DNA from: Streptosporangiaceae bacterium
GTDB taxonomy: Bacteria > Actinomycetota > Actinomycetes > Streptosporangiales > Streptosporangiaceae
Assembly: GCA_036495485.1 (NCBI GenBank)
Contig: DASXMU010000193.1
Location: 2,618-66,617 of the forward strand
Direction of reading: 5' to 3'
Length of the DNA: 64,000 nucleotides
Part shown: piece after piece, positions 1 to 64,000 of the stretch
Layout: each line of letters starts with the position of its first letter
Numbering within the stretch: the stretch's first letter is position 1
Notes under the pieces: model-generated
What the model was told of the DNA's origin: nothing
Seen by the model: the letters and a program-made list of their open reading frames with translations, nothing else
Databases searched by the model: none
Translations under genes and position numbers: made by a program

Positions 1-1661
1 GCCTTGGTGGCTGGATCGGCGAGGAGGGCCAGCCAGGGGACGTGCTGGTCGGTCTCGGTGAGCGGCAGGCCCGCGCGCCGGGCGGCTGCCTGGATGACGG
101 GCTTGACCTTGGCGATCCTGGCTCGCAACGGGGCCAGCGGGTCGGGCTGGGTGAGGAGCTCCAGGGCCACGCTGAGGGAGAGGGCCGAGGCGGCCAGCGG
201 GGGCAGGACCGCGCGGACGGCGGCGGCCAGGTCTGGGGAAGCCACCGCGAAGCCGATGCGGAGGCCGCCGCAGCAGTAGCCCTTGGAGATGCCGCGCAGC
301 ACGATCAGGCCGGGGGAGGTGTCGGTGAGGGGCGCGGCGCTGGCGCCGGGCGGGAGGTAGCAGGCACAGCTCTCGTCCACGACCAGGACGCCGCCGGCCT
401 GGGCAGTGGTTCTGGCCAGCTCGGCGATCATGGGCAGGGTCCAGTGGCGGCCGGTCAGGGCCGGCCGGTCGAGGACGGTGACCAGCGGGCGGAACGTGGC
501 TACGGCTGTGGCCGCAGCCGCCGGGTCGCTGAGCGGGGCGACGGCTACCTGGCTGCTGACCGCCGCCGCTGCTTCGGCTAGCTGGGGGTGGCCGGACGGG
601 TCGGTGAGGATCGTGCCGCCGTCGGCCAGCCTGGCCAGGCTGTGCAGGAGGCCGGTCACGCCTGCGCCGGCGGTGACCCGGTACGGGCTGAGCGACCAGG
701 CCAGGTTGGCGGCCAGGACCGGGGCGGAGCGGATGCCGCCGTAGGGGTCGGCCAGGTCGTAGCGGCGGGCCAGGGTGGGCAAGCCGAGTGGGTCCGAGGA
801 CAGGCGCGCCCACGCGGCGGTGACCGCTGGCTGGCTGAAGTACGCCTCGTCCGGAGCGGAGCGCAGGTCGATGGCTCCAGGCGGCGCCTGGGCGCGGTGA
901 CCCTCCAGGGCCGAGGTGATGCGCCGGGCTGGGGTGGCGACGAACTGGACGTACCTGGTGGCGATCGTCACGGGAGCACCGGCCTGGAAGTCGGCGTCCG
1001 TACGGGTGACGTCGAAGCCGGCCCGGGTCAGCAGGGCGCCGACCTCGGCCGGGGTGTAGAGGCGGACGTTGTCGGGGAGGACCGCCTCACTCCCGTCGGG
1101 GCGGGTCACCTGGACCTGGCCGCCGCTGCGGCCGGTCAGCGGGTCGTACTCGCGGCTGAACGTGAAGCTTGCGCCGCCGATCTGGGCCTGGGCGCTGGGC
1201 TGGTACATCCGGGTGATCGCCAGGATGCTCGAATGGTCGAGCACGAAGAGGCCGTCACCGGGCAGCAGGCGCCGGACGGTGCGCAGCATCCGGAGCTGGT
1301 CGGTGTCGGAGCCCCAGCCGAAGGCCTGCACGCAGATCGCGGCGTCGGCCGACGGGACGCCCCAGGCAGAAGAGCCGAGCAGATCGGCCTGGTGCAGCTC
1401 CAGCCGCACACCTGCGCCGGCTGCTGCTTGCGCGGCGCGGCGCAGTGCGTAGGCCGAGGCGTCCACGCCGGTTACCCGGAAGCCGCGCCGGGCCAGGGCG
1501 ACCGCGTGCCGGCCGGTGCCGCAGCCCAGGTCGAGGACACGACTGGCCCCGGCGAGCAGGCCGGCCAGGTAGGCGACCTCGGCTTCGGTTCGCTCCGGGG
1601 TGTACTCAGCGTCGGCGTACGCCCAGTAGTCGGCGGTGAAGTAGCTGTCGTACCACGCCAT
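1..1661 (-). CDS. Fusion protein: N-terminal class I SAM-dependent methyltransferase + C-terminal PLP-dependent aminotransferase (class I/II fold); 3' end lies beyond the left edge
   Basis: Absent from the ORF track because it runs off the window. My translation from ATG at 1661 reads MAWYDSYFTADYW...VLDLGCGTGRHAVALARRGFRVTGVD (SAM motif I), then later VVDESCACY...LRGISKGYCCGGLRIGFAV (PLP-lysine SK..GLR.G-type motif). No stop codon down to nt 1. The start lies 4 nt after the stop of the upstream gene (1666). Confidence 0.7.
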   Translation of the reverse strand, partial: MAWYDSYFTADYWAYADAEYTPERTEAEVAYLAGLLAGASRVLDLGCGTGRHAVALARRGFRVTGVDASAYALRRAAQAAAGAGVRLELHQADLLGSSAWGVPSADAAICVQAFGWGSDTDQLRMLRTVRRLLPGDGLFVLDHSSILAITRMYQPSAQAQIGGASFTFSREYDPLTGRSGGQVQVTRPDGSEAVLPDNVRLYTPAEVGALLTRAGFDVTRTDADFQAGAPVTIATRYVQFVATPARRITSALEGHRAQAPPGAIDLRSAPDEAYFSQPAVTAAWARLSSDPLGLPTLARRYDLADPYGGIRSAPVLAANLAWSLSPYRVTAGAGVTGLLHSLARLADGGTILTDPSGHPQLAEAAAAVSSQVAVAPLSDPAAAATAVATFRPLVTVLDRPALTGRHWTLPMIAELARTTAQAGGVLVVDESCACYLPPGASAAPLTDTSPGLIVLRGISKGYCCGGLRIGFAVASPDLAAAVRAVLPPLAASALSLSVALELLTQPDPLAPLRARIAKVKPVIQAAARRAGLPLTETDQHVPWLALLADPATK

Positions 1662-1665
1662 CCGG

Positions 1666-2886
1666 TCAGCTCACTGTGCTCAGCTCACGCCGGGCGAAGA
1701 AATCGCAGACATCGCACAGGTCAGGCGCGTTGGAGACGCCCTCCTGCAGCAGGTACAGGCCGCCGCAGCCACGGCAGGTCGCCTCCAGCAACGGGAACAT
1801 GTAGCGCTGCATGTTCGCGAACGAGGCGAACAGGTAGTAGTCGATACCAGGCCACAGGTCGAAGAGGTGATCGGTCATGGCGTAGGACATGGAGCGCTCG
1901 TCCGGGCCGGAGGTGAACCGGCCGGGCGTGCCCTGGCGGTTCAGCTCGGGTGCGACCAGCTCCAGGTAGAGCGTCAGCTCCTTTTTCGTGATCCGGTACA
2001 GCGGGAACACGTAACGCAGGCCGCCGATCTCCCGCACCGGGATGCCACCCATCCGGAAGCCGCTGGTGAACCAGGTCACCATGCTGGCCACCAGGTCGTC
2101 GGCGTTGAAGCCGAACGCGACCACGCCGGCACCGTGCGACTTGGCCTCCTCCTCCAGCATCCGGCGCAGCACCTGGTGGCCGATCACCATCGTCAGGTGG
2201 TTGCCCTCGCCGGCCACGACCTCGTTCATCGCGTCCACGAACTGGCCCTTGAGCTTGAAGACCCGCTCCACGTCGGCCGAGGTGACGATGACCTGGTGCA
2301 CGCCGAGCCGCTCGCCCGACTCGCGGGCCGCGGCGAACGTCGCCGGTTCCTCCCAGTCGGGCAGGCCGGTGATCGTCACCGCCGTCATGTCGACGGCGGG
2401 CAGCCGGTCCCTGGTCCGCTCCAGCAGGGTCAGGTACGCGACGCTGTCCCTGCCCCCGGACAGGCCGACGACGACCTTGTCGCCCGCCCGCATGACCTCG
2501 TGCGAGAGCATGCTCTGCACGAACGTCTCCTCGACGTACTTCACGAAGCCCACCGAGTCGAACTGCTCGGTCCGCCGCTCCAGCGAGCCCATGGTGTCGA
2601 ACAGCACGCTCTTGCAGTACACCGGGTCGGGTGCGCCGTACACCTGGCGCTTGGGCTTGCGCAGCACGTCCAGGTCGTAGTGCCGGACCTGGCGCACCTC
2701 GATCACGTCACCGGGCTCGACCACCGTGGTCTCCTCCGCGACGATCTTGCCGTTGCGCCAGGTCAGAACGGCGTTAACCGGGATGCCGTTGCGCAGCAGC
2801 ACGTCGGTCAGCGGCTGCCCGGCAGGCGCGGCGAGCTCCTCGGTGGTGCCAAGCTTGTTACGGAAGAACACAGAGGCCACGGTCAT
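1666..2886 (-). CDS. ThiS/MoaD-like beta-grasp domain fused to a PP-loop (adenine nucleotide alpha-hydrolase, TilS/TtuA-like) ATPase with a C-terminal CxxC...CxxC pair
   Basis: Track ORF 1666..3765 is a run-on. Plausible starts are ATG 2886 (MTVASVFFRNKLG) or GTG 2880. The N-terminal ~70 aa resembles ThiS (NGIPVNAVLTWRNGKIV..VEPGDVIEV). PP-loop VVVGLSGGRDS is present. The tail carries CRGC-x16-CDVC. Confidence 0.75.
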   Translation of the reverse strand: MTVASVFFRNKLGTTEELAAPAGQPLTDVLLRNGIPVNAVLTWRNGKIVAEETTVVEPGDVIEVRQVRHYDLDVLRKPKRQVYGAPDPVYCKSVLFDTMGSLERRTEQFDSVGFVKYVEETFVQSMLSHEVMRAGDKVVVGLSGGRDSVAYLTLLERTRDRLPAVDMTAVTITGLPDWEEPATFAAARESGERLGVHQVIVTSADVERVFKLKGQFVDAMNEVVAGEGNHLTMVIGHQVLRRMLEEEAKSHGAGVVAFGFNADDLVASMVTWFTSGFRMGGIPVREIGGLRYVFPLYRITKKELTLYLELVAPELNRQGTPGRFTSGPDERSMSYAMTDHLFDLWPGIDYYLFASFANMQRYMFPLLEATCRGCGGLYLLQEGVSNAPDLCDVCDFFARRELSTVS

Positions 2887-2935
2887 TCTCCTGTTCGGGC
2901 GGGACGCTGATAAGGCTGCTTGTGCACCGGCGGCG

Positions 2936-3859
2936 TCACGGCGGTCCGGCGGGGCCGGTGCCGCGGGGCCAGAATCGCCGTGAGGTGGCGAGGACCAGGC
3001 TCTCCCAGGCGTCGATGCCGGTGCCGAACGGAGCGAGCGCCGCCGCGGCCCGCTCCGGACTGGGCCCGGGTGACAGCGGGGTGAAGTCGGCCCTGAGCAG
3101 GTCCGCCAGCGGGTGGGCGCCCGGGAGCAGGGCAGCCAGCCGCTCGCCGCCGCCTGGCGCGCCGAACTCGGCCGGGCCCACCGCCAGCATGGCGCTCGCC
3201 GTCTTGCGCACCGGCCGCGGCAGGTCGTCCCAGGCTGCGGCGAGCGACCTGGCCCGCAGCCCGGCGAGCACGTCGTGGTAGCCGCGGTCCTCCCGGGGCG
3301 CGCCGAGCTGGAGCATGGCCAGCTGGGTGCGCAGCTCGTCCGGGTCGCCGCTGGCGAAGCCGCCGGGGCCGGCGAAAACAGCGCTCTCGGCGGCGGAGTC
3401 GGCCGCGGAGTCCGCGCTGTGCAGCAGCGAGAGCATGACGTTGATCGAGCCGAGGTCGCCGCGGATCGTGCCGGGGCCGGATCTGGCCGGATCGCTCGGG
3501 CCCTTGGCCTGCTTGAGCCGCTGGTGACCGGTCTGCCCGGCGCCCGCGCGCTGGTCGGCCAGCAGCAGCGCGACAGCCGGGCCGAAGGCGAACAACTGGT
3601 CGACCAGCCGGTAGCGGTAGGCCTGCCAGCTATGGGCGATGCTGACCTCGTGGAAGGCGTCGAGGCCGGCCGGACGGTGCCACAGCACCCGCCAGGCCAG
3701 CGGGGCGAACCCGGCGGTCTCGATCCGCTCGAGGACCGCCGGGCCGAGATGCCTGGCCACGGCATCGGGACCGATCAGCGCGAAGACGGTCCGGTCCCAG
3801 TCGGTATCCGCCACGGTCGGTCCCTTCGGGGTCATTGCCAGGCATGCCGTGCCCACCAC
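2936..3859 (-). CDS. Nucleoside-diphosphate-kinase-like domain protein with ~150-aa C-terminal extension
   Basis: TVFALIGPDAVARHLGPAVLERIETAGF ... GTIRGDLGSINVMLSLLHSADSAADSAAESAVF parallels the NDK core (..IKPD.., GTIRGDF, HGSDS..SA.RE...F), including the catalytic-His position. Start is uncertain (GTG 3859 or ATG 3835). Confidence 0.6.
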   Translation of the reverse strand: MVGTACLAMTPKGPTVADTDWDRTVFALIGPDAVARHLGPAVLERIETAGFAPLAWRVLWHRPAGLDAFHEVSIAHSWQAYRYRLVDQLFAFGPAVALLLADQRAGAGQTGHQRLKQAKGPSDPARSGPGTIRGDLGSINVMLSLLHSADSAADSAAESAVFAGPGGFASGDPDELRTQLAMLQLGAPREDRGYHDVLAGLRARSLAAAWDDLPRPVRKTASAMLAVGPAEFGAPGGGERLAALLPGAHPLADLLRADFTPLSPGPSPERAAAALAPFGTGIDAWESLVLATSRRFWPRGTGPAGPP

Positions 3860-4031
3860 GCCAGGGCCGGGAGCACGATGCGAGGCCTGGACACCAGGCC
3901 GGGCACGGCATGCAAGCTGGGGTGTTCCTACTTGCTCTTGTCGCCGGTGCCACGTGTGTTCTTGGCGATCGGGCGGCGCGCGCTCTGGCGGTGACGGTCC
4001 ACATTCCCTCCTTCCCGTCTGCGGGAGCGTT

Positions 4032-4066
4032 CGCCGGGTCAGCAGCAGCGAGCCGCTGACCCGGCG
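4032..4066 (-). other. Perfect 12-bp inverted repeat (stem-loop) just downstream of the nucleotidyltransferase stop, inside the operon
   Basis: cgccgggtcagc (4032-4043) / gctgacccggcg (4055-4066), with an 11-nt loop. No U-tract follows on the minus strand. Confidence 0.4.
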
Positions 4067-4087
4067 GTTACCTGCGGAAGCCGCACG

Positions 4088-5317
4088 TCATGATCCGTGC
4101 CCAGCTACCTGTTCCGCTTGATCTTCGGCTTGCGCACGCTGACTATGTGACGGTCCACCGGTACCTCCTTCCGGTGTCGAGAGCTCCTCCACCGCTTCCT
4201 CCGAGACCTCGTCACCAATGGTCAGCAGGAAGCGTCCCGCGGGAGTGTCCGCCCAGGCGAGCTTGCCGCGACGGCGCAGCACTGCCGTGCTCACCTCCGG
4301 CCGTGGGCCCTCCAGCGGCAGCCCGAAGGCGAGCAGCCCGGCCGGGACGGCCGTAGCCACCTGCAGCCTGCGCTGCACCGCGTCCCAGACCATCCCCTCG
4401 GCCCGGCTGGGGTTGCCCATCATGAGGCGCCGCTGCAGATGGCGCCCTGTGCCAGCCAGCGGCCTGGTGAAGAACCCGGCGCCGCGGGCCAGCCGGTGCG
4501 CCCGCACCCGTGCCATGGTCCACTGGCCGCCGGGCAGCTCCCGGAGGGAGCCGATGCCGGCCTTGGTGGTCAGCCGGACGAGTTCGGCGTACTCCACGGC
4601 CAGACCCAGCGTGACGACGGCCTCATGCAGCGCGTCGGGCTCTGTGCCGCGCAGAGCATCGTTCAGCAGCGCCGCGTCGAGCAGATCCCTGGCACGGAAC
4701 GGCTGCTCGTAGCGCTCGTGCAGCAGCATGAGCATGTTCTTAACCGCCGGGACACGCCATTGTTCCGGCAGCCGGAGTACCGGCGGGATGCCACCTTGAT
4801 TACCGAGCGTGTAATAGGTGGCCAGCTCAATGCCGTACGGGAGCTGATAGCGGTCCTCGTGTGAACGCCTGAGGCTGACCAGAACCTGCAGTGCGCCGCC
4901 CCAGCAGGAAAACGTCCCCGTGTCCAGTTCCCAGCCGTCCCCGGTCAGGAAACCGACGGCCCGCCACAGGGCAGTTTCCGACGAGGCGATGAAGTCGAGG
5001 TCGTTCATGTACCTGACGAGACCGGGTGGATAGAGCGCGGCCACCTCGAGGCCCTTGATCGTGGTCAGCCCGTCCACGGCCGCCATCAGGCCCGCCGCGA
5101 CCGCGCGGTAGTACTCGACGCGCGCCCGTGCGGCCGCTATCTCGTCGCGTAGCGCCGGGCTGAGCTCATCACCCCCGGCCCGCCAGGCCGAGAAGAGCGT
5201 GGCCGCGAAGGACGGCTGAGCCTTGCGCACCAGCGCCACGATCTCGGCGGGCCCATCGGCCGGCTCGCCCGAGCACGTGAGCAGCGCTTCAACCAGGCTG
5301 TCCGCGGTGAGATCCAT
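4088..5317 (-). CDS. Uncharacterised nucleotidyltransferase family protein (PF14907/NTP_transf_5-like)
   Basis: 409-aa ORF. KGLEVAALYPPGLVRYMNDLDFIASSETALWRAVGFLTGDGWE resembles the NTase motif (R...D[IL]D[LF][LI]) of the family often found in lasso/other RiPP loci. ATG at 5317. Confidence 0.65.
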   Translation of the reverse strand: MDLTADSLVEALLTCSGEPADGPAEIVALVRKAQPSFAATLFSAWRAGGDELSPALRDEIAAARARVEYYRAVAAGLMAAVDGLTTIKGLEVAALYPPGLVRYMNDLDFIASSETALWRAVGFLTGDGWELDTGTFSCWGGALQVLVSLRRSHEDRYQLPYGIELATYYTLGNQGGIPPVLRLPEQWRVPAVKNMLMLLHERYEQPFRARDLLDAALLNDALRGTEPDALHEAVVTLGLAVEYAELVRLTTKAGIGSLRELPGGQWTMARVRAHRLARGAGFFTRPLAGTGRHLQRRLMMGNPSRAEGMVWDAVQRRLQVATAVPAGLLAFGLPLEGPRPEVSTAVLRRRGKLAWADTPAGRFLLTIGDEVSEEAVEELSTPEGGTGGPSHSQRAQAEDQAEQVAGHGS

Positions 5318-5340
5318 GGCGCCCCCCAGCGGATGCGGCG

Positions 5341-5394
5341 GCAGATAATCAAAGCGACGCCGAGGCGAGCCGGCCGGCCCCCACGGCGTCGCTT
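5341..5394 (-). terminator. Intrinsic-terminator/attenuator-like hairpin directly after the 48-aa ORF
   Basis: 11-bp stem aagcgacgccg (5352-5362) / cggcgtcgctt (5384-5394) with a GC-rich 21-nt loop. On the minus strand it is followed by TTTGATTATCT. Confidence 0.45.
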
Positions 5395-5400
5395 CGCCGC

Positions 5401-5547
5401 CTAGTAGTTAGGTACGCAGTCCGTGCAGGTCGTACGGAACTTCATGACCTGGACAGCCTCGCGCTGAGCGAGCATCTTCTCGACCAGGGTGGGGGTGAGC
5501 AGGACCGGGGCAACAGTGGTGTCGGTCCGAGCGATCGTCTCTTCCAT
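5401..5547 (-). CDS. Unannotated 48-aa peptide, candidate RiPP precursor: MEETIARTDTTVAPVLLTPTLVEKMLAQREAVQVMKFRTTCTDCVPNY
   Basis: ATG 5547 to TAG 5401, translated by hand. A GGGAAGGG purine tract lies ~10 nt upstream. 39/48 codons end in G/C. Promoter-like hexamers lie upstream and a hairpin downstream. It is co-directional with the four enzyme genes. Confidence 0.55.
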   Translation of the reverse strand: MEETIARTDTTVAPVLLTPTLVEKMLAQREAVQVMKFRTTCTDCVPNY

Positions 5548-5583
5548 AAGCCAAACCCTTCCCGTGGAACGCAAGTTGCCGTC

Positions 5584-5612
5584 AGCGTAAGGAGAAGTTT
5601 GGATAGGGTCAA
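5584..5612 (-). promoter_or_regulatory. Sigma70/HrdB-like promoter candidate for the peptide operon
   Basis: The minus strand reads TTGACC (5612-5607), a 17-nt spacer, then TACGCT (5589-5584). The -10 hexamer ends ~36 nt upstream of the ATG, in a locally AT-richer intergenic region. Confidence 0.45.
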
Positions 5613-5820
5613 TAGCTTCGTGGCTGTTTGTTCTAAATGCCTGCTATCACTCTGTTAAGCAACGTTTTCCGGTGTGGGAAGCCACACTTCCGGCCCTATT
5701 CGAACGGGTCCTGGCGGCTCGGGGTTCAGCCGGGCAAGGTTCGGAAGATGTGGCGTTTAGGTAAGCACATGGGGTCGCGTGGGCACCGGTTGGTGATTTT
5801 CTTTCATTCCAAAAGAAAAT

Positions 5821-5919
5821 GATCATGCTACGGATGAGCGGGATGGGACGGATCCAGCTCGCGCGAGTGCATTTTACCTGATCACACTACGGGTGAGCGG
5901 GACCGGACGGATCTAGCTC
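5821..5919. repeat. Imperfect 40-bp direct repeat duplicating the 3' end (last codons + stop) of the gene ending at 5887
   Basis: gatcatgctacggatgagcgggatgggacggatccagctc (5821-5860) versus gatcacactacgggtgagcgggaccggacggatctagctc (5880-5919): 34/40 identical. Confidence 0.85.
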
Positions 5920-7143
5920 CCAGCGGGTGCCGTCCACGTCATCGAGCAGCCGCAGGCCGGACGCGGCGAGCGCGTCGCGGATGGCGTCCGCCGCCTGGTA
6001 GCTGCCGTCACCGCGCAGCGTCCCGCGCAGGGTGATCAGGCGCTCGATGGCGGGACCGAGGCGCTCGCGGGGGTCGGCCAGGCCGCCGGTGGCAGCACGG
6101 CCGAGCCGGGTGACCAGGCTGCGCAGCACGGCCCTGGCCTGCTCGGTGCCCTGGTCCTCCTCGGTGTCGGCGGCCCACTCGTGGATGGCGGCCTCCAGGT
6201 CGAGGATCGCCGCCGTCATGCCCGCGGCGTCCCGGCAGCGCTCGGCGTCGTCGAAGCGGCGCTGCGCGGCGGCGGTGAGGTCGGGCAGCGCGTCCGGCGG
6301 CGGCTGGGCCTCTGGCGGCGCGGCGGCCGGGCTGGGGGGTGCAGCTACCGCCGGGGTGCCGCTGTTCACCAGGTCCTGGAGCTGGCCGAGGGCGATTTCC
6401 GTGCCCGCGGGCAGGACTGTGCTGACGCCCTGGCGGCGGACCGTGACGCCGCCGCGACCGGATATCCCGACGGTCCCGGCGGCCAGGTCGAAGACGGCCA
6501 CCGTGTGCTCGTCCACACCGAGCACGGCGGCCCCGGCGGGCAGCTCGGCCTCCAGCCTGGCCAGCCGCCGCTCGCCCAGATAGCAGAAGCGGGTGTCGTG
6601 GTTGCCGCCCTCGGCGTTGTCGTAGTGCGGGATGACCGTGACGTTGAGCCCGATGGCGGACATCAGGTCGAGGCCGTCCAGCCAGTGCGGCGGCTCGCCG
6701 ACCTTGTAGATCTCATAGACGGGCAGCGCGGTGACGCCGAGCGTGACGGCGGCCGCCGACGCGAACACGGTCACGCCCTGGCCCGCCAGGACCCGGTCGC
6801 GCAGCGCCCCGGCGACCGGGCCGCCGGTCCACTGCGCCAGGGCATAGGTCGGGCTGCCAGGTCCGGAGAACACCCAGTCGGCACCTAGCAGCGTCCCGGC
6901 GCTGTCGCCGGTACCGGGGAGGACGGTGACCTCCAGCCCGACGCTGCGGGCGAAGTACGCCTTGGCCCGGGCGGAGATGTCGTCGGCGTTCTCCTGGAAC
7001 CGGTACGGGGTCTCCAGCAGGACCGCGTCGGGCTGCTTGGTCCCCAGCCGGGCGGCGAGCGCGCGATGCGCGGTGACCATGGTCGGGCTGGTCTCCCCCG
7101 ACCCCATGATGGCCAGAATCCGGCATCCGGCTGACCCGCCCAT
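5887..7143 (-). CDS. Cyanophycinase/peptidase S51-like (class I glutamine amidotransferase-like fold) protein with a tail resembling the cysteinyl-tRNA synthetase C-terminus
   Basis: CRILAIMGSGETSPTM... at the N-terminus. The C-terminus ADAIRDALAASGLRLLDDVDGTRWE resembles the CysRS C-terminal motif as I recall it. ATG 7143 is preferred (GGGGGGAG 4 nt upstream) over the track start at 7161. Confidence 0.5.
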   Translation of the reverse strand: MGGSAGCRILAIMGSGETSPTMVTAHRALAARLGTKQPDAVLLETPYRFQENADDISARAKAYFARSVGLEVTVLPGTGDSAGTLLGADWVFSGPGSPTYALAQWTGGPVAGALRDRVLAGQGVTVFASAAAVTLGVTALPVYEIYKVGEPPHWLDGLDLMSAIGLNVTVIPHYDNAEGGNHDTRFCYLGERRLARLEAELPAGAAVLGVDEHTVAVFDLAAGTVGISGRGGVTVRRQGVSTVLPAGTEIALGQLQDLVNSGTPAVAAPPSPAAAPPEAQPPPDALPDLTAAAQRRFDDAERCRDAAGMTAAILDLEAAIHEWAADTEEDQGTEQARAVLRSLVTRLGRAATGGLADPRERLGPAIERLITLRGTLRGDGSYQAADAIRDALAASGLRLLDDVDGTRWELDPSGPAHP

Positions 7144-7165
7144 TCGGCTCCCCCCCTGCACGGCG

Positions 7166-8086
7166 CTAGCTGACTGGTGGCGGCGATCCCTCCGCGCTGG
7201 CGGCCAGGGCTGGGTCCCAGCGGCAGGCGGCGCAGGTCTGGCGGAAGGCCGAGCGGGCGAACTCCAGGGCGGCGGCGTGCGGGTCCGGGGCCGCCCGGAC
7301 GTCGTCCCAGTCCAGGATGAACTCGCCGAGCACCGGGTTCCAGTGCGCGCCCGGCGGGGACAGGGTCAGGCTGGCGAAGCCCTCCGGCGCCGGGTGGGTG
7401 TAGGCGTAGAACGCCGACTTGCTGTACCGCTGGTCACCGGGCCACCAGCCGACCGCGACCTCCTGGGCGTCCATGGCGTTGCGCATGATGAAGTCCTGCG
7501 ACGGCGGGTCGGCCGGCTCGCCGGAGAACAGGCTCACGGCGAAGTCGAACGAACCCCACCAGGCGTTGACCGGGGTGGACCGGCCCCGGTAGGGGGCGCG
7601 GTACTCGGCCAGCACCAGCGCCGCCTGGGTGGCGGCGGTGAAATAGACGGCCACCTCGGCCGGGTCGTAGTGGGCGTGCACGTCGTCGGCGTCCAGCGGG
7701 ACGCTCCACGGCACCTCCTGCGGCGCCGGGTCGATCTCCACCGGGCCACCGAGCTCCCGGACCGCCGCCAGCACGTCCCTGGTGACCGCGCCGGCCGCGC
7801 GGTGCGGCGTGAGCGGGATGCGCCTGGCCGGCTTGCTGGTGTGCTCGATCACCGCCTCGTGAGCGTGCAGGTCGAGCGCCACGACCAGCGCGCCCGAGCG
7901 ATCGGGCGCGGGCAGCGGGTGGGTCTCCCAGCCGCGCGCGGTCAGCCGCAGCGCCGCATGCTGGAGCTGCGGCTCCGGCGGGGCGAGCCTGGCCGCCAGC
8001 TTGCCAAGCACCTGGGTGTGCGAATGCAGCGTGTCGCAGGTCTCGCGCCACAGCTCATAGGACAGTTCCGGCCAGCCCGAGGACAT
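7166..8086 (-). CDS. DUF5996-family protein
   Basis: 306-aa ORF with coding-like composition (WPELSYELWRETCDTLH..., NAWWGSFDFAVSLFSG, WWPGD). Family assignment is from memory. Confidence 0.6.
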   Translation of the reverse strand: MSSGWPELSYELWRETCDTLHSHTQVLGKLAARLAPPEPQLQHAALRLTARGWETHPLPAPDRSGALVVALDLHAHEAVIEHTSKPARRIPLTPHRAAGAVTRDVLAAVRELGGPVEIDPAPQEVPWSVPLDADDVHAHYDPAEVAVYFTAATQAALVLAEYRAPYRGRSTPVNAWWGSFDFAVSLFSGEPADPPSQDFIMRNAMDAQEVAVGWWPGDQRYSKSAFYAYTHPAPEGFASLTLSPPGAHWNPVLGEFILDWDDVRAAPDPHAAALEFARSAFRQTCAACRWDPALAASAEGSPPPVS

Positions 8087-8151
8087 GGCTCGGAGAGTAT
8101 GCCACTGAGGGCCGGCGGCTCAACCACCGGACGCCGGGCGGCGCCGGTACG

Positions 8152-9078
8152 ATGCGGCGCATGCGCTTCGCGATCGCGATCCCTCAGTTCTATTCCGATG
8201 GTGAGTTCGACCCGGCGGCGTTCGCCGCCTACTTCAGGCGGGCCGAGGAACTGGGCTTCGAGAGCGCCTGGGCGCTGGAGCAGACGCTGTCGCCCGAGCC
8301 ACAGCTCGGGCCGATCGAGGCGATGACCTACGCGGCCGCGTGCACCGGGCGGATGCGGCTGGGCTGCGTGGTGTTCGTGTCCACCCTGCACAGCCCGGTG
8401 CACCTGGCGAAGAGCCTGAGCACGCTGGACCAGCTCAGCCGGGGCCGGATCGAGATCGGCGTCGGCACCGGCGGCAAGTGGCGGCCGTTCGCGGCGTTCG
8501 GTGTGGATCCGGACCGCTACATCGCCCGGTTCACCGAGGGGCTGGCCCTGATGAAGGCGCTGTGGACGCAGCCCAGGGTGACCTTCGACGGGGAGTTCTG
8601 GCAGCTACGGGACGAGGCGCAGGAACCCAAGCCATTCCAGAAGCCGTATCCGCCGCTGTGGTTCGGCGGATCGGCACCGGCCGCGCTGCGCCGGGCCGTG
8701 CGGCTTGGCGATGGCTTCTTCGGCGCGGGCTCCACAACGACCGGGGCGTTCGCCGGGCAGGTGCGTCTGGTGCGCGAGGCGCTGGCGTCAGCCGGGCGGC
8801 CGGCCGGGGAGTTTCGCATCGCCAAGCGGGTGTACATCGCGGTGGACGAGAACGCCGGCCGTGCCCGCACCCGGGTCAGCGAGGCGCTGCACGGGCTGTA
8901 CGAGGACGGCGTGCCGGGGATCGAGGACGTCCCGGTCGCCGGGACGGTGGCCGACTGCGTGCGCGGGCTGACCGAGGTGATCGAGGCCGGCGCGGAGCTG
9001 ATCCTGTTCACCCCCATGTTCGACCAGGCCGAGCAGATGGAGATCCTCGCCGCCGAGATCATGCCGCAGCTCAGCTAG
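8152..9078 (+). CDS. LLM-class (luciferase-like) F420-dependent oxidoreductase
   Basis: MRFAIAIPQF..., LDQLSRGRIEIGVGTGG, PPLWFGGSAPAALRRAVRLGDGFF. The start could be 8152 or 8161. Confidence 0.85.
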   Translation: MRRMRFAIAIPQFYSDGEFDPAAFAAYFRRAEELGFESAWALEQTLSPEPQLGPIEAMTYAAACTGRMRLGCVVFVSTLHSPVHLAKSLSTLDQLSRGRIEIGVGTGGKWRPFAAFGVDPDRYIARFTEGLALMKALWTQPRVTFDGEFWQLRDEAQEPKPFQKPYPPLWFGGSAPAALRRAVRLGDGFFGAGSTTTGAFAGQVRLVREALASAGRPAGEFRIAKRVYIAVDENAGRARTRVSEALHGLYEDGVPGIEDVPVAGTVADCVRGLTEVIEAGAELILFTPMFDQAEQMEILAAEIMPQLS

Positions 9079-9116
9079 GTTGCCGCTGCCGCACCATGGG
9101 TCAGGCTGCGCCCTGC

Positions 9117-9764
9117 TCAGTCGAACTCGGTGGGCAGGGACGGGTCGCGGTGGTGGGCCAGGGCCCGCTCGATCTCGCGCAGGTTGACCCGGCCCAGGGA
9201 CAGCGGCGGCAGCTCGCCGATGGCGAACCAGCCGACGTCGAGGGTTTCCAGGGCGGCCGGCGGCTGCACGGCTCCGTCCCGGCGGCACAGGAAGAACAGC
9301 TTGTAGACGTGCACCGGCAGCTTCGGCAGGTGGCCCTGCAGATCCCGGTCCCAGCAGGCGATCAGCTTTATCACCGAGCTGTGGTAGCCGCTCTCCTCCA
9401 GGATCTCCCTGGTGACCGCGGCCGACGGCGAGTCCCCGGCGTCGGCCCAGCCGCCGGGCAGCGACCACAGGCCGTCGATCTTCTCCCGCATCAGCAGCAC
9501 GCGCTCCTGCTCGTCGAAGATCACCCCACGCACGTCGATCTTCGGCGTGGCATAGCCGCTGTCCCGGCCAAGCTCGATGGCCAGCTCGCCGGAGGGCCGG
9601 TCGCTGAGCGCCGCCAGCAGCTGGGCCGCTAGCTGGGCGACCTGCCGGTACCGGTCCAGGTCGTAGTCGTCTTCGCCGAACGTCAGACCGCTCTGCCCGA
9701 GCGCGGCAAGCTTGATCGCGATCCGGCGCACCTCGTCCGCAGTTGAATCCGCTGTATCCGCCAC
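9117..9764 (-). CDS. NUDIX hydrolase with N-terminal Nudix_N_2-like domain
   Basis: Nudix box GGWADAGDSPSAAVTREILEESGY. Confidence 0.9.
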   Translation of the reverse strand: MADTADSTADEVRRIAIKLAALGQSGLTFGEDDYDLDRYRQVAQLAAQLLAALSDRPSGELAIELGRDSGYATPKIDVRGVIFDEQERVLLMREKIDGLWSLPGGWADAGDSPSAAVTREILEESGYHSSVIKLIACWDRDLQGHLPKLPVHVYKLFFLCRRDGAVQPPAALETLDVGWFAIGELPPLSLGRVNLREIERALAHHRDPSLPTEFD

Positions 9765-9833
9765 CTGGGCATTATTGCGCGCCCCGGCTCCCGCCCTTCG
9801 CGGGCGGTCGCCGGGGGCGCGGCTGAGCGGTGG

Positions 9834-11264
9834 CTAGCTCTTCCTGTTGAAGGGGCGGAGGTAAGGCGCCGGGATGTAGCTCAGGAAGCCCGGCGGGGTC
9901 GCGACCGGGCCGTTGGGGCCCGAGAAGATGTTGAACTTCGGGCCGAGCGCCGCGGCCTTTGTGTTCATCTGCGCCGGGGTGAGCGCGCCGTCGTTCCACT
10001 GGCCGGTCTTGAGCCGGTTCAGCAGCGTCTTCGCCGCCGTGATGGTCTCGGCCGGGGTGAAGGCGCAGTGCCCGGCCCGGTCCACGAAGATCTGCCGCAG
10101 CAGCGCCGACTTGCCAGCCTTGGCGACAGCGCCGGAGTAGGCCGACTCGTTCTCCGGGACGACCAGTCCGTCACCGATGGTGTGCATGGTGAGCACCGGG
10201 ATGGTCAGGTTGCCGTCGTAGGTGATGTGCTTCCTGAGGTAGGTCGACGCCGCTGGGTCGGCCGAGACGCGCGGGGCCGCGGCCAGCGTGGCCAGGTCCG
10301 CGTCCAGGCTCAGGCCTGCCTTGTGGTACAGGTCGAGAACCTCGTTGAGGCTGGGCGACTTCAGCAGGTCCTTGAAGTAGTTGACACCGGTGTTCCAGGA
10401 CGGGTTGCCGCCCGCCAGGGCCTCGAGCTGCGCCCGGAGCGCGAACGCGAACGGGTAGTCGACCTGGGAGGCCCACAGGTACTGATTGGCCTCCTGGGCT
10501 GCGTAGGCCGTGGGCCCGGGCTGCGCCGACAGCGGGGTGAACCAGCCGGGGGTGTCGGAGAGTGCCGAACTCAGCGCGAGCCTGGCCCGGCCGGCCGCGG
10601 TCTTCTGCGCGGCCTGAGCGGCCTGCAGCGCCGAGGTCAGGTTGGTCCCCGGGTTGGTGATGTTCACGACCTGCACGGACGGGTCGATGAGCTGCTGGAA
10701 CGCGAACGCCGCGTCGAGCGCGGTATTCCAGGTCGCTATGCCGCCCGACACCACGCCGCACATGGGCAGCGCGGCGTTGAACCGGCTCGGGTACTGCTGG
10801 GCCAGGCCCGCCGTGATCATGCCACCCAGCGAATGGCCCCAGGCGATGGTCGTCGTTGGCTTCTTGCCGATGCGCTGGTTGAAGACGTTGAGGGTGCGAA
10901 TCTGGTCGAGCAGCGCCGACTGGATCGCCCAGCCGGTGATCGCGTAGGACGAGCCCGCCAGTGCGTAGCCGTGGCTGAGCATCCAGCCGCCGGTGACCGG
11001 GTCGCCGACGTCCGTCGCCGGGTTGTTCGTGCCGGGGACCACGTAACCGTGGCTGTAGAGGAACAGCGTCCCGTTCCAGTTCGCCGGGACCTGGATCAGG
11101 TACGTCGCGCCGTCCTTGAACGTCCCGGTGAGTTTCGTGACGGCGCTGGCGCCACCGCCAGCGCCGGCGGCCGTGCTGGCCTGCGCGGGCAAGCCCGGGC
11201 TGAGCAAAGCCGCAAGCACCGCGACCGGAAGCAGCAAACGCAAGGCTCTGTTGATCTGTTTCAC
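9834..11264 (-). CDS. Secreted alpha/beta-hydrolase
   Basis: Signal peptide VKQINRALRLLLPVAVLAALLSPGLPAQA begins at GTG 11264, with GGAG 7 nt upstream. Nucleophile elbow GHSLGG. The track start at 11363 is probably too long. Confidence 0.7.
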   Translation of the reverse strand: MKQINRALRLLLPVAVLAALLSPGLPAQASTAAGAGGGASAVTKLTGTFKDGATYLIQVPANWNGTLFLYSHGYVVPGTNNPATDVGDPVTGGWMLSHGYALAGSSYAITGWAIQSALLDQIRTLNVFNQRIGKKPTTTIAWGHSLGGMITAGLAQQYPSRFNAALPMCGVVSGGIATWNTALDAAFAFQQLIDPSVQVVNITNPGTNLTSALQAAQAAQKTAAGRARLALSSALSDTPGWFTPLSAQPGPTAYAAQEANQYLWASQVDYPFAFALRAQLEALAGGNPSWNTGVNYFKDLLKSPSLNEVLDLYHKAGLSLDADLATLAAAPRVSADPAASTYLRKHITYDGNLTIPVLTMHTIGDGLVVPENESAYSGAVAKAGKSALLRQIFVDRAGHCAFTPAETITAAKTLLNRLKTGQWNDGALTPAQMNTKAAALGPKFNIFSGPNGPVATPPGFLSYIPAPYLRPFNRKS

Positions 11265-11374
11265 TATCACACTCCAGGCACTGGTCAGGTTGCACGCGGG
11301 GTTGTGCTGGACTTTAGACCCCTTTGGGCAGGTTGCGGTAGCGCGGCGGCCCCGGGGAATCAAATCCTGCGGGC

Positions 11375-11743
11375 TCAGTGGCGGGTGAGGAAGAGGACGT
11401 GCCCGGGCTGGACCTGGCCGGGTGTGTCGAGGAGTGCGGTGAGGGCACTGGTGATGGCGGTTGCGTAGGCGCGGTCCTGGGGGAAGGTCTTGGTGGAGAT
11501 GAGGATGAGGCCGGCGTGTGCCTGGCCGCCGGCGCGGTACTGGGCGTCGAGAGGCATGAAGTCTTTGATGTTGGCGGTGACGAGGGCACGCCCGGCTGCT
11601 GTGGCGCAGGCGAGTATCTGGTCGTCGGGCAGGGAGATCAGCGCGGGGTCCTCGACCACGGCGATGGCGTCGTGGCCCTTGGCCCGCAACTGGCCAGCGA
11701 TGGTGGACGACAGCATCTCGTCGAGGAGGATCGGGTGGCTCAT
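11375..11743 (-). CDS. DUF5615-family PIN-like putative toxin
   Basis: 122 aa, MSHPILLDEMLS...ALVTANIKDF. It lies immediately downstream (7 nt) of a DUF433-like gene. Confidence 0.6.
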   Translation of the reverse strand: MSHPILLDEMLSSTIAGQLRAKGHDAIAVVEDPALISLPDDQILACATAAGRALVTANIKDFMPLDAQYRAGGQAHAGLILISTKTFPQDRAYATAITSALTALLDTPGQVQPGHVLFLTRH

Positions 11744-11749
11744 GGGGTG

Positions 11750-12196
11750 CTATCCGGCGAGGAGCCGGCGTTCGCGCCGCCAGGCGTCCTCGGCGGCGTC
11801 TTCGGCGGCGCTGGCCGCGTTGATTTCCGCGTCGATCTCGCTGGGGTAGGACGCCCAGTAAGTGACAGCGATGCGGATCAGGCGCAGCGGGATGCCGGTG
11901 TTGCTGGCGATCAGGTTAAGCAGTTCGCCGTCAGGCAGGTCCGGTTCTGTGGTGCGGGCGGATCTGACCGCCCGGATGATTTCCCAGACGTCGGGGCCGC
12001 CTGCGACGCTTGCCCGCCGTCCGGTGGGGCCGGGCCGGAAGGTGATCCCGGGGTGCTCGCTGGTCCGCAGGGCTTCGTCGACGAGCCTGTTCGCGGCCGA
12101 TGACAAGGACATGCCGGGGTTGGCTGCGACGAACGAGGCCAGCCTGCTGGCGACCGGGCCATCGAACCGGACGGGTGTTGCCGTGCGCTTCGCCAT
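11750..12196 (-). CDS. DUF433-family putative antitoxin
   Basis: 148 aa, GITFRPGPTGRRASVAGGPDVWEIIRAV ... IRIAVTYWASYPSEIDAEI. This is the typical DUF433/DUF5615 pairing. Confidence 0.6.
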   Translation of the reverse strand: MAKRTATPVRFDGPVASRLASFVAANPGMSLSSAANRLVDEALRTSEHPGITFRPGPTGRRASVAGGPDVWEIIRAVRSARTTEPDLPDGELLNLIASNTGIPLRLIRIAVTYWASYPSEIDAEINAASAAEDAAEDAWRRERRLLAG

Positions 12197-12285
12197 GACT
12201 ACATGGTAGTCGATTCCAGTCGACCGAGGCTACGGCGCCAGTGCCCGCCGGACCCGCTGATGGCTTTCCGGCTTTTCCCTGGGAG

Positions 12286-12423
12286 GACCACCGTGAAGCT
12301 GGTCTTGGCGACGGTGACCGTGGAGCCGGTGGTCAGCTTGTTCTGGGTGCCGTAGTCGGAGTCGACCACGGCAACGTCCGCGGCGTTTCCTGGACGGATC
12401 CTGAAGAGCCACTGGGGGACGCC
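12286..12423 (-). pseudogene. Relic of a MacB/FtsX-type ABC permease periplasmic domain
   Basis: Minus-strand frame reads GVPQWLFRIRPGNAADVAVVDSDYGTQNKLTTGSTVTVAKTSFTVV with no start and no continuation. It resembles the ..AVVDS.YA..NKLKVGS.I....F.V.G segment of these permeases. Confidence 0.3.
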
Positions 12424-12582
12424 CCCACGTTGACGGCCTTGGGCGGGCCGGCATTCAGATTTGGTAATTCCTTTGCAATGAGATACTCGGGCTGACTGGC
12501 TCTGGAGGTGCCAGACCGTCTACGCGCCCGGCTACGGGTTTACCGCGGTCAAGTTCGACGTGGACCTGAACGCGACGATGTT

Positions 12583-13341
12583 CTACCCCTGCCCGTCCGG
12601 GACCTGAGCGGGTGACGGGGCCGCGTCCGGGGTGGTCAGCGTCGTGCCCGCCGGGTGGCCGCGGCGTGGCCCGTCGGCGATGATCCAGGCCTGCTGACGG
12701 CCGTGCACCTGCCAGCTGCGCCCGGTTCCTGACAGGTCCACGATGGCGGTGTCCTCGTCGATGCCGATCACCGTGGTGCCCGCGGGCGGGTGCAGCAGCG
12801 CCCGGGTGAGCAGGTCGGGCACCCAGCCCAGCATCCGGTCGAAGTGCGGCAGCACGCGCAGGTGCGGCACGACGCCGAGGCCGGGATCCGGATCGCGGCG
12901 CAGCGCACGCATCGCCGGGACCCAGCTGGTCAGCGCCATCGCCCCGGCCGAGCAGCCGGCCAGCGACGCACCCGACCGCCAGGCGGCGAGCACCGCTTCC
13001 CACAGCCGGGTTCCGCGCAGGGTCTGCGCCAGGTACATGGGGCTGCCGCCGGACAGGTAGACCAGCCCAGCCCCCTCGACCAGGGCGGCCAGCTCAGGTG
13101 AGCCGGCCTCGTCGCGGTCCCGGGCGACGACCGGCACCTGCTGCACGCCCAGCCGGTCCGCCTGGGCCGCGCCAAGGTCCAGCCAGCGGCGCAGGCTCTG
13201 TTCACCCTCGGGCGCGGCGGCCGTGGGAATCTGGACGTAGCGGGGCGCGCGACCGCGCAGCAGCAGGCCTTCCACGCTGGTCATGACGGGCAGGTACTCT
13301 CCGCTGCCCACCAGGGCCAGCGGCCCGGGCACAGACGGCAT
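12583..13341 (-). CDS. Peptidase S51 (dipeptidase E/cyanophycinase-like) family protein
   Basis: LALVGSGEY..., VYLSGGSP, GCSAGAM nucleophile region. Confidence 0.75.
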   Translation of the reverse strand: MPSVPGPLALVGSGEYLPVMTSVEGLLLRGRAPRYVQIPTAAAPEGEQSLRRWLDLGAAQADRLGVQQVPVVARDRDEAGSPELAALVEGAGLVYLSGGSPMYLAQTLRGTRLWEAVLAAWRSGASLAGCSAGAMALTSWVPAMRALRRDPDPGLGVVPHLRVLPHFDRMLGWVPDLLTRALLHPPAGTTVIGIDEDTAIVDLSGTGRSWQVHGRQQAWIIADGPRRGHPAGTTLTTPDAAPSPAQVPDGQG

Positions 13342-13395
13342 CCGACCATCATGCCAGGCGGTCAGGGTTCCCCGCGCTGGGGTTCCCGCCTCCTC

Positions 13396-14400
13396 TCAGT
13401 GGCCGCGGACGGCGCGGAGGGACTCGCGGAGGGAGCCCATGGTGGCCAGGACGGCGGAGGGCTCGTAGCCGCAGTGGGCCATGCAGTTCGAGCAGCGCGG
13501 GTCCTTGCCGCGGCCATAGGCGTCCCAGTCGGTGGTCTCGATCAGCTCCTTGTAGGTCTTCACGTAGCCGTCGGCCATCAGGTAGCACGGCTTCTGCCAG
13601 CCGAGCAGCGAGTAGGACGGGATGCCCCACGCGGTGCAGCCGAAGTCGGTCTTGCCCTCCAGGAAGTCGAGGAACAGCGGCGAGTGGTTCAGCCGCCACC
13701 GCTTCCTGTTGCCGCCGCCGAACGCTTTCCTGAACAGTTCCCTGGTCTCGGTCACGCCGAGGAAGTGATCCTGGTCCGGCGCCCGGTCGTAGGCATAGGC
13801 CGGCGAGATCTGCATCTGGTCGATGGCGAGGTCGTCGTTGAGGTAGTTGAGCACGTCGATGACGGCCTGCGGAGAGTCGTTGGTGAAGAACGTGGTGTTC
13901 GTGTTGACCGTGAACCCCCGGCTCTTGGCCTCCTTGATCGCCGCGACCGCCTCATCGAACACGCCCTCCTTGCAGACCGACTCGTCGTGCCGCTCGCGCA
14001 GCCCGTCGATGTGCACCACCCAGGCGAAGTAGGGGGACGGCTTGAACTTGTCCAGCTTCTTGGGCATGAGCAGCGCGTTCGTGCACAGGAAGACGAACTT
14101 CTTCTTGGCGATGAGCTGGCGGACGATCTCGTCGATCTGCGGGTGCATGAGCGGCTCGCCGCCGGCGATGGACACCATCGGCGCGCCCGACTCCTCGATC
14201 GCGGCGATGGCCTGCTCGACCGGCATGCGCTGCTTCAGGAGCGTATGCGGCTGCTGGATCTTGCCGCAGCCCGCGCACTTCAGGTTGCAGGCGAACAGCG
14301 GCTCGAGCTCGACGAGCAGCGGGAACTTGGTATTGCGGGTCAGCTTCTGGCGTATCAGGTAAGAGCCGATCCGCAGACTCTGGCGCAACGGCATGCTCAT
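13396..14400 (-). CDS. hpnH: Adenosyl-hopene transferase, radical SAM
   Basis: LVELEPLFACNLKCAGCGK (CxxxCxxC) and the highly conserved HpnH-like C-terminus (CTAWGIPSYSLLGWQKPCY...CSNCMAHCGYE). Hopanoid cluster context. Confidence 0.95.
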   Translation of the reverse strand: MSMPLRQSLRIGSYLIRQKLTRNTKFPLLVELEPLFACNLKCAGCGKIQQPHTLLKQRMPVEQAIAAIEESGAPMVSIAGGEPLMHPQIDEIVRQLIAKKKFVFLCTNALLMPKKLDKFKPSPYFAWVVHIDGLRERHDESVCKEGVFDEAVAAIKEAKSRGFTVNTNTTFFTNDSPQAVIDVLNYLNDDLAIDQMQISPAYAYDRAPDQDHFLGVTETRELFRKAFGGGNRKRWRLNHSPLFLDFLEGKTDFGCTAWGIPSYSLLGWQKPCYLMADGYVKTYKELIETTDWDAYGRGKDPRCSNCMAHCGYEPSAVLATMGSLRESLRAVRGH

Positions 14401-14477
14401 TAGTCCCGTACCTCCTCAGGAGGGCTCTGGTTTCCCCGGTTAATTTCCCGGCGCGCGGATTTAGTCACGGTGCTTGT

Positions 14478-16037
14478 TCAGTCGTGCCTGACCTCTCGGG
14501 GCAGGCCGAACCGGATCGATTCGGTGGTGATCACACGTTCGCTGGTCCGCACGGGCCCGAGCCCGCGCAGCGCGTCGATGATCTCCTCGACCACCACGGG
14601 CGGCGCCGAGGCGCCCGCGGTCAGCCCGATGGTGGACACGCCCTCTAGCCAGCTGAGCTGGATGTCCTCCGGGCCGTCGATCAGGTGGGCAGGCGTGCCT
14701 GCCCGCTCGGCGCGCTCGACAAGCCGCACCGAGTTGGACGAGTTGGCCGAACCGGCCACCAGCACCAGGCCGGCCTGCGCCGCCACCGCACGGATGGCGT
14801 TCTGCCGGTTGGTGGTCGCGTAGCAGATGTCGTCGCTGCGCGGGCCGCGGGCGCCGGGGAACCTGCTGGTGATGGCCTCGGCGAGCCCGCTGGCCTCGTC
14901 GGTGGCCAGCGTGGTCTGCATCAGGTAGGCGATCTTGTCCTGCTGTGGCGGGATCAGCTTCGCCACATCATCCTCGGTCTCGATGAGCACGGTGGACTGC
15001 GGCACCTCGCCGAGCGTGCCCTCGACCTCCTCGTGCCCCGCGTGCCCGATCAGCGCGACCAGGTACCCGTCGTTCGCGAACCGCCGGACCTCCGCGTGCA
15101 CTTTGGAGACCAGCGGGCAGGTCGCGTCCACGGTGGCCAGCCCACGGTCCGCCGCCTCCTGCCGCACCGCCGGCGCGACGCCGTGCGCGGAGAACACCAC
15201 GGTCGCCCCAGCCGGCACCTCGTCGAGCTCGTCGACGAAAATGGCGCCGCGCTGCTCCAGGTCGCTGACCACCCGGGTGTTGTGCACGATCTGCTTGCGC
15301 ACGTAGACCGGGGGTCCCTGCCGGTCGAGCACCCGCTCGACAACCTCGATGGCCCGCTCCACACCCGCGCAGAACGACCGCGGCCCGGCCAGCAGCACCT
15401 GCCGCTCCCCGGTCGCCGCCGCCCAGCGCTCCAGCACCGCCCCGGCCTCGCGCAGCGACCGCAGCGCGGCCAGCCCACCGGTCACGGTCCGGGGGTGCAG
15501 CAGCGTCCGGCCAGGGATGTCCGAGATCGCCCTGATCACAACGATCGGCTTTCCATCAGCCGCCGCCGCGAGCTGCGCGGACTCCATGTCGGCCGCCAGC
15601 GCGCCGCCAGCCGCGAGCCGCTCCCGGTCCGCACCGCTGACCAGGTGGTCAACGCTGACGATCCGCCCGGTCCGCACCCGCAGCCCGGCCCGCCGCAGTT
15701 CCCCGGCAAGCAACGGCGCCGACGCACAGCGCACCCCGCTGTCCGCGCCGTCGGTGACGATCTCGGTGCCGACGACGATGTCCCCCGGCCGCAGGCTCGG
15801 GTCCAGCCCGGCGCCCACTCCGGCGATGATTATTTTCCCAAAGAAATTTCCGGACGCTGCCCCAGCGAACCTCTCGGCAGCACGGCGGGCCCGGCTGGGC
15901 CCATAACCGGTGCGCATGACCTGGCCGCCGTCACCGCCAGCCCGGCGCATCCCACGCCGCAGCGCCCGCGCCTCAACCCCCAGCGGCGCACACACCAGCA
16001 ACGGCCCCAGCCCACCATCGGCCACCTGGCTACTCAC
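14478..16037 (-). CDS. ispH: Single ORF fusing an HpnG-like nucleosidase/phosphorylase domain to 4-hydroxy-3-methylbut-2-enyl diphosphate reductase (IspH)
   Basis: The N-terminal ~200 aa carries PLGVEARAL...IIAGVGAGL...[12 protein letters not shown]...IRAISD (PNP_UDP_1-like). It then runs without a stop into [19 protein letters not shown]...[10 protein letters not shown]...GSANSSNS (IspH). Confidence 0.85.
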
Positions 16038-16068
16038 GCGCCCCCCTCACCCAAAGGCGGATGTCCTC

Positions 16069-16110
16069 GTTGTAGCAACGTCGACCAAAGAGTGTCGACG
16101 TTGCCACAAC
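16069..16110. other. 17-bp near-perfect inverted repeat between shc and hpnG::ispH
   Basis: gttgtagcaacgtcgac (16069-16085), an 8-nt loop, then gtcgacgttgccacaac (16094-16110). One mismatch. Confidence 0.6.
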
Positions 16111-16133
16111 GACCACATTCACCACCTGGCCCG

Positions 16134-18197
16134 TCATGCCGCACCCTCCACGGCCCGCAGGTAGCGGCCGATGGCGCTGATCGGGAAGACCAGCCGGTAG
16201 AGGTGGTAGTTGATGTAGAAGTCGCCGGGGAAGCCGGTGCCGGTGTACTGAGGCTCGTCCCAGGTTCCGTCGGCTCGCTGGCTGGCCGCCAGCCAGCTAA
16301 CCCCGCGCTCGATGGCCGGGCTCTCCGCCGCCAGGGGGCCCTCGGCCGCGAGCAGGGCGAGCAGCGCCCAGGCGGTCTGCGAAGCGGTGGACTCGCCCTG
16401 CCCGGCCAGCGCCGGGTCGTCGTAGGACCGCAGATCCTCACCCCAGCCGCCGTCGGCGTTCTGGTGACCCTCCAGCCACGCCACGGCCCGCCGGATGCAC
16501 GGCTTGCCCGGCTTCACCCCGGCGTCGATCAGCGCCGGCACCACGGCCCCGGTGCCGTAGACGTAGTTGGCGCCCCACCGCCCGAACCAGGACCCGTCCG
16601 CCTCCTGCGCCTTCAGCAGCCAGGTGACCCCACGGCGAACCGGCTGCGACCCGGCCAGTCCCTCGTGCGCAAACGCCTCCACGATGTGCGCCGTCACGTC
16701 CGCCGTCGGCGGGTCGATCACCGCACCGAAGTCGCAGAACGGCAGCTTGGTCACCAGTTGCCGGTCATTGTCGGCGTCGAACGCCCCCCAGCCCCCGTCC
16801 TTCGACTGCATCCCGGCCAGCCAGTGCACGGCCCGGCCGATGGCGTCCTGCGCCCGCTGCGGCGTCGGCCCGCCCACCGGCCAGCGCTTGCGCAGCCCAA
16901 GCAGCACCTCGGCCGTATCGTCGGTATCGGGGTACCCGTCGTTATCGAACTCGAAGGCCCACCCGCCAGCCTCGGTCCCCGGCCGTTTCACCTGCCAGTC
17001 CCCCGGCCCCGGCACCTCCTCATCCAGCACCCAGGCCGCCGCCCGCGCCATCGCCGGATCGTCACCCGCAACCCCCGCATCCCCCAGCGCAACCATCGCC
17101 AGCACGGTGTCCCACACCGGCGACTGGCAGGCCTCCAGCCGCCGGGTCGGCCCCTCCGGCGAGTCCTCGATGATCGTGAACCGCTTGAGCCCCTCCAGCC
17201 CGCGAGCCATCACCGGGTGATCCAGCCGGTACCCCAGCAGGTTCAGCGCGATCAGCGAGTACACCCAGGGCGGCTGAATCCCACCCCAGCAGCCATCCCG
17301 CTCCTGCCGGGCAATCGCCCATTCCGCACACCGCCGCAGCGCCGCCCGCCTGACGGCTGCCGCAGCCCCCCTCCCCCAGCGCCCCATAGCACTATCGGTG
17401 CTATGGCCGAGCGTGGCGGCGATGGTCGGGCGAGGGCCGTTCGGCAGCGCCGGCCGGCCATCGACCGAGCGTCGGCGCCCCGCCCCCAGCACCCTTTTCT
17501 CATAGACACGCAGTGCCTTGTCCACCCCGTTGAAGAAGACCGACCAGGGATCCCGGTCCTTGCCAGCCGGCGTCACCCCGGTCTTCAGCTCGTCCAGCGA
17601 GAACGGCAGCGGCCGGGACGGCTTCAGCGCCCCCACGATCGCCAGCGGCACGATCGTCTGCCGCGCCCAGTACCCCCAGTCGTAGACATTCAGCGGGAAC
17701 CAGGCCGGGAGGTAGATCAGCTCCGGCGGGATCACCGGCAGCGTGTCCCAGGACCACTGCCCGAGCAGCGCCAGCCAGATCCGGGTGAACACCCGGGACG
17801 CCCCGATCCCGCCGCGCTCTACGATCCAGTGGGCCGCCGTCGTCATGTGCGGCAGCTCCGGGGTGTCCCCGGCCAGCCGCAGCGCTACGTAGGACTCGAT
17901 CGTGGTGGACAGGTCGCCTGGCCCGCCGTAGAAGTTGGCCCAGGTGCCGTCGTCACGCTGCTTGGACCGGATCCAGCGGGCCGCCGCCGCGCTCTCGGCC
18001 TCGGTCCTGATGCCGAGGAACTGGCGCAGCATCAGGTCTTCGGCGTCCATGGTGACGTTGGTCTCGAGCTCACCTTGCCACCAGCCCGCCTCGTGCTGGA
18101 GCCCGATCAGGTGATCGCGCGCACGATTGAGCGTCAGCCGGGCGGCCTCGGGGGTGCCAGCAGCTCCGGCCTGCGGCCCAGAATGCGTCAGCGTCAT
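16134..18197 (-). CDS. shc: Squalene-hopene cyclase
   Basis: Track ORF 16134..18698 is over-extended. ATG 18197 (MTLTHSG) lies 8 nt after the stop of the upstream gene. It has a DTDDTA (DxDD) motif, repeated QW-type motifs, and GGWGEDLRSY. Confidence 0.95.
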   Translation of the reverse strand: MTLTHSGPQAGAAGTPEAARLTLNRARDHLIGLQHEAGWWQGELETNVTMDAEDLMLRQFLGIRTEAESAAAARWIRSKQRDDGTWANFYGGPGDLSTTIESYVALRLAGDTPELPHMTTAAHWIVERGGIGASRVFTRIWLALLGQWSWDTLPVIPPELIYLPAWFPLNVYDWGYWARQTIVPLAIVGALKPSRPLPFSLDELKTGVTPAGKDRDPWSVFFNGVDKALRVYEKRVLGAGRRRSVDGRPALPNGPRPTIAATLGHSTDSAMGRWGRGAAAAVRRAALRRCAEWAIARQERDGCWGGIQPPWVYSLIALNLLGYRLDHPVMARGLEGLKRFTIIEDSPEGPTRRLEACQSPVWDTVLAMVALGDAGVAGDDPAMARAAAWVLDEEVPGPGDWQVKRPGTEAGGWAFEFDNDGYPDTDDTAEVLLGLRKRWPVGGPTPQRAQDAIGRAVHWLAGMQSKDGGWGAFDADNDRQLVTKLPFCDFGAVIDPPTADVTAHIVEAFAHEGLAGSQPVRRGVTWLLKAQEADGSWFGRWGANYVYGTGAVVPALIDAGVKPGKPCIRRAVAWLEGHQNADGGWGEDLRSYDDPALAGQGESTASQTAWALLALLAAEGPLAAESPAIERGVSWLAASQRADGTWDEPQYTGTGFPGDFYINYHLYRLVFPISAIGRYLRAVEGAA

Positions 18198-18205
18198 CCG
18201 GTCTC

Positions 18206-19219
18206 TCAGCTCTGCCTGGTAGTGATGAACTGGGCGATTGCGGAGAACTCCGCCCTGACGCTGGCTGGCATGTCGGTCTCGGCCAGGCAGCGCTCCGCCT
18301 CGGCGAGCTGGCTGTCCGCCTCCGTCTCGGTCCACCGCTTGCCACCGGACTCCTCGACCAGCCGGGCGGCGCGGATCAGGTCCTGTTCGGTCAGCGGTTG
18401 TGGCTGGGCGAGCAGGACGCGCAGCTCCTCGCCCTGGGCCAGGCCGCTGTTCAGCGCCGCTACGACGGGGAGCGACTTCTTCCTGGCCCGCAGGTCGGCC
18501 CGGACCGGCTTGCCGGTGATCTCCGGTGCCCCCCAGATGCCGAGCAGGTCGTCGGTGAGCTGGAAGGCCAGGCCGACGTGCGCGCCGAACCCGGCCAGGC
18601 CCATGGCCAGCGCGGGCGGCGCGCCCAGGTGCACGGCGCCGATGCTGCACGCACAGGCCATCAGCGCGGCGGTCTTGTCGCCGGCCATCGTCATGCACTC
18701 GCTGAGCGTGACATCGTCGCGCTTCTCGAACGCCAGGTCCGACCCCTGGCCGGCGATCAGCCGCAGCACGGCGGCGTTGACGCAGCGGGCGGCCCAGCTG
18801 CCCTGGGCGCCGCTGTCCTCGAGCAGGATGTCCTGGGCCAGCGCGAGCAGGGCGTCGCCGGCCAGGATGGCCGGGCCGATCCCGTAGACCTTCCAGGCCG
18901 TCGGCCGGTGCCTGCGCTCGACGTCGCCGTCCATGATGTCGTCGTGCAGCAGCGAGAAGTTGTGCACGAGCTCGACCGCGACCGCGGCCGGGACGCCACG
19001 CTTCGGCTCGGCGCCGGTGGCCCTGGCGGACAGCAGCGCGAGCGCGGGCCGCAGCGTCTTGCCACCCGATCCGGTCGGCCGCCCCTCGGCGTCGGTCAGG
19101 CCCAGGTGGTAGGCGGCTACCGCCCGCACCTCGGGGGTCAGCCGGTCGACCGAGGCGGCGAGCGCGGGCCCGACGAGATCCCGGGCGATCGCCACGCCCT
19201 CGGGCATCACGGCGGTCAT
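18206..19219 (-). CDS. Polyprenyl (farnesyl/geranylgeranyl) diphosphate synthase
   Basis: Aspartate-rich motifs LLHDDIMDGD and FQLTDDLLG. ATGA overlap with the hpnE stop. Confidence 0.9.
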   Translation of the reverse strand: MTAVMPEGVAIARDLVGPALAASVDRLTPEVRAVAAYHLGLTDAEGRPTGSGGKTLRPALALLSARATGAEPKRGVPAAVAVELVHNFSLLHDDIMDGDVERRHRPTAWKVYGIGPAILAGDALLALAQDILLEDSGAQGSWAARCVNAAVLRLIAGQGSDLAFEKRDDVTLSECMTMAGDKTAALMACACSIGAVHLGAPPALAMGLAGFGAHVGLAFQLTDDLLGIWGAPEITGKPVRADLRARKKSLPVVAALNSGLAQGEELRVLLAQPQPLTEQDLIRAARLVEESGGKRWTETEADSQLAEAERCLAETDMPASVRAEFSAIAQFITTRQS

Positions 19220-21006
19220 GCGTCCGCCCCGAACACTCCCGCTGGGTGTGACACCGCGGTCATCCGTGCGGTCGCGCCCAGTGACCGGCGCAACTCGCGT
19301 GCCGCATTAAGTCCGCTTCGCACAGCACCCTCCATCGTGTCTGGCCATCCTGTGTCGGTCCACGCCCCGGCGAGAGCCAGGCCGGGCAGGCCGGTGGCGG
19401 CGGGGGGCCGCAACCGCTCACAGCCGGGCTCCTGCCGGAACGTAGCGCGTCGTTCCCTGGTGACAAAGAAGTCGGTGACCCGTGCGACGGCGGCCGCGGG
19501 GAACAGTTCGCCGAGCGCGGGCACGAAGATCTCACGCAGCTTCGCGGCCGGGAGGTCCACCATCTCGTCGGCGGCGGAAACCGAGACCGCGATGTACTGA
19601 CCGGCCACCCCGGCGTGGTCGCGGGCCAGCCCGGACTGCGCGGTCCGGTCGAACACCCACTGCACGGGTGAGTCTACGGCCGCGACGAACGGCGGGCTCA
19701 TCACCTTCCGGTCGTAGACCACGTGCACGTTGAGGATCGGGGACGAACCGAGATCCCGCCACGAGCCGGCGGCCTTGGCCGCAGCCGAGGCGGCCGGCGG
19801 GATCAGCCGGGCAGCCTGCTCCGGCGGGACGGCGATGATCACACCGTCGGCCTCGATCACCCCGCTGGTCAGGGCACCGTGAGCCGCGCCGTTGGCAGTA
19901 CCTTTTTGGCCGGGATTCCGCCCTGCGGCACCGTTCAGGGCCGTCAGCGCGCCGTTCCCGTCCGGCAGCGCCGGGTCGGCGTGCCGGCCCAGGCGGACGA
20001 TGAACCGGCCACCCCGCCCGGCTGGCGCGGCAGCGCTGGTCTCGCTGGGCACCGTGCTGAACCCACCACCCGTCCCGGATGGCTCGCTGCCAGCGACCGG
20101 GTCGCTGGGCACTGTGCTGAACCCACTCCCCCGCCCGGATGGCTCGCCGCCAGCGACCGGGTCGCTGGGTGCCGTGCTGAACCCACCACCCCGCCCGGAT
20201 GGCTCGCGGCCAGCGACCGGGTCCGCCCGGTCAATTTCTTTTTCAAAAAATGAAAAATCGGGGCCGCGGTATTCGTATTCATATTCAACGGCGGCGACCT
20301 TGGCGTTCAGCCGGACGTCCGCGCCCTGGCGGCGCAGCAGGTCCATGGCCGCCTGGCCGTGCAGGTCACCGAGCGGCACCGCGGGCACCCCGATGTCGGC
20401 CGCGTCCCGCTTGCCGAGCAGCGCGGTCTTCACCACGGTCGCGGCCAGCGCGAGGTTCGCGTCGTCCCCGGCGACGTTGAGCGAGGACACGGTGAACAGG
20501 TCCCACAGCGCGCGGCGGGCGCGCTCGCTCTGGCCCCTGGCGGCCAGCCAGTCGCCGAGCTTGAGCTGGTCGACGGCGGGGCTGGCCGGGTCGAGGCGCT
20601 TCATCGCGAGCGCGGCGCGGCCGACCATCAGCCGCTCGGGGAGGGACAGCAGCGGGTAGGCGGCGAGCGCCGCTCCCATGTGCAGCGGGCCGGGCAGCGA
20701 GTTGCGGCGCAGCCGTGCCTGCCGGGCTTGCGGACCGGGCCTGAGCACGGTGACGTCGAACCTGTCCTGGAGCATGACCGAGCTGGTCATGCCGAGCCTG
20801 CCGAGCAGCCCGCGATAGGCGGTGCAGCAGCGGAGGAAGACGTGCTGGCCGTTGTCGACCACCAGCCCGTCGCGGCTGAACGAGCAGGTCGCACCGCCCA
20901 GCCGTGGCCTGGCCTCCAGAAGTGTGACCTCGGCGCCCACCTCACGCAAGGCGATCGCCGCGCTGATCCCGGCCAGCCCGCCGCCGATGACGACCACGCG
21001 GCTCAT
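19216..21006 (-). CDS. hpnE: Hydroxysqualene dehydroxylase (FAD amine-oxidase family) carrying a ~130-150 aa low-complexity insertion
   Basis: VVVIGGGLAGISAAIAL..EARPRLGG..DNGQHVFLRCCTAY. 596 aa. The internal segment EYEYEYRGPDFSFFEKEID + 3x (DPVAG.EPSG.G.GFST.PS) is not expected in this family. Confidence 0.85.
   Translation of the reverse strand: MSRVVVIGGGLAGISAAIALREVGAEVTLLEARPRLGGATCSFSRDGLVVDNGQHVFLRCCTAYRGLLGRLGMTSSVMLQDRFDVTVLRPGPQARQARLRRNSLPGPLHMGAALAAYPLLSLPERLMVGRAALAMKRLDPASPAVDQLKLGDWLAARGQSERARRALWDLFTVSSLNVAGDDANLALAATVVKTALLGKRDAADIGVPAVPLGDLHGQAAMDLLRRQGADVRLNAKVAAVEYEYEYRGPDFSFFEKEIDRADPVAGREPSGRGGGFSTAPSDPVAGGEPSGRGSGFSTVPSDPVAGSEPSGTGGGFSTVPSETSAAAPAGRGGRFIVRLGRHADPALPDGNGALTALNGAAGRNPGQKGTANGAAHGALTSGVIEADGVIIAVPPEQAARLIPPAASAAAKAAGSWRDLGSSPILNVHVVYDRKVMSPPFVAAVDSPVQWVFDRTAQSGLARDHAGVAGQYIAVSVSAADEMVDLPAAKLREIFVPALGELFPAAAVARVTDFFVTRERRATFRQEPGCERLRPPAATGLPGLALAGAWTDTGWPDTMEGAVRSGLNAARELRRSLGATARMTAVSHPAGVFGADA
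20041..20220. repeat. Three tandem 60-bp in-frame repeats inside hpnE
   Basis: Units at 20041-20100, 20101-20160 and 20161-20220 differ at only a few positions (gtcgctgggcac[ct]gtgctgaaccca...ggctcgc.gccagcgaccgg). Confidence 0.95.
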
Positions 21007-21914
21007 GCCTGCCTCCCCGCGCCGTGGAGGGCTGCGGTGTGCCGGGGGCGGACGGTCATGCCGGCCAGGCAGCGAATGGCGACGGTGACCTTCTCGCCGG
21101 TGGACAGGGAGAGCCTGCCCTTGAGCACCTCGGCCGGGGCCGCCGCGATCCGCTCCAGCAGCCGCCGGTAGATGCCGGCCATCGCACCGGCCGAGGCGGC
21201 GCTGCGCCGGTCCAGCATGGGCAGCAGCCGCATGCCGGTGGCGTACCAGGTGCGGGCCCGCTCGGCCTCGAAGCCGACCAGCTTAGCCAGCGGCCCGGTC
21301 TGCTGGTCGCGCTGCGCCGCGCCAGGGCCCTCCAGGCTGCAGCCGAACCTGCCGAGATCCTCGGCGGGCAGGTAGACCCGGCCGTTCTGGTAGTCCTCGC
21401 GGATGTCGCGCAGGATGTTGGTGAGCTGGAGGGCCACGCCGAGCGCGTCGGCCAGCGGCGCCGCCCCGGCCTGGTCCCCGGCACCGAACACGCCCAGCGA
21501 GAGCCTGCCGACCGAGCCCGCGACGCAGCGGCAGTAGTACAGCAGCTCGTCGAAGGTGGTGTAAGTGGTGCCCTTGACGTCGGCCACGCAGCCATCGACG
21601 ATCTCGCCGAACGCCTCGACCGGGATCGGGAACCGGCGGGACGCGTCGTCCAGGGCGATGAGCACGGGGTCCGAGGTGGGCGGCTGGCCGCCGGCCAGGC
21701 ACTGCACGGCCTCGCGCGCCTGCGCCAGGGCGGTGAGCTTGTCGGCGGCGGGCAGCGTCCCGTCCCCGATGTCGTCGATCCGGCGGGCGAACGCGTAGAC
21801 GGCGGACAGCGCCCGCCGCTTGGGCGGCGGCAGCAGCTTGATGCCGTAGGAGAAGTTCCGCGCCTGCGCCGTGGTGACCTGCTCGCAGTGCTGGTAGGCG
21901 GCTGTCACATCCAT
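21003..21914 (-). CDS. hpnD: Presqualene diphosphate synthase
   Basis: ATG 21914 (MDVTAAYQHCE..), with GGGGAGGTGA upstream. ARNFSYGIKLLP..YAFARRIDDIGD and LQLTNILRDIRED. The track start is over-extended. Confidence 0.9.
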   Translation of the reverse strand: MDVTAAYQHCEQVTTAQARNFSYGIKLLPPPKRRALSAVYAFARRIDDIGDGTLPAADKLTALAQAREAVQCLAGGQPPTSDPVLIALDDASRRFPIPVEAFGEIVDGCVADVKGTTYTTFDELLYYCRCVAGSVGRLSLGVFGAGDQAGAAPLADALGVALQLTNILRDIREDYQNGRVYLPAEDLGRFGCSLEGPGAAQRDQQTGPLAKLVGFEAERARTWYATGMRLLPMLDRRSAASAGAMAGIYRRLLERIAAAPAEVLKGRLSLSTGEKVTVAIRCLAGMTVRPRHTAALHGAGRQA

Positions 21915-21921
21915 CGCGGGC

Positions 21922-22923
21922 TCACCTCCCCTTCGTGTAGGCACGGGCGGCCTCGGCGGCCAGGCGGCGCTTGGCCGGCCGCGGCGTGACCGCCAGCACG
22001 TCATAGTCGGCGGCGCGGATCGCGGCGAGCGCGGCACGGCCGCCAGCGACGTAACCCGCCACCGCGACCCTGGCCGCGCCGTGCAGTGTGGCGATCAGCG
22101 GCGAGCCCGCGTTCAGCAGCGCGGACGCCCTGGCCACCTGGAACGACATCAGCGCGCGTACCTTGTCCCCGGCGGACGGCTGGGCGAGGTCGGCCTCGGT
22201 GCAGCCGAAGCTGTCCAGGTCTTCCACCGGGAGGTAGATCCGGTCTGCCCGCAGGTCCTCGGCCACGTCCTGCCAGTGTTCGGCGAGCTGCAGCGCACTG
22301 CAGATGCGATCGGAGAGCTTGGCCTGCCGGGGCGAGCTGGCGCCGAAGATGTGCAGCACCATGCGGCCGACCGGGTCGGCGGACAGCCTGCAGTAGCCGA
22401 GCAGGTCGCCGAAGGTCTGGTAACGGCTGACAATCTGGTCCTGGCGGTTCGCCTGGATGAGGTCGCGGAGCAACTGGCCGGGGATGGCGCACTCGGTGAC
22501 GGTCGGGCCCAGGCCCGTGATGACCTCAGTCCGTGGCGCCACTCCGGCGCGGAGCCGGTCGATGTCGTCCTCGAGCTCGTCGAGCAGCCGCAGCCGCCGC
22601 TCCACCAGGCTGGCGTCCGGCCGCCGGTCCTGGCCGCCGGTCTGGCCGGGCAGCGCCTCGTCGCCGATGTCGTCCACGGTCCGGGCGAACTCGTAGACGG
22701 CCATCAGGTGCCGCCGGTACCGCCCCGGCAGCAGCCGCATGGCAACCGGAAAGTTCTCGGCGGGCGCCTGCGCCGCTGCGCCCGCCGTAATGAGGGAGAC
22801 CTGCGTGTCACCCGGCTCCCCGGTACCGCCCGGCGGGGCGTCGGGCCGGCCACGTTCAGCCCGTGGGCCGTCCGCGCGCACGGCAGCCAGCCGCGCCAGG
22901 GCATGACGATCAGCAGGGCTCAC
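21922..22923 (-). CDS. hpnC: Hydroxysqualene synthase
   Basis: ENFPVAMRLLP...YEFARTVDDIGDE...LQLAEHWQDVAEDLR. The start is uncertain (GTG 22923 is preferred; the track gives 22992). Confidence 0.85.
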   Translation of the reverse strand: MSPADRHALARLAAVRADGPRAERGRPDAPPGGTGEPGDTQVSLITAGAAAQAPAENFPVAMRLLPGRYRRHLMAVYEFARTVDDIGDEALPGQTGGQDRRPDASLVERRLRLLDELEDDIDRLRAGVAPRTEVITGLGPTVTECAIPGQLLRDLIQANRQDQIVSRYQTFGDLLGYCRLSADPVGRMVLHIFGASSPRQAKLSDRICSALQLAEHWQDVAEDLRADRIYLPVEDLDSFGCTEADLAQPSAGDKVRALMSFQVARASALLNAGSPLIATLHGAARVAVAGYVAGGRAALAAIRAADYDVLAVTPRPAKRRLAAEAARAYTKGR

Positions 22924-23039
22924 GATTCTCCCGCAACCGGCCCATCCGGGACGTATTAAGAGGACCGTGCCCACGACTGAGTGGTGTCGCACCGCGCGTC
23001 ACGCTGTCTATTTCGGCACAGCTCCCTGAGGAATGCAAA

Positions 23040-23135
23040 TAATGACACACGCGTCACATGACACAGGTGTCGTTTTTATCCCGGAGACTGCGGATTCATT
23101 AATGACGCGCGTGTCACATGACACTGGCGTCGTTT
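23040..23135. promoter_or_regulatory. Two 36-bp direct repeats exactly 60 bp apart upstream of the hopanoid operon (candidate operator pair)
   Basis: taatgacacacgcgtcacatgacacaggtgtcgttt (23040-23075) versus taatgacgcgcgtgtcacatgacactggcgtcgttt (23100-23135): 31/36 identical. Each contains short palindromic cores (gacac..gtgtc). Confidence 0.5.
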
Positions 23136-23984
23136 CGGCCGCGGGTGCTCGATTGACCCCGGTCCGATGCGCCTTGCCCACGAGCCGGTAAATTACATTG
23201 CCATGTTACCCAGAACGTGCTATCAGGGCAGCCTGGCCGGTCGTGCCGCCGACCGGCCGTGGCTGGGAGCCGTGCACCCGGTAGCGCGGGCACGTGGCCG
23301 TGCATGACGATAACACCCCATAGGCCGATCATGCCGGCCCACCTTAGCCCGATGGCTGGCTGGTGATCAGCAGCCGGTCGCCGGGCTCACACAATGGTGA
23401 ATTGACCGCCACGGCCGGTCAGTGCCGCCGCATTTAGCGGGCTTATCCAGCGCTGACCGCCAGGGTGGATTATGCGGGCAGCGGAAACCGGTCAGCAAGT
23501 TCGCCGGGCTGATCACGGTCTCGGCGGTCAGTGGGTGCCTGCCGTTCCGTTGAGTGCATAGGCCGTGTCATCCCATTCGGCGCGGACGGGAATGCCGGGC
23601 AGGCCATCGGGGACACGGCGGGGAAGGGCCAGGCAGCGGGCGGCCGGGCGGCCGACCTGGGCACCGCTGGTATTTGTACAATCATGTCGGGGTAGTGGAT
23701 TGCCGCCTGGGCAGCAAGCGCGCCGCGAAGCCGGCGACGGTGCGGACGGGCGGGATCATAGGCAACCGCATTGCCGCCATTGGCGGCCGGGCGTGAATGC
23801 CACCCCGCGATCCGCAACGGATGCCGCATCGGGGTACTAGCCGTTCGTCTCGGGACAAGCCGCCACTATGATGACGAACATCGGCTAGCCGGGCTGGGGC
23901 GTGATTGCCGCCGCTGGGCTCGGCCGGTGGGTGATTTGTGCTGCGCGGGTCGGCGCGTGTGACTGCCATGGGAGAGGTGCTGTC

Positions 23985-24794
23985 ATGGGCGACCCGAAGT
24001 CCGGTACGAGGAGACGCAGGGCTGTCGGAACGCGCGACCGGATCATATCCCGTCTCACGGCGGGCGAGATCAAGAACGAGGCCGGGATGGCCAGCACGGT
24101 GCTGGCCACCGACGTCGGGTATCCCGGCTCGAGCATCGCGTTCGCGCAGCTCCTGTCGGGCATGGAGCGATCCGGCCTGATCGAGCGGGAGGTACGGGGA
24201 AAGCGGACCTACCGGATCGCGGCAGCCCCTGGTGCCCTGGACGGCAGCGTCGTTGCCAGCGCCGGTGCCGCCGTGCCGATCGGGCGCAAGTCAACCGCGA
24301 AGGCACCAGCGGCATCGGGCCGCGATTCGTTCCAGGCGGCGGCTGCCGCCCTGGACGGCACCAGGCACCTGGCCACGGCCGCCAAGGGCTCGGCCGAGTT
24401 CGACTATGACGAGCTGGCCAGGCGGTTGCTGATCCAGGTGGTGCGCCAGCTTGCCACCCCCGGGCAGCCGGCCGCGCAGGAGCCCGGCGACGACGCGCTG
24501 GAGAAGACAGTGGCAGGCCTGGAGCGGGAACTGGCCAGCGTCCGTACCTTGCACGGCAACCTGAGGCAGGAGAACGCGCGGCTGCGGGAGCAACTGCGTG
24601 CCACCCGCCGCAGCCTCGCGCTCGCCCAGGAACGGCCGGGCGGTCAGCAGGTCGCCGACGAGCTGGACGCCACCGAGGTGAACCTGCTCGAACGCCTGCT
24701 GGCCCCGGCCGCCCCCGGGACCGCCGCACCACATGCCCCGGCGAGCCGTGCGCCGGCAGCGGAGAGCCGCCGCGAAGACGCCGAGACTGGTTAG
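23985..24794 (+). CDS. Hypothetical protein: N-terminal winged-helix-like region + C-terminal coiled coil
   Basis: ATG 23985, with GGGAGAGGTG upstream. LSGMERSGLIEREVRGKRTYRI resembles a wHTH wing. LERELASVRTLHGNLRQENARLREQLRATRRSL is heptad-like. Confidence 0.55.
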   Translation: MGDPKSGTRRRRAVGTRDRIISRLTAGEIKNEAGMASTVLATDVGYPGSSIAFAQLLSGMERSGLIEREVRGKRTYRIAAAPGALDGSVVASAGAAVPIGRKSTAKAPAASGRDSFQAAAAALDGTRHLATAAKGSAEFDYDELARRLLIQVVRQLATPGQPAAQEPGDDALEKTVAGLERELASVRTLHGNLRQENARLREQLRATRRSLALAQERPGGQQVADELDATEVNLLERLLAPAAPGTAAPHAPASRAPAAESRREDAETG

Positions 24795-24832
24795 TCACCT
24801 CCAGGCGGTGCCGGCCCGGCGGCCCGGCGGCG

Positions 24833-25516
24833 TCAGGTGACCGGCCGGGCGCCCGGGCGGACCAGCCCGGCCTCGTAGGCCAGGACGACGACCTGGACGC
24901 GGTCGCGCAGGCCCAGCTTGGCGAGGATGCGGCCGACGTGGGACTTCACCGTCGTCTCCGAGACGAACAGGGACGCGGCGATCTCGGTGTTGGACAGGCC
25001 CTGGGCCACGGCGACCAGCACCTCACGCTCGCGCTCGGTCAGGGTGGTCAGGTTGGGGTAGCGCTGCGCCCGCAGCTCGGCCGGCACCGGAAGCACCTGG
25101 GCGTACTCCTCGAGCAGGCGCCGGGTCACCCGGGGTGAGACGACGGCGTCCCCGGACGCGACCGTCCTGATGGCGGCGACCACCTCGCCGGGACGCACAT
25201 CCTTGAGCAGGAAGCCGCTGGCGCCGGCCTGCAGCGCGCCGAAGGCGTACTCGTCGAGGTCGAAGGTGGTCAGCACGAGAACGCGGACCCCCGGGTCAGC
25301 CGTGGTGATCCGCCTGGTCGCCTCGATGCCGTTGGTGACCGGCATCCGGATGTCCATCAGCACGACGTCGGGAGCATGGCGGTGGGCGAGCTGGACGGCT
25401 TCCTCACCATTGGCCGCCTCGGCGGCCACGGTCAGGTCGTCCTCGGCTTCGAGGATCATGCGGAAACCGCGGCGCAGCAGTGGCTGGTCGTCGGCCAGCA
25501 GCACGGAGATGGTCAT
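24833..25516 (-). CDS. NarL/LuxR-family response regulator
   Basis: MTISVLLADDQPLLR..DVVLMDIRMP.. receiver domain, plus LTEREREVL..GLSNTEIA..VSETTVKSHV HTH. ATGA overlap with the kinase stop. Confidence 0.92.
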   Translation of the reverse strand: MTISVLLADDQPLLRRGFRMILEAEDDLTVAAEAANGEEAVQLAHRHAPDVVLMDIRMPVTNGIEATRRITTADPGVRVLVLTTFDLDEYAFGALQAGASGFLLKDVRPGEVVAAIRTVASGDAVVSPRVTRRLLEEYAQVLPVPAELRAQRYPNLTTLTEREREVLVAVAQGLSNTEIAASLFVSETTVKSHVGRILAKLGLRDRVQVVVLAYEAGLVRPGARPVT

Positions 25517-26841
25517 GCCGGCATCGCCGCGGGAGGTGCCGCCGGGGCGGGAGGTGCTGGAGGTGCTGCCGGGGCAGAAGGTGCTGCCGGGGCGGGAGGC
25601 GGCGTGGCCGCCGGTGGCTTCGCCGCCTTGACTGGGCCTTGACCGGGACGCAGCGTGGCCGAGACCACCCAGCCGCCTCCGGCGGCGGGACCTGCCTGCA
25701 GCGTGCCGCCGTGCAGGGCGGCACGTTCCCGCATCCCCTCGATACCGTGGCCCCCGCGGTGGCCGTCGGGTGCCGCCGGGGTGCCGTCGTCGGCCACCCA
25801 CAGCCGCACCTCGGGAGCGTCGTAGCAGATGGTGACCCAGGCGCGGCGGGCCGATGCGTGCCGGAGCGTGTTGGTCAGCGCCTCCTGGACGATGCGGTAC
25901 GCGGTGGTCTCGGCGGCCGCGCCGAGCGGGAACCGGGTGCCCTCGACGGTGAGCTCCACGGCCAGGCCGGTCGCGCTGACCCGCTGGACGAGGGCGCCGA
26001 GCTGGGCCAGGCCCGGCTGTGGCGCCAGGTCGGTGGGCTGCTCGTCGGTCCGCAGCACGCCGAGCATGGCCCGCATGTCCGACAGGGCGTTGCGGCCGAC
26101 CTCGGAGACCTCGGTCATCGCCGCCGCGCCGTGCCGGGGGTCGGTGCGGCTCACGACCGCCGCAGCGTCCGCCAGCGTGATCACGACCGACAGGCTGTGC
26201 GAGACGATGTCGTGCAGCTCCCTGGCGATCCTGGTCCGCTCGGCCGCCGCCGCGATCGCGGCCCGCTGATCCTGCTCGACCTCCAGCCGCCGGGCGCGTT
26301 CGTCCATCCAGGCCAGGTACCTGCTGCCGGAGGCAGCCGTCAGCCCGGCGAACAGCGCCGCCACCACGGTGGCGGTGAGGAACAGCAGCGAGCGCGGCAG
26401 CGACCCGGCCAGCTTCCACTGGATCGCCGACATGACCGCTCCGGCTTCGAGCAGGCCGGTGGCCAGCAGGGCGCGGATCCACGACTGGTGGGCCGCGATC
26501 GTGTAGAGCGCGATGAGCAGCGCCGCGTCGCCGAGCAGCGGAAAGCCGAGCAGCCACTGGACGAACGCCAGGACGCTCATGAGCACGAAGACCGTAGTCG
26601 GCCAGACCCGGCGGACGGCGATCCCGGCGATGAGCGCGGTCTGCACGAGCGCCTGGTGCAGCCCGGCGAACCTGGAGCCCGCCAGCCACACGGTGGACAG
26701 GATCAGCAGCACCACGGCCAGCAGCGCGTCGGTCGCCAGCGGGTGCGTGCGCAGCACGCGCCGGCCGCGCCCGAACAGCCCACGCGTGATCTCGTCAGGC
26801 GGCTGGAGCGACGTACGCTGCGGTCTGGGGAACTCGGTCAA
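25513..26841 (-). CDS. NarL-type sensor histidine kinase (HisKA_3 + HATPase_c) with Pro/Ala-rich tail
   Basis: Membrane-spanning N-terminus, H-box ARELHDIVSHSLS, and EALTNTLRHA...DDG...GHGIEGMRERA. Confidence 0.9.
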   Translation of the reverse strand: MTEFPRPQRTSLQPPDEITRGLFGRGRRVLRTHPLATDALLAVVLLILSTVWLAGSRFAGLHQALVQTALIAGIAVRRVWPTTVFVLMSVLAFVQWLLGFPLLGDAALLIALYTIAAHQSWIRALLATGLLEAGAVMSAIQWKLAGSLPRSLLFLTATVVAALFAGLTAASGSRYLAWMDERARRLEVEQDQRAAIAAAAERTRIARELHDIVSHSLSVVITLADAAAVVSRTDPRHGAAAMTEVSEVGRNALSDMRAMLGVLRTDEQPTDLAPQPGLAQLGALVQRVSATGLAVELTVEGTRFPLGAAAETTAYRIVQEALTNTLRHASARRAWVTICYDAPEVRLWVADDGTPAAPDGHRGGHGIEGMRERAALHGGTLQAGPAAGGGWVVSATLRPGQGPVKAAKPPAATPPPAPAAPSAPAAPPAPPAPAAPPAAMPA

Positions 26842-27037
26842 TGAGCGCGTCCTTCTGGGTCAGCTACAGCTAGCCTACCCCTGGCTGCGCCTCGGCCAGT
26901 CTCCGGCGATTGATGCGTCGTCCCTGGTAGAGCACCTGATGCGAGCCCGGTCTCCGACCAGAGGATGAGACGGGGACGCCCGATTTCGTCCTGCCGGAGG
27001 TACCCCGGGCGGGGTGCTGACGCCTAGCTTTTTCCGT

Positions 27038-27115
27038 AGCGCAGCCGAGTACCCCCCCGTGCCCGGCTGCGCTCATGGTCTGGCGCAGCCGAGTACCCCC
27101 CTACCCGGCTGCGCT
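27038..27115. repeat. Two tandem copies of a ~36-bp palindromic (hairpin-forming) element
   Basis: agcgcagccg-16 nt-cggctgcgct (27038-27073), then gcgcagccg-14 nt-cggctgcgc (27083-27114). The copies are near-identical (gcgcagccgagtaccccc..cccggctgcgctca). Confidence 0.8.
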
Positions 27116-27152
27116 CAGGTCTTTGACGGCCATTTCCTGGCTACGCCCACGA

Positions 27153-27767
27153 GTGAGGAAGATCTTGCCAACCGAACTGCCGCTGTGGCTGGACCGCCTG
27201 CTCGGTTACGCACGTGTGGACTTCGCTCCCCGGCACCGTCAGCCATCGGCGGTCGCCGTGGTTGCTGCGGCGGCCGTCTCCATCGCCGGGTCGCTGGCCG
27301 CCGACGCCCTGCTGGTGATGCTCGGCAAAAAGCTCTTTCCGGCGACCGGGCACTACGGCCACTTCCGGTTCTCCGACTACAGCAAGCTGACGGTCATCGG
27401 GGTGCTGATCGCCTGCGTGGCGTGGCCCATCGTCACCCGGATCAGCTCCTCTCCCCGCTGGCTGTTCTTCCGCCAGGCCATTGCGGTGACGCTGGTCCTG
27501 CTGCTGCCCGACCTCTACATCTGGTACAAGGGCCAGCCGATCCACGGGGTCGCCGTGCTGATGGTCATGCACCTGGCCATTGCCCTGGTCACCTACAACT
27601 GTCTGGTCCACATCGCCAAGGTCGGCGAGCCCGCGGCCGGGCGGCGGCACGGGGCGCCCAGCGGCAGCAACCAGAGCTACCGGAGCCTCTGGGACGAAGA
27701 CGAGCGGGACATGCGTCCCGCACCCACCGGCCGCCGCCGGAACCGCGACGCGGACCCATGGACGTGA
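27153..27767 (+). CDS. Small multi-pass membrane protein (DUF6069-like)
   Basis: Four hydrophobic segments (AVAVVAAAAVSIAGSLAADALLV, VIGVLIACVAWPIV, AIAVTLVLLLPDL, VAVLMVMHLAIALV). The start is uncertain (GTG 27153, or TTG nearby). Confidence 0.5.
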   Translation: MRKILPTELPLWLDRLLGYARVDFAPRHRQPSAVAVVAAAAVSIAGSLAADALLVMLGKKLFPATGHYGHFRFSDYSKLTVIGVLIACVAWPIVTRISSSPRWLFFRQAIAVTLVLLLPDLYIWYKGQPIHGVAVLMVMHLAIALVTYNCLVHIAKVGEPAAGRRHGAPSGSNQSYRSLWDEDERDMRPAPTGRRRNRDADPWT

Positions 27768-28735
27768 GCGGGCCAGGCTGGCGCCCGGAGCCCGGCAGGC
27801 TGCCCGACCCGTGGGATACAGGCCAGTGGTACGCGCGCCCCGTGCCCAGCAGCCGCCGTGACCACCAGGACCCGTGGGATGACGGCGAGCCGGACGAGCC
27901 CAGCGGCAGCAGGCGGTTCTTTCCGGAACCGCTCGCCGCCAAGGTGCCAGAGATCACCTTGATGTTCTGGGTGGTCAAGCTTCTCACGACGGCCGGCGGC
28001 GAGGCCGTCTCGGACTACCTGGCCCTGGGCAGCCGGCTGGTGGGCGCGGGCGTCGAGGGCGGCGTTCTGGTCATCGGCCTGCTCTGGCAGTTCCGGACCC
28101 GCCGCTACTCGGCCGCCGCGTACTGGTTCCTGGCCTATGCGATAGCGATCTTCGGCACCGGGGTGTCGGACACGCTGCACCTGGTGGTCGGCATCCCCTA
28201 CGCCGGCACCTCGCTGCTGTGGGCCATCGTGCTCGCCGGGATCTTCTGGCTGTGGTACCGGAACGAGGGCACGCTGTCGATCCACAGCATCGTCACCCGG
28301 CGGCGGGAGACCTACTACTGGGCCACGGTGTTCGCCACCTTCGCGCTCGGCACCGCTGTAGGTGACTTGACGGCGCTCTCGCTCCACCTGGGCTATCTGG
28401 CGTCAGCGGTCCTGTTCTTTATCGTGATCATGATTCCCGCCCTGGCCTGGTCCCAGTTCCGGCTCAACCCGGTGTTCGCGTTCTGGTTCGCCTATGTGGA
28501 CACCCGGCCGCTCGGTGCCTCGTTCGCCGACTACTCCAGCAAGCCGCACAAGCTCAGCGGCCTGAACCTCGGTGACCTGCAGACCGCTGCCACCGTGACG
28601 ATTACCGTCGCCGTGCTGGTGGCCGGGCTGATCATCAGCCGGCACGGCGTCCAGCAGGCCGGGGAGCCGGGGGAACCGGATGACTGGCTGCCCGACGACC
28701 GGGCGGCCCGGCACGCTGGCAGCCATCGCCGCTGA
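27758..28735 (+). CDS. COG4705-like membrane-anchored protein
   Basis: ATG 27758, overlapping the previous stop by 10 nt. KVPEITLMFWVVKLLTTAGGEAVSDYL plus repeated TM segments are typical of this family as I recall it. Confidence 0.65.
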   Translation: MDVSGPGWRPEPGRLPDPWDTGQWYARPVPSSRRDHQDPWDDGEPDEPSGSRRFFPEPLAAKVPEITLMFWVVKLLTTAGGEAVSDYLALGSRLVGAGVEGGVLVIGLLWQFRTRRYSAAAYWFLAYAIAIFGTGVSDTLHLVVGIPYAGTSLLWAIVLAGIFWLWYRNEGTLSIHSIVTRRRETYYWATVFATFALGTAVGDLTALSLHLGYLASAVLFFIVIMIPALAWSQFRLNPVFAFWFAYVDTRPLGASFADYSSKPHKLSGLNLGDLQTAATVTITVAVLVAGLIISRHGVQQAGEPGEPDDWLPDDRAARHAGSHRR

Positions 28736-28745
28736 CGAACCGGGG

Positions 28746-29450
28746 CTAGCCGGCCGCCGGGCGGTAGCGGCGATCGCCGACCTGGCGGACTTCGAGCAGG
28801 GCGGCGAGCCTGCCGTCCAGATGACGGAACGTGGCAATGGCGGCCGCCTCGGGATCGCGGGCGACGACCGCCCTGAGGATCTCCTCGTGCTCGGCACTGC
28901 CGTACCGGACGCGGCCGGGCTCGGCGGTGATCGAGTGCGTGACGTACAGCGAGGTCAGGTCACGCAGGTTAGCCAGGATCGCGACGAGCCGGGGGCTGCT
29001 GACCGCGTCGCTCAGCACGCTGTGGAATCTGTCGTTGTGCTCCGACCAGCGGGTCCCATCGGTCTCGTGATCCATCGCATCGAGCAGTCCGGCGGCCTGA
29101 AGTATCGCGTCCCTGCTGCCGTACCTGGCGGTCCGCGCCACCGCCATCGGCTCGAGCATCTTGCGGATCTCGAATACCTCGGTCAGCTCGGCCTGGCCGA
29201 GCTGGTGCACCACGGCGACCCCGTCGGCGCCGAACCTGACGAACCCCCCGGCGGCCAGCTCCCGCAGCGCGTCGTGGACCGGTCCGGTGCTCACCGCGAG
29301 CTCGGCGGCGACGGCGGACTGGACCAGCCGGGTGCCGCCTGGGATGGCGCCGGTGACGATCCCCCTGCGCAGTACGCCGCACACCATGTCCCTGGCGGCC
29401 GCGGGGCGGCCCGGGGGCTGGGCAGGCGAGGGGTTTAAAGCTTTGCCCAT
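28746..29450 (-). CDS. GntR-family (FadR/FCD-type) transcriptional regulator
   Basis: GGAAGGAGG RBS before ATG 29450. LAVSTGPVHDALRELAAGGFV forms the HTH, followed by an FCD-like C-terminal helical domain. Confidence 0.85.
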   Translation of the reverse strand: MGKALNPSPAQPPGRPAAARDMVCGVLRRGIVTGAIPGGTRLVQSAVAAELAVSTGPVHDALRELAAGGFVRFGADGVAVVHQLGQAELTEVFEIRKMLEPMAVARTARYGSRDAILQAAGLLDAMDHETDGTRWSEHNDRFHSVLSDAVSSPRLVAILANLRDLTSLYVTHSITAEPGRVRYGSAEHEEILRAVVARDPEAAAIATFRHLDGRLAALLEVRQVGDRRYRPAAG

Positions 29451-29494
29451 GCGGCCTCCTTCCGGAAACTGCCAGCCTAAGCCTGCTCGCGGGC

Positions 29495-30604
29495 TCAGGA
29501 CCGCCAGATGAGCACGAGCGCGCAGTCGTCAGAGCTGCCGATGTCCCGCTGCATCGACCGCACCAGCGTCTCCGCGCCAGCCTTGAAGCCGGCGACGACC
29601 ATCCGGTCTGCCTCGCCGAGCAGCCCAGCGATGCCCGAGTCGATGTCCCGGCCCGGCGCCTCGACCATTCCATCGGTGTAGAGCATCAGCGCGTCCCCCG
29701 GCCGCAGCAGCCCGTACTCGGGAACGGACTTGGTGTCGGCGACCACGCCGAGCACGATGCCGTGCGCCTTGGTGATCCGCCAGCTCCCGCTGCCGGCATC
29801 GAAGTGCACCGCGGGCGGATGCCCCCCGGAGGCGACCACGTACTCCCCTGTGGTCAGGTCGAGCGCGAGGTGGACGGCGGTGACGAATCCCTCCGACGCG
29901 GCCACCCGGCGCAGGTAGGAATTACAGGCAGCGAGGAACTCCTCCCTCGGCACCGACCCGAGCAGCCCACCGAACGCACCGGACAGCAGCAGCGCGCGGG
30001 TCCCGGCGTCCAGTCCCTTGCCGGACACGTCGACCAGGGCGACCTCGAGGGTCTTGCCGTCGCAGGCGGACACCACGAAGTCACCGCCGAAGGACGCCCC
30101 ACCGGCCGGCTTGAGTATGGACACCGAATCCCAGCCCTCGCCGAGCACGGGCAGCTTCCCCTGCGCGCGGATCCGGTTCCGCAGCTCGATGAGCATCTGG
30201 TCCCCCCGCAGCGCCTGCATGCCCAGCTTCTCCCTCGTTCTGGCGAGCACATCGGCGAAAACGGCGGTGACCACGATAGTGGCGATGATTCCGGGCCCGG
30301 CCTTTCCTTCAGCCGTGTCGTAGATCAGCCCGGCTATGACAACCCCGAACAAGATCCGCAGTGCACGCGGGAACAGCAGCAGCCCCCCGGCCAGGATCGG
30401 CAGAATCACCACCCCGGGTGAGAACCACCAGACCGAGACGTGCACGGCCAGGACCACGATGGCGACCGTGACCAGGGCCAGCGCGAATGCCAGCCGGCGG
30501 TTCTCGGTGACGAACTGCCTGAGTATCAGCGCACGGAGCCACCCCGCAGCCTCACGCGCCCGGCCAGGCAGGCTACGTGGATGGAATCGTGGGGATGAAA
30601 CCAT
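29495..30604 (-). CDS. Membrane-associated PP2C/SpoIIE-family phosphatase
   Basis: N-terminal TM helices, then GGDF..VALVDVSGKG..LYTDGMVE...DDCALVLIW (PP2C/SpoIIE motifs). ATG 30604 is preferred. Confidence 0.8.
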   Translation of the reverse strand: MVSSPRFHPRSLPGRAREAAGWLRALILRQFVTENRRLAFALALVTVAIVVLAVHVSVWWFSPGVVILPILAGGLLLFPRALRILFGVVIAGLIYDTAEGKAGPGIIATIVVTAVFADVLARTREKLGMQALRGDQMLIELRNRIRAQGKLPVLGEGWDSVSILKPAGGASFGGDFVVSACDGKTLEVALVDVSGKGLDAGTRALLLSGAFGGLLGSVPREEFLAACNSYLRRVAASEGFVTAVHLALDLTTGEYVVASGGHPPAVHFDAGSGSWRITKAHGIVLGVVADTKSVPEYGLLRPGDALMLYTDGMVEAPGRDIDSGIAGLLGEADRMVVAGFKAGAETLVRSMQRDIGSSDDCALVLIWRS

Positions 30605-30827
30605 GATGGCCGCACTGTATCGGCCGGAAGTGACTTCTGGCACGTCGGCGATGCCTAATAATTTTCGGCCGGCCGAAGCATGCGCGCCCACCCGCGCCGG
30701 GCTGCCCGGTACTCCCGGCCGCCGCATGCCCGCATCCTCCGGTTATCCGCGGTCTTCTGTCCATTCACCATCTTTCGGGTAAAGAAAGATGTCGCTTATC
30801 GGGCGCGAGCCAGGTAGGAAGGCAGGC

Positions 30828-32126
30828 ATGGCAGATCCCTACCCGATCCGGCCAATGGGTCCGGAGGAGTTCGACGCCTTCTACTTCGTGGACGAGCACG
30901 CGTTCCACAACCGCCCGCTGTCACCGCGGCGACGTGAGCAACATCTCAAGCAGTTCGAGTCCGACCGCAGCCTGGCAGCCTTCGATGGCAACAGCCCGGC
31001 CGGGATCGCCGGCATCTACAGCCTCCGGATGAGCATTCCCGGCGCGATCGTGCCTGCGGCCGGGGTGACCTGGGTCGCCGTGCTGCCCACGCACCGGCGG
31101 CGGGGCGTCATGTCCAGCCTGATGCACCGGCAGCTCCGGGACATCAGGGACCGGGGTGAGGCGCTCGCGGTGCTGTGGGCGTCCGAAGGCGGGATCTACG
31201 GCAGGTTCGGCTATGGGATCGCGTCCTGGCATACAGCCATAAGGATGAAGCGGGGCGAGGGAACACTCGGCCGCAACGGACTGGCCACGGCCGCCGAGCC
31301 GGGACTGCGGCTGAGGATCGCCGAGCCCGGGTCCGTCCGGGCGGAGCTCGGCAAAATCTACGACACGGTGCTGCCCACCAGGCCCGGCATGTACGCCAGG
31401 GACGAGCTGTGGTGGAACCGCGCGCTCGAAACCGGGGAAGACAGCGAGCCGGAGGGCGCCCCGGGTGACGTGCTGCGCTGCCTGATCGCCGAGGACGGCA
31501 GCGGGCCGCGCGGTTACGCTCTCTACACCGCCCAGAGCAGGTGGGACGAGGCCACCTTCCTGGCCGACAGCTCGCTCGACATACGGGAGCTGGTCGCGGC
31601 CGGCCCGGCAGCGGCCGCGACGATCTGGGCCGACTTGCTGAGCCGGGACCTGACCACGGAGTTCACCGCGCAGCGCCGCCCCATCGACGACCCGCTGGTG
31701 CACCTGCTGGCCGACGGCAGGCTGACCCGCCGGAAGCTGGGGGACGGCCTCTGGGCGCGGCTGACCGAGCTGCCGAAGGCGCTCAGCCAGCGCCGTTACG
31801 CCTGCCCGCTCGATGTGACCATCGAGGTGACGGACACGCTGTTCCAGGAAAACGAGGGAACATGGCGGCTGCGCACCGGCACCCAGGACGCCCGCGGCGG
31901 CCTCGACGGCGTACCCGGCCTGACCGCCACCTGCGAGCGGCACACCGGCGGCACCCCCGACCTCACGCTGGACGTAGCCGTGCTGGGCGCGGCCTATCTG
32001 GGCGGCACCAGGCTCGGCAGCCTGGCCGGAGCCGGGCAAGTCACCGAGCACCGGCCTGGCGCCGTCCTGGCCCTGTCCACCGCCATGTCCTGGGAACCCG
32101 CCCCCTGGTGCCCCGTCATCTTCTGA
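30828..32126 (+). CDS. Eis-like GNAT N-acetyltransferase with SCP2-like C-terminal domain
   Basis: ATG 30828, with GGTAGGAAGG upstream. IRPMGPEEFDAF..., VAVLPTHRRRGVMSSLM, YGRFGYG, C-terminal PWCPVIF. Confidence 0.85.
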   Translation: MADPYPIRPMGPEEFDAFYFVDEHAFHNRPLSPRRREQHLKQFESDRSLAAFDGNSPAGIAGIYSLRMSIPGAIVPAAGVTWVAVLPTHRRRGVMSSLMHRQLRDIRDRGEALAVLWASEGGIYGRFGYGIASWHTAIRMKRGEGTLGRNGLATAAEPGLRLRIAEPGSVRAELGKIYDTVLPTRPGMYARDELWWNRALETGEDSEPEGAPGDVLRCLIAEDGSGPRGYALYTAQSRWDEATFLADSSLDIRELVAAGPAAAATIWADLLSRDLTTEFTAQRRPIDDPLVHLLADGRLTRRKLGDGLWARLTELPKALSQRRYACPLDVTIEVTDTLFQENEGTWRLRTGTQDARGGLDGVPGLTATCERHTGGTPDLTLDVAVLGAAYLGGTRLGSLAGAGQVTEHRPGAVLALSTAMSWEPAPWCPVIF

Positions 32127-32165
32127 CCCGGCAGCGTGAGCGCGATGACAACCACGGTGCGTGAA

Positions 32166-32711
32166 CTAGCTGGAGGACTGATCCTCCGCCAGGGCGGGTT
32201 CGCCGCTGTCAGTGACGTCGGCGGCCTCGTCCTGCGCAGGCGCGGGCTCGTCCGCCGCAGGCGCGGGCTCGTCCGCCGCAGGCGCGGGGTCGGCGGCCTG
32301 GCCCTCGGGCAGCGTCGGCTTGACGTCGAGCAGCCGGGCGAGCAGGCCGTTCACGAACGACGGTGAGGCGTCGGTGGACAGGTCGCGGGCCAGCGCGACC
32401 GCCTCGCTGATCGCCACGCCGTCCGGCACGTCGCCGGCCCAGAGCAGCTCGTAGGTGCCGATGCGCAGCACGTTGCGGTCCACCGCTGGCATCCGGCCCA
32501 GCGTCCAGCCCTCGGCGTAGGCGGCGAGCAGTTCGTCGATCCTGTCCCGGTGCGCCTGCACGCCGCGGACCAGTTCGGCGGCGTACGGCGAGACCGGCGG
32601 GCTGGCGTCGGCCACCCGCTGATCGAGCAGCTCCAGAACGGGCTCGCCGCGTACCTCGGCCTCGAAAAGCACATCAAGCGCGCGCTTGCGCGCCTTGCTA
32701 CGTGCGGCCAT
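32166..32711 (-). CDS. nusB: Transcription antitermination factor NusB with acidic Pro/Ala-rich C-terminal repeats
   Basis: ARSKARKRALDVLFEAE...DRNVLRIGTYELLW...FVNGLLARL. Confidence 0.95.
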   Translation of the reverse strand: MAARSKARKRALDVLFEAEVRGEPVLELLDQRVADASPPVSPYAAELVRGVQAHRDRIDELLAAYAEGWTLGRMPAVDRNVLRIGTYELLWAGDVPDGVAISEAVALARDLSTDASPSFVNGLLARLLDVKPTLPEGQAADPAPAADEPAPAADEPAPAQDEAADVTDSGEPALAEDQSSS

Positions 32712-32756
32712 GGGCCCGCGGTTCTCCGCCGCCTGATCCGCGCCGTTCCCAGCAGG

Positions 32757-33314
32757 TCATGCGCGGCTGAGGTACACGCCGGTGCGGGTGTCCACCTTGA
32801 CCTTCTCACCGGACGAGATGAACAGCGGCACCTGGACCTGGGCGCCGGTCTCCAGGGTGGCCGGCTTGGTGCCGCCGGTGGATCTGTCGCCCTGCACGCC
32901 CGGATCGGTCTGGGTGATGGTCAGCTCCACGGCGGCCGGCAGGTCCACGTACAGCGGCGTCCCGTCGTTGAAGGCCACCGTCACCATCTGCTCTTCGAGC
33001 AGGAAGTTCGCGGCGTCGCCCACGACCGAGCCGGGCACGCGCGGCTGGTCGTAGTCCTGGGTGTCCATGAAGACGAAGTCGTCGCCCTCGCGGTAGAGGT
33101 ACTGCATCTCCCGCTTGTCCACGTTGGCCACGTCGACCTTGACACCAGCGTTGAACGTCCGGTCGACCACCTTGCCGGACATCACATTCTTGAGCTTGCT
33201 GCGCACGAACGCGCCGCCCTTGCCGGGTTTGACGTGCTGGAACTCCACCACGGTCCAGAGCTGGCCGTCGATGCTCAGCGTCATCCCGTTCTTCAGATCG
33301 TTCGTCGTGGCCAC
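32757..33314 (-). CDS. efp: Elongation factor P
   Basis: GTG 33314 ([13 protein letters not shown]..), with AGGAGAG upstream. [16 protein letters not shown]. Confidence 0.95.
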
Positions 33315-33360
33315 GTGCGGTTCTCTCCTGGATGCGCTAGCACCAGGGCCCCGCCCGGCC

Positions 33361-34452
33361 TCACAGCGCGAGCAGCTCCCTGGTGGTCGTGGTGAGCAGG
33401 TCTGTCGGTGCAAAGGCCCCGTCGTCGCCGACTACGAGGACGTCCTCTATCCGGACGCCGCCCATGCCCGGCAGGTACACGCCAGGCTCGATGGTGACCG
33501 GGACCCGGGCAGCGAGTCTACCCGCGGTTCCGTACCCGAGCATCGGTGCCTCGTGCACCTCGAGGCCCACGCCGTGGCCGAGCCCGTGCTGGAAGTGCTC
33601 GGCGTGGCCGGCGTCGTCGATCATGTCCCGGGCCGCGGCATCCACTTCGGTCAGCTCGGCACCGGCCCGCGCGGCCTCCATCCCGGCCCGCTGCGCCCTG
33701 GCGACGAGGTCGTAGATGTCCCGCTGCCACTGGTCGGGCTCGCCGAGGCACAGGGTCCTGGTCATGTCGGCGTGGTAGCCGCCGACCCGCGCCCCGAAGT
33801 CGATGGTGACCAGGTCACCCCGCTCCAGCGTCCGCTGCCCCGCCCGGTGGTGCGGGAACGCGCCGTTCGGGCCGCTGGCCACGATCGTGTCGAAGGCGAG
33901 CGCCTCCGCGCCGAGATCCACCATCCGCCGCTCGATGGCCGTCGCCAGCTGCCGTTCGGTGACGCCGGGCGCGATCTGCGGCAGCAGTTCCTCCAGCGCG
34001 CGGGAGCTGATCTGGCACGCTCTGCCGAGGAGGCTGAGCTCCTCCTCGTCCTTGACGGTGCGCAGCTCCTCGATGACCTGGCCGAACGGCTCCAGGATGG
34101 CCCCGCCGGCTTCGGTGGCAAGCTGCAGGTGGGTGGCCACCGTCATCTGCTGGGCCTCGAACAGCAGCTTGCTGTATCCGCGCGCCGCCGCGGTCTGGCC
34201 GAGCGCGGGCACCAGGAAGCGCTGGACCACCAACGGGAGGTCGGGGCAGTCCCGCTCGGCGGCCAGCGCATAGCGCGAGTCGGTGGCGAGCAGGCAGTCG
34301 CCGGAAGCCGGCACGAGCAGCGCGACGTTGGAGCTGGCCAGGCCGGTGAGATACCGGACGTTCGGCAGGTGGGTGATCAGGGCGGCGTCGGCGTCGAGCG
34401 CGGCGACGCGCGCCTGGGCGCGCTCACGGCGGGCAGCGTGGATTTCCGGCAT
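33361..34452 (-). CDS. pepQ: Xaa-Pro aminopeptidase/dipeptidase (peptidase M24)
   Basis: ATG 34452 (MPEIHAARR..). [42 protein letters not shown]. Confidence 0.9.
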
Positions 34453-34511
34453 AACGCCGACTTTACGCGCCGATCCGGCCCCCATGGAGGCATCCCCGGG
34501 CGGTGGCTGAC

Positions 34512-34622
34512 TCAGGGGAGGTCGAAAGCGAGCAGCAAGCCGGCTAGCAGCAGGACCACGGCGATGATGGCAAGGCCGATCACGGCGTTCCTGTCCAGTA
34601 CCTGCGCTGCCCGGCCGAACAT
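34512..34622 (-). CDS. Possible 36-aa single-TM micro-protein MFGRAAQVLDRNAVIGLAIIAVVLLLAGLLLAFDLP
   Basis: Hand-translated, below the track cutoff. GGGAGG lies ~8 nt upstream of ATG 34622. It has a hydrophobic core and high GC3. Confidence 0.4.
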   Translation of the reverse strand: MFGRAAQVLDRNAVIGLAIIAVVLLLAGLLLAFDLP

Positions 34623-34758
34623 CGGCAATAGCCTCCCTGGTACGCGAATCTACCTCAACGTAACCGGCCAGACACAGCGCGCGCCACCGAAACGGCGGAC
34701 ATCGCCAGCGGTTCCGGGAGCGGGGCGGCGGGAGGGTGCGGGACGGCGGTTCGGCCAC

Positions 34759-35808
34759 CTAGCCCGCCAGGTCGCGGACCTTCTCGATCAGGGCGACCCG
34801 CTCGGCGTGCGTGCCGGCCAGCGGGGTGACGTTCAGGGTGGTCACCCCGGACGCGCGGAAGGCGGCGATCCGGTCCCGCACGTAGCCCTCGGGCCCGATC
34901 AGCGTGATCCGCTCGACCAGCTCGTCCGGCACGTAGGAGGTGGCCTCGTCCTTGCGCCCGGCCAGGTAGGCGTCCTGGATCTTCTCCGCCTCGGAGCCGT
35001 AGCCGTACCGGGTCGCCAGGTTGAAGTAGAAGTTCGGGCCCTTGTCCCTGCGGGCGCCCATGCCGCCCACGTACAGCGCGATCATCGGCTTGATCAGGTC
35101 GATGTAGCCGGACACGTCGTCACCGATGGCGAGCGCGGTCTGCGCGTACACGTCCAGCGGCCCGAGCGCCGGGTCCCGCTTGGCCTGACCGGCGGCCAGC
35201 GACTCGCTCCACACCTCGCCCGCCTTCTCCGGCATGTAGAAGATGGGTTCCCAGCCCTCGGCCAGCTCGGCCGCGAGCTGCACGTTCTTGGGGCCGATGG
35301 CGGCGAGGATGACCGGGATGTGGTCGCGCACCGGGTGGTTGATCAGCTTGAGCGGCTTGCCGAGCCCGGTGCCCTGGTCCGCGGGCAGCGGGATCTGGTA
35401 GTGCCGGCCGTCGTACTCCAGCCGCTCGCGCGCCCAGACCTTGCGGCAGATCTCGATGATCTCGCGGGTCCGGCCGAGTGGCGCGTCATAGGGCACGCCG
35501 TGCCAGCCCTCGATGACCTGCGGCCCGGACGCGCCGATGCCCAGGCTGAACCTCCCGTTTGACACATAGTCCAGCCCGGCGGCGGTCATGGCGGTCAGCG
35601 CCGGGGTCCGGGAGTAGAGCTGCAGGATGCCCGACGCGATCTGCAGCCGCGTGGTCCTGGCCGCGATGAAGCCGAGCTGGCTCACCGCGTCGTAGCTGTA
35701 GGCCTCGGGCACGAAGACGATGTCCAGGCCGGCCTTCTCGTAGTCGGCCAGCTCCTCGACGGTCTCGGCGAAGCCGCCGGCATAGTTCAGGGACATCCCG
35801 ATGCGCAT
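34759..35808 (-). CDS. LLM-class F420-dependent oxidoreductase
   Basis: ATG 35808 (MRIGMSLNY..), with GGGAGGGTGG upstream. GRFSLGIGASGPQVIEGWHG. Confidence 0.9.
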   Translation of the reverse strand: MRIGMSLNYAGGFAETVEELADYEKAGLDIVFVPEAYSYDAVSQLGFIAARTTRLQIASGILQLYSRTPALTAMTAAGLDYVSNGRFSLGIGASGPQVIEGWHGVPYDAPLGRTREIIEICRKVWARERLEYDGRHYQIPLPADQGTGLGKPLKLINHPVRDHIPVILAAIGPKNVQLAAELAEGWEPIFYMPEKAGEVWSESLAAGQAKRDPALGPLDVYAQTALAIGDDVSGYIDLIKPMIALYVGGMGARRDKGPNFYFNLATRYGYGSEAEKIQDAYLAGRKDEATSYVPDELVERITLIGPEGYVRDRIAAFRASGVTTLNVTPLAGTHAERVALIEKVRDLAG

Positions 35809-35877
35809 AGCGCCACCCTCCCAGCGAAACCGCAACCCACCCAGGCCCGACGGGCCAAAAGCAGACCGAATGTCGTT

Positions 35878-36399
35878 CTAGTGAGAGTATCCGGCCCGCT
35901 CCAGCCGCGTCAGCCCAGCCATCACCTCGTCGCACACCGCCCTGGCCGGCCGTCCCCCGGTGGCGACGGTCAGCGTGGCCACGGCTTCATAGCCGGCCAG
36001 CCGCCGCCGGTAGATACCGGCCAGGTCGGGACTGGCGAGCATCGGCCGGCCGGAGTCGCCGCCGACCCGCCGCAGCGCCTCGTCGTAGCCGACCTCCAGG
36101 TAGACGACCGGCAAGACGGCACTGACCGGGCGCAGCAGCCGCTGCGAGGCCGGGTGCTCCACCGCGCCGCCCCCCAGCGCCAGCACCGCGTCCGGCCCGG
36201 CCAGGAACGAGGCGAGCGCCTCGTGTTCCACCGCGCGGAAGGCCGCCTCGCCGCCAGCGGCGAAGATGTCCCGCACCGGCCGGCCCTGCTGCCGCTCGAT
36301 CACCTGGTCGAGGTCCGCGAACGGCAGGCCGAGCCCGGCCGCGAGCAGCGGCCCCACGGTGGACTTACCGGCCCCCATGAAGCCGACAAGAACGATCAC
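35878..36399 (-). CDS. Second shikimate-kinase-like P-loop kinase, translationally coupled to aroQ
   Basis: GTG 36399 overlaps the aroQ stop (GTGA). IVLVGFMGAGKSTVGPLLAAGLGLPFADLDQVIE...IFAAGGEAAFRAVE. Confidence 0.8.
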   Translation of the reverse strand: MIVLVGFMGAGKSTVGPLLAAGLGLPFADLDQVIERQQGRPVRDIFAAGGEAAFRAVEHEALASFLAGPDAVLALGGGAVEHPASQRLLRPVSAVLPVVYLEVGYDEALRRVGGDSGRPMLASPDLAGIYRRRLAGYEAVATLTVATGGRPARAVCDEVMAGLTRLERAGYSH

Positions 36400-36884
36400 G
36401 GCCCGGCCTCAGCCGCGAAGGCTCCCCCGGCTGCTCCCGCGGCTGTGGCAACACCGGCCAGCTCCGCGATGGCCTGCAGCGCCAGCCGGTAGGAGGTCAG
36501 GCCAAAGCCGGCGACCGTCCCATCGGCCACCCCGGCCACCACCGACGTGTGCCGGAACCGCTCCCGCGCCGCCGGGTTGGAGATGTGCACCTCGACCAGC
36601 GGCGCCGTCCGCATCGACAGCGCATCCCGCAGTGCGTAGGAGTAGTGCGTGAACGCGGCGGGGTTGAGCACCACGGGAATCCGGCCGTCGGCGGCCTCAT
36701 GCACCCAGCGGATCAGCTCGGTCTCGTCGTCGGTCTGCCTGACCTCGACCTCCAGCCCGAGCTGGTGACCCGTCGCGCGGCACACCCCGGCCAGGTCGTC
36801 CAGGGTGGCCGACCCGTACACCTCGGGCTCGCGGATGCCAAGCCGCCCCAGGTTCGGCCCGTTCAGCACCAGCACCCGGGTCAT
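36396..36884 (-). CDS. aroQ: Type II 3-dehydroquinate dehydratase
   Basis: ATG 36884 overlaps the aroB stop (ATGA). VLVLNGPNLGRLG.REPEVYG...NPAAFTHYSYALRDA...EVHISN. Confidence 0.95.
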   Translation of the reverse strand: MTRVLVLNGPNLGRLGIREPEVYGSATLDDLAGVCRATGHQLGLEVEVRQTDDETELIRWVHEAADGRIPVVLNPAAFTHYSYALRDALSMRTAPLVEVHISNPAARERFRHTSVVAGVADGTVAGFGLTSYRLALQAIAELAGVATAAGAAGGAFAAEAGP

Positions 36885-37960
36885 GACGGGCACACCTCCT
36901 GGTAGGCCCGCTCGAGCAGTTCCTCGGCGGGGTCAGCGAAAATCCCCGGCCTGGCCAGGCCGTCCAGCACGACGAACCGCAGCCGGGCGCCGCGGGTCTT
37001 CTTGTCCACCGCCATCGCCGACCGCAGCCGCGGCCAGGCCGCGGCTCCCGCCAGGTAGGCCGTGGGCAGCCCGACCGACGTAAGCACGCTGCCGTGCCGC
37101 CGCGCCGTCGCCTCGTCCAGCCGGCCGGACATGCGGCCGAGCGCGGCAGCATAGATCATCCCGATGGACACCGCTTCGCCGTGCCGGAAGCCGAACTCCT
37201 CGGCCCGCTCGATCGCGTGCCCGAGCGTGTGGCCGTAGTTCAGGAACTCCCTGGGCCCCGCCTCGCGCAGATCCCCGGCCACCACGGTGGCCTTGACCCG
37301 CACCGCCCGCTCGACCAGTTCGACCGAGGAAACGCCATCGGGGCTGGCCGCCCCCGCCGGGTCCGCCTCGACCAGATCCAGGATCACCGGGTCGGCGATG
37401 AACCCGGCCTTGATCACCTCGGCCAGGCCGCTGACGTACTCCCGCCTGGGCAGCGTGCCGAGCGTGGCCAGGTCGGCCAGCACGCCCGCCGGTGAGTGGA
37501 ACGCGCCGACCAGGTTCTTGCCCTCCGCGATGTTGACCGCCGTCTTGCCGCCGATGGCCGCGTCCACCATGCCGAGCAGCGTGGTCGGCACCAGCACCAC
37601 CCGGATCCCGCGCAGCCAGCTCGCCGCGGCGAACCCGGCGAGGTCGCAGGCGGCACCGCCGCCGATCCCGACGATGCAGTCGGTGCGGCCGATCTTGTGC
37701 GCGGCCAGCCGCGACCACAGCCCCGCGGCCACCGTGAGATCCTTGGCCGCCTCGCCGTCCGGAATCGGCTCGGCATGCACCCGGCGCCAGGGCGCCGCCA
37801 GCTCACGGCAGACCCGGCCGGCCAGGTCAGCGAGCCCGGCCGCGTGGATCACCATGACCGCGCCGTCGCCCACCAGCGATGGCAGCTCGCTCAGCACACC
37901 GGCGCCGATGACGACGTCGTAGGGCCGCTCGCCACCCACGGTCACCCGAATCGCGCTCAC
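36881..37960 (-). CDS. aroB: 3-dehydroquinate synthase
   Basis: GIGGGAACDLAGFAAA, GGKTAVN, LNYGHTLGHAIE. GTGA overlap with the aroK stop. Confidence 0.95.
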   Translation of the reverse strand: MSAIRVTVGGERPYDVVIGAGVLSELPSLVGDGAVMVIHAAGLADLAGRVCRELAAPWRRVHAEPIPDGEAAKDLTVAAGLWSRLAAHKIGRTDCIVGIGGGAACDLAGFAAASWLRGIRVVLVPTTLLGMVDAAIGGKTAVNIAEGKNLVGAFHSPAGVLADLATLGTLPRREYVSGLAEVIKAGFIADPVILDLVEADPAGAASPDGVSSVELVERAVRVKATVVAGDLREAGPREFLNYGHTLGHAIERAEEFGFRHGEAVSIGMIYAAALGRMSGRLDEATARRHGSVLTSVGLPTAYLAGAAAWPRLRSAMAVDKKTRGARLRFVVLDGLARPGIFADPAEELLERAYQEVCPS

Positions 37961-38514
37961 CGCCCGTGCGTCTCGTGCCAGAGCTGCGCGGCCTGGGTCT
38001 GGGCCAGCAGGACCTTGTCCCTGACCTGCTGCGGGTCCAGGCCGTCGGTAGGAATAGTCACCACCGCGAGGCCCTCGTACAGCGGCCTGCGCTGCTCCAG
38101 CATGGCCCGCAGCATGCCGCGCGGGTTGCCCGGCACCGGCACCCGGGGCTTGTTCAGGCCCACCCGCTTGGCGACCTCGGCGAACCCGGTCTCCAGGTAG
38201 ATCACCCGGTGGCCGGCCAGCAGCCGCCGGGTCTGCTCGTCGAGCACCGCGCCACTGCCGAGGGCCACCACACCGTAGTAGCGCAGCGCGCGTTCGGCGA
38301 CCGGGCGCTCCAGCGCGCGGAACGCCGGTTCGCCGTCCTCGACGAAGATATCCCCGACCGCCTTGCCCGCCACCGACGCGACCTCGTCGTCGGTGTCCAG
38401 GAAGCCGGCGTTCAGCCGGCCGGCGACCATCGGGCCCACCGTCGACTTGCCGGAGCCCGGCGGCCCGATCAAGATCGCGACCGGCCGGGAGCCGACGGCG
38501 GTCTCGTCACTCAT
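37957..38514 (-). CDS. aroK: Shikimate kinase
   Basis: [47 protein letters not shown] overlap with the aroC stop. Confidence 0.95.
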
Positions 38515-39692
38515 GTGATCACCAATGCGTCCAGGTAGCCGCGGATGTTCCGCCGGGTCTCCCCGATCGAGTCGCCGCCGAACTTCTCCACCACCGCGTC
38601 GGCGAGCACCAGCGCGACCATCGCCTCGGCGACCACTCCGGCCGCCGGGACCGCGGTGACGTCACTGCGCTGGTTGATCGCCCTGGCCGGTTCGCCGGTG
38701 CGCACGTCCACCGTGTCCAGCGCGCGCGGCACCGTGGAGATGGGCTTCATCGCCGCGCGCACCCGCAGCGGCTCGCCGGTGCTGATGCCGCCCTCGATCC
38801 CGCCAGCCCGGTTGGTCCGCCTGCGCACCTGGCCAGCCCCGGCCGGCTCGATCTCGTCGTGCGCCGCCGAGCCGCGCCTGGCCGCGGTCGTGAACCCGTC
38901 CCCGATCTCCACACCCTTGATCGCGTGGATGCTCATCAGCGCCCCGGCCAGCCTGCCGTCCAGCTTGCGGTCCCAGTGCACATGGCTGCCGAGCCCGGGC
39001 GGCAGGCTGAACACCGCCACCTCGACCACGCCGCCGAGCGTGTCGCCGTCCTTGCGTGCAGCGTCTATCTCGGCGACCATCTTTTCGCTGGTCACCGGGT
39101 CGAGGCAGCGCACCGGGTCGGCGTCGATCCGGCCGGAGTCCGCGGGCGCGGGCAACGTCCCGTAGTCCACGCCGACGCCGCCGATGGCGACGACGTGGCT
39201 GACCACCTCGGCGCCGAGCGCCTGGCGGAGGAACAGCCGGGCGACCTCACCCAGCGCGACCCTGGCCGCGGTCTCCCGGGCGCTGGCACGCTCCAGCACT
39301 GGCCGGGCGTCGTCATGGCCGTATTTCTGCATGCCGACCAGATCGGCATGGCCGGGCCTGGGCCTGGTCAGCGGCGCGGCCCTGGCCTGGGCGGCCAGCT
39401 GCTCCGCCGGCACAGGGTCGGCCGCCATCACCGTCTCCCACTTGGGCCATTCGGTGTTGCCGATCCTGATGGCCAGCGGCCCGCCGAGCGTGTGGCCGTG
39501 CCGGACCCCGGCGGTGAGCTCGACCTCGTCCTGCTCGAACTTCATCCGCGCGCCCCGGCCGTAACCGGCACGCCTGCGGGCGAGGGCGGCGGCCAGATCG
39601 GGTGTGCTCACCCGTACCCCGGCGGGCATGCCTTCGAGGACCGCGACGAGCGCGCGCCCGTGCGACTCCCCCGCGGTCAGCCAGCGCAGCAT
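38511..39692 (-). CDS. aroC: Chorismate synthase
   Basis: ATG 39692 ([25 protein letters not shown]). RPGHAD, GRSSARETA-like [10 protein letters not shown]. Confidence 0.95.
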
Positions 39693-39813
39693 GCAGCCGA
39701 TCCTCCCACGGCGGGCGGGCCACCCGTGCAATCCGGCCCCGCCAGCCGGATTCCCGCCCTGGGCAAAGCGGGGTTCGCCCTGCGCCAGAGCCCATCAGCC
39801 GATATGTTGCGAT

Positions 39814-40416
39814 ATGAGAGTCTCTGGACTGATCCGCGTCGGCCTGGAGAGGGGAAATGCCGTGACACAGGTCGGTCAGCAGCCAAGGCCCGTCGAACAG
39901 GCGGTGCCTTCGCCTGCGCAGTTCCCGCCCGGGGAAGGCGACGGGGTGGCCGCCGGGGAGAGACCCGGCGGGCCAGCCGGGCGCGGCGCGCCCGCGCGTA
40001 TCGAGCCCGGCACGCTGATGGAGAAGATGATCCCGGGCAACCTCGTCGAGCCCTACCTCACCGGTCAGCGTTCGGTGATCTCCGGCTACGCCTACCGCGC
40101 GGCAGACGCGGGGCAGGCAGGCCCGGCCTGGCCAGCCCCAGCGCTTGGTCAGCGCGGAAGCACGGACACCGGGGACGCGCCCGACTTCTGGGTGCTGCGC
40201 TGGCGGTCCCTGGAGATGCAGACCTACCTGGCTTCCCCGCCGTCACCCGGCCGCCCGCGCCGTCAGGCCACGCCGGGCCGTGCGGCGTCCGACCTGTTCG
40301 TCGAGCCCTGCCCGGTCCCGGTCGGCACCGAGATGTACCGGATCACCCCGGCCAGGGAAGAGTTCATCGCCCGGCACGACGGCCAGGCGTGGCTACGGCC
40401 GGCACCGGAGGCCTGA
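39814..40416 (+). CDS. Hypothetical protein
   Basis: ATG 39814, in frame with track ORF 39604..40416. No family recognised. Confidence 0.4.
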   Translation: MRVSGLIRVGLERGNAVTQVGQQPRPVEQAVPSPAQFPPGEGDGVAAGERPGGPAGRGAPARIEPGTLMEKMIPGNLVEPYLTGQRSVISGYAYRAADAGQAGPAWPAPALGQRGSTDTGDAPDFWVLRWRSLEMQTYLASPPSPGRPRRQATPGRAASDLFVEPCPVPVGTEMYRITPAREEFIARHDGQAWLRPAPEA

Positions 40417-40420
40417 GGCG

Positions 40421-41410
40421 ATGCGATACCGGCTGATGGCGACCTACCGCGGCGTGCCCTACGAGGCGGGCGTCGGCCCCACGGACTCCGATATCGTCCT
40501 GTTCGCCGCCTGCCCGCCCCCCGAGGACCTGGGGTTCCAGCCGGCCACGGGACATTGGCGCAAGCCGGTGAACCGGGCCGAGGTGGACGCCATGTGGGAG
40601 TCGCGCCCGTACGGGAGCTATCGCGGCGAGCCCTGCCTGGTGCTCGACGACCTGGGTGAGCAGTTGCACATCACCTACACCGGCGACGATCCGTCCCAGG
40701 CCGAGCGGCTCGGCTACTGCCAGATGGAGCCGGGCGTCTACGAGGTGCTGATCCCGCGCGAGGAAGTGACCGGCATCACCGAGGAGCGGGTGGAGCGCCC
40801 CTATCCAATCTCGACGGCACCCTGGCTGAACACCAGCACCCCGGCCCCCCCACCGCCCTGGTCGGCCTGGCCGGACGCCGACAGCAACGCAACCACCACC
40901 CCAGCCTGGCCGGACGCCGACAGCAACGGAGCCACCACCCCAGCCTGGCCAGCCACCCCAGACAACGGAGCCACCACCCCAGCCTGGCCAGCTGCCGCCG
41001 AAGAGGCACCAAGCCCAGCCACCCTCGGCAGCCCAGCTTCTGGCGCCGTGGCGACCGCCCTGGCCGCACCGGCTCAGGCACCGGCTTCCACTCCGGGTTC
41101 AGCGTCGCTGGTCCCGCCGTCCAGGGGCAGGCACGGCGGGGCGGGCGCCCGCCCGCAGACCCGGCAGACCTTCTCCGAACTCGTCGACCTCGCCGCGCTG
41201 CCGCAGGATTCCTACGCGGTGGACGAGGTGGTGGAGGGGGCTGTCTGCCTGGTCCGGACAGACAGCGGCTTCGAGGTGTTCACTGCTGCCGACAGCACCA
41301 GGCACGAGGTGCGCCTGTTCGCCGACGAGGAAGCGGCCTACTTCTACCTGTTCGGCCTGCTCGCGGCCGAGGCGGTGCGCGACGGCCGGCTGGCCCCGCC
41401 GAGCGGCTGA
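40421..41410 (+). CDS. Hypothetical protein with central WP(D/A)..N(G)ATTPAWP repeats
   Basis: ATG 40421 (MRYRLMATYRGVPYEAG..). The N- and C-terminal parts have coding-like composition. The repeat is WPDADSNATTTPAWPDADSNGATTPAWPATPDNGATTPAWP. Confidence 0.5.
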   Translation: MRYRLMATYRGVPYEAGVGPTDSDIVLFAACPPPEDLGFQPATGHWRKPVNRAEVDAMWESRPYGSYRGEPCLVLDDLGEQLHITYTGDDPSQAERLGYCQMEPGVYEVLIPREEVTGITEERVERPYPISTAPWLNTSTPAPPPPWSAWPDADSNATTTPAWPDADSNGATTPAWPATPDNGATTPAWPAAAEEAPSPATLGSPASGAVATALAAPAQAPASTPGSASLVPPSRGRHGGAGARPQTRQTFSELVDLAALPQDSYAVDEVVEGAVCLVRTDSGFEVFTAADSTRHEVRLFADEEAAYFYLFGLLAAEAVRDGRLAPPSG

Positions 41411-41516
41411 ACCCCGGGAGCAGCAAGTAACGGAAAGTAGCTGAGAATCCTGGGAAGTTACCTGTGGGTTCGTTAATTTTACACTCTTTTGCCCATCAGC
41501 CAGTTATCGTGCAGTT

Positions 41517-41562
41517 GCCGACGGGGCTGACGGTCCCCCGCTCCCCAAGCAGCCCCGTCGGC
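41517..41562. other. Perfect 13-bp inverted repeat in the intergenic region
   Basis: gccgacggggctg (41517-41529) / cagccccgtcggc (41550-41562), with a 20-nt loop. No clear U-tract. Confidence 0.5.
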
Positions 41563-41632
41563 TCAAAACGCTACAAAAGTGGCCAATCTGGCCGGTCCCG
41601 ACAAGGCCGGATCCGGCGGTAGCGTGGCGAGC

Positions 41633-42523
41633 ATGACGGCTGCTGCCACCAGTCCGCGAACACTGATTGTGACCGGTGCCGCAAGCATCGCCGTCCGCGA
41701 GCCACTCACAGGCCCGCGGCGCCCGGCCCGGGTAATAACCGCTAGCCCGGCTGCGGTCTACCTGGAACTCCCGGCCTCAGCCACCGAGCCGCGGGTGCTC
41801 GTGGTGGCGGCAGCCGGCACCTCCCGGCTGCCGAACGCCATCGCCGTCGCACCGGCCGGCCTGGACCGCTTCGTCGCGGCCAGCCCAGGCACCGTCGAGG
41901 GCTGGACCGGCCGGGGCGTCGTCCAGCTCGGCGAGCTCACCGTTCACGTGCAGCGCTGGTGGGATCCCTCACCCGTCCTCGGGCCACTGTCCCGTGCCCG
42001 GCTGGAGCAGGGTGCGGCCGCGCTGCACCGGGCCTGCGCGGCGGCGTCCCGCAGCCCGGCCCTGGCCGGCCATGACGCCCCCGCCGCGCTGGCCGCCTGC
42101 TGCTGCGCCGGTGACCTGGCCGGCGCCGTGGAGGCGGCCGAACGGATGGTCGGCCTCGGCCTCGGCCTCACTCCCAGCGGCGACAACATGATCAACGGGC
42201 TGCTGCTGGCGCTGCGGCTGCTCGGCGGCGCGATCTCCGGCGGGACCAGGGCGGTCTGGCTGGCCGACTGGCTCGGCGCGGCGGTCACCTCCGACGCCTC
42301 CAGGCGGACCACCTCGCTCGGCGCCACCCTGCTGCACTGCGCCGCCCGCGGCCAGGCCGCCGAGGAGGCGTCAGGCGTGCTGCGCGGCCTGGCCGGCCAG
42401 GAGCCGCTCGGCCCGGCCACCCGCAAGCTGCTCACCACCGGCCAGTCCCAGGGCGCCGACCTGGCCTGGGGCCTGGTGGCTGGCTGCCGCGCCGCCGTGA
42501 CCCTGGCCGGGCCGCCCCGCTAA
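41633..42523 (+). CDS. DUF2877-family protein
   Basis: GLGLGLTPSGDNMINGLLLAL resembles the GxGxGLTPxGDD motif of DUF2877. ATG 41633 is preferred. Confidence 0.55.
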   Translation: MTAAATSPRTLIVTGAASIAVREPLTGPRRPARVITASPAAVYLELPASATEPRVLVVAAAGTSRLPNAIAVAPAGLDRFVAASPGTVEGWTGRGVVQLGELTVHVQRWWDPSPVLGPLSRARLEQGAAALHRACAAASRSPALAGHDAPAALAACCCAGDLAGAVEAAERMVGLGLGLTPSGDNMINGLLLALRLLGGAISGGTRAVWLADWLGAAVTSDASRRTTSLGATLLHCAARGQAAEEASGVLRGLAGQEPLGPATRKLLTTGQSQGADLAWGLVAGCRAAVTLAGPPR

Positions 42524-42572
42524 CCCGCCGCCCCGGCTCCGCGCGCCCCGGCGGGTTCGGCACAATGACCGC

Positions 42573-43499
42573 ATGCCCATACCGCTCACCGGTACGCAAT
42601 ACGAGATCGCCGCGGGCGACTATTTCGCGGTCGTGACCGAGCTCGGCGCGGGCCTGCGCCAGCTGCACCACCGCGGCGAGCCGCTGGCCGCTGGTTACGA
42701 TGCCGCCGAGCTGCCGCCAGCCGCCGCGGGCGCACTGCTCGCCCCGTGGCCGAACCGGGTGGACCGGGGCAGGTACACCTTCGACGGCAGGCAGTTCCAG
42801 CTCGACCTCAGCGAGCCCGCCGCCGGCAACGCGATCCACGGCCTGACCCGGTGGGCGAACTGGCATCAGGCCCTCGCCGAGAGCGACCGCGTGCTGCTGC
42901 AGCTGGTGCTGCTCGGCCGCCCCGGCTACCCGTTCTGCCTGCTGCTCGAGGCGGACTACCGGCTGGATCCGGCCACCGGCCTGCACGTCCAGATAACCGC
43001 CCGCAACGAGGGCGCGGCCCCGGCCCCCTATGGCACCGGCTCACACCCGTACCTGACCACCGGGACACCGCACATCGACGAGTGCGAGCTGACCCTCCCG
43101 GTGTCCCAGTGGCTGCCGTCCGGCGAGCGCGGCATCCCGGCGGGGCCACCGCAGGACGTCGAGGGCACCCCGTTCGACTACCGCGCCCACCGCCTCATCG
43201 GCGGCACCCGGCTGGACAACGCCTTCACCGGCCTGGCCCGCGGCCAGGACGGCCTGGCCCGCGTCCGGCTGACCAGCCAGCAACGTGGCGCCAGCCTCTG
43301 GGTGGACGAGGGCTACCGCTGGCTGCAGGTCTTCACCGGCGACCCGCTGGATGAGCCCCATCGCCGGCGTGCGCTGGCGGTCGAGCCGATGACCTGCCCG
43401 CCCAATGCCTTCGTCACCGGCACCGACCTGCTCACCCTGGATCCCGGCGCCACTGCCCGCAGCTCCTGGGGAGTACAGGCCCTCCCCGGCCGCGCCTGA
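42573..43499 (+). CDS. Aldose 1-epimerase (galactose mutarotase-like) family protein
   Basis: LAPWPNRVDRGRYTFDGRQFQL..NAIHGL...GSHPYL...AVEPMTCPPNAF. Confidence 0.88.
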   Translation: MPIPLTGTQYEIAAGDYFAVVTELGAGLRQLHHRGEPLAAGYDAAELPPAAAGALLAPWPNRVDRGRYTFDGRQFQLDLSEPAAGNAIHGLTRWANWHQALAESDRVLLQLVLLGRPGYPFCLLLEADYRLDPATGLHVQITARNEGAAPAPYGTGSHPYLTTGTPHIDECELTLPVSQWLPSGERGIPAGPPQDVEGTPFDYRAHRLIGGTRLDNAFTGLARGQDGLARVRLTSQQRGASLWVDEGYRWLQVFTGDPLDEPHRRRALAVEPMTCPPNAFVTGTDLLTLDPGATARSSWGVQALPGRA

Positions 43500-43643
43500 G
43501 GTATCCATACATTTCTGGAGAAAGAAAGAAATCGCCCAACGGCCCATGAACCCAACCGCTCCCGTGCCCCCGCAAGGAGGCTGACCGTCCACTACGGACC
43601 CCGTCCGGTCCAGGGTGCCGGTATGGCTCATCGCCCCCGTGTT

Positions 43644-43916
43644 GTCGAAGTGCCATCGACCACCACCCAGTGATGTCGAAGTGCCATCGACACCACAGGC
43701 CACGCGGAGCCGGGCCGACTGGACACAGAACAGAACGACACCACCACCCAGTGACGTCAAAGTGCCACCGACCACCACCCAGTGACGTCGAAGTGCCACC
43801 GACCACCACCCAGTGATGTCAAAGTGCCACCGACCACCACCCAGTGACGTCGAAGTGCCACCGACACCACAGGCCACGCGGAGCCAGACGGGCTGGACGC
43901 AGAACATAGTGGCGCC
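43644..43916. repeat. Composite tandem array: contiguous 31-bp units plus a twice-repeated ~57-bp variant
   Basis: Units gtc[ga]aagtgcca[ct]cgaccaccacccagtga[ct] lie at 43644, 43757, 43788 and 43819. The long variant gtcgaagtgcca.cgacaccacaggccacgcggagcc...ctggac.cagaaca lies at 43675 and 43850. The whole array is bracketed by ccgcaagg[at]ggctgacc at 43570-43586 and 43918-43934. Confidence 0.9.
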
Positions 43917-43969
43917 TCCGCAAGGTGGCTGACCTGCGGCTATGGATCCTGACCGGGCCGGATCGTGGG

Positions 43970-44569
43970 TTATCGGCGTGGTTGCTGTCGGCCTTCGGCT
44001 GCGCGGCTGATCCGGATTAGGTCCTCGGGGGTGTCGACGTCGTCCGGGCTGCCGGTGTCCCCGCACTCGACCAGGGTGACCAGCTCGCGGTGGCTGCGCA
44101 GGAACGGGCGCGCGCCGGTGTCGCCGGCTGAGCTGGCGATCAGCTCCGGCCAGTGCACCCGGGCGATCAGGACGGGGTTGCGCGGCTGGCCGTGGTAGGC
44201 CGCCACGGCCACCTCGGCTCCCCCGGCGTGGGCCGCGATGAGCCTGCGGACCGCCTCCGGGCCGATCAGCGGCTGGTCCGCCAGGGCGATCACGGCGGCC
44301 GAGACGGTCCCCGGCAGGGCAGTCAGCCCCGTGACCAGCGACGATCCCATACCGCTGCGCCAGTCCGGGTTGTGCACGGCCAGCGCGCCTGGCGGCTCGA
44401 TCATGGCCGCGCCGGTGACGACGACCACCGGGGCCGCGCCACCAGCCCGCAGCAGGGCGATCCCACGGTCGGCGAGGCTCTGCCCAGCTATGGTGACCAG
44501 CGCCTTGGGGCGGCCGAGCCGGGATCCCCCGCCCGCCGCCAGCAGCAGGCCCGCCACCCGTGTTCGCAT
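43970..44569 (-). CDS. mocA: MobA/MocA-like molybdenum-cofactor nucleotidyltransferase (NTP_transf_3)
   Basis: VAGLLLAAGGGSRLGRPKAL...ALADQPLI...DVDTPEDL. Confidence 0.8.
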   Translation of the reverse strand: MRTRVAGLLLAAGGGSRLGRPKALVTIAGQSLADRGIALLRAGGAAPVVVVTGAAMIEPPGALAVHNPDWRSGMGSSLVTGLTALPGTVSAAVIALADQPLIGPEAVRRLIAAHAGGAEVAVAAYHGQPRNPVLIARVHWPELIASSAGDTGARPFLRSHRELVTLVECGDTGSPDDVDTPEDLIRISRAAEGRQQPRR

Positions 44570-44816
44570 GGCAACAAGTGTTTATTCGAAACTCGCGTCA
44601 GGCAAATTTACGCCCGGTGCTCGCACGCTGACCGGCCCGATCGCTCGCGCAGGCCGTTCGGGGCCGCACTCGCGGTGCGGTCTTGCTTGACGCTCGGGGG
44701 TACCGGCGCCGATCTATGGCAGGAACCGCGCATACCGCGAGGTTTGTTCTAAACCCTCCGGCGGGACTGCATGCTGCGGGCCAAGCTCGGGCGTGAAGAT
44801 CGCGATTGTGTTTTGA

Positions 44817-45659
44817 ATGAGCCCGCGAACCTGCACGTATGATGTGGCCGTGGATGATCATGAGGAGTCCGCGAGTACGTTCGACACGTCACGGCCCAAC
44901 GTCGCGCGTGTCTACGACTACCTCCTCGGCGGAAAGGACAACTACGCCGCCGACCGGGCTCTGGGCAACCAGATCATCGCGACCCTGCCCACCGTCCAGG
45001 TCGGGGTGCGGGCGCAGCGTGCGCTGCTCAGCCGGGTGGTCCGCTACCTGGTGCGCGACGCCGGCATCAGGCAGCTCATCGACATCGGCTCCGGGCTGCC
45101 CACGGCGGAGAACGTGCACGAGATCGCGCACCGGTACGCCCCGGAAAGCCGGGTGGCCTACATCGACAACGACCCGATCGTGCTGGCCCACGCCAGGGCG
45201 CTGCTGGCCCACGACACCACGACCATCGCCGTCGACGGCGACCTGTGCGAGCCCACCACCATCCTGGAGAACCCCGAGATCCTCGGCCACCTCGACTGGG
45301 ACGAGCCGATCGGCCTGCTGCTGTGCGGCATCCTGCACTACGTCCTGGACGACGAGCGTCCCGGCGAGGTCATCAGGGCGCTGTCTGACGGGCTGCCGTC
45401 CGGCAGTTACGTGTTCATCCACCACCTGCTCGACTCCGGTGACCCCGAGGGGGCAGACCTGCAGGCCTCCATGGTCAAGGGCCTGGGCCGGGTCCAGTTC
45501 CGCACCATGGACCAGATCCGCGCCTTCTTCGGCGGCCTCGAGCTCGTCGAGCCCGGCCTGGTACTGGTGCCCGACTGGCGCCCCAGCATCAACACGCCCA
45601 GCGCCCACGACGTCCCCGTGCTCCGGCTCGCCTGCGCCGGAGTGGCCGGGAAACCATAA
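44817..45659 (+). CDS. SAM-dependent methyltransferase, DUF574 family
   Basis: RPNVARVYDYLLGGKDNYAADR...IRQLIDIGSGLPT...YIDNDPIV. Confidence 0.85.
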   Translation: MSPRTCTYDVAVDDHEESASTFDTSRPNVARVYDYLLGGKDNYAADRALGNQIIATLPTVQVGVRAQRALLSRVVRYLVRDAGIRQLIDIGSGLPTAENVHEIAHRYAPESRVAYIDNDPIVLAHARALLAHDTTTIAVDGDLCEPTTILENPEILGHLDWDEPIGLLLCGILHYVLDDERPGEVIRALSDGLPSGSYVFIHHLLDSGDPEGADLQASMVKGLGRVQFRTMDQIRAFFGGLELVEPGLVLVPDWRPSINTPSAHDVPVLRLACAGVAGKP

Positions 45660-45808
45660 TCCCAGCGCTGAGCCGGACGCGAAAATCGCATCAGGCAAAA
45701 TTACCCGCGTGGCAGCTCAATTGCGCGCAAAGATAGTGCGGTGCGCCAGCAAAAATGGTAACGGGAGCCATTATCGGTACTGCGGCCTGGAACACAGCCG
45801 TCACTCTC

Positions 45809-45920
45809 GGTGGATGCGGCTGGGCGCGGTCGGTCAGCCGTGGTGGATGCGGCTGGGCGCGGTCGGTCAGCCGTGGTGGATGCGGCTAGGCGCGGTCGGT
45901 CAGCCGTGGTGGATGCGGCC
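45809..45920. repeat. 33-bp tandem repeat (3 full copies + the genuine gene end) reiterating the last codons and stop of xdhC
   Basis: ggtggatgcggctgggcgcggtcggtcagccgt at 45809, 45842 and 45875 (1 mismatch). The fourth copy is the real 3' end (..DGRIHHG*, stop at 45900). Confidence 0.95.
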
Positions 45921-47006
45921 GTCGGTCTGGGTGAGCGGCATGCCGGATCCGCCCCAGCGGAGCTGGATGAGCTCGGCCGCGACCGACACGGCGGTCTCCT
46001 CCGGGGTGCGGGCGCCGAGGTCGAGCCCGATCGGTGAGCGCAGCCTGGCCAGCTCCTCCCCGGTCAGCCCGCGCTCGCGCAGCCGGTCGATCCGGTCGGT
46101 GTGAGTCCGCCTGCTGCCCATCGCGCCGATATAACCCGCCGGGGTGCGCAGCGCCACCTCGAGCAGCGGCACGTCGAACTTGGGGTCGTGGGTGAGCACG
46201 CAGATGACCGTCCGCTGGTCGACGTCGACCCCGGCCAGGTACCGGTGCGGCCAGTCGACCACGACCTCGTCGGCGTCGGGGAATCTGGCCGGCGTGGCGA
46301 ACAGCCCGCGAGCATCGCACACGGTCACGTGGTAGCCGAGGAACTTGCCGACCCTGGCCACGGCCGCGGCGAAGTCGATCGCGCCGAAGACCAGCATCCG
46401 CGGCGGCGGCGCGAACGAGTTGACGAACACGCTCAGCTCGTCGCCGCGCCGTTCCCCGTGCGCGCCGTAGCGCCGCACCCCGGTCAGCCCCTGGGCCAGC
46501 ATGCCCCTGACGTCGTCGTCCACCGCGGCGTCCAGCCGGTTCCCTGAGCCCAGGCTGGCCGGCCCGGTCACGCCGCTGCCCCAGATGACCCGCCGCGCGC
46601 CCACGTTGCCAGGCCCGGCGATCACGGTCGCCACGGCGACCGGGTCGCCACGGCTCACCGCTGCAGCCACCTCGCCCAGTTCGGCGAACCGCTCGGCGTC
46701 CACCCGCTCGACGAACACGTCGAGGATTCCGCCACAGGTCAGACCCACCGCGAACGCGTCGTCGTCGCTGACACCATAGGTCTGCAGGACGGGCACGCCG
46801 CTCTGGATGACCTCGCTGGCAAGCTCGTACACCGCTCCCTCGACGCAACCGCCGGAGATGCTGCCGACCACCTCGCCGTCCGCCGAAACCGCGAGCGCTG
46901 CACCGGCCTCCCGCGGTGCGCTACGGTAGGTCCGGACGAGGGTGGCAAGACCGAACGTCTCCCCCGAGTCCCACCATTTGGCGATGGGGTTGAGGATGTC
47001 ACGCAT
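45900..47006 (-). CDS. xdhC: XdhC/CoxI-family molybdoenzyme maturation factor
   Basis: GETFGLATLV...GSISGGCVEGAV...LTCGG.LDVFVE...VFGAIDFA. Confidence 0.88.
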   Translation of the reverse strand: MRDILNPIAKWWDSGETFGLATLVRTYRSAPREAGAALAVSADGEVVGSISGGCVEGAVYELASEVIQSGVPVLQTYGVSDDDAFAVGLTCGGILDVFVERVDAERFAELGEVAAAVSRGDPVAVATVIAGPGNVGARRVIWGSGVTGPASLGSGNRLDAAVDDDVRGMLAQGLTGVRRYGAHGERRGDELSVFVNSFAPPPRMLVFGAIDFAAAVARVGKFLGYHVTVCDARGLFATPARFPDADEVVVDWPHRYLAGVDVDQRTVICVLTHDPKFDVPLLEVALRTPAGYIGAMGSRRTHTDRIDRLRERGLTGEELARLRSPIGLDLGARTPEETAVSVAAELIQLRWGGSGMPLTQTDGRIHHG

Positions 47007-47252
47007 AACCCACCCACCTGGCTGACATCTCTCCAGCCTACGTCCACCGGCGTCAATTACCCATCGTCATCAGCAGCAAACGTATTCATGTTAAATCTTG
47101 CGACACTCCGTGTGACAGCCATTCGAGAACGTGGATGTTGGTTAATGTTCCCTCTACGTTGATCCCTTGTTACCGGATGGGTAAACGCTTTACGGTTGCA
47201 GGAACGGCGCAGTGATGCGGGTGCGTAGACGCACCGCTCCGTGGGAGGCACC

Positions 47253-48590
47253 ATGATCGTTATGCATGATCATCAGGCCAGATCACCCCGGCGCGCCCAG
47301 CCGCGGATCCTCGGGCGGTCGGCCCGGGGCCGTCTCATCACCGGGATGGTCGTCTGCACACTGGGCTCCTCGATGCTGGCGGCCTGCGGCAGCAGCGGCG
47401 GCGGCTCGGGAAGCGGCCCGGTGACGCTGAACTTCTATGACGCCCCGGACACCTCGGGCGCTACCCAGAAGGTGGTCAACGACTGCAGCGCGCAGGGCCA
47501 CGGGAAATACACGATCTCCTATCAGCAACTGTCAACCTCGTCGGACCTGCAGCGGCAGCAGATGGCCCGGCGGCTGGCAGCCCGCGACAACTCTATCGAC
47601 ATCCTGGGTCTCGACGTGACCTGGGAGGCCGAGTTCGCCGAGGCCGGCTGGATCGCGCCATGGGCCGGCGTGTTCAAGCAGGAGGCCGAGACCGGAACGC
47701 TGAAACCGGCGCTGGATACCGCGATCTGGCACAACCAGCTCGTCGCGGTCCCGGACAACAGCAACACCCAGTTGCTCTGGTACCGCTCTGACCTGGTCAA
47801 GACCCCACCGACGACCTGGGCGCAGATGTTCGCCGACTCGGCCCAGCTGGCCAAGGAGGGCAAGCCGCATCTGATCGAGATCCAGGGCGCGCAGTACGAG
47901 GGCATCACCGTCTGGTTCAACACGCTTCTGACCAGCGCGGGCGGCAGCGTGCTGAACGGCAGCGACACCAAGGCAACGCTCGGCGCGCCCGCCGTCAAGG
48001 CGCTGTCCATCATGCATCAGCTCGCCACCTCGAACGCGGCCGACCCCTCGCTGGATGTCCAGGAGGAGAACGACAACCGGCTGGCGATGGAGGCCGGCAC
48101 GGCGGCGTTCGAGCTGAACTACCCATTCGTCTATCCGGCCATGAAGTCGGACAACCCAACGCTGTTCAAGAGCTTCAAGTGGGCGCCCTACCCGGAAGTC
48201 ATCCCGGGCAAGCCGGCCAGCGTGACGATCGGCGGCACGGATCTCGCGGTCAGCTCGTACTCGCTGCACAAGAGCCTCGCCTTCCAGGCGGCGCTGTGCC
48301 TGCGGGACAAGGCCAGCCAGTTGATCAGCGCCACGGTCGGCGGCCTGCCCCCGACGCTGGCCAGCCTGTACAGCGATCCGGCGATGTTCTCCGCCTACCC
48401 GTTCCACGCCGACACCGAGCGCGCTCTGGCGACGGCGAGCGTCCGGCCGAAGACGCCCGAGTACCAGATCGTGTCCATTGCCATCTCGCACCTGGTGTCG
48501 CCGCCTGGCAGCATCAACCCGGCGAGCACCGAGAAGAGCATGGTCAGCCAGGTCAACAACGCCCTGCAGGAGAAGGGACTGGTCCCGTGA
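47253..48590 (+). CDS. Sugar ABC transporter substrate-binding lipoprotein (LpqY-like)
   Basis: GGGAGG before ATG 47253. Lipobox LAAC. Family-1 solute-binding features. It is followed by two permeases and an ATPase. Confidence 0.85.
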   Translation: MIVMHDHQARSPRRAQPRILGRSARGRLITGMVVCTLGSSMLAACGSSGGGSGSGPVTLNFYDAPDTSGATQKVVNDCSAQGHGKYTISYQQLSTSSDLQRQQMARRLAARDNSIDILGLDVTWEAEFAEAGWIAPWAGVFKQEAETGTLKPALDTAIWHNQLVAVPDNSNTQLLWYRSDLVKTPPTTWAQMFADSAQLAKEGKPHLIEIQGAQYEGITVWFNTLLTSAGGSVLNGSDTKATLGAPAVKALSIMHQLATSNAADPSLDVQEENDNRLAMEAGTAAFELNYPFVYPAMKSDNPTLFKSFKWAPYPEVIPGKPASVTIGGTDLAVSSYSLHKSLAFQAALCLRDKASQLISATVGGLPPTLASLYSDPAMFSAYPFHADTERALATASVRPKTPEYQIVSIAISHLVSPPGSINPASTEKSMVSQVNNALQEKGLVP

Positions 48591-48639
48591 GCAGCCACTG
48601 CGCAGGCCGCGGCCTGGCCGCGAGGAAAGGGAGGGGCCG

Positions 48640-49590
48640 ATGAGCACCAGTACCCAGACGACCGCCGTCGGTGCATCGCCCGGGGCGTCGGGGAAGGGCC
48701 GCCGGCAACTGTCGGAGGGCGCCAGGGCCGAGCGCAGGCTCGGCTGGCTGCTGTGCGCCCCCGCGGTCATCGTCATGCTCGCCGTCACCGGCTACCCGAT
48801 CATCTACGCCATCTACCTGTCGCTGGAGAAGTACAACCTGGCCCTGCCGAACGCGGTCAAGTTCGTCGGGCTCAGCAACTACGGCGCGGTGCTCTCCTCC
48901 CCGTACTGGTGGCATGCGCTGGTGGTGACGCTGATCATCATGGTCGTCTCGGTGGTCATCGAACTCGTGCTCGGCATGCTGCTGGCGCTGCTCATGCACC
49001 GGACACCGTTCGGCCGGGGCAGCGTCCGCACCGCCGCGCTCATCCCATACGGGATCGTGACCGTGGCCGCCGCCTACAGCTGGGACTACGCCTGGACCCC
49101 GAGCACCGGCTACCTGTCCTCGGCCTTCGGCAACAGCGCTCCGCTGACCTCCACGGTCCCGGCGGTCGCGGTCATCATCCTGGCCGAGGTGTGGAAGACC
49201 ACACCGTTCATGGCACTGCTGCTGCTGGCCGGGCTCTCGCTGGTGCCCGAGGACCTGCAGAAGGCAGCCAAGATGGACGGGGCGTCCGCCTGGCAGCGGT
49301 TCATGAAGATCACGGTTCCACTGATGAAACCGGCCATCCTGGTCGCGCTGCTGTTCCGCAGCCTGGACGCCTTCCGGATCTTCGACAACATCTGGATCCT
49401 GACCCAGGGCAGTAACGGCACTGGGTCGGTGTCCATCCTCGGCTACGACAACCTGTTCAACGCGCTGAACCTGGGTATCGGGTCGGCGATCTCGGTGCTT
49501 ATCTTCATCTGCGTGGCGATCATCGCGGTGCTGTTCATCATCGGCTTCGGCGCGGCGGCACCCGGTTCGAACCTGGAGGGGAGCCGTTAA
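48640..49590 (+). CDS. Sugar ABC transporter permease (SugA/MalF-like)
   Basis: ATG 48640, with GGAAAGGGAGGGG upstream. The EAA-type loop is [22 protein letters not shown]. Confidence 0.9.
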
Positions 49591-50429
49591 TGGCCGCCAT
49601 TGCCACTACCACCAGGCAGAAATTCGGCTGGGGCACGGCGAACCTGGTCGCCGTGGCGCTGGCGATCATCCCGGTCCTGTGGATCGCCTCGCTGTCGTTC
49701 AAGACCCCCGGGTCGATCACCGACCCCAGCTTCTGGCCGGCCCAGTGGACCTTGGGCAACTACCGCGGAATCCTCACCACGTCCCAGTTCATCGAGCCGC
49801 TGCTCAACTCGATCGGCATCGGCCTGATCGCCACGTTCATCGCCGTGCTGCTGGCCTCGCTGGCCGCCTACGCGGTGGCCAGGCTGGCCTTCCCCGGCAA
49901 GGGCCTGCTGATCGGGGTCGCGCTGCTGATCGCGATGTTCCCGCAGATCTCGCTGGTCATCCCGATCTTCAACATCGAGCGGGCACTCTACCTGTTCAAT
50001 TCCTGGCCCGGGCTGATCATTCCTTACGTCGCCTTCGGCCTGCCGATGGGCATCTACATCCTCTCGGCGTTCTTCCGCGAGATCCCCTGGGAACTCGAGA
50101 AGGCGGCGAAGATGGACGGGGCCACGCCGTACCAGGCATTCACGAAGGTGATCGCCCCGCTGGCGGCGCCCGGCATGGTCACCACCGCGATCCTGGTGTT
50201 CCTGTACGCATGGAACGAGTTCCTGTTCGCTTTCTCGCTGACCTCGACGCTCAGCTCCAGGACCGCGCCGGCCGCGCTGGCGTTCTTCAGCGGCAGCTCG
50301 CAGTTCACCACGCCGACCGGCCCCATCTCGGCCGCGGCCGTCGTCATCACGATTCCGATCATCATCTTCGTGCTGTTCTTCCAGCGCCGGATCGTCGCCG
50401 GGCTCACCTCCGGCGCGGTCAAGGGCTAG
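49590..50429 (+). CDS. Sugar ABC transporter permease (SugB/MalG-like)
   Basis: [22 protein letters not shown]. Six hydrophobic segments. Confidence 0.9.
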
Positions 50430-50453
50430 CAGCGGGATCCAAGGGAGAGATCA

Positions 50454-51743
50454 GTGGCTGACATCGTTCTGGATCAGGTCACAAAGCGGTTCCCCGACGG
50501 GGCGCTGGCGGTCGACAAGATGGACCTGACCATCGCCGATGGAGAGTTTGTCATCCTGGTCGGGCCGTCCGGCTGCGGGAAGTCGACCACGCTCAACATG
50601 ATCGCGGGCCTGGAGGACATCAGCGCGGGCGAGCTGCGGATCGGCGGCAAGGTCGTCAACGACAAGGCGCCGAAGGACCGTGACATCGCCATGGTCTTCC
50701 AGAGCTACGCCCTGTACCCGCACATGACCGTGCGGGAGAACATGGGCTTCGCGCTGAAGCTGGCCAAGACGCCCAAGAGCGTCATCGACGAGAAGGTCAA
50801 CGAGGCGGCCCAGATCCTGGATCTGACCCAGCACCTGGACCGCAAGCCGGCCAACCTGTCCGGTGGCCAGCGGCAGCGGGTGGCGATGGGCCGGGCGATC
50901 GTCCGCGACCCGGCCGCGTTCCTGATGGACGAGCCGCTGTCCAACCTGGACGCCAAGCTGCGCGTGCAGATGCGCACCGAGGTGTCCAGGATCCAGCGCA
51001 GGCTGGGCACCACCATGGTCTACGTGACCCACGACCAGACCGAGGCGATGACCCTCGGCGACCGGGTCGCGGTCATGCGGACCGGCCTGCTGCAGCAGGT
51101 GGCGTCCCCGCAGGAGCTCTACGACCGGCCGGTCAACCTGTTCGTGGCCGGCTTCATCGGCTCGCCGGCGATGAACTTCATGGCCGGCACGATCGAGTCC
51201 GATGGCCTGCGCACCTCGATCGGGCTCATCCCGGTGTCCGGCGAGGTCCGCCAGGCGCTGGAGCGGTCCAACGTGGGCCGCGAGATCATCGTGGGCATCC
51301 GGCCGGAGAACTTCGAGGACGTCGCGCTGGTGTCCGCCGACATCCTGCCGAACGGGATCACCTTCCAGGCCACCGTCGACGTCGTCGAGTCCCTGGGCGC
51401 GGAGAAGTACGTCTACTTCAGCCGCGAGCTCGGCCAGGCGGTGAACGTGGCCGAACTGGAGGAGCTGGCCAGGGACTCCGGCCGGGCCGACACCGGCTCG
51501 ACCACCGAGACCGTGGTCGCCAGGATCGATCCCGCCACCCGGATCACCGAGGGAGAGACCGCCCAGATGTGGGCCGACGTGCGCGCGGTGCACGTGTTCG
51601 ACCCGGGCACCGGCCTGAACCTCACCCTGGGCGGTGGCGCCCCCGGTGCCCCGGCCGCCCCGGCCGGCGGCGGCGCGGCCGAGCCGGCCGCCCCGGCGTC
51701 CGAGCAGACCACCGGGGCGGAGGCCGACGCCGACTCGATCTGA
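50454..51743 (+). CDS. Sugar ABC transporter ATP-binding protein (MalK/SugC/MsiK-like) with Ala/Pro/Gly-rich tail
   Basis: Walker A GPSGCGKST, signature LSGGQRQR, Walker B FLMDEPLSNLD. Confidence 0.92.
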   Translation: MADIVLDQVTKRFPDGALAVDKMDLTIADGEFVILVGPSGCGKSTTLNMIAGLEDISAGELRIGGKVVNDKAPKDRDIAMVFQSYALYPHMTVRENMGFALKLAKTPKSVIDEKVNEAAQILDLTQHLDRKPANLSGGQRQRVAMGRAIVRDPAAFLMDEPLSNLDAKLRVQMRTEVSRIQRRLGTTMVYVTHDQTEAMTLGDRVAVMRTGLLQQVASPQELYDRPVNLFVAGFIGSPAMNFMAGTIESDGLRTSIGLIPVSGEVRQALERSNVGREIIVGIRPENFEDVALVSADILPNGITFQATVDVVESLGAEKYVYFSRELGQAVNVAELEELARDSGRADTGSTTETVVARIDPATRITEGETAQMWADVRAVHVFDPGTGLNLTLGGGAPGAPAAPAGGGAAEPAAPASEQTTGAEADADSI

Positions 51744-51827
51744 CACCACAGCCAGCCGGCCGGATCGCTGCACCGCGCGTTTGACGCGACTTTCGCATAG
51801 ACGAACTGCAGCGGACCGGCCGGCTGA

Positions 51828-52730
51828 CTATCTGGCGGGCCAGCGGGATGGCCGGAGCCGCCGCCGCAGTTCCTCGATGACCTCATCGTTCCATTCGTGC
51901 GTGCGCATCAGCCGGTAGCGCTCCCTGGCGATGCACAGGTAGGCGTCGGCGTCGGTGCCCGAGCCGATCAGGTCGGCGGTCCGCAGCATGCGCACGACTG
52001 GCACGTACTCGTCGGCGAACCAGCGCCGGGCGACCTCGGCCCGGTCCATGAACTTGTGCTCGTGATGGCTCAGCCTGAAACCCCAGGCCTCGACCGCCTC
52101 GCCCAGCTCCGCATAGGACCAGGGATCGCTGAACGTGATCTTGCTGTAGGCCTGCGCGGACAGCGGCACCCGGGAGCGGAACATCAGCTCGTAGCTCTTG
52201 AACAGCAGGTCGCTGCGGCGCCTGATGCCCCGGGACGGCACCTTCGTCAGCACCTCGGTCACGTAGGCATCGATCGTCTTCTGCCCGGTGGCCAGGGCGA
52301 TCGACACCCGGTGATGCCCGTCGGAGACGAAGTGCAGGTCACCGATCCGGTACACGTCGATGGGCGGGATCGGCTCGCCCCGGCGCTGGGCCAGCGCCAG
52401 CCGCTCCCACCGCTCCCGCACCCGGCTCGAGGTGGGCCGGAAGCGCCGGTCGAAATCGCGGGTGGAGTCCATCGTGCCCACGATCGAGTCGAGCCGGATG
52501 GTCTGCAGCCCCAGCGACCGCTCGCCCGTCCTGCCCAGCGCGGCGACCACCTCGTCGAACGGCAGGATCAGGTTGACGTCGTCCGGCTCGCGCCGCAGCC
52601 GCTGCCCCAGCCGGGCCAGCACCTGCCGGCGGCGGGCACGCAGAAAGTCGTTCTCGACATCGGCCCGGGGGAACCCGGTATCAGCGGGCACGGCGCCGCC
52701 CAGTCCTGCGCTCGGCGCCGCTGTGGCCAC
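51828..52730 (-). CDS. ParB/sulfiredoxin-like nuclease-domain protein
   Basis: IDVYRIGDLHFVSDGHHRVSIA (DGHHR motif). The start is uncertain, since it overlaps the upstream gene by ~50 nt. Confidence 0.6.
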   Translation of the reverse strand: MATAAPSAGLGGAVPADTGFPRADVENDFLRARRRQVLARLGQRLRREPDDVNLILPFDEVVAALGRTGERSLGLQTIRLDSIVGTMDSTRDFDRRFRPTSSRVRERWERLALAQRRGEPIPPIDVYRIGDLHFVSDGHHRVSIALATGQKTIDAYVTEVLTKVPSRGIRRRSDLLFKSYELMFRSRVPLSAQAYSKITFSDPWSYAELGEAVEAWGFRLSHHEHKFMDRAEVARRWFADEYVPVVRMLRTADLIGSGTDADAYLCIARERYRLMRTHEWNDEVIEELRRRLRPSRWPAR

Positions 52731-53400
52731 TCAGCCAGTCCCCCACCGCCCCGGTCACCGGATCGACGGTCAGCAGTTGCCACCCCGTGACATTCCGCAC
52801 GACCGTGTCTCCCATCCGGTTCTCCCGCCCACCCGGCGCCTCTGGATCCACGTGCCCATGCAGCAGCATGCCGGGCCGCAGGCGTTTGACCAGCCCATGC
52901 AGCGCGGTGAACCCCCAATGCGGCGGGTCGGCCCCATCCCCCACCCCGCGCGGCGGCGCATGCGTGAGGAGCACGTCCACCCGCTGGCGGCGCACCATCG
53001 CGCGAACGGCCAGCCGCCGCGCCCGGCGCGCCTGCTGCCGGTCGCTGTACTGGTTGGGCCCCTCGCCATACCGCCGGCACCCACCCAGCCCGGCCACCCG
53101 CAGCCCGGCCACCTCCACGATCGCCCCATCCGCACAGATCGCCCCGTCCGGCCAGGGCTGCTGCACCGGCATCCCGGCCCGCAGCGTGAGCCCAGCCCGC
53201 GAGATCCGGTACCCCGACAGGTCAGGATCGTGGTTCCCCGGCACGAACACCAGAGGCGCGTCCAGCGCGTTCATCAGCCGCCCAAGATACTCAAAGGGCA
53301 GGTCGCCGCACCCCACGATCAGCTCGGCCCCCCGGGCCAGATGTGCATCGGCCCACAGGGCGTCCTCGACAACGTCTGAAACGGCCAGCACCCGGACCAC
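52681..53400 (-). CDS. Metallophosphoesterase
   Basis: VLAVSDV..GCGDL..VPGNHD..LLTHAPP..GHVD motifs. Confidence 0.85.
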   Translation of the reverse strand: MVRVLAVSDVVEDALWADAHLARGAELIVGCGDLPFEYLGRLMNALDAPLVFVPGNHDPDLSGYRISRAGLTLRAGMPVQQPWPDGAICADGAIVEVAGLRVAGLGGCRRYGEGPNQYSDRQQARRARRLAVRAMVRRQRVDVLLTHAPPRGVGDGADPPHWGFTALHGLVKRLRPGMLLHGHVDPEAPGGRENRMGDTVVRNVTGWQLLTVDPVTGAVGDWLSGHSGAERRTGRRRAR

Positions 53401-53420
53401 AACCCCGATGGTACGCCGGG

Positions 53421-53888
53421 TCAGCGAGCGGCCTTCTCTCTGACCTCCAGGCCGCGCTCCCGCAGCGCCGCCTCCACCCGGTAGATCTCGGCCTGCGGCA
53501 CGTGTTCCCCGGACGGCGGCGGACTGACATCCAGCCGCTGGCAGGCCGTCACCAGCGTGTCCAGATAGGCCCCCCGCAACGCCCGCAGCCTGAGCCCCTT
53601 CGCCGGCAGGTCCGTCCGCGTCTCAACCGCCTCAAGCTCCGCCCGCAACCGCCGCAGATCCGCCCCGAGCCGCTCGAGCGGCTCCGGCTCCGGCATCCGG
53701 TAACTCCGCTCAGCCAGCCAGCGAATGCCCTTTCCAGCCCAGATGAGCGCGAACCCAGCCGCCGTCGGCAGCAGGCAGGCGACGATCAGCAAGAACACCG
53801 GCACAAACCCAGTGTCCGCCTGCCGTCCATAGCGTCGCAAGCATGACCCGCACGACACGCGTGCAGTGCCGGGACCATCTGCTTGCAC
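53421..53888 (-). CDS. Hypothetical membrane protein
   Basis: One or two hydrophobic segments (FVPVFLLIVACLLPTAAGFALIWA), followed by a helical Arg/Glu-rich tail. The start is uncertain. Confidence 0.4.
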   Translation of the reverse strand: MQADGPGTARVSCGSCLRRYGRQADTGFVPVFLLIVACLLPTAAGFALIWAGKGIRWLAERSYRMPEPEPLERLGADLRRLRAELEAVETRTDLPAKGLRLRALRGAYLDTLVTACQRLDVSPPPSGEHVPQAEIYRVEAALRERGLEVREKAAR

Positions 53889-54023
53889 AGCCGGTGTTCG
53901 GCGGCGGCCGACCCGCCGGATGGGCGAGTGGGTGGCCCGGTGCCCTCTGGTATTCCTGCGACCAGGGTGCGGCTAAAGTTCTTGAGCCGCAATCGGTGGG
54001 GCGAATGGAGGTCAGCGGAGCGG

Positions 54024-55595
54024 ATGGATACGCCAGGTGCGCAGTCGCGGTGGTGGCATGGGGCCACGCTGTACCAGGTCTACGTGCGGTCCCTGCAGGA
54101 CACCAATGGCGACGGGTACGGAGATCTGCCCGGGGTGATCGCGCGGCTGGAGTACCTGGACTGGCTGGGGGTGGACGGGATCTGGCTGTCGCCGACGATG
54201 CCGTCGCCCGATCATGACTGGGGCTATGACGTCTCGGACTACCTGAGCGTTCACCCGGAGCTTGGCACGCTGGCGGATCTGGACACGCTGATCGCCGAGG
54301 CCGGGCGGCTGGGGATGCACGTGCTGCTGGACCTGGTGCCCAACCACACCAGCAGCGCTCACCCGTGGTTCGCCGAGGCTGTCGGCGGCCCGCAGGCGCC
54401 GCACCGGGACTACTACGTGTGGGCGGATCCGGCGCCGGGCGGTGGGCCGCCGAACAACTGGCTGGATGCGACCGGAGCCACAGCCTGGGCGTTCGATGAG
54501 CGTAGCGGGCAGTATTACCTGCATAACTACCTGCCGAGTCAGCCGGATCTGAACTGGTGGGAACCGGCCGTGCATGAGGAGTTCCGCCGGATCGTGCGGT
54601 TCTGGTTCGATCGCGGCGTCGCCGGGTTCAGGATCGATGTAGCGCAGGGGCTGTACAAGGACGCCGAGTTGCGCGACGACCCACCGTCGGGGGAGTCCGG
54701 CCGGCTGAACGGGCGCTGGGGGCTGGCCAAGGAGTACAGCGCGAACCGGCCGGAGTCGCACGGCGTCTTCAGGGACTGGCGGTCGATCGCGGAGAGCTAC
54801 ACGCCGCCGAAGCTGCTGCTGGGCGAGACCTGGGGACCCGACCTCAGCGCGATGGCGGGTTTCCACGGCAACGGCGACGAGCTGCAGCTCACCTTCAACT
54901 TCCCGTTCGTGTTCGCGCCGTTCACCGCCGACGGGCTGGCCGATGTGGTGGCCGGGACGCTGGCGAAGCTGCCGGCCGGGGAATGCCCGGTCTGGACCGC
55001 CTCCAACCACGACGTGAGCCGGTTCCCCACCCGCTGGTGCGACGGCGACCCGCGTAAGGCACGGCTCGCGCTGATGGTGCTGGCCACGCTGCCCGGCACG
55101 TTCGTGCTCTACTACGGCGACGAGATCGCGATGGTGGACACCGACGTCCCGCCCGGGCTGCGCCGCGATCCGATGACTCCCGGCGGCCTGGCCCGAGAGG
55201 GCCGCGACCGGGCCAGAACCCCCATGCCCTGGGACTCCTCCCCGCTCGGCGGCTTCACCGGCGACGGCGTCAAGCCCTGGCTCCCCCTAGGCGAGCACAC
55301 CAGCCGCAACATCCAGACCGAACGGGTCGACCCAGCCTCGACGCTGCGCTTCTGCCGCGACCTGCTGGCCCTGCGCCGCACCGAGTTCGCCGGCCAGATG
55401 GCCAGCTACGAACGTCTGCCCAGCCCGCCCGGCACCTGGATCTACCAGTCGGGCGCCCTGACCGTCGCCGCCAGCTTCACCGACGACCCGGTGCCGCTGC
55501 CTGGCCCGCTGGGCGAGGTACTGATCGCCACCACCAGCCAGCCAGACCCGGCCGTGCTGCCGCCCTGGGCCGGGGTGATCGCCCGCCTGATCTGA
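54024..55595 (+). CDS. GH13 alpha-glucosidase (oligo-1,6-glucosidase/trehalose-6-P hydrolase-like)
   Basis: ATG 54024. WWHGATLYQVYVRS..DTNGDGYGDL.G....LDYL..LGVDGIWLSP, DLVPNHTS, GFRIDVA. Confidence 0.9.
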   Translation: MDTPGAQSRWWHGATLYQVYVRSLQDTNGDGYGDLPGVIARLEYLDWLGVDGIWLSPTMPSPDHDWGYDVSDYLSVHPELGTLADLDTLIAEAGRLGMHVLLDLVPNHTSSAHPWFAEAVGGPQAPHRDYYVWADPAPGGGPPNNWLDATGATAWAFDERSGQYYLHNYLPSQPDLNWWEPAVHEEFRRIVRFWFDRGVAGFRIDVAQGLYKDAELRDDPPSGESGRLNGRWGLAKEYSANRPESHGVFRDWRSIAESYTPPKLLLGETWGPDLSAMAGFHGNGDELQLTFNFPFVFAPFTADGLADVVAGTLAKLPAGECPVWTASNHDVSRFPTRWCDGDPRKARLALMVLATLPGTFVLYYGDEIAMVDTDVPPGLRRDPMTPGGLAREGRDRARTPMPWDSSPLGGFTGDGVKPWLPLGEHTSRNIQTERVDPASTLRFCRDLLALRRTEFAGQMASYERLPSPPGTWIYQSGALTVAASFTDDPVPLPGPLGEVLIATTSQPDPAVLPPWAGVIARLI

Positions 55596-55635
55596 CTCAC
55601 CCGACACCAGTCAGCCAAACCCCGCCGGGCCCGAA

Positions 55636-56511
55636 TCACTCGACGATCTTGGAAATCGGGATTTCCAGGATGTCCCTGGCGCCAGCCGCCTTCAGCGCCG
55701 GGATCAGGGTATTGACCCCCGCCTTGGGCACGACGGTCTCGACCGCGTTCATCTCGCTGCTGGCCAGCGCGGTGATCGTGGGCGACGACATGGCCGGCAG
55801 CATCTCGGTCACCGCGCGCAGCCGGTCCGCCGGAACATTGAGCTTGAGCAAGACGTTGCCCCGGGCCTTGATCGCCCCGCGCAGCAGCAGGGCAAGGTCC
55901 TCCATGGCCCCCCGCTTACCCGCGTCCCCGTAAGCCTGGCGGTTGGCCACCAGCTCGGTATAGCTGGTGATCACCGTGTCCAGGATCCGCAGTCCGTTCC
56001 GCCGCAGCGAGGATCCGGTCTCGGTGAGGTCCACGATCGCGTCCACGATGTCTGGAACCTTGGCCTCGGTAGCCCCATAGGACGGCACCACCATCGCCTT
56101 GACCCCGTGCGCGTCAAGGAAGCGCCTGGTCAGCGACGGAAACTCGGTCGAGATCCGGACGCCGTCCGGCAGATCATCCACCGACTGCCAGGGTGCCCTC
56201 TCCGGGACCGCCAGCACCACCTGCACCGGCCGCGAGGTCGCCTTCGAGTACTGCAGCTCGCCGAGCGAAACCACATCCGCCTCTGTCTCGCTGATCCAGT
56301 CCCGTCCCGTGATCCCCAGATCGAACAACCCCTGCTCCAGGTATGACGGAATCTCCTGCGGCCGCAGAAACCGCACCTTGTCGATCCTCGGGTCATCGAT
56401 CGACGCGTGATAATCCCGGTCCGACGACCGCCGCACGGTCAGATCGGCCGCATCGAGCAAATCCAGCGTCGCCCGCTCCAGCGACCCCTTGGGCAGAACA
56501 ACAGAAAGCAA
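55636..56511 (-). CDS. hisG: ATP phosphoribosyltransferase (long form)
   Basis: LSVVLPKGSLE...LRPQEIP.YLE.G..DLGITG.D. Second TTG (56511) is preferred, lying 8 nt after GGAAAGGA. The track start is 56517. Confidence 0.9.
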   Translation of the reverse strand: MLSVVLPKGSLERATLDLLDAADLTVRRSSDRDYHASIDDPRIDKVRFLRPQEIPSYLEQGLFDLGITGRDWISETEADVVSLGELQYSKATSRPVQVVLAVPERAPWQSVDDLPDGVRISTEFPSLTRRFLDAHGVKAMVVPSYGATEAKVPDIVDAIVDLTETGSSLRRNGLRILDTVITSYTELVANRQAYGDAGKRGAMEDLALLLRGAIKARGNVLLKLNVPADRLRAVTEMLPAMSSPTITALASSEMNAVETVVPKAGVNTLIPALKAAGARDILEIPISKIVE

Positions 56512-56548
56512 GATCAAGATCCTTTCCTACCGGACAACCAACCCGGAA

Positions 56549-56606
56549 ACCCGGTCGATGTGACACTGACCGGCACCTATGCCCAGCAATGTCACATCGA
56601 CCGGGT
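56549..56606. other. Perfect 17-bp inverted repeat between ribH and hisG (terminator/processing-type stem-loop)
   Basis: acccggtcgatgtgaca (56549-56565) / tgtcacatcgaccgggt (56590-56606), with a 24-nt loop. The minus strand continues TTCCGGGTTGGTTG. Confidence 0.6.
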
Positions 56607-56625
56607 TAGGGACGGGACCGGTGGG

Positions 56626-57213
<588 letters not shown>

Positions 57214-58500
57214 TCAGTGGGCTTCAGCGTGAGCGTGGGGCCCGGCAGCGCCGTTCGGTTCCACATAAAGATCTTCTATCTGATGACCAAGCCTGTCCCT
57301 TTTAGCGGTGAGGTACCGGCGATTTTCGTCGGTGACGAGGACGGGCAGCGGGAGACGGCCAACAACCTCGATGCCGAATCCGGTGAGCCCGCTGACCTTG
57401 GCCGGGTTGTTGGTCAGCAGCCGGATCGAGCGGACTCCGAGGTCGGCGAGCATCTGCGCGCCGGTGGAGTACTCGCGGGCGTCGGCGGGCAGGCCGAGTT
57501 CGAGGTTGGCGTCCACGGTGTCCGCGCCGGCGTCCTGGAGGTTGTAGGCCTGCAGCTTGCTCAGCAGGCCGATGCCGCGGCCCTCGTGCCCGCGCAGGTA
57601 GAGGACGGCGCCGCGGCCTTCGCTGGCGATGGCGGCCATGGCGGCGGCGAGCTGGGCGCCGCAGTCACAGCGGCGCGAGCCGAACACGTCACCGGTGAGG
57701 CACTCGGAGTGCACCCGGGTGAGCACCTGCTCGCCGTCGCCCAGGTCACCGAGGACCATGGCGATGTGCTCGGTGCCGTCCACGGAGTTGAGATAGCCAT
57801 AGGCCCGCCACTCGCCATAGGCGTTGGGCAGCCGGGTCTGAGTGACCCGGCGGACCATCCGCTCGGTGTGCCGCCGGTACTCGATGAGCTGGAAGATCGA
57901 GATCAGCGCGAGGTCGTGCTCGTCGGCGAACCTGCGCAGCGCGGGCAGCCGGGCCATCGAGCCGTCGTCGTTGACCACCTCGGCCAGCACGCCGGCCTCG
58001 GGCAGGCCGGCCAGCCTGGTCAGGTCGACCGCGGCCTCGGTGTGGCCGGGGCGGCGCAGCACACCGCCGTCGGCGTAGCGCAGCGGGAAGATGTGGCCGG
58101 GGCGGACCAGCTCGTACGGTTCGGTGGCGGAGTCCACCAGGACCCGGACCGTCCTGGCCCGGTCAGCGGCGGAAATGCCGGTCGTGACGCCGTCCCTGGC
58201 GTCCACGCTGACCGTGAACGCGGTCCGCATGCGCTCGTTGTTCTGGTTGGTCATCAGCGGGATCTGCAGCCGGTCCAGCTCCTTGCCGGGCATCGGGACG
58301 CAGATGACCCCGCTGGTGTAACGGATCATGAAGGCGAGCAGCTCGGCGGTGGCCTTGGTGGCGGCGAAGATGATGTCGCCCTCGTTCTCCCGGTCCGCGT
58401 CGTCCACCACGACGACCGGCCGGCCTGCCGCGATGTCCGCGATCGCCCGCTCGACGCTGTCGAGGCGGACGCCGTCGGCTTCGCTTCGGATCTGCGTCAT
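57214..58500 (-). CDS. ribBA: Bifunctional 3,4-dihydroxy-2-butanone-4-phosphate synthase / GTP cyclohydrolase II
   Basis: ATG 58500 (ATGA overlap with the ribE stop). [46 protein letters not shown]. Confidence 0.95.
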
Positions 58501-59108
58501 GACCGGGCGCCCCCGTTCGCGCCGAGCAGTTTCTCCACGTACTTGGCGATCACATCGACCTCCAGGTTGACCGTGTCGCCGGGCTGCTTGCGGCCAAGCG
58601 TGGTGCGGCTCAGCGTCTCCGGAATCAGGCTCACCTCGAACCAGGGCGGGTCCTCCCCAGTGGCGGCGATGGTCAGGCTGACCCCGTCCACGCCGACCGA
58701 GCCCTTCTCCACGACGTACCTGGCCAGGCTCGCGGGGAGCGAGACGCGCACGACGTCCCAGCGCTCGCCCTGGCGGCGGGAGACGATCGTGCCGGTGCCG
58801 TCCACATGACCCTGGATCATGTGACCGCCGAGCCTGCCGTCGAGCCGCATCGGGCGCTCCAGGTTGACCGGGCTGCCCGGCTGCAGGCCGCCCAGGGATG
58901 AGCGGTTCAGGGTCTCCAGCATGACGTCGGCGGTGAACGTCCCATCCCGGGTGCCGGTGACGGTAAGACAGACGCCGTTGATGGACAGCGAGTCTCCGTG
59001 ACTGGCGTCGCTGGTGACCAGCGGCCCGCGTACAGTGATCCGCGCGGCGTCGGCGAGCCGCTCGACGCCGACGACCTCGCCAAGCTCTTCCACGATCCCG
59101 GTGTACAT
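58497..59108 (-). CDS. ribE: Riboflavin synthase alpha chain
   Basis: ATG 59108 ([12 protein letters not shown]..). SINGVCLTV and VDGVSLTI internal repeat. Confidence 0.95.
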
Positions 59109-59204
59109 CCTTGGGTCCCCTCTCCTGGCCGGTCGCACCACGGCACTCCGGGGGGACGTACTGCCCACACGCGAACGCGTGAGCGCGGTCCGTCAGGACC
59201 GCTC

Positions 59205-59345
59205 GCGTGCCTCCTCCCATCCGGGCTTTAACCGTCGGTCCCGGAGTTTCACCGGGTCAGCCGGTCGCTGTGCCTGGGCACTGCGGCCGGGTCGCGGACT
59301 GTAACCGCCGGCTCGGAGTTTCACCGACCCCGGAGTACGCGCTGC
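59205..59345 (-). promoter_or_regulatory. FMN riboswitch (RFN element) leader of the rib operon
   Basis: The minus strand reads CTCCGGGGTCGGTGAAACTCCGAGCCGGCGGTTACAGTCCGCGACCCGG...GGCTGACCCGGTGAAACTCCGGGACCGACGGTTAAAGCCCGGATGGGAGGAGG. This matches the conserved RFN core as I recall it and sits directly upstream of ribE. Confidence 0.9.
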
Positions 59346-59448
59346 TCAGTTAACCAGTGTGCCATACCAGGCTATTCCGCCTGCGCGCCGATACGGGGTG
59401 GGCAATCCCGAAGGTGTGCGGCTGTACGGCGCGCCGCAAGGTGAATGG

Positions 59449-60462
59449 GTGAGCGTGGAGGTTCCGGCTGTGCCTGCAGCAGTGTTGTGTGGCGTGGGTG
59501 GCTATGTGCCAACCTCAGTGGTCACCAATACCGATCTCACCATGCGGTTCAGCACGTCAGAAGAATGGATTAGCTCGCGCACCGGCATCCGGCAGCGCCA
59601 TGTGGTCACCGGCGGGGATTGCACCTCGGATCTCGCGGTGCAGGCTGGTGCGGCAGCCCTGAAGAGCGCCGGGGTGGACTCGGTCGACCTGATCGTGCTC
59701 GCCACTGTCACGCCGGATCATCCGTGCCCGGCGACCGCGCCCTCCGTTGCCCGCCGGCTGGGGCTGGGCCAGGTTGCCGCGTTCGATCTGGGCGCGGCGT
59801 GCAGCGGGTTCGTCTACGGGCTAGCCGTCGTGGCTGGATTCCTGGGGGCTGGTCTAGGCGACCGGGTTTTACTGATCGGGGCGGACGCGTTTTCCACGAA
59901 GCTCAATCCGGCCGATCGCGGCGCGGTGACGGTATTCGGCGACGGCGCGGGCGCGGCGGTGCTGCGCCGTGGGAATGCTGCGGATCTGGGAGCGCTGCTG
60001 GCGTTCGATCTGGGCAGCGACGGGAAGCTGGCCGACCTGCTCATGATTCAGGCGGGTGGCTCTAAGCACCCACCGGTCGCCGGGCAGGTGACGACCGAGG
60101 ATCACTTGTTCTCGATGACGCAGGGCAAGGCGGTGTACCGGCACGCGACCTGCCGGATGACCGCCTCGGCGCAGGCGGTGTTGCGGCGGGCCGGGTGGCG
60201 GCCGGACGAGGTGGACTGGTTCGTGGGTCATCAAGCCAATCAGCGCATCCTGGAAGCCGTCGGCAAACAGATGGGGATCGCGCCTGAGCGGGTGTTCATC
60301 AACATCGATCAGCTCGGCAACACCGTCGCCGCGTCTATTCCGCTCGCACTGGCCGACGCGACGGCCATGGGCGTGCTCAAAGCCGGCCACAAGGTGGTGC
60401 TCACCACGTTCGGCGCCGGCAGCACATGGGGCTCGGTGGCGCTGACCTGGCCGGAACTGTAG
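59449..60462 (+). CDS. FabH-like 3-oxoacyl-ACP synthase III (KAS III)
   Basis: Catalytic triad contexts AACSGF (Cys), GHQAN (His) and GNTVAAS (Asn). The start is uncertain (in-frame GTG 59449/59455; the track start 59359 would run into the riboswitch region). Confidence 0.85.
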   Translation: MSVEVPAVPAAVLCGVGGYVPTSVVTNTDLTMRFSTSEEWISSRTGIRQRHVVTGGDCTSDLAVQAGAAALKSAGVDSVDLIVLATVTPDHPCPATAPSVARRLGLGQVAAFDLGAACSGFVYGLAVVAGFLGAGLGDRVLLIGADAFSTKLNPADRGAVTVFGDGAGAAVLRRGNAADLGALLAFDLGSDGKLADLLMIQAGGSKHPPVAGQVTTEDHLFSMTQGKAVYRHATCRMTASAQAVLRRAGWRPDEVDWFVGHQANQRILEAVGKQMGIAPERVFINIDQLGNTVAASIPLALADATAMGVLKAGHKVVLTTFGAGSTWGSVALTWPEL

Positions 60463-60482
60463 TTCGAGGGAGCGGGGGCGTA

Positions 60483-60731
60483 GTGGACACCGAACAGATA
60501 CGTGCTGTGGTCGTGGAGCTCGTGCTTGGCATGGATGGGGTCGCCGGGCAGGTACCGGCCACGGCGAGCTTCGAGGAACTCGGGATCGACTCGATGAGCA
60601 CGATGGACCTCCTGAGAAAAGTCGAGGATGAGTTCGGCATCGAGGTGCCGGACGAGCAGCTGCCCATGATCGTCGGCATCGAGGATCTGGTGAATTTCGT
60701 CGCGTCCGCGAAACAGGAGGTCAGCAGATGA
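60483..60731 (+). CDS. Acyl carrier protein
   Basis: GTG 60483, with GAGGGAGCGGGGG upstream. 82 aa, with phosphopantetheine site [11 protein letters not shown]. Confidence 0.85.
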
Positions 60732-61600
60732 AGATCAGTCCGCAGGACAGCGGCAAGTTCGGTGTGATCGTGGACGGCTTCGATGCCGGTACGGCGCCGG
60801 ATGAGGACATCGCGACCTTGAAGCGAGCGGTCTACACCGGCAAGATCGCTGTTCTGAAGGACCAGGATCTGGGCGTCCGCGAGTTCCTGGAGCTGGGTCG
60901 CCGGCTGGGCAAGCCGGTGGTCTACTACGAGCCCACCTACCACCACCCCGAGGTCAGCGAGGTTTTCGTCTCCTCCAACGTCGAGCAGGGTGGTAAGCAG
61001 CTAGGTGTGCCGAAGACCGGGCAGTTCTGGCATTCGGACTATCAGTTCATGCCCCGCCCCTTCGACATCACCCTGGTCTATCCACAGGTGGTCCCGGCCA
61101 GGAACCGGGGCACGTTCTTCATCAACCTGTGCGACGCGTACGACAGGCTGAGCGAGGATCTCAAGGCGGCGGTGAAGGACACCGTGGCCTGGCACAGCCC
61201 GCGCCGGTATTTCAAGATCCGGCCGTCCGACGTATACCGCCCCATCTGGGAGCTCACCGACGAAATCGACCGGCGCACGCCGCCGGTTTCCTTCCCCACC
61301 GCGCACGAGCACCCACACACCGGGGAGACCGTCCTCTACATCAGCGAAGCCCTCACGTGCTCCATCCAGGACGGGGAGGGCCGGGACCAGCCCGAGCTGC
61401 TGCGGACGCTGCTGGCCGCGACCGGGCAGCTTGACACCAGTTACGAGCACGAAAACATCCACCTGCAAACCTTCGAAAAGGGTGATCTGCTGGTGTGGGA
61501 TAACCGCAGCCTGATCCACCGGGCTCTGCATACGGCGACCGCAGAGCCGGCAGTGTCCTACCGGGTCACCCTCTATGACGATCAGGACGCGACCGGATGA
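60728..61600 (+). CDS. TauD/TfdA-family Fe(II)/2-oxoglutarate dioxygenase, Rv0097/ScoE-like (isonitrile synthase type)
   Basis: FWHSDYQF (HxD) and [10 protein letters not shown] (distal His). YYEPTYHH and [11 protein letters not shown] resemble Rv0097/ScoE as I recall. It sits next to FcoT-like and FadD10-like genes. Confidence 0.8.
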
Positions 61601-62148
61601 CCGCCGCGACCGAAGCGCAGCCTGTCAGCTATCCCACGGACGAGGATCTGATGGCGCGAGTGCTGCGCTGTTACCGGCCGAACTGCCGGTATCTGACCGC
61701 GATGACCGTGTCGGTTACCGGATCGGGCAGCGGCACAGACATCGCAGTGCGGGGATTCGCCGGCCTGGCGATCGGCGAGTCTTGCTACATCGACGACACC
61801 GGCCACCTCAACGCGGTCGAGGTCAACATCTCCTACAACCAGATGTGCTATTACGTCATCGCCAAGCTGGTCCAGGAACAGCTGGGGCCGGTCTTCTCTA
61901 CCTGGACGATGGCCGACTTCTGGCGTCACCAGCTTCCGGACATCCTGATCACCAAGCTGGTCAGCCGGTTCCGCCGGCCGATCGACCGGAGCTGCTTCTT
62001 TGGCGAGTTCGAGTTCGGCCATGTCAAGCGGCGCAGGTTCGATCCGGCCGGCCCTTCGCTTGTCGCCCTGGATACAGCGTTCCGCTTCTGGGATGACCGC
62101 GACGGCTGCGCCGACGGCGAGGTCGTGGCCGCGATCGTCTCGTCCTAG
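61597..62148 (+). CDS. FcoT-like hot-dog thioesterase-family protein, Rv0098/ScoD-like
   Basis: 183 aa, the same length as Rv0098 as I recall. [28 protein letters not shown] overlap with the upstream stop. Confidence 0.75.
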
Positions 62149-62165
62149 AGAGGTTCCGGGAAGAG

Positions 62166-63740
62166 GTGCTGTACTACCCGAACCTGCGGACCGTGGCCTC
62201 GGTAGCCGGCTTCCATGCCAGCCGGGCTCCCGGCACGACCGCGATCATCTGCTCCGGCCGGCCGGTGACCTACGCCCAGCTGCACCGGGAGAGCAACCGG
62301 GTCGCTCACGCCATCTCAGCGGCGGGGCTGCCGCCCGGGAGCCGGGTGGCCTATCTGGGCAAAGAGTCCGAGCACTACTACGAGATCCTGTTCGGCGCCG
62401 CGAAAAGCGGCACCGTACTCGTGCCGGTCAACTGGCGGCTCACGGCGGGCGAGGTGGACTACGTCCTGCGCGACTCGGGCAGCAGGTTGCTGTTCGCCGA
62501 GCACGTGTTTGCCAAGACGGCCGCGAAAGTCCAGGCGGACCTGCCGGAGCTGGACACGATCGTGGAGCTGGACCCGCCCCGCGAGAGCGATGGTGGGTAT
62601 GCGGCGTGGAAAGCTGACCAGCCAGATGGCGACCTGGCACCCGGCACAGGGCCGGATGATCCAATCGTGCAGCTCTATACCAGCGGCACCACGGGCCTGC
62701 CCAAGGGCGTCGTGCTGGCGCAGCGAAGTTTCTTTGCCATCCGGGACGCGCTCGCGGGCGAAGGGCTGGACTGGGTCGACTGGCGCACCGGAGACCGCAG
62801 CCTGATCGCTGTCCCCGGGTTCCACGTCGGCGGGCTCTGGTGGGCTATGCAGGGATTCAGCGCCGGGATCACCAATGTGGCCATGCCCTCGTTCGACAGC
62901 ACCGTTGCGCTGCGGCTGATCAGGGACCTGGGCATCACCACCACCTGCATGGTGCCGTCTATGCTGCGGTTGCTGCTGGCCGAGCCGGGCGTTCGATCCG
63001 CTGACTTCACCACAATGCGCAAGATCGTCTATGGCGGTTCCCCGATGGCCGAGACGTTGCTGAAAGAGGCGATCGACGTCTGCGGCGCCAGCTTCGCCCA
63101 GTTCTATGGTTTGACCGAGACCGGCAACACCGCCGTGTGCCTGCCACCGGCCGACCATATTCCTGGCAGCCCACGGCTGCGGGCCGCCGGACGGCCCTAC
63201 CCTGGAGTCCAGGTCAAGATCATCGACGTGGATGGCAGCCCGCTGCCACCCGGTGACATCGGCGAGATCTGCCTGCACACCCCCGCGCGGATGCTGGAGT
63301 ACTGGCGCAATCCCGCGGCCACGGCGCGGACATTGGCGGACGGGTGGATTCACACCGGCGATGCCGGCTATCTCGATGCGGACGGCTACGTCTACATCAG
63401 CGACCGGATCAAGGACATGATCATCGTGGCCGGCGAGAAGATCTACCCGGCCGAGATCGAGAACGCGCTGGCGAAACACCCCGCGGTGGCTGAGGCTGCG
63501 GTCGTCGGGATTCCCGATAGCCGGTTCGGCGAGGCGGTGTGCGCGTTCGTGGCACGGCGGCCCGGGCACCAGGCCGGGCCGGGGGAGCTCATGGTGTTCC
63601 TCAAGGACTCGCTCGCCGCCTTCAAGATCCCGTCCCGGTTCGAGTTCGTCGATCAGGTGCCGCGCAACCCCAGTGGGAAGATCTTGCGCCGCCAGCTGCG
63701 CGACCAGTTCTGGCGCGACCGCGACCGCCAGGTCAACTAA
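62166..63740 (+). CDS. Fatty acyl-AMP/acyl-ACP ligase, FadD10/ScoC-like
   Basis: AMP-binding LYTSGTTGLPKGV. RSFFAIRDALAGEGLDWVDW and HVGGLWW resemble FadD10 as I recall. GDAGYLD..GY.YI.DR.KD, and SGKILRRQL at the end. Confidence 0.85.
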   Translation: MLYYPNLRTVASVAGFHASRAPGTTAIICSGRPVTYAQLHRESNRVAHAISAAGLPPGSRVAYLGKESEHYYEILFGAAKSGTVLVPVNWRLTAGEVDYVLRDSGSRLLFAEHVFAKTAAKVQADLPELDTIVELDPPRESDGGYAAWKADQPDGDLAPGTGPDDPIVQLYTSGTTGLPKGVVLAQRSFFAIRDALAGEGLDWVDWRTGDRSLIAVPGFHVGGLWWAMQGFSAGITNVAMPSFDSTVALRLIRDLGITTTCMVPSMLRLLLAEPGVRSADFTTMRKIVYGGSPMAETLLKEAIDVCGASFAQFYGLTETGNTAVCLPPADHIPGSPRLRAAGRPYPGVQVKIIDVDGSPLPPGDIGEICLHTPARMLEYWRNPAATARTLADGWIHTGDAGYLDADGYVYISDRIKDMIIVAGEKIYPAEIENALAKHPAVAEAAVVGIPDSRFGEAVCAFVARRPGHQAGPGELMVFLKDSLAAFKIPSRFEFVDQVPRNPSGKILRRQLRDQFWRDRDRQVN

Positions 63741-63751
63741 GGGGAGTCAAA

Positions 63752-64000
63752 CATGAGCCAGCAGCTGACCCTGGACCGGATCCGGGCCGATGTCGCCGAA
63801 CTGCTGTACGAAGATCCGGGCGATGTGGACGACACCGCGGATCTGCTGGCGTCCGGACTGGACTCGGTACGCATCCTCACCCTGGTCGAGCGGTGGCGCG
63901 AGGCTGGCGTCCAGGTCAGCTTCGTGGAGCTGGCCGAATCCCCCACCCTGGCCGCCTGGTGGATGCTGCTGAAGCCGCGCCTGCCTGGAGCCGGCCATGG
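63752..64000 (+). CDS. Carrier protein (EntB-ArCP/Rv0100-like), or the N-terminal carrier domain of a larger synthetase; runs off the right edge
   Basis: AAGGGGAG before ATG 63752. Hand translation MSQQLTLDRIRADVAELLYEDPGDVDDTADLLASGLDSVRILTLVERWREAGVQVSFVELAESPTLAAWWMLL..., with no stop before nt 64000. Confidence 0.7.

What the first reader, a model, noticed from the sequence alone, without database searches (positions are those of the whole stretch)
1..5612. Operon led by an unannotated 48-aa peptide gene plus four unusual enzymes: candidate new RiPP-like / peptide-nucleotide modification system
**Seen in the sequence.** On the minus strand there is a promoter-like TTGACC-17 nt-TACGCT, then a 48-codon ORF (5547-5401), then a hairpin with a U-rich tail. 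Co-directional genes follow: a PF14907-like nucleotidyltransferase (5317-4088), an NDK-like protein (3859-2936), a ThiS-like::PP-loop ATPase fusion (2886-1666), and, only 4 nt later, a methyltransferase::PLP-aminotransferase fusion that leaves the window.

**Established knowledge.**
- A short precursor gene, an attenuating hairpin and downstream tailoring enzymes is the canonical RiPP locus layout.
- PF14907-type NTases recur in lasso and other RiPP loci.
- PP-loop ATPases adenylate carbonyl/carboxyl groups (TilS, TtuA, the lasso cyclase, the CtaC thioamide synthase of closthioamide).

**Inference.** None of the hallmark enzymes of the RiPP classes I know is visible (LanB/C/M, YcaO, radical SAM, lasso B/C, P450, DUF692). 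The enzyme combination (NTase + NDK-like + beta-grasp::PP-loop + MT::aminotransferase) is not one I can assign to a described pathway. The chemistry could be peptide nucleotidylation, adenylation-dependent (thio)amidation or ligation, methylation, or transamination. An alternative reading is a modified-nucleotide small-molecule pathway whose upstream peptide is a leader or a coincidence.
Basis: partly seen in the sequence, partly recalled or inferred. Interest (0 to 1): 0.85.

Follow-up and report, generated by a model that had tools for sequence, protein, structure and literature searches.

The report
New peptide–PP-loop enzyme gene cluster
A real, strongly conserved 48-residue peptide gene sits with an unusual ATP-using enzyme, derived from a tRNA-thiolating enzyme, in what appears to be an undescribed family of ribosomal-peptide natural-product clusters found in many actinomycetes and, in simpler forms, in other bacteria and an archaeon.

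Summary
All five minus-strand ORFs, the 4-nt junction and the hairpin lie at the stated coordinates.

**The small ORF is a real gene.**
- It recurs in 57 of 62 related loci. Four of the five exceptions are cut contigs.
- Its position and strand vary between loci.
- Its invariant 12-residue block varies almost only at third codon positions.

**The partner enzyme** is a SAMP2/ThiS-like beta-grasp domain fused to an NcsA/TtuA-type PP-loop domain. All three [4Fe-4S] cysteine ligands are lost, so thiolation of that kind is unlikely.

**The window holds only the upstream half of a larger cluster.** In relatives it continues with M28 and M16 peptidases, FemAB-like GNATs, an AlkP-type phosphodiesterase and MFS or ABC exporters.

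**Distant relatives keep the pair.** Geobacillus plasmid pGS18, Cutibacterium avidum, an archaeon and several metagenome contigs have the peptide next to the PP-loop gene. In C. avidum the only added gene is an MFS pump.

**One residue is universal:** an Asp exactly sixth from the C-terminus, usually with Cys or Ser two or three residues before it.

**Accessory genes** (seryl-tRNA synthetase, HIT hydrolase, RimL-type GNAT, Clp-like ATPases) echo microcin C clusters.

No library model, source name or open-access paper describes the system. The chemistry is inferred, not shown.

The parts
5584..5612 (-). Promoter-like TTGACC-17 nt-TACGCT upstream of the peptide gene
   Evidence: Read directly. 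It matches 8 of 12 consensus positions and is not called by the promoter scan. It fits the actinomycete -10 pattern TANNNT only from general knowledge. Status: weak.
5401..5547 (-). Precursor-like peptide gene, 48 aa: MEETIARTDTTVAPVLLTPTLVEKMLAQREAVQVMKFRTTCTDCVPNY. A GGGAAGGG Shine-Dalgarno-like stretch lies at 5563-5556.
   Evidence: - ORF seen.
- Homologues found in 57 of 62 related loci, at varying position and strand.
- In the invariant KFRTTCTDCVPN block, entropy by codon position is 1.14 / 0.59 / 8.98 over 56 distinct DNA sequences.
- 85 protein clusters, all called 'hypothetical protein' or unnamed.
5337..5401 (-). Stable hairpin between the peptide gene and the first enzyme gene (attenuator or partial terminator)
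   Evidence: - Fold of -53.1 kcal/mol, z = -2.63.
- Hairpins of unrelated sequence follow the peptide stop codon in most clades.
- Not called as a canonical intrinsic terminator.
4088..5317 (-). Pol-beta-superfamily nucleotidyltransferase-like protein (409 aa, PF14907-like, NDLD motif)
   Evidence: - PF14907 at 17.9 bits, below the cut-off. Homologues carry precomputed PF14907 hits.
- AF2 model with pLDDT 88.
- Only weak Foldseek hits to nucleotidyltransferases: 4ok0 at E 7e-3, MenT, Cid1, Pol lambda.
- Present in 56 of the related loci.
2936..3859 (-). NDK-like protein (307 aa): NDK domain at residues 26-162 plus a C-terminal extension of about 145 aa
   Evidence: - PF00334 at 45 bits.
- The alignment to NDK keeps PGTIRGDL and the His of N-x-x-H-[GS]-x-D-S. 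The Lys of the IKPD motif is Gly here.
- Far below the NCBIfam equivalog cut-offs.
- Present in 48 loci. Replaced by a dTMP-kinase-like protein in clade B.
1666..2886 (-). Class-defining enzyme (406 aa): N-terminal SAMP2/ThiS-like beta-grasp, NcsA/TtuA-type PP-loop ATP pyrophosphatase domain, and a C-terminal CxxC...CxxC ribbon. No Fe-S ligands.
   Evidence: - Sequence, profile and structure support.
- The NcsA ligands Cys142, Cys145 and Cys233 (PMC10067955) align to V234, H237 and G322.
- None of 52 diverse family members has Cys at those columns.
1..1661 (-). Class I SAM methyltransferase fused to a fold-type-I PLP enzyme (CobD/HisC-like). Truncated by the window edge; about 635 aa in close relatives.
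   Evidence: - Pfam methyltransferase families plus PF00155.
- Best NCBIfam hit is CobD threonine-phosphate decarboxylase, 79.6 bits. The daptide methyltransferase model scores 54 bits against a cut-off of 175.
- PDB matches are N-methyltransferases and HisC.
- Present in 54 loci.

Best explanation
**What it is.** The window holds the upstream half of a biosynthetic gene cluster for an undescribed family of ribosomally made, post-translationally modified peptides.

**The substrate.** The 48-aa product of 5547-5401 is the precursor. It has three parts:
- a variable N-terminus;
- a conserved helical recognition segment (LLTPxLVEKMLxxRQ);
- an invariant C-terminal core, KFRTTCTDCVPN, plus one variable hydrophobic residue.

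**The defining enzyme.** The beta-grasp::PP-loop protein (2886-1666) defines the family. It descends from an NcsA/TtuA-type tRNA 2-thiolase fused to its ubiquitin-like sulfur carrier. It has lost the [4Fe-4S] site.

**Inferred first step.**
- The enzyme binds the peptide's C-terminal tail.
- It uses ATP to adenylate the one universally conserved residue, the Asp sixth from the C-terminus. Asparagine synthetase and lasso cyclases do this to Asp side chains.
- The acyl-adenylate is then captured by a nearby nucleophile. The most likely candidate is the Cys (Ser in one lineage) two or three residues upstream. This would give a small (thio)lactone, or an activated acyl group that is passed on.

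**Inferred later steps in the window-type cluster.**
- Phosphoryl or nucleotidyl chemistry by the NTase, the NDK-like protein and an AlkP-type phosphodiesterase.
- Decoration by the methyltransferase::PLP fusion.
- Amino-acid addition by FemAB-like GNATs.
- Trimming by M16 and M28 peptidases.
- Export by an MFS or ABC pump.

**Shown versus inferred.**
- Shown: a real translated gene; tight peptide-enzyme coupling across phyla; the enzyme's fold and its lost Fe-S site; the cluster composition.
- Inferred: the substrate relationship (about 0.85), Asp adenylation (about 0.45), capture by Cys/Ser (about 0.3), and the roles of all tailoring enzymes.
For: **Peptide gene.**
- Conserved in 57 of 62 loci, at changing positions and strands.
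- Substitutions in the invariant block fall almost only at third codon positions.
- A hairpin follows the stop codon in most clades.

**Enzyme.**
- SGGRDS motif and NcsA/TtuA fold.
- The Fe-S ligands Cys142, Cys145 and Cys233 are replaced by V, H and G, and never by Cys, in 52 diverse members.
- The C-terminal four-Cys ribbon is invariant.

**Cluster content in relatives**: M16 and M28 peptidases, FemAB-like GNATs, ATP-grasp ligase, AlkP-type phosphodiesterase, dTMP-kinase-like protein, MFS/ABC exporters, and SARP/LuxR-type regulators assigned by my reading of the sequences.

**The pair survives in distant lineages.**
- Geobacillus plasmid pGS18
- C. avidum, where the set is peptide + enzyme + MFS only
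- An archaeal contig
- Metagenome loci L067, L070, L071, L072, L073

**Core motif.**
- Across 16 distinct core types the only invariant residue is Asp at position -6.
- Cys sits at D-3 and/or D-2 in 15 of them. Ser takes those positions in L073.

**Precedent (established knowledge).** The PP-loop superfamily includes asparagine synthetase and lasso cyclases, which adenylate Asp side chains. AsnS appears among the structural neighbours, and one family member has a weak Asn_synthase Pfam hit.
Against: - No product, mass shift or assay exists; every chemical step is inferred.
- The closest structural relatives adenylate a nucleobase carbonyl, not a carboxylate.
- A Cys-Asp thioester would be labile. 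It does not by itself explain the fixed five-residue tail.
- The Legionella MAG locus (L059) has no recognisable peptide in the DNA held. It carries the PP-loop enzyme plus MT::PLP, M28, GNAT, AlkP and MFS. L069 also lacks one.
- A more distant Xenorhabdus homologue has an adjacent small ORF without Asp at -6.
- Nucleotide-handling and microcin-C-like immunity-type genes suggest a nucleotide may be retained (see the first rival).
- No recognised RiPP recognition element (PqqD-like) was detected in any cluster protein.
Confidence: 0.45

Rival explanations
1. Microcin-C-like Trojan horse. The PP-loop enzyme, alone or with the NTase, leaves a nucleotide covalently on the peptide. After uptake and proteolysis, the released aminoacyl-nucleotide mimic inhibits an aminoacyl-tRNA synthetase, plausibly SerRS. 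The accessory genes decorate the nucleotide or protect the producer.
For: **Minimal set.** Peptide + ATP-using enzyme + MFS pump in C. avidum mirrors the minimal mccABC cluster (PMC8323819).

**Accessory genes echo known microcin C immunity or decoration genes** (PMC8323819; HIT hydrolases in PMC7157772).
- HIT hydrolase next to the pair in the archaeal locus
- RimL-type GNAT in L072 and L073
- ClpA/ClpX-like ATPases in pGS18, L072, Xenorhabdus and Legionella
- Methyltransferases
- An MT::PLP fusion whose PLP half best matches CobD O-phospho-amino-acid decarboxylase. This recalls the MccD/MccE1 aminopropylation of a phosphate.

**SerRS.** Full-length SerRS genes lie inside 4 of 11 distant loci. 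Under a crude model the chance probability is about 1e-8 to 1e-7. In albomycin the SerRS paralogue AbmK is encoded in the albomycin BGC and seryl-tRNA synthetases supply the seryl-adenylate used for the amide bond.

**Nucleotide enzymes** recur: NTase, NDK-like, dTMP-kinase-like, AlkP/NPP and a PNP_UDP phosphorylase.
Against: - The peptide does not end in Asn, and there is no ThiF/E1-type MccB.
- The universal Asp is internal, with a five-residue tail.
- An Asp acyl-adenylate is hydrolytically labile, and no nitrogen is available for a phosphoramidate.
- PP-loop enzymes normally release AMP.
- SerRS could be a biosynthetic donor rather than an immunity gene.
- None of these accessory genes lies in the window itself.
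Confidence: 0.2
2. Backbone-carbonyl activation. By analogy with uracil C2=O adenylation by TtuA/NcsA and with the closthioamide thioamide synthase CtaC, the enzyme adenylates a peptide-bond carbonyl near the Cys. Attack by the Cys thiol would give a thiazoline; attack by external sulfide would give a thioamide. This would do without a YcaO enzyme.
For: - The nearest relatives activate an amide-like carbonyl.
- Cys is nearly universal next to the conserved site.
- No YcaO is present in any locus.
- The CtaC precedent is recalled from general knowledge and was not tested here.
Against: - It does not explain the single universal residue (Asp) or the fixed tail length.
- Cys is replaced by Ser in L073, and its register shifts between D-2 and D-3.
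- The sulfide-binding Fe-S site is lost, which weakens the thioamide option.
Confidence: 0.1
3. The peptide is not the end product. It is a carrier or scaffold for a small-molecule nucleoside or amino-acid pathway: a persulfide or acyl carrier in the manner of TtuB/SAMP2, LysW or PEARL scaffolds. The enzymes then build a low-molecular-weight metabolite.
For: - The whole peptide, leader included, is highly conserved, which is unusual for antibiotic RiPPs.
- The enzyme descends from a system that works with a small carrier protein.
- The Legionella locus keeps the enzyme set without a detectable peptide.
- Many nucleotide-metabolising enzymes and two aminoacyl-transferase types (FemAB-like, ATP-grasp) are present.
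Against: - Minimal loci hold only peptide, enzyme and exporter, leaving nothing to build a small molecule from.
- The hairpin after the peptide gene suggests high peptide stoichiometry, as for substrates.
- M16 and M28 peptidases and exporters fit a processed peptide product.
Confidence: 0.12
4. The small ORF is a chance ORF or a translated leader that only regulates the downstream operon by attenuation.
For: The ORF is short and is followed by a hairpin. It matches no family model.
Against: - The amino-acid sequence is conserved, with almost all variation in the invariant block at third codon positions.
- It is found 5-7 kb away and on the opposite strand in several genera, where it cannot attenuate the operon.
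- It is retained next to homologous enzymes in Bacillota and Archaea.
Confidence: 0.01

Closest known systems
NcsA / TtuA tRNA 2-thiolases with their ubiquitin-like sulfur carriers (SAMP2, TtuB)
   Same: - Best sequence and structure match for residues of about 110-400 (6scy at E 1.8e-15; Foldseek E about 1e-14, TM about 0.65-0.70 on the target).
- PP-loop SGGxDS motif and C-terminal Cys4 ribbon.
- A SAMP2/ThiS-like beta-grasp accompanies the enzyme; here it is fused to the N-terminus.
   Different: - All three [4Fe-4S] ligands are lost.
- The N-terminal zinc site is absent.
- The beta-grasp C-terminus is not free, so it cannot carry a thiocarboxylate.
- The genomic partner is a small peptide and exporters, not tRNA-modification genes.
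Microcin C-type peptidyl-nucleotide clusters (MccA/MccB/MccC plus MccD, MccE, MccF, MccH)
   Same: - Short ribosomal peptide + one ATP-consuming enzyme + MFS pump as the minimal unit.
- The same kinds of accessory genes recur across the family: HIT, RimL-type GNAT, Clp-like ATPase, methyltransferase, PLP enzyme.
   Different: - The enzyme is a PP-loop ATPase, not a ThiF/E1-like protein.
- The peptide is 47-79 aa and does not end in Asn.
- The conserved residue is an internal Asp.
Lasso-peptide cyclase / asparagine synthetase B (PP-loop enzymes that adenylate Asp or Glu side chains)
   Same: - Same superfamily (AsnS among the hits).
- A conserved Asp in the core. It lies at position 8 of the conserved 13-residue block, the size of a lasso ring.
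- PF14907-type NTases are also known from lasso loci (PMC6993621, listed).
   Different: - No Asn_synthase-level match for the window enzyme.
- No transglutaminase-like B protease and no PqqD-like RRE.
- A tail of only five residues.
- Minimal loci have no protease to free an N-terminus.
Daptides (C-terminal aminotransferase plus N-methyltransferase tailoring)
   Same: A methyltransferase and a PLP aminotransferase-fold enzyme act in one RiPP-like cluster. The methyltransferase domain weakly matches the daptide model (54 bits).
   Different: - The score is far below the cut-off of 175.
- No C-terminal Thr and no oxidative decarboxylase.
- The PLP half resembles CobD/HisC.
- The fusion is missing from clade B and from the minimal loci.
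Albomycin and other tRNA-synthetase inhibitors whose clusters carry an aaRS paralogue
   Same: A full-length SerRS gene is embedded in four related loci, as AbmK is in the albomycin cluster.
   Different: - No siderophore or thionucleoside genes are present.
- No SerRS gene lies in the window. The neighbouring 424-aa ORF has only a faint CysRS C-terminal similarity.

Membership tests
RiPP biosynthetic gene cluster (general) | A short precursor gene conserved together with the modifying enzyme | tested here: met
   57 of 62 actinobacterial loci. Eight of twelve distant contexts carry a related small ORF beside the enzyme.
RiPP biosynthetic gene cluster (general) | Precursor translated, and divided into a recognition (leader) part and a modified core | tested here: inconclusive
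   Purifying selection at the protein level is clear. There is a variable N-terminus, a conserved helix and an invariant C-terminal block. No cleavage site or modified residue is known.
RiPP biosynthetic gene cluster (general) | Protease(s) and exporter in the cluster | tested here: met
   M16 and M28 peptidases and MFS or ABC transporters are present in relatives. They lie beyond the window's left edge.
RiPP biosynthetic gene cluster (general) | A post-translationally modified peptide product | not testable with these tools
   Needs expression and mass spectrometry.
NcsA/TtuA/TtcA [4Fe-4S]-dependent tRNA thiolases | PP-loop SGGxDS and the overall fold | tested here: met
NcsA/TtuA/TtcA [4Fe-4S]-dependent tRNA thiolases | Three conserved Cys ligands of the catalytic [4Fe-4S] cluster | tested here: not met
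   NcsA Cys142, Cys145 and Cys233 (PMC10067955) align to V234, H237 and G322. There is no Cys at these columns in 52 diverse members.
NcsA/TtuA/TtcA [4Fe-4S]-dependent tRNA thiolases | A separate ubiquitin-like sulfur carrier with a free Gly-Gly C-terminus | tested here: not met
   The beta-grasp is fused to the N-terminus and continues into the enzyme.
TilS lysidine synthase | Match to the TilS N-domain model at its trusted score, and TilS C-terminal tRNA-binding domains | tested here: not met
   TIGR02432 scores 25 bits against a cut-off of 93.6. TilS structures rank below TtuA/NcsA.
Microcin C-like peptidyl-nucleotide systems | ThiF/E1-like MccB adenylyltransferase | tested here: not met
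   No ThiF family hit in any window protein or in the conserved cluster families.
Microcin C-like peptidyl-nucleotide systems | Precursor ending in Asn | tested here: not met
   The last residue is Y, F, L, M, W, K or H. Asn is penultimate in actinomycetes only.
Microcin C-like peptidyl-nucleotide systems | Nucleotide attached to the mature peptide | not testable with these tools
   Needs MS and 31P NMR.
Lasso peptides | Asn-synthetase-like C cyclase, transglutaminase-like B protease and a PqqD-like RRE | tested here: not met
   None was detected in window proteins or in the cluster families. There is only one weak Asn_synthase hit, on a distant member.
Daptides | Daptide methyltransferase model at its trusted score, a C-terminal Thr and an oxidative decarboxylase | tested here: not met
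   NF041820 scores 54 bits against a cut-off of 175. The peptide ends in Y/F/L/M/W. No such decarboxylase is in the census.
Nucleoside diphosphate kinase | NDK fold with the catalytic His | tested here: met
   PF00334 at 45 bits. The His of the LLHSADS stretch aligns with the NDK active-site His.
Nucleoside diphosphate kinase | Equivalog-level similarity and the full active-site set | tested here: not met
   46 bits against cut-offs of 155 or more. The Lys of IKPD is Gly here, and there is a C-terminal extension of about 145 aa.

The most novel reading that the evidence does not exclude
The beta-grasp::PP-loop enzyme and its Asp(-6) peptide form an ancient, mobile, cross-domain system found in Actinomycetota, Bacillota, Gammaproteobacteria and Archaea. 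On this reading it makes peptide-borne aminoacyl-nucleotide-like warheads against seryl-tRNA synthetase or another aaRS. That would be a second, independent invention of the microcin C strategy, built from a tRNA thiolase fused to its ubiquitin-like partner instead of an E1-like enzyme.
Probability: 0.2. Interest if true: 0.9.

Novelty: new variant of a known kind. Interest (0 to 1): 0.8.

Why it matters
**A new RiPP class.** If the peptide is the substrate, this defines a RiPP class whose founding enzyme type, an Fe-S-less NcsA/TtuA-like PP-loop ATPase with a fused ubiquitin-like domain, has no described role in peptide modification.

**Breadth.**
- The family is large: 921 representative clusters at E below 1e-3 and 82 below 1e-30.
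- It is present in many cultivable actinomycetes: Streptomyces, Nonomuraea, Streptosporangium, Streptacidiphilus.
- It also occurs on conjugative plasmids of Geobacillus and Xenorhabdus and in the skin commensal Cutibacterium avidum.
- Minimal two- or three-gene versions make it directly testable.

**Possible bioactivity.** The recurrent SerRS, HIT, GNAT and Clp-like genes hint at activity against aminoacyl-tRNA synthetases, which are validated antibiotic targets.

**Evolution.** It would be a clear case of a tRNA-modification enzyme and its sulfur-carrier partner being fused and re-used for secondary metabolism.

Tried and rejected
**Extending the contig leftwards.**
- The exact PP-loop protein is on record only on a 2,982-nt JGI contig.
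- The NTase is 100% identical to NCBI protein VGI74_11395 on an 83,950-nt Streptosporangiaceae MAG contig, but that contig could not be fetched.
- Loci L003 and L004 (PP-loop protein 93% identical) served as proxies instead.

**Other searches that gave nothing.**
- Literature: no paper holds any of the core sequences. The decRiPPter supplements do not either. No paper links PP-loop, TtuA or TilS enzymes, or SerRS, to a RiPP precursor.
- Canonical promoter and terminator scans called nothing.
- The only Rfam gathering-level match in the window is an FMN riboswitch far from this region, and there are no tRNAs.
- No peptide was found in the Legionella MAG locus by regex or by a profile HMM.

**Ideas rejected.**
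- TtuA-type thiolation or thioamidation, because the Fe-S ligands are absent.
- Daptide, lasso and microcin C membership, because defining features are not met.
- The upstream 424-aa ORF as an S51 (MccG-like) peptidase: no support.
- The C-x-x-C pair as the key motif: the second Cys is absent outside actinomycetes.

Full report
**1. The observation**

The minus strand of window 1-5612 carries the ORFs exactly as described:
- a 48-codon ORF (5547-5401; MEETIARTDTTVAPVLLTPTLVEKMLAQREAVQVMKFRTTCTDCVPNY);
- a 409-aa ORF (5317-4088);
- a 307-aa ORF (3859-2936);
- a 406-aa ORF (2886-1666);
- 4 nt later, an ORF from 1661 that leaves the window.

| Protein | Result |
|---|---|
| NDK-like | PF00334, 45 bits, above cut-off |
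| Last ORF | Methyltransferase families plus PF00155, above cut-off |
| NTase-like | PF14907, 17.9 bits, below the 31.2 cut-off |
| PP-loop | PF01171, 26.4 bits, just below the cut-off of 27 |

TTGACC-17-TACGCT is present at 5612-5584 but matches only 8 of 12 consensus positions, and the promoter scan does not call it. The hairpin after the stop codon is strong (-53 kcal/mol, z = -2.6). Its tail is not a canonical U-run.

**2. The small ORF is a real gene tied to the PP-loop enzyme**

The PP-loop protein has 221 relatives in the 5.8-billion-protein set. None carries an informative name: JGI's automatic 'TilS/ThiS' label, 'hypothetical protein', or no name.

A scan of one genome per species returned 62 loci, all but one from Actinomycetota. 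They include Streptosporangiaceae, Pseudonocardiaceae, Streptomyces, Streptacidiphilus, Nonomuraea, Sphaerisporangium, Streptosporangium and Jatrophihabitans.

- tblastn finds the peptide in 57 of them.
- Four of the five exceptions are contigs that end before the place where relatives carry it.
- The fifth is a Legionella MAG.
- The gene is not always upstream. In Nonomuraea, Sphaerisporangium and Streptosporangium it lies 5-7 kb downstream of the enzyme, in some on the opposite strand. This excludes a purely cis-regulatory leader.
- In 56 distinct DNA versions, the invariant KFRTTCTDCVPN block has summed entropy of 1.14, 0.59 and 8.98 bits at codon positions 1, 2 and 3. Ten of twelve third positions vary. 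This is the signature of a translated sequence under strong purifying selection.
- Hairpins of unrelated sequence follow the stop codon in most clades.
- Eighty-five peptide clusters exist in public data, all 'hypothetical protein' or unnamed.

**3. The window holds only half of the cluster**

I ran my own gene calling and clustering on the 62 loci, followed by Pfam and NCBIfam searches. The result is a conserved set:

| Component | Loci |
|---|---|
| PF14907-like NTase | 56 |
| MT::PLP fusion | 54 |
| One or two FemAB-like GNATs (PF13480) | 51 |
| AlkP-type phosphodiesterase (PF01663) | 49 |
| NDK-like protein | 48 |
| M28/DUF4910 peptidase | 44 |
| MFS exporter | 31 |
| M16 peptidase | 29 |
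| ABC exporter | about 19 |

Some clusters also carry SARP- or LuxR-type regulators; I assigned these by reading the sequences.

- A second clade has the core KFRTNCSDCVPNL. There the MT::PLP fusion and the NDK-like protein are replaced by an ATP-grasp ligase and a dTMP-kinase-like protein.
- Several genomes carry both clades.
- None of the missing families is elsewhere in the window. The cluster therefore continues beyond the left edge, as in the closest loci L003 and L004 (PP-loop protein 93% identical).
- The source contig is an 83,950-nt Streptosporangiaceae MAG contig. It could not be retrieved.
- The genes upstream of the peptide (a 424-aa ORF and a DUF5996 protein) are not conserved next to the cluster. 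The peptide gene therefore marks one border.

**4. What the central enzyme is**

- A family profile matches NcsA (PDB 6scy) at E 1.8e-15. It matches TtuA, TilS and, for residues 14-65, ThiS/SAMP2-type beta-grasp proteins at E 0.003-0.016.
- An AF2 model (pLDDT 85.5) matches NcsA and TtuA structures by Foldseek at E about 1e-14. TilS, GMP and NAD synthetases, LarE and asparagine synthetase follow further down.
- NcsA binds its catalytic [4Fe-4S] cluster through Cys142, Cys145 and Cys233 (PMC10067955). In the alignment these fall on V234, H237 and G322 of the window protein.
- In 52 members spanning 21-42% identity to the Geobacillus homologue that heads the alignment, none has Cys at these columns. 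SGGxDS and the C-terminal CxxC...CxxC ribbon are invariant.
- The enzyme is therefore a tRNA-thiolase-derived PP-loop ATPase fused to the kind of ubiquitin-like protein that normally brings the sulfur. It lacks the sulfide-binding cluster and a free carrier C-terminus. Thiolation or thioamidation of the TtuA type is unlikely.

**5. The pair reaches far beyond actinomycetes**

An exhaustive profile search found 921 representative clusters at E below 1e-3 and 82 below 1e-30, many of the same ~400-aa architecture. Eleven distant contexts were fetched by exact-protein look-up and a twelfth, on a Xenorhabdus plasmid, by a plasmid search; pGS18 turned up in both:

| Locus | Content |
|---|---|
| Geobacillus stearothermophilus plasmid pGS18 | NTase-domain protein, 590-aa methyltransferase protein, 47-aa ORF, PP-loop enzyme, PNP_UDP phosphorylase, MFS, ClpA-like ATPase |
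| Cutibacterium avidum | 52-aa ORF, enzyme and MFS only, between IS elements |
| Archaeal contig (L068) | 58-aa ORF (divergent strand), enzyme, MFS, HIT hydrolase, methyltransferase |
| L067 | 57-aa ORF, enzyme, SerRS |
| L070-L072 | Small ORF and enzyme with radical-SAM/SPASM enzymes, an aldo-keto reductase and SerRS; TauD in L070 and L071 |
| L073 | Enzyme, RimL-type GNAT, MFS, 79-aa ORF |
| Xenorhabdus plasmid (23% identity) | Small ORF, enzyme, MFS and a ClpX-like ATPase; the peptide motif differs |

The C-termini align without gaps:

```
KFRTTCTDCVPNY
KFRTNCSDCVPNL
RFRTCATDPITSW
RFRTCCADVRASK
RFRTCCCDPRASK
RFSVCCSDSTASL
RMYNCSTDPAACH
PLLVCASDIMFHL
IVRSSVDDMLHL
```

- The only universal residue is Asp exactly sixth from the end.
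- Cys occupies D-3 and/or D-2 in all but one type. That one has Ser.
- D-1 is small.
- The last residue varies.

**6. How it most likely works**

- *Shown:* peptide and enzyme form an evolutionarily stable unit that can stand alone with an exporter. The enzyme has an intact ATP pyrophosphatase motif and no Fe-S site.
- *Established knowledge:* PP-loop enzymes adenylate a carbonyl or carboxyl oxygen, and a nucleophile then displaces AMP. Within the superfamily, asparagine synthetase and lasso cyclases do this on Asp side chains.
- *Inference:* the enzyme holds the C-terminal five-residue tail as a ruler and adenylates Asp(-6). The neighbouring Cys/Ser, or another nucleophile, captures the acyl group. 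The enzymes in the window-type cluster then add phosphoryl or nucleotidyl, methyl or amino, and aminoacyl decorations. M16 and M28 peptidases trim the peptide, and a pump exports it.

My rough confidences are:
- peptide is the substrate: about 0.85;
- Asp adenylation: about 0.45;
- capture by Cys/Ser: about 0.3.

**7. The main rival**

The accessory genes scattered over the family match the known kit of microcin C-like clusters (PMC8323819; PMC7157772):
- MFS pump;
- HIT hydrolase;
- RimL-type GNAT;
- ClpA/ClpX-like ATPases;
- methyltransferases;
- an MT::PLP fusion whose PLP half best matches the O-phospho-threonine decarboxylase CobD.

A full-length SerRS lies inside 4 of 11 distant loci. 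A crude model puts the chance of this at 1e-7 or less. It recalls AbmK in the albomycin cluster. A nucleotide-bearing, synthetase-targeting Trojan horse made by a PP-loop enzyme therefore remains a serious possibility (about 0.2).

Against it, the defining microcin C features are not met: there is no ThiF-like MccB and no C-terminal Asn. An Asp acyl-adenylate would also be unstable.

Other rivals are in the structured fields: backbone-carbonyl activation, the peptide as carrier or scaffold, and a chance ORF.

**8. Comparison and novelty**

- The system works like a RiPP cluster and meets the testable genomic criteria.
- It fails the membership tests for lasso peptides, microcin C-type systems, daptides and Fe-S tRNA thiolases.
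- No Pfam (2025), NCBIfam (June 2026) or source annotation names the peptide or the enzyme.
- Full-text searches found no description. Subscription-only literature was not searchable.
- I rate it a new variant of a known kind: a new RiPP-type family with a new class-defining enzyme.
- Interest is high because the family is large, occurs in cultivable strains and on plasmids, and has minimal versions that make the chemistry directly testable.

**9. Unexplained**

- The fixed five-residue tail.
- The role of the fused beta-grasp domain.
- The targets of the NTase, the NDK-like protein and the AlkP-type enzyme.
- Whether SerRS serves as immunity gene or as donor.
- The two loci (Legionella MAG L059 and L069) where no peptide was found.

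Noticed in passing
window 59209-59337 (-): FMN riboswitch (RF00050), 80 bits against a gathering score of 66.2. It is the only Rfam match in the window.
   Followed up: no
window 5887-7161 (-): A 424-aa ORF directly upstream of the peptide gene with no Pfam family. Its C-terminal ~50-80 residues faintly resemble the CysRS anticodon-binding domain (NCBIfam cysS E 3e-4; Pfam CysS_C E 0.07). It is not conserved beside the cluster in other loci. This is curious because SerRS and CysRS genes flank distant relatives.
   Followed up: partly
window 7166-8086 (-): DUF5996 family protein (283 bits). It lies outside the conserved cluster.
   Followed up: no
L004+L053, L009+L056, L010+L057 (same MAGs); L006+L058 (same contig): Single genomes carry two paralogous peptide/PP-loop systems. 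Clade A has the core KFRTTCTDC[VL]PN-x and MT::PLP. Clade B has the core KFRTNCSDCVPNL with an ATP-grasp ligase and a dTMP-kinase-like protein.
   Followed up: partly
L070 5467-8533; L071 3801-7975; L072 1629-9917: A distinct subfamily with the core RFRTCC[AC]D[PV]RASK, found in organisms of 37-71% GC. It always comes with radical-SAM/SPASM enzymes, an aldo-keto reductase and a full-length SerRS; a TauD-type oxygenase is present in L070 and L071 only.
   Followed up: partly
L059 9217-20134 (Legionella MAG): The PP-loop enzyme, MT::PLP, a glycosyltransferase, an LmbE-like protein, M28/DUF4910, a FemAB-like GNAT, MFS and an AlkP-type enzyme occur together. ClpX-like fragments lie upstream. No peptide, NTase or NDK-like gene is present in the 21 kb held.
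   Followed up: partly
L075 6684-10232 (Xenorhabdus nematophila AN6/1 plasmid II); L074 (Geobacillus plasmid pGS18): Family members sit on conjugative plasmids between IS elements. In Xenorhabdus the set is a 56-aa ORF (…GDICGGSTRVVSG, no Asp at -6), the enzyme, an MFS pump and a ClpX-like AAA ATPase.
   Followed up: partly
L005 (Streptosporangiaceae MAG): This locus has a second PP-loop gene and three NTase paralogues around one peptide gene.
   Followed up: no
window 50481-51119 (+): An ABC-transporter ATPase-like segment, 32% identical to the cluster-associated ABC ATPase of Streptomyces loci. It is far from this cluster and probably unrelated.
   Followed up: no

Follow-up and report, generated by a model that had tools for sequence, protein, structure and literature searches.

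Several described systems share features with the locus considered here. In daptides, a ribosomal precursor is modified by a PLP aminotransferase followed by an N-methyltransferase; an invariant C-terminal Thr, a DUF-RRE protein (DapB), an alcohol-dehydrogenase-type oxidative decarboxylase, a class III aminotransferase (PF00202) and an RRE-site-2 protease are also needed, and the cores are variable (PMC10036551). The tRNA thiolases TtuA, NcsA and TtcA and the thioamide synthetases CtaC (closthioamide; PMC6772006) and YcfA share a PP-loop ATP site, and TtuA works with a small beta-grasp partner. In lasso peptides, the class-defining cyclase is an adenine-nucleotide alpha-hydrolase of the Asn-synthetase type that adenylates an Asp/Glu side chain. 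Microcin C-type peptide-nucleotide antibiotics combine a small ribosomal peptide with nucleotide-handling enzymes, what appears to be a methyltransferase-like plus PLP pair (MccD/MccE), an MFS exporter and a critical Asn near the C-terminus. Finally, the peptides giving rise to cofactors (PqqA for PQQ, MftA for mycofactocin) and the pearlin scaffold TglA are very short, with C-terminal regions conserved across wide phylogenetic distances.

We analyzed a window of 64,000 nucleotides from a Streptosporangiaceae bacterium (GCA_036495485.1, contig DASXMU010000193.1, positions 2,618 to 66,617), in which a sequence-only reading had noted a 48-codon open reading frame (ORF) and interpreted it as a precursor peptide gene with its own promoter-like hexamers and a post-ORF hairpin. 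The ORF was confirmed on the minus strand, from ATG 5547..5545 to TAG 5403..5401 (gene 5401..5547), and encodes MEETIARTDTTVAPVLLTPTLVEKMLAQREAVQVMKFRTTCTDCVPNY, exactly as originally translated. Thirty-nine of 48 codons end in G/C, compared with 28/48 for the first and 21/48 for the second codon position. The gene had been considered hidden due to a length cutoff; however, it is annotated in the source record as a hypothetical protein (HEY2576904.1, VGI74_11400).

An ORF of this length is not significant on its own in 70% GC DNA, as there are 130 ORFs of at least 30 aa in 16 kb, and hence the case is carried by conservation. We identified 85 close homologues, and 60 cluster representatives in a profile search; the reading frame is conserved without frame-breaking indels in more than 100 sequences. 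Non-synonymous changes are far rarer than synonymous ones, with dN/dS of 0.25 overall, 0.36 in the 22-codon leader block and 0.06 in the tail. Thus, the ORF is a protein-coding gene under purifying selection.

The peptide has three zones, namely, a variable N-terminus, a moderately conserved segment PV(L/M)LTPxLVEKML, and a near-invariant C-terminal tail [KR]FR[ST]TC[TS]DC[VL]PN-X, where X is Y, F, L, M, or W. In the middle segment, P14–L26 (PVLLTPTLVEKML; 5470..5508, minus strand), positions P14, L17, P19, and M25 are invariant in the alignment, and V15, L21, V22, and E23 are conserved at 90% or more; this is the presumed enzyme-recognition segment, its function being inferred. The 13-residue tail, K36–Y48 (KFRTTCTDCVPNY; 5404..5442, minus strand), starts at K36 rather than at M35 as initially suggested, and is the presumed site of modification. 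In 51 distinct DNA sequences, its residues F, R, T, T, C, T, D, C, P, and N show no amino acid change while their codons vary synonymously, and distant members reduce the invariant pattern to [KR]FR[ST].x.DC.PN. The tail is far more conserved than the leader, which is the reverse of most antibiotic RiPPs and fits a cofactor-like product or a recycled scaffold.

The expression signals were assessed mostly by comparison of related loci. The purine tract GGGAAGGG at 5563..5556, 8 nt before the ATG, is a ribosome-binding site, and a GGAAAGG/GGAAGG tract occupies the same position in related loci. Farther upstream, a −35-like hexamer TTGACC (5612..5607) is followed after a 17-nt spacer by a −10-like hexamer TACGCT (5589..5584), all on the minus strand. 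An E. coli-style consensus scan does not call this pair a promoter, because the −10 hexamer matches only three out of six positions, although it seems to fit the TAnnnT form of actinomycete −10 boxes. At the same time, both hexamers are invariant in 10 related loci whose surrounding intergenic DNA cannot be aligned (for the −35-like one, as TATTGAC in the window and in related loci L007, L009–L013, and L015–L017), and thus form a promoter-like phylogenetic footprint.

A GC-rich hairpin follows the stop codon (5337..5401, minus strand). Its main stem AAGCGACGCCG/CGGCGTCGCTT (5395..5384 with 5362..5351) is followed by GATTATCT, and the 74-nt fold, including an inner stem and an outer GGCGGC/GCCGCC stem (5401..5337), has the minimum free energy of −47.3 kcal/mol (z −4.3), with none of 200 shuffles folding as well. 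The stem is sequence-conserved with loop indels in 10 close relatives; being sequence-identical, it is uninformative for covariation analysis. Hairpins of unrelated sequence occur at the same position, directly after the stop codon, in nearly all lineages, including Streptomyces, Nonomuraea, Lentzea and others. The hairpin is not a canonical intrinsic terminator, as it has no U-tract, only UUU that lies inside the stem and is followed by GAUUAUCU, and the terminator scan found nothing; hence its role as an attenuator is inferred. An Rfam search of 5200..6000 yielded no match.

The gene is tightly linked to a neighboring PP-loop gene. Of 49 loci with the PP-loop gene, 45 carry the peptide and the other four are on contigs cut before the expected position, so that in 45 out of 45 evaluable genomes the peptide lies within 10 kb. 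Look-ups in the reverse direction, starting from the peptide, also find the cluster. The gene order differs between lineages, and the peptide gene changes its position but stays inside the cluster, while the partner set recurs; some loci carry two tandem copies of the peptide gene that differ in the last residue. Recurrent partners are the PP-loop enzyme, a methyltransferase–PLP fusion, an NDK-like protein, a PF14907-like nucleotidyltransferase, a phosphodiesterase-family protein, an M28/DUF4910 protein, FemAB-like proteins and exporters, with an M16 (PqqF-like) peptidase in some clusters. In low-GC bacteria, a minimal set consists of the peptide, the PP-loop enzyme, the methyltransferase/PLP protein, the phosphodiesterase, and the M28 protein. 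The upstream gene 5887..7161 is not conserved next to the cluster and has no Pfam or PDB match, and no other copies of cluster genes were found elsewhere in the 64-kb window.

In the window, the first enzyme gene (4088..5317, minus strand) encodes a 409-aa PF14907-like protein with a predicted nucleotidyltransferase fold. The Pfam hit to PF14907 (E 0.0024) is below the cutoff, a PDB sequence search gave only spurious nanobody hits, and the AF2 model (pLDDT 88.6) has only weak matches to nucleotidyltransferase folds (4ok0 and MenT4, E about 0.01); however, K88-G89 and D106-x-D108 are invariant in 20 homologues. By a rough gene call, this gene is present in 37 out of 54 loci. The adjacent 699-aa "PP-loop" ORF (1666..3765) proved to be a frame chimera of two genes, and the plus-strand ORFs 42..581 and 588..1916 are shadow ORFs. 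The first of the two genes (2936..3814, minus strand) encodes a 292-aa NDK-like protein with an N-terminal NDK domain (PF00334, E 1e-11) and an unknown C-terminal half; the catalytic-type His appears, by eye, to be retained in LLHSADS, and the gene is present in 46 out of 54 loci.

The second gene (1666..2886, minus strand) encodes the 406-aa partner found in all evaluable loci, comprising a beta-grasp (ThiS-like) domain, a PP-loop ATP-pyrophosphatase and a C-terminal CxxC..CxxC zinc ribbon. It has sequence hits to NcsA (6scy) and TtuA and weak NCBIfam hits to NcsA, TtcA, and TilS. According to the AF2 model (pLDDT 86.6), its closest structural matches in Foldseek are TtuA and NcsA (E 1e-14, TM 0.65–0.70), then TilS, NadE, and YcfA. 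The SGGRDS motif is invariant, and homologues are 52–93% identical from actinomycetes to low-GC bacteria. A further gene (1..1661, minus strand), cut by the window start, encodes a fusion of a methyltransferase and a PLP protein of the class I/II aminotransferase fold (PF00155), and is present in 45 out of 54 loci. In the full-length homologue, the PLP half is closest to CobD threonine-phosphate decarboxylase and to HisC, and the methyltransferase half to N-methyltransferases, including the daptide methyltransferase (NCBIfam, E 3e-16, below the cutoff).

Comparison with the systems introduced above shows differences in each case. The fusion of the PLP and methyltransferase halves suggests the daptide logic of making an amine and then methylating it, but here the C-terminal residue is Y/F/L/M/W, the PLP domain is CobD/HisC-like, neither PF00465 nor DapB is in the conserved set, and the core is frozen. 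The PP-loop enzyme shares the predicted fold and the ATP site with TtuA and its relatives, and carries a fused beta-grasp domain; however, the three cysteines holding the [4Fe-4S] cluster are absent, as the NPCSFC and PCP stretches of NcsA align to HLTM and TPG, and the only invariant cysteines are the four in the zinc ribbon. Sulfur insertion by the known mechanism is therefore unlikely, and the genetic partner is a peptide rather than a tRNA. If the leader were cut before K36, Asp would be residue 8 of the core, the position used for lasso rings, yet no Asn-synthetase-type cyclase (PF00733), transglutaminase-like leader protease or PqqD-type RRE is among the recurrent families, apart from one weak PF00733 hit on a distant PP-loop homologue, and residue −2 is Val/Ile, not Thr. 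Differently from microcin C, there is no MccB/ThiF-type adenylyltransferase in the conserved set, the Asn is penultimate rather than terminal, and the peptide is 47–57 aa with a long conserved region, against 7 aa. The conserved set also contains no radical-SAM PqqE/MftC, PqqD, or LanB-like PEARL, while exporters and SARP-type regulators point to a secreted secondary metabolite. Similarly, no LanB/C/M/KC/L or YcaO families, expected for lanthipeptides, thiopeptides, and LAPs, appear in the window genes or in the recurrent neighborhood families.

Taking this into account, and in the absence of product, mass-shift or transcript data, we consider it likely that the ORF encodes the dedicated substrate (precursor) peptide of a conserved, uncharacterized peptide-modification cluster, in agreement with the sequence-only reading. 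In the inferred scheme, the peptide is transcribed from TTGACC-17-TACGCT, and the hairpin acts as a leaky terminator or a 3'-end stabilizer, so that the short peptide mRNA would outnumber the read-through mRNA for the downstream genes. The middle segment would dock the peptide on the enzymes, although no RRE-like match appeared for the nucleotidyltransferase and PP-loop proteins, the two enzymes modelled. The tail would be the modified part, with the PP-loop enzyme most likely using ATP to adenylate a carboxyl or carbonyl group in the invariant D-C-V-P-N-X stretch for attack by a non-sulfide nucleophile, which could be the invariant Cys thiol, an amine or an amide nitrogen; which residue is activated is a guess. 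The PLP/N-methyltransferase fusion would then make and methylate an amine, the phosphodiesterase-family, NDK-like and nucleotidyltransferase proteins would handle a phosphate- or nucleotide-bearing intermediate, M16 and M28-like proteins would trim the peptide, and an MFS or ABC pump would export the product. It should be noted that the M28/DUF4910 family includes members thought not to be peptidases (PMC4000134).

A less likely but possible alternative is that the peptide is a scaffold (carrier), its tail being a handle recognized by several enzymes that transform only the C-terminal residue, or a unit attached to it, into a small molecule then released by a hydrolase, as in pearlin or amino-group-carrier logic. 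Indeed, 12 tail positions are essentially frozen from actinomycetes to 37% GC bacteria while only the last residue varies, the HisC/CobD-like family of the PLP half includes aromatic-amino-acid aminotransferases, an M28-type hydrolase is in the core set, FemAB-like proteins, which elsewhere use aminoacyl-tRNA, are frequent, and one cluster whose peptide ends in Leu encodes a LeuRS-like paralogue. On the other hand, neither a LanB-like PEARL enzyme nor an ATP-grasp LysX-type ligase is in the conserved set, the last residue is genetically encoded, so that each peptide could be used only once unless something re-adds it, a PLP enzyme cannot act on a residue whose amine is in a peptide bond, and the LeuRS link is a single case.

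It is also conceivable, though doubtful, that the product is a small accessory protein, such as a CxxC metal- or sulfur-relay partner of the PP-loop enzyme, analogous to TtuB with TtuA, or a regulator or chaperone of the cluster. The closest structural relatives of the PP-loop enzyme work with a small carrier protein (TtuA–TtuB, 5gha), the tail carries a CxxC motif, and extreme conservation is usual for interaction partners. However, the peptide has no beta-grasp fold-sized domain and no Gly-Gly end, the PP-loop enzyme carries its own fused beta-grasp domain and lacks the Fe-S site needed for TtuA-type sulfur transfer, the first Cys is replaced by Gly or Ala in two distant members, and the separate promoter-like footprint, the hairpin and the tandem copies are precursor-like. 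A chance ORF or a conserved non-coding RNA element, suggested by the frequency of such ORFs and the local GC content of 0.55, lower than in neighboring genes, is refuted by the codon-level conservation and dN/dS of 0.06–0.36, and is further contradicted by the intact frame across phyla and the lack of an Rfam match.

More speculatively, and with low likelihood, the peptide could define a new RiPP-type class, whose class-defining enzyme would be a tRNA-thiolase-fold PP-loop protein that has lost its Fe-S cluster and been re-purposed to activate a peptide. The exported product would carry a phosphate-linked N-methylated amino-alcohol or a nucleotide, which would explain the CobD-like PLP domain, the N-methyltransferase, the NDK-like protein, the nucleotidyltransferase, and the phosphodiesterase-family proteins. 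The freely varying last residue could set target specificity, one possibility being a Trojan-horse mimic of an aminoacyl-adenylate, which would fit the LeuRS paralogue in the cluster whose peptide ends in Leu.

Although the gene is listed as a hypothetical protein, our searches found no Pfam or NCBIfam family for the peptide and no paper describing it or its cluster. Yet it is present in at least 45 species-level genomes of Actinomycetota, including Streptomyces, Streptacidiphilus, Nonomuraea, Streptosporangium, Sphaerisporangium, Lentzea, Solwaraspora, and many soil MAGs, as well as in low-GC bacteria, and several carriers are cultured type strains. A 13-residue tail frozen over that distance is unusual for a secreted peptide and implies either a very constrained product or recognition by many enzymes. 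No known RiPP class combines an Fe-S-less PP-loop enzyme of the predicted TtuA fold fused to a beta-grasp domain, an NDK-like protein, a PF14907-type nucleotidyltransferase, a phosphodiesterase-family protein, a CobD-like PLP/N-methyltransferase fusion, and an M28/DUF4910 protein. Characterization of this system is likely to reveal new peptide chemistry.

The ORF is located on the minus strand, with the ATG at 5547..5545 and the TAG at 5403..5401, and translates to MEETIARTDTTVAPVLLTPTLVEKMLAQREAVQVMKFRTTCTDCVPNY. Thirty-nine of its 48 codons end in G/C (GC1 28, GC2 21), the purine tract GGGAAGGG lies at 5563..5556, 8 nt before the ATG, and the hexamers TTGACC (5612..5607) and TACGCT (5589..5584) are separated by 17 nt. 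The ORF sits in an island of 0.54-0.55 GC between regions of 0.7 GC or more. After the stop codon, a stem AAGCGACGCCG/CGGCGTCGCTT with an inner and an outer stem folds at -47.3 kcal/mol (z -4.3), none of 200 shuffled sequences folding as well, and is followed by GATTATCT. All features described in the sequence-only reading are present. However, an ORF of this size is not remarkable by itself in this DNA, which contains 130 ORFs of at least 30 aa in 16 kb, and simple scans call neither a promoter nor a terminator; hence the case rests on comparison with other genomes.

This comparison shows that the ORF is a real gene. A search of 5.8 billion proteins yielded 85 homologues of 47-75 aa, all labelled “hypothetical,” and a profile search of 1.84 billion cluster representatives yielded 60 more widely spread members. 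All share a C-terminal tail KFRTTCTDC[VL]PN[YFLMW]; distant members relax the pattern to [KR]FR[ST].x.DC.PN, e.g., KFRTNCSDCVPNL, RFRSTCTDCVPNY, and KFRTTC[IV]DCMPNY, and two sequences have Gly or Ala in place of the first Cys. Across 51 distinct DNA sequences from the retrieved loci, the F, R, T, T, C, T, D, C, P, and N codons show synonymous variants (ACC/ACG/ACT/ACA, CGC/CGT/CGG, CCG/CCT/CCC, and others), but no amino acid change. NG86 dN/dS is 0.25 for the 35-codon gap-free block, 0.36 for the leader part, and 0.06 for the tail. The middle segment PV(L/M)LTPxLVEKML is conserved as well, while the N-terminus is free to vary. The sequence-only reading regarded the ORF as hidden, being shorter than the cutoff of its ORF track, but it was hidden only there: the exact peptide is already present in GenBank as HEY2576904.1 (locus tag VGI74_11400, “hypothetical protein”), from a Streptosporangiaceae MAG contig of 83,950 bp.

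The gene model downstream of the peptide was revised using a GC3 frame plot, according to which the 699-aa “PP-loop ORF” (1666..3765, minus strand) is a chimera of two genes, with the GC3 periodicity switching frame near 2900. The real minus-strand genes downstream of the peptide are those encoding a 409-aa protein with a weak PF14907 hit (4088..5317), an NDK-like protein (2936..3814; PF00334, E 1e-11), a 406-aa beta-grasp + PP-loop protein (1666..2886), and a fusion of a methyltransferase and a class I/II aminotransferase-fold protein (1..1661), the latter being cut by the window edge. The plus-strand ORFs 42..581 and 588..1916 are shadows of this last gene. The rest of the cluster is not found elsewhere in the window and so lies outside it. 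The 273-nt gap between the nucleotidyltransferase-like and NDK-like genes (3815..4087) is occupied by an M16 peptidase gene in many relatives (e.g., loci L007, L009, and L012), whereas the window and some other loci (L010, L011, L017, and L020) lack it.

The upstream genes, encoding a 424-aa orphan, DUF5996, a luciferase-like protein, and then hopanoid-type proteins, do not belong to the cluster. The 424-aa gene (5887..7161, minus strand), directly upstream of the putative peptide promoter, has no Pfam or PDB match, its last 80 residues resemble the C-terminus of cysteinyl-tRNA synthetase only weakly, and it is not found next to the cluster in other genomes. Farther away, at 12583..16037, three neighboring genes, namely, an S51 peptidase-like gene, a radical-SAM + DUF3463 gene (13396..14400), and a fused PNP_UDP_1 + LytB gene (14478..16037), look like part of a hopanoid or isoprenoid gene group, unrelated to the peptide.

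In order to assess the linkage, we aligned five PP-loop homologues and scanned one genome per species of GTDB. This yielded 49 loci from Streptosporangiaceae, Nonomuraea, Sphaerisporangium, Acrocarpospora, Solwaraspora, Lentzea/Pseudonocardiaceae, Streptomyces, Streptacidiphilus, Streptantibioticus, Actinocrinis, and a Mycobacteriales MAG, of which 45 contain the peptide ORF within 10 kb. The four exceptions are contigs of 1.3 kb and 3.8 kb, and two contigs that end before the position where the peptide lies in their lineage. Conversely, every peptide looked up on a long enough contig sits in the same cluster, including loci of 37-39% GC from an unrelated organism.

Clustering of all neighbors revealed recurrent families. 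Out of 54 loci, the PP-loop protein was found in 49, the NDK-like protein in 46, the methyltransferase/PLP fusion in 45, the PF01663 phosphodiesterase-family protein in 43, the M28/DUF4910 protein (+PA domain) in 41, the PF14907-like protein in 37, two families of FemAB-like proteins in 32 and 20, respectively, MFS in 23, M16 in 15, and an ABC transporter in 12. The low-GC loci keep only the peptide, PP-loop, methyltransferase/PLP, a second aminotransferase, phosphodiesterase, and M28, and this set is the core. In one of them (L061), NadA (quinolinate synthase), a second phosphodiesterase-family gene, and an L-aspartate-oxidase-like gene (15167-17852) directly follow the M28/DUF4910 gene, and may or may not belong to the cluster.

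The peptide gene is the first gene before the PF14907-like gene in the lineage of the window, sits next to the phosphodiesterase gene in Nonomuraea and Streptosporangium, and lies just before the phosphodiesterase/PP-loop genes in Streptomyces; hence, the association has survived rearrangement. Three metagenome loci (L003, at 10001-10534, L004, and L005) carry two tandem copies of the peptide gene with the same tail but different last residues (-PNL and -PNF), each copy being followed by its own hairpin. A Streptosporangiaceae MAG contig of 169 kb (L012) carries three paralogues of the PF14907-like gene and a second PP-loop copy around a single peptide gene. In Nonomuraea (L028, L029, L035-L037), and in this genus only, the cluster is flanked by a tryptophan-halogenase gene, a 639-aa radical-SAM gene, a LuxR-type regulator, and a large SARP/AAA regulator.

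The expression signals are supported by the same kind of comparison. In ten related loci, the upstream intergenic DNA cannot be aligned, except for TATTGAC, a spacer, TACGCT, and the GGAAAGG ribosome-binding site, which constitutes a phylogenetic footprint of the hexamers noted in the sequence-only reading. These ten loci also keep the hairpin stem, while the loop changes length. Streptomyces, Nonomuraea, Lentzea, Sphaerisporangium, and others have a different GC-rich hairpin at the same place, directly after the stop codon (mean z -2.0, with 25 of 51 loci below -2). Since the hairpin lacks a U-tract, its role in partial termination or 3'-end protection is an inference, but this is the standard arrangement for precursor genes.

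The PP-loop protein matches NcsA (6scy) and TtuA by sequence, and its AF2 model (pLDDT 86.6) matches TtuA and NcsA at E about 1e-14 with TM 0.65-0.70, followed by TilS, GMP and NAD synthetases, and YcfA. Residues 1-66 form a beta-grasp (ThiS-like) domain, in agreement with the COG-based names assigned by JGI. The SGGRDS motif and a C-terminal CxxC..CxxC ribbon are invariant, whereas the three cysteines holding the [4Fe-4S] cluster in NcsA, TtuA, TtcA, and CtaC (PMC6772006 for CtaC) are absent. It is therefore a predicted adenylating enzyme that probably does not insert sulfide by the known route. The 409-aa protein encoded next to the peptide keeps a KG...DxD nucleotidyltransferase motif, but its confident model (pLDDT 88.6) gives only weak NTase-fold matches. 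In the fusion protein, the PLP half is closest to CobD threonine-phosphate decarboxylase (E 3e-27) and to HisC, both of which bind phosphorylated substrates, and the methyltransferase half is closest to N-methyltransferases, including the daptide and cypemycin enzymes.

Taken together, these data show a translated, selected peptide with its own conserved upstream footprint and downstream hairpin, in obligate linkage with the enzyme set. We infer that the peptide is the substrate of these enzymes and that its middle segment is the docking site. The PP-loop enzyme likely adenylates a carboxyl or carbonyl, at a residue that cannot be specified, in the invariant D-C-V-P-N-X stretch for attack by a non-sulfide nucleophile, and the PLP/methyltransferase fusion likely creates and methylates an amine. 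By the same inference, the NDK-like, nucleotidyltransferase, and phosphodiesterase-family proteins handle a phosphate- or nucleotide-bearing intermediate, M16 and M28-like proteins trim the peptide, and a pump exports the product.

The main rival explanation is a scaffold peptide on which only the last residue is transformed. It is favored by the frozen tail with a variable last residue, the HisC-like PLP domain, and one LeuRS paralogue in a Leu-ending cluster. The latter is a distant cluster on a 16.6-kb contig (JGI 3300050821), whose peptide ends in -PNL and which encodes a 978-aa LeuRS-like class I aminoacyl-tRNA synthetase, a TauD-family dioxygenase, and an inositol-monophosphatase-family protein, all three between the aminotransferases and the phosphodiesterase gene.

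Literature searches and two family libraries yielded no description of this system. It does not satisfy the defining features of daptides, lasso peptides, lanthipeptides, YcaO classes, microcin C-type systems, or Fe-S PP-loop sulfurtransferases. While RiPP-type precursors as such are known, we regard this peptide as likely being a RiPP-type precursor with an unprecedented enzyme set.

Follow-up and report, generated by a model that had tools for sequence, protein, structure and literature searches.

The 64-kb window (the whole stretch of Streptosporangiaceae DNA analysed here) carries at its right edge a genuine cassette that, as judged by homology and synteny, serves to build a short fatty acyl unit with an isonitrile group. 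On balance, we favour the reading that it encodes a working but reduced version of the isonitrile lipopeptide (INLP) pathway, which would pass a short-chain (about C4-C6) β-isonitrile acyl thioester to an acceptor not encoded adjacent to it; its end product is unlikely to be the copper-binding lipopeptide already known. The logic of isonitrile lipopeptide synthesis is already known, and the cassette is best read as belonging to a clade (C-only, with a lone condensation (C) domain in place of the NRPS) that represents a new form of that pathway, without adjacent acceptor genes.

Results

The original prediction described a tightly packed run of six plus-strand genes, and all six were indeed found, at or near their expected positions, within 59449-64000 of the window. 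ACP1 overlaps the dioxygenase gene, and the dioxygenase gene that of the FcoT-type hot-dog enzyme, by 4 nt; elsewhere the gaps are 12-20 nt. Across the window proteins the consensus is kept at 460 of 474 family-conserved columns, and chance is ruled out by the E-values of the matches, which go down to 1e-122 against ScoE structures. The proposed kinship with Rv0097-Rv0100 and ScoB-E, that is, with INLP-type cassettes, is backed by the dioxygenase, by the FcoT protein and by the synteny of ligase, carrier and C domain. The GC content of the cassette is below that of its flanks in the window.

The gene at 60728..61600 (plus strand) encodes a predicted ScoE-type Fe(II)/2OG (3R)-3-[(carboxymethyl)amino]fatty acid oxygenase/decarboxylase, the isonitrile-forming enzyme. 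Its product scored 443.3 bits against the NCBIfam ScoE equivalog (cutoff 400) and matched crystallised ScoE (PDB 6dch) with E = 6e-122 and 63% identity. All 11 functional residues that we checked, with roles taken from PMC7949033, are kept relative to ScoE: Y66, Y67, Y71, H102, D104 and R127 correspond to ScoE Y96, Y97, Y101, H132, D134 and R157, and K163, R165, H264, H268 and R279 to K193, R195, H295, H299 and R310. The enzyme thus keeps the substrate-binding and mobile 2OG-site residues of ScoE, and it has the consensus residue at 90 of 92 conserved columns. Whether it might group instead with taurine/sulfonate dioxygenases had been raised as a check; taurine dioxygenases match at about 1e-14, some 350 bits below ScoE, and we rejected that identity given the equivalog score, the identity to ScoE and the conserved residues. 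The residues at the published selectivity positions (P1 E, P2 A, P3 L, P4 S, P5 P, P6 Y; PMC11811631) are ScoE-like save for P2, P3 and P5, the proline at P5 being as in Rv0097; this pattern points to a short-chain substrate.

The 183-aa protein encoded by the next plus-strand gene (61597..62148) was expected to be FcoT-like, and it is: it scored 178.5 bits against Pfam FcoT, matched PDB 5wsx/5wsy with E = 3e-52 and Rv0098 (2pfc) with E = 6e-23, and keeps the consensus at 27 of 27 conserved columns. Its score against the NCBIfam ScoD equivalog, 207.4 bits, is under the cutoff of 250; we describe it as a ScoD/SAV606/CmiS1-type enzyme. The Pfam family of TauD is broad, and CmiS1-type enzymes also act in the synthesis of β-amino acid starter units (PMC11284099), so one might suppose that there is no isonitrile pathway here, the TauD-family enzyme being an ordinary dioxygenase of sulfonates or other substrates, or the FcoT protein feeding a β-amino acid route like CmiS1/CmiS2. 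We regard this as barely conceivable, in view of the dioxygenase score and residues described above. Furthermore, we detected no PKS in the GC3-filtered ORF list of the full window or in Pfam and homology checks of the cassette and its near neighbours, and no CmiS2-type FAD oxidase among the cassette genes or those neighbours.

The adenylating enzyme in the ScoC/FadD10 position (62166..63740, plus strand) has AMP-binding and AMP-binding_C domains and is a putative acyl-ACP ligase. In NCBIfam it reaches no more specific class than generic fatty-acid ligase (PRK06187, 552 bits), the FadD10 equivalog giving 255.8 bits against a cutoff of 726; it matches the FadD10 structure 4ir7 with E = 1.3e-69, has the consensus residue at 166 of 170 conserved columns, and is 56-80% identical to the syntenic gene of 46 related loci. 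The gene for ACP2 (63753..64000, plus strand) was predicted to continue off the window and does so by 4 nt, where its stop codon lies. The full 83-aa product, read from an overlapping contig, scored 42.9 bits against PP-binding, contains the serine motif GLDSV, and shares 50-77% identity with the carriers encoded between the ligase and NRPS genes of related loci. In Rv0097-0101 numbering, the Rv0100/ScoB slot is that of the carrier directly after the ligase.

The cassette had been thought to have a non-canonical gene order, with the ACP first. This did not hold: the order dioxygenase, hot-dog enzyme, ligase, carrier, C domain is common to 46 of 80 related loci, in which the last three genes are syntenic orthologs of ours, and ACP2 occupies the usual carrier slot after the ligase. 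The 'first' ACP is an extra one that travels with KAS III, a pair added upstream in 23 of the 80 loci.

A lone condensation domain lies downstream. The sequence past nt 64000 was read from a near-identical contig, L001, which agrees with the window at 4687 of 4689 overlapping bases (2 differ). The last four window bases (63997..64000, ATGG, plus strand) are the start of a gene at 4686-6035 of L001, which overlaps the end of ACP2 by 8 nt and encodes a free-standing, 449-aa C domain. It is followed by a generic SDR, not a thioester reductase, and then by a convergent gene. The original prediction placed a C-A-T-(R) NRPS or a reductase beyond nt 64000; neither is present on L001, which has no A, T or R domain. 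This speaks against the canonical lipopeptide, but it does not refute isonitrile formation.

Pfam Condensation covers the lone C domain over profile positions 4-449 of 456, and the HHIALDG motif is intact. Its best PDB match is a 434-aa NRPS chain (7c1k, E = 2e-91); the match to PDB 1l5a ('amide synthase'), which we take to be VibH, has E = 1e-38. Against the 1442-position NCBI model of the myxochelin synthetase MxcG (C-A-T-R) it aligns to positions 4-428 with 522 bits, that is, to the first domain only, whereas full-length relatives align along the entire model. On these alignments it is a C domain of the MxcG/ScoA type, an apparent truncation product of a C-A-T-R enzyme.

The C-only form is not confined to this locus. 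In a C-domain tree it forms a monophyletic clade of at least eight loci, sister to the full-length NRPS loci, and we found at least 12 distinct homologs of 404-434 aa at 63-68% identity. The eight C-only loci have different flanks, with the cassette genes alone common to all, and all members stop at the same C/A domain boundary. The number of homologs, the differing flanks, the monophyly and the shared boundary together indicate that the form is not an accident of assembly. dN/dS was 0.20-0.37 for KAS III, ScoE, ScoD, ScoC, ACP2 and C; for ACP1 the median was 0.50, inflated by a mis-framed match in one locus (L003; other pairs with the window gave 0.29-0.36); these values are approximate, as extreme GC3 compresses dS. 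Constraint on the lone C domain (0.37) is as tight as on C domains that are part of complete NRPSs (0.32-0.34), and the cassette genes are under purifying selection.

Decay does occur in the C-only clade: in one member (L082) KAS III, ACP1 and the first ~227 codons of ScoE are gone, and another (L085) has frameshifts in ScoE, ScoD and the ligase. The cassette might thus be a remnant heading for loss after deletion of the A-T-R part and the transport genes, yielding at most a free 3-isocyano acid and leaving the C domain without a role. The clade indeed lacks the exporter (MFS) and importer (FecCD/binding-protein) genes conserved in full-length relatives, and the low GC of the cassette would fit a foreign, dispensable insert. 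However, the window and at least five other lineages each have the seven ORFs in intact form. Synonymous divergence is 0.4-0.8 and dN/dS 0.2-0.4, the C domain is as constrained as in full NRPSs, and the window proteins largely keep the family consensus; the errors in L085 may, moreover, stem from sequencing. We thus consider decay quite improbable.

Alternatively, the NRPS may be split, the canonical di-acylated lysine-type isonitrile lipopeptide still being made with an A-T-R or A-T-TE protein, encoded elsewhere in the genome, that supplies the amino acid in trans. In MxcG/ScoA-type C-A-T-R enzymes, which use carrier-bound lysine as acceptor, the N-terminal C domain is an ortholog of the lone one, and the two are similarly constrained. 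A C-only protein (P0022) and an A-T-TE protein (P0173) both list the same 7464-nt JGI contig, which may reflect such a C/A-T-TE split; the two belong to a different ScoE-associated architecture, and the match rests on the reported contig. We nevertheless think a split NRPS rather unlikely. No A, T or R domain, or remnant of one, was found within the 64-kb window or within 10 kb of the seven other C-only loci, and the best 120 A-T-R relatives include no C-less partner at clade-typical identity, the only C-less matches being P0054 (902 aa, filling its 2836-nt contig), P0079 (45% identity) and the TE-type P0173. In addition, the C-terminal tails of the C-only proteins vary in length and sequence, so that no docking element is conserved, and the linked exporter and importer genes are missing too.

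The first cassette gene (59449..60462, plus strand) encodes KAS III, a FabH-type β-ketoacyl-ACP synthase III. We preferred the GTG start at 59449, which has an upstream AGGTG Shine-Dalgarno sequence, to that of the longest ORF, at 59359, merely 22 nt from an FMN riboswitch. The protein has Pfam ACP_syn_III and ACP_syn_III_C domains, passes the cutoffs of the NCBIfam KAS III subfamily (357.6 bits, cutoff 249) and TIGR00747 (310.8 bits, cutoff 292), has 2x3e as its best solved relative (E = 1e-96), shows the Cys (AACSGF), His (GHQAN) and Asn (LGNT) motifs, and keeps the consensus at 84 of 87 family-conserved columns. ACP1 (60483..60731, plus strand; 82 aa as called on L001), an extra FAS-type acyl carrier protein and putative partner of KAS III, has a PP-binding domain (E = 3.6e-11) and a DSM serine motif, and weakly resembles AcpP/AcpM-type NCBIfam models. 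Most of the 23 loci with the pair have a full-length NRPS ORF of 1300-1670 aa, the C-A-T-R architecture being confirmed by Pfam for L006 only.

FabH is the target of the isonitrile amycomicin (10.1101/317362), and PMC11290450, whose text contains both 'isonitrile' and 'FabH', reports that isocyanides covalently target essential metabolic enzymes. KAS III could thus be a copy of FabH that confers self-resistance to an isonitrile active against condensing enzymes, rather than a biosynthetic enzyme, and the ligase would then load the enoyl substrate, as it does in Streptomyces; the intact Cys-His-Asn motifs of KAS III are what a working replacement would need. We find this very doubtful, since a resistance gene would need no ACP, yet in related loci KAS III is almost always accompanied in the operon by its own, ACP1. 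The pair also occurs in clusters with metallophore-type transport genes, which suggests a chalkophore rather than an antibiotic.

Proposed pathway

We infer the product, the acceptor and the role of the KAS III/ACP1 pair from sequence, and propose the following scheme, in which the seven genes would form a translationally coupled operon. KAS III would join a short acyl-CoA to malonyl-ACP1, and the product would be converted to 2-enoyl-ACP1 by the reductase and dehydratase of housekeeping FAS-II, or by the adjacent SDR; as the cassette has no conserved ketoreductase or dehydratase, this step should need housekeeping enzymes. The ScoD-type enzyme, by homology, would then place glycine on C3 and cleave the thioester to give a 3-[(carboxymethyl)amino] acid, SAV606/CmiS1-type enzymes being known to catalyse glycine addition followed by hydrolysis (PMC11284099). 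Oxidative decarboxylation by the ScoE-type enzyme, in which all catalytic residues are present, would yield the 3-isocyano acid. In the revised Sco pathway the substrate of ScoE is the free acid and ScoC works on ScoB twice (10.1101/308460); by this precedent and by synteny, the ligase would re-activate the isonitrile acid and load it onto ACP2. Finally, the MxcG/ScoA-type C domain may take the isonitrile acyl group off ACP2 and hand it to a nucleophile that comes in trans. The lineage of the cassette would have lost both the A-T-R portion of the NRPS and the linked genes for metallophore transport.

Discussion

The cassette shares its four-enzyme isonitrile logic with the INLP clusters of M. 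tuberculosis (Rv0097-Rv0101), M. marinum (MmaA-E), S. coeruleorubidus (ScoA-E) and S. thioluteus (sfa, SF2768), and with it the order of Fe/2OG oxygenase, glycine-adding FcoT-type thioesterase, adenylating ligase, carrier and MxcG-like starter C domain. In the locus L077, whose dioxygenase is 82% identical to ScoE, the five colinear genes are 49-61% identical to ours and the upstream KAS III 51%. Unlike in those clusters, the NRPS is cut to its C domain, without adenylation, thiolation or reductase domains and hence without built-in lysine or reductive release, and the upstream end has gained a KAS III and a second ACP. The MFS and FecCD/periplasmic-binding-protein genes missing here are present in 8-14 of 22 full-length KAS III-type relatives.

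Amycomicin and aerocyanidin (amc/aec) likewise depend on a ScoB-E-type isonitrile module and a short chain (PMC11811631; 10.1101/317362), and AmcA, like our dioxygenase with its proline, is reported to depart toward Rv0097 at P5, the residue not being named (PMC11811631). In the amc/aec clusters PKSs extend the isonitrile starter and P450s serve for the epoxide. We found no PKS ORF in the 64-kb window, whose largest ORF has 854 aa (the domain scan covered the ~20 ORFs nearest the cassette), and neither PKS nor P450 on the 7-kb downstream contig.

In MxcG the donor is 2,3-dihydroxybenzoyl-ArCP, unlike the isonitrile acyl-ACP predicted for the lone C domain. Free-standing condensation enzymes that use soluble acceptors include VibH, of vibriobactin synthesis, and the mycobacterial PapA-type acyltransferases. 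Like these, the lone C domain is a single protein of ~450 aa whose HHxxxDG motif is intact and whose gene directly follows that of the putative donor carrier protein. Unlike VibH, it is far nearer to the N-terminal C domains of NRPSs (7c1k against 1l5a); by analogy with VibH, its acceptor would most likely be a soluble amine.

Organization of the cassette

The last 4.6 kb of the window hold six closely packed plus-strand genes, as had been proposed in the original prediction and as gene calls and Pfam/NCBIfam matches confirmed. Their junctions are either 4-nt overlaps or gaps of 12–20 nt. The first gene (59449–60462, +) encodes a KAS III (NCBIfam KAS III subfamily, 357.6 bits, cutoff 249) and is followed by genes for ACP1, an 82-aa PP-binding carrier protein (60483–60731, +), a TauD-family enzyme (60728–61600, +), an FcoT-fold protein of 183 aa (61597–62148, +), and a 524-aa adenylating ligase with AMP-binding and AMP-binding_C domains (62166–63740, +). 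The second carrier protein, ACP2, starts at 63753 (+) and ends 4 nt past the window; on L001, a near-identical contig that continues beyond nt 64000, it is 83 aa long. The longest ORF for KAS III would begin at 59359, where it would abut an FMN riboswitch (59209–59337, −; RF00050, 80 bits, E = 2.5e-17), the leader of the divergent ribE-ribBA-ribH operon. The originally proposed start at 59449, a GTG that stands behind AGGTG, is therefore the better one. Since it lies only ~111 nt from the riboswitch, the cassette promoter must sit within that spacer. When compared with relatives outside their own clade, the window proteins carry the consensus residue at 460 of the 474 columns with a conservation of 95% or more.

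Enzymes of isonitrile formation

The TauD-family enzyme passes the NCBIfam ScoE equivalog model (443.3 bits, cutoff 400) and is 63% identical to ScoE, matching its structures with E = 6e-122, versus ~1e-14 for taurine dioxygenases. All 11 functional residues checked are conserved, namely the 2-His-1-Asp iron triad (H102, D104, H264), the substrate-holding residues Y66, Y67, Y71, K163, R165 and R279, and the mobile pair of the 2OG site, R127 and H268. Substitutions in ScoE at the equivalents of Y66, Y71, R165, R127 or H268 abolish or lower activity, and the remaining equivalents contact substrate or iron in structures (PMC7949033). On these residues, including those that bind CABA, the protein is predicted to be a ScoE-type Fe(II)/2OG oxygenase/decarboxylase, and the original call of a ScoE-like enzyme stands; the equivalog pass, the structure E-values and the conserved ScoE residues rule out an ordinary taurine dioxygenase.

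The 183-aa protein likewise proved to be FcoT-like (Pfam FcoT, 178.5 bits, cutoff 27). It matches PDB 5wsx/5wsy, which we take to be SAV606, with E = 3e-52, and has the consensus residue at 27 of 27 conserved columns; its score of 207.4 bits against the NCBIfam ScoD equivalog is below the cutoff of 250, so that strict equivalog status is missed. SAV606 adds glycine to a 2-enoyl thioester and then carries out hydrolysis (PMC11284099). The β-amino acid route of CmiS1/CmiS2 could be ruled out, because the FcoT partner is a ScoE-type enzyme and not a CmiS2-type FAD oxidase (PMC11284099).

A scan for relatives of the dioxygenase, with one genome per species, returned 80 loci; the closest cassette match in the species-representative genomes is 78% identical. 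The order dioxygenase, FcoT, ligase, carrier, C (condensation) domain or NRPS is found in 46 of the 80 loci, and the window conforms to it. The five products of Rv0097–Rv0101 are listed in the same sequence under consecutive numbers (10.1101/121228). Across these 46 loci the ligase is 56–80% identical to its syntenic counterpart, and the carrier ACP2 50–77%. No sequence model places the ligase more narrowly than among generic fatty-acid ligases (FadD10 equivalog, 255.8 bits versus a cutoff of 726), and its match to the FadD10 structure 4ir7 is moderate (E = 1.3e-69). The proposed ScoC/FadD10-like ligase and carrier thus hold up in position and orthology, and not at the level of the FadD10 equivalog: the two are assigned as orthologs in the ScoC/FadD10 and ScoB/Rv0100 positions, with a putative ACP-loading activity. 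A non-isonitrile function of the cassette is effectively excluded.

The scan also returned loci of other architectures. In L009–L027 (Micromonospora, Actinophytocola, Saccharothrix, Actinosynnema) a ScoE homolog, 68–73% identical, is followed directly by a carrier protein and an NRPS of ~1280 aa; neither ScoC nor ScoD adjoins it, and 5 kb upstream there is a distant KAS III (~35%); the database proteins P0143, P0154 and P0170, which match L025, L022 and L027, are C-A-T-TE enzymes. In Streptomyces virginiae and relatives (L074, L078, L080), 2.1 kb separate the ScoE homolog from the ScoD homolog, and no ligase, carrier or C-domain match adjoins them; such loci are probably clusters of the amycomicin type, which has been reported for S. 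virginiae.

A KAS III/ACP pair in isonitrile clusters

The KAS III passes two FabH-family cutoffs and contains two KAS III domains; among solved structures it matches PDB 2x3e best. Its translation has the catalytic motifs AACSGF (Cys), GHQAN (His) and LGNT (Asn), presumably equivalent to C112, H244 and N274 of E. coli FabH. We found a KAS III gene (51–76% identical) directly upstream in 23 of the 80 related loci, including those of Kutzneria sp. 744, Lentzea, Actinomadura, Micromonospora, Actinocrispum and Streptomyces, and a small ACP accompanies it in all but one of them. Since the pair recurs in this position, the 'ACP first' arrangement reflects an extra carrier tied to KAS III and not a rearrangement; the gene order, originally thought to be non-canonical, is that of the 46 loci. 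The one locus without the small ACP, L077 of Streptomyces (8688–17756), has a dioxygenase 82% identical to crystallised ScoE and, directly upstream of this ScoE-like gene, a KAS III homolog 51% identical to that of the window, so the KAS III association may extend to Sco-type clusters.

Isonitriles such as amycomicin hit FabH (10.1101/317362), which raises the alternative that the KAS III is a self-resistance copy of FabH; the dedicated ACP1 speaks against this, and we consider it very unlikely. About a quarter of the related loci have the KAS III/ACP pair, which may explain the source of the 2-enoyl-ACP substrate. We found no discussion of KAS III in isonitrile lipopeptide (INLP) clusters in the searchable literature, where this widespread addition of KAS III and ACP1 appears not to have been described previously.

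A lone condensation domain beyond nt 64000

L001, a 7064-nt contig assembled from SRR11835595, encodes an identical ligase protein and overlaps the window from 59312 with differences at 2 of 4689 bases. On it, a 449-aa ORF that overlaps ACP2 by 8 nt, and whose ATG is window bases 63997–63999, encodes a single complete condensation domain with an intact HHIALDG motif; the Pfam Condensation match spans profile positions 4–449 of 456. The domain aligns to positions 4–428 of the 1442-position NCBI model of MxcG (C-A-T-R). Among solved structures, the 434-aa NRPS chain 7c1k comes closest (E = 2e-91); we take it to be the lipoinitiation 'starter' C domain of RzmA, and PDB 1l5a ('amide synthase'), presumably VibH, gives E = 1e-38.

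Sixty-four nt after the C gene, L001 carries a generic 245-aa SDR and then a convergent gene. We detected no adenylation, thiolation or thioester-reductase domains on L001, in the 64-kb window or at a distance of up to 10 kb from the other C-only loci, and a search for downstream A-T-R remnants found none. The NRPS or reductase predicted to lie just past nt 64000 is not there on L001, which has only the lone C domain, the generic SDR and the convergent gene. The SDR was rejected as a conserved ketoreductase or release enzyme, because it is a generic SDR by NCBIfam and is conserved in neither position nor orientation among the other C-only loci. Truncation of the C ORF by assembly is ruled out by a stop codon and further genes in eight independent loci. 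The window thus belongs with the isonitrile-forming core but falls outside the canonical C-A-T-R lipopeptide clusters.

The lone C domain could, alternatively, be part of a split NRPS and work with an unlinked A-T-R partner encoded elsewhere. A protein search with the A-T-R region of L006, a locus with a verified C-A-T-R enzyme, returned nothing convincing and no C-less partner at clade-typical identity, a weak negative as the search is blind to the genome of origin. We regard a split NRPS as unlikely.

The C-only loci form a clade under constraint

In nearly all loci of the scan the C domain heads an ORF of 1300–1670 aa, as in L006. A C-only ORF of 404–503 aa is confined, within the 80-locus scan, to the window/L001 and its closest relatives L002, L003, L007 and L008, and unrelated genes (GH18, a binding protein, an esterase) come after these ORFs. 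A protein search revealed at least 12 further distinct C-only homologs (63–68% identity), and genomic context was recovered for three additional loci, L082, L084 and L085. L003 (CAWFTJ010000008.1, 860 kb) has actinobacterial-type genes with a GC3 of 0.81–0.94 and bears the label 'Candidatus Melainabacteria', so that mis-binning or mislabelling of this MAG is probable.

The C-only loci group as a single clade in a neighbour-joining tree of C domains. The window is the deepest branch of this clade, and the full-length loci L004, L005 and L006 are sister to the clade as a whole. The NRPS of L004 is a 1278-aa C-A-T-TE protein and not C-A-T-R, so that close cassettes carry three off-loading solutions: reductase, thioesterase and none. 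The C-only proteins (eight members) all end within ~25 residues of one another at the C/A boundary, and their tails are non-conserved. At synonymous divergence of 0.4–0.8, median pairwise dN/dS within the clade was 0.21 for KAS III, 0.25 for ScoE, 0.36 for ScoD, 0.20 for ScoC, 0.22 for ACP2 and 0.37 for the C domain, compared with 0.32–0.34 for C domains inside full NRPSs. (ACP1 was left out, its median of 0.50 being inflated by an out-of-frame match in L003; its remaining pairs with the window gave 0.29–0.36.) The comparable values indicate that constraint on the lone C domain has stayed normal since it was truncated.

Decay can nevertheless be seen in one member: L082 (5742–11287) has lost KAS III, ACP1 and most of ScoE (the first ~227 dioxygenase codons), while it retains intact FcoT, ligase, carrier and C genes, with a DUF7380/EMARD_N gene abutting the remnant. 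L085 is frameshifted, possibly through sequencing error. L082 would fit a cassette that is on its way to loss, an explanation that the purifying selection evident from dN/dS speaks against and that we think quite improbable.

Isonitrile lipopeptides are copper/zinc metallophores tied to mycobacterial virulence. In a comparison of 22 KAS III-type loci, of which 18 have a full-length NRPS, we noted genes for an MFS transporter (12 loci), Peripla_BP_2 (14), FecCD permease (8) and ECF sigma (8), for example at L005 17557–20118, L029 6457–7512 and equivalents, which look like a metallophore export and uptake set. None of these four gene types was found near the C-only cassettes, the window included, with the exception of ECF sigma in L084. 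The eight C-only loci have just the seven cassette genes in common and all flanks differ; the window cassette has a sugar ABC transporter, an alpha-glucosidase, hisG and the rib operon as neighbours. In L084 (1–5456), an intact C-only cassette is closely preceded by genes for CopC/CopD, DUF1775, DUF5134 and an ECF sigma/anti-sigma pair, the sole copper-related context seen in the clade; no such copper genes were found near the window cassette.

A selected clade that keeps the isonitrile enzymes and the C domain and drops the amino-acid-loading and release domains along with the transporters implies a different end product, and its biological role is possibly different from that of canonical INLPs. 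The INLP-type family itself is already well known. Our searches of the available literature found no C-only INLP variants, and a conserved, transporter-less C-only clade appears not to have been described there.

The cassette may have reached its present host from elsewhere. Its GC content is 0.661 versus 0.706 for the rest of the window, and its GC3 is 0.81–0.87 versus ~0.9–0.96 in neighbouring genes. The window RibBA is 84–90% identical to proteins of uncultured actinomycetes, one member of a close cluster being labelled Streptosporangiaceae, which points to a Streptosporangiaceae-like host, and the nearest relatives of the cassette are in MAGs labelled Pseudonocardiaceae. The cassette is also flanked by the housekeeping rib operon on one side and unrelated genes on the other, and the pattern as a whole would fit acquisition by horizontal transfer.

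Proposed pathway and comparison with known systems

ScoD-type enzymes add glycine to a 2-enoyl-ACP and then hydrolyse what they have made; from the free N-carboxymethyl-3-amino acid ScoE forms the 3-isocyano acid, which ScoC reloads onto a carrier for the NRPS C domain (10.1101/308460; PMC11284099). One ligase and one carrier thus serve two stages in the five-gene system. In the present cassette the labour may be divided: in the first stage KAS III and ACP1 would build a short 2-enoyl-ACP, helped by the adjacent SDR or by a reductase and dehydratase of housekeeping metabolism, and the ligase and ACP2 would serve the second. The selectivity positions of the dioxygenase are E, A, L, S, P, Y (E, G, F, S, V, Y in ScoE). 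The proline at P5 matches Rv0097, P5 of AmcA is also reported to be Rv0097-like, and the authors link the deviation at P5 to a side chain that is propyl instead of methyl (PMC11811631). From this pattern a C4–C6 isonitrile unit is expected.

The lone C domain would then transfer the isonitrile acyl moiety to an acceptor provided in trans. In eight loci no A or T partner is linked to it, which makes a soluble amine or alcohol the simplest candidate. We tentatively suggest, as one possible reading, that a ScoA-type C domain has here been repurposed for a non-NRPS acceptor, such as a free polyamine, an amino acid, or a cell-envelope alcohol or amine, and that KAS III/ACP1 supplies the enoyl-ACP for the ScoD-type enzyme in many actinobacterial INLP clusters. 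To our knowledge, only a handful of isonitrile lipopeptide structures are known; if C-domain repurposing is correct, the isonitrile metabolites of the clade would form a class apart from the diisonitrile-lysine chalkophores. The seven-gene cassette is also a small system for learning what a ScoA-type C domain acylates alone.

The combination of KAS III and isonitrile enzymes led us to consider an amycomicin/aerocyanidin-type cluster (10.1101/317362), which was rejected as the window ORF list holds no PKS. Those clusters have a PKS and a P450 beside the isonitrile module, whereas we found no KS-containing or PKS-sized ORF among the cassette, its Pfam-scanned neighbours and L001, and no P450 among the ~20 ORFs domain-scanned near the cassette. 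The canonical INLP system has a single-module C-A-T-R NRPS (lysine-loading, di-acylated, with reductive release), of which only the 449-aa C domain is present here. Like those of the VibH-like free-standing C enzymes, the ORF of the lone C domain is one complete C domain with HHxxxDG. VibH and the mycobacterial PapA enzymes act on soluble acceptors, and the C domain of the cassette may do the same.
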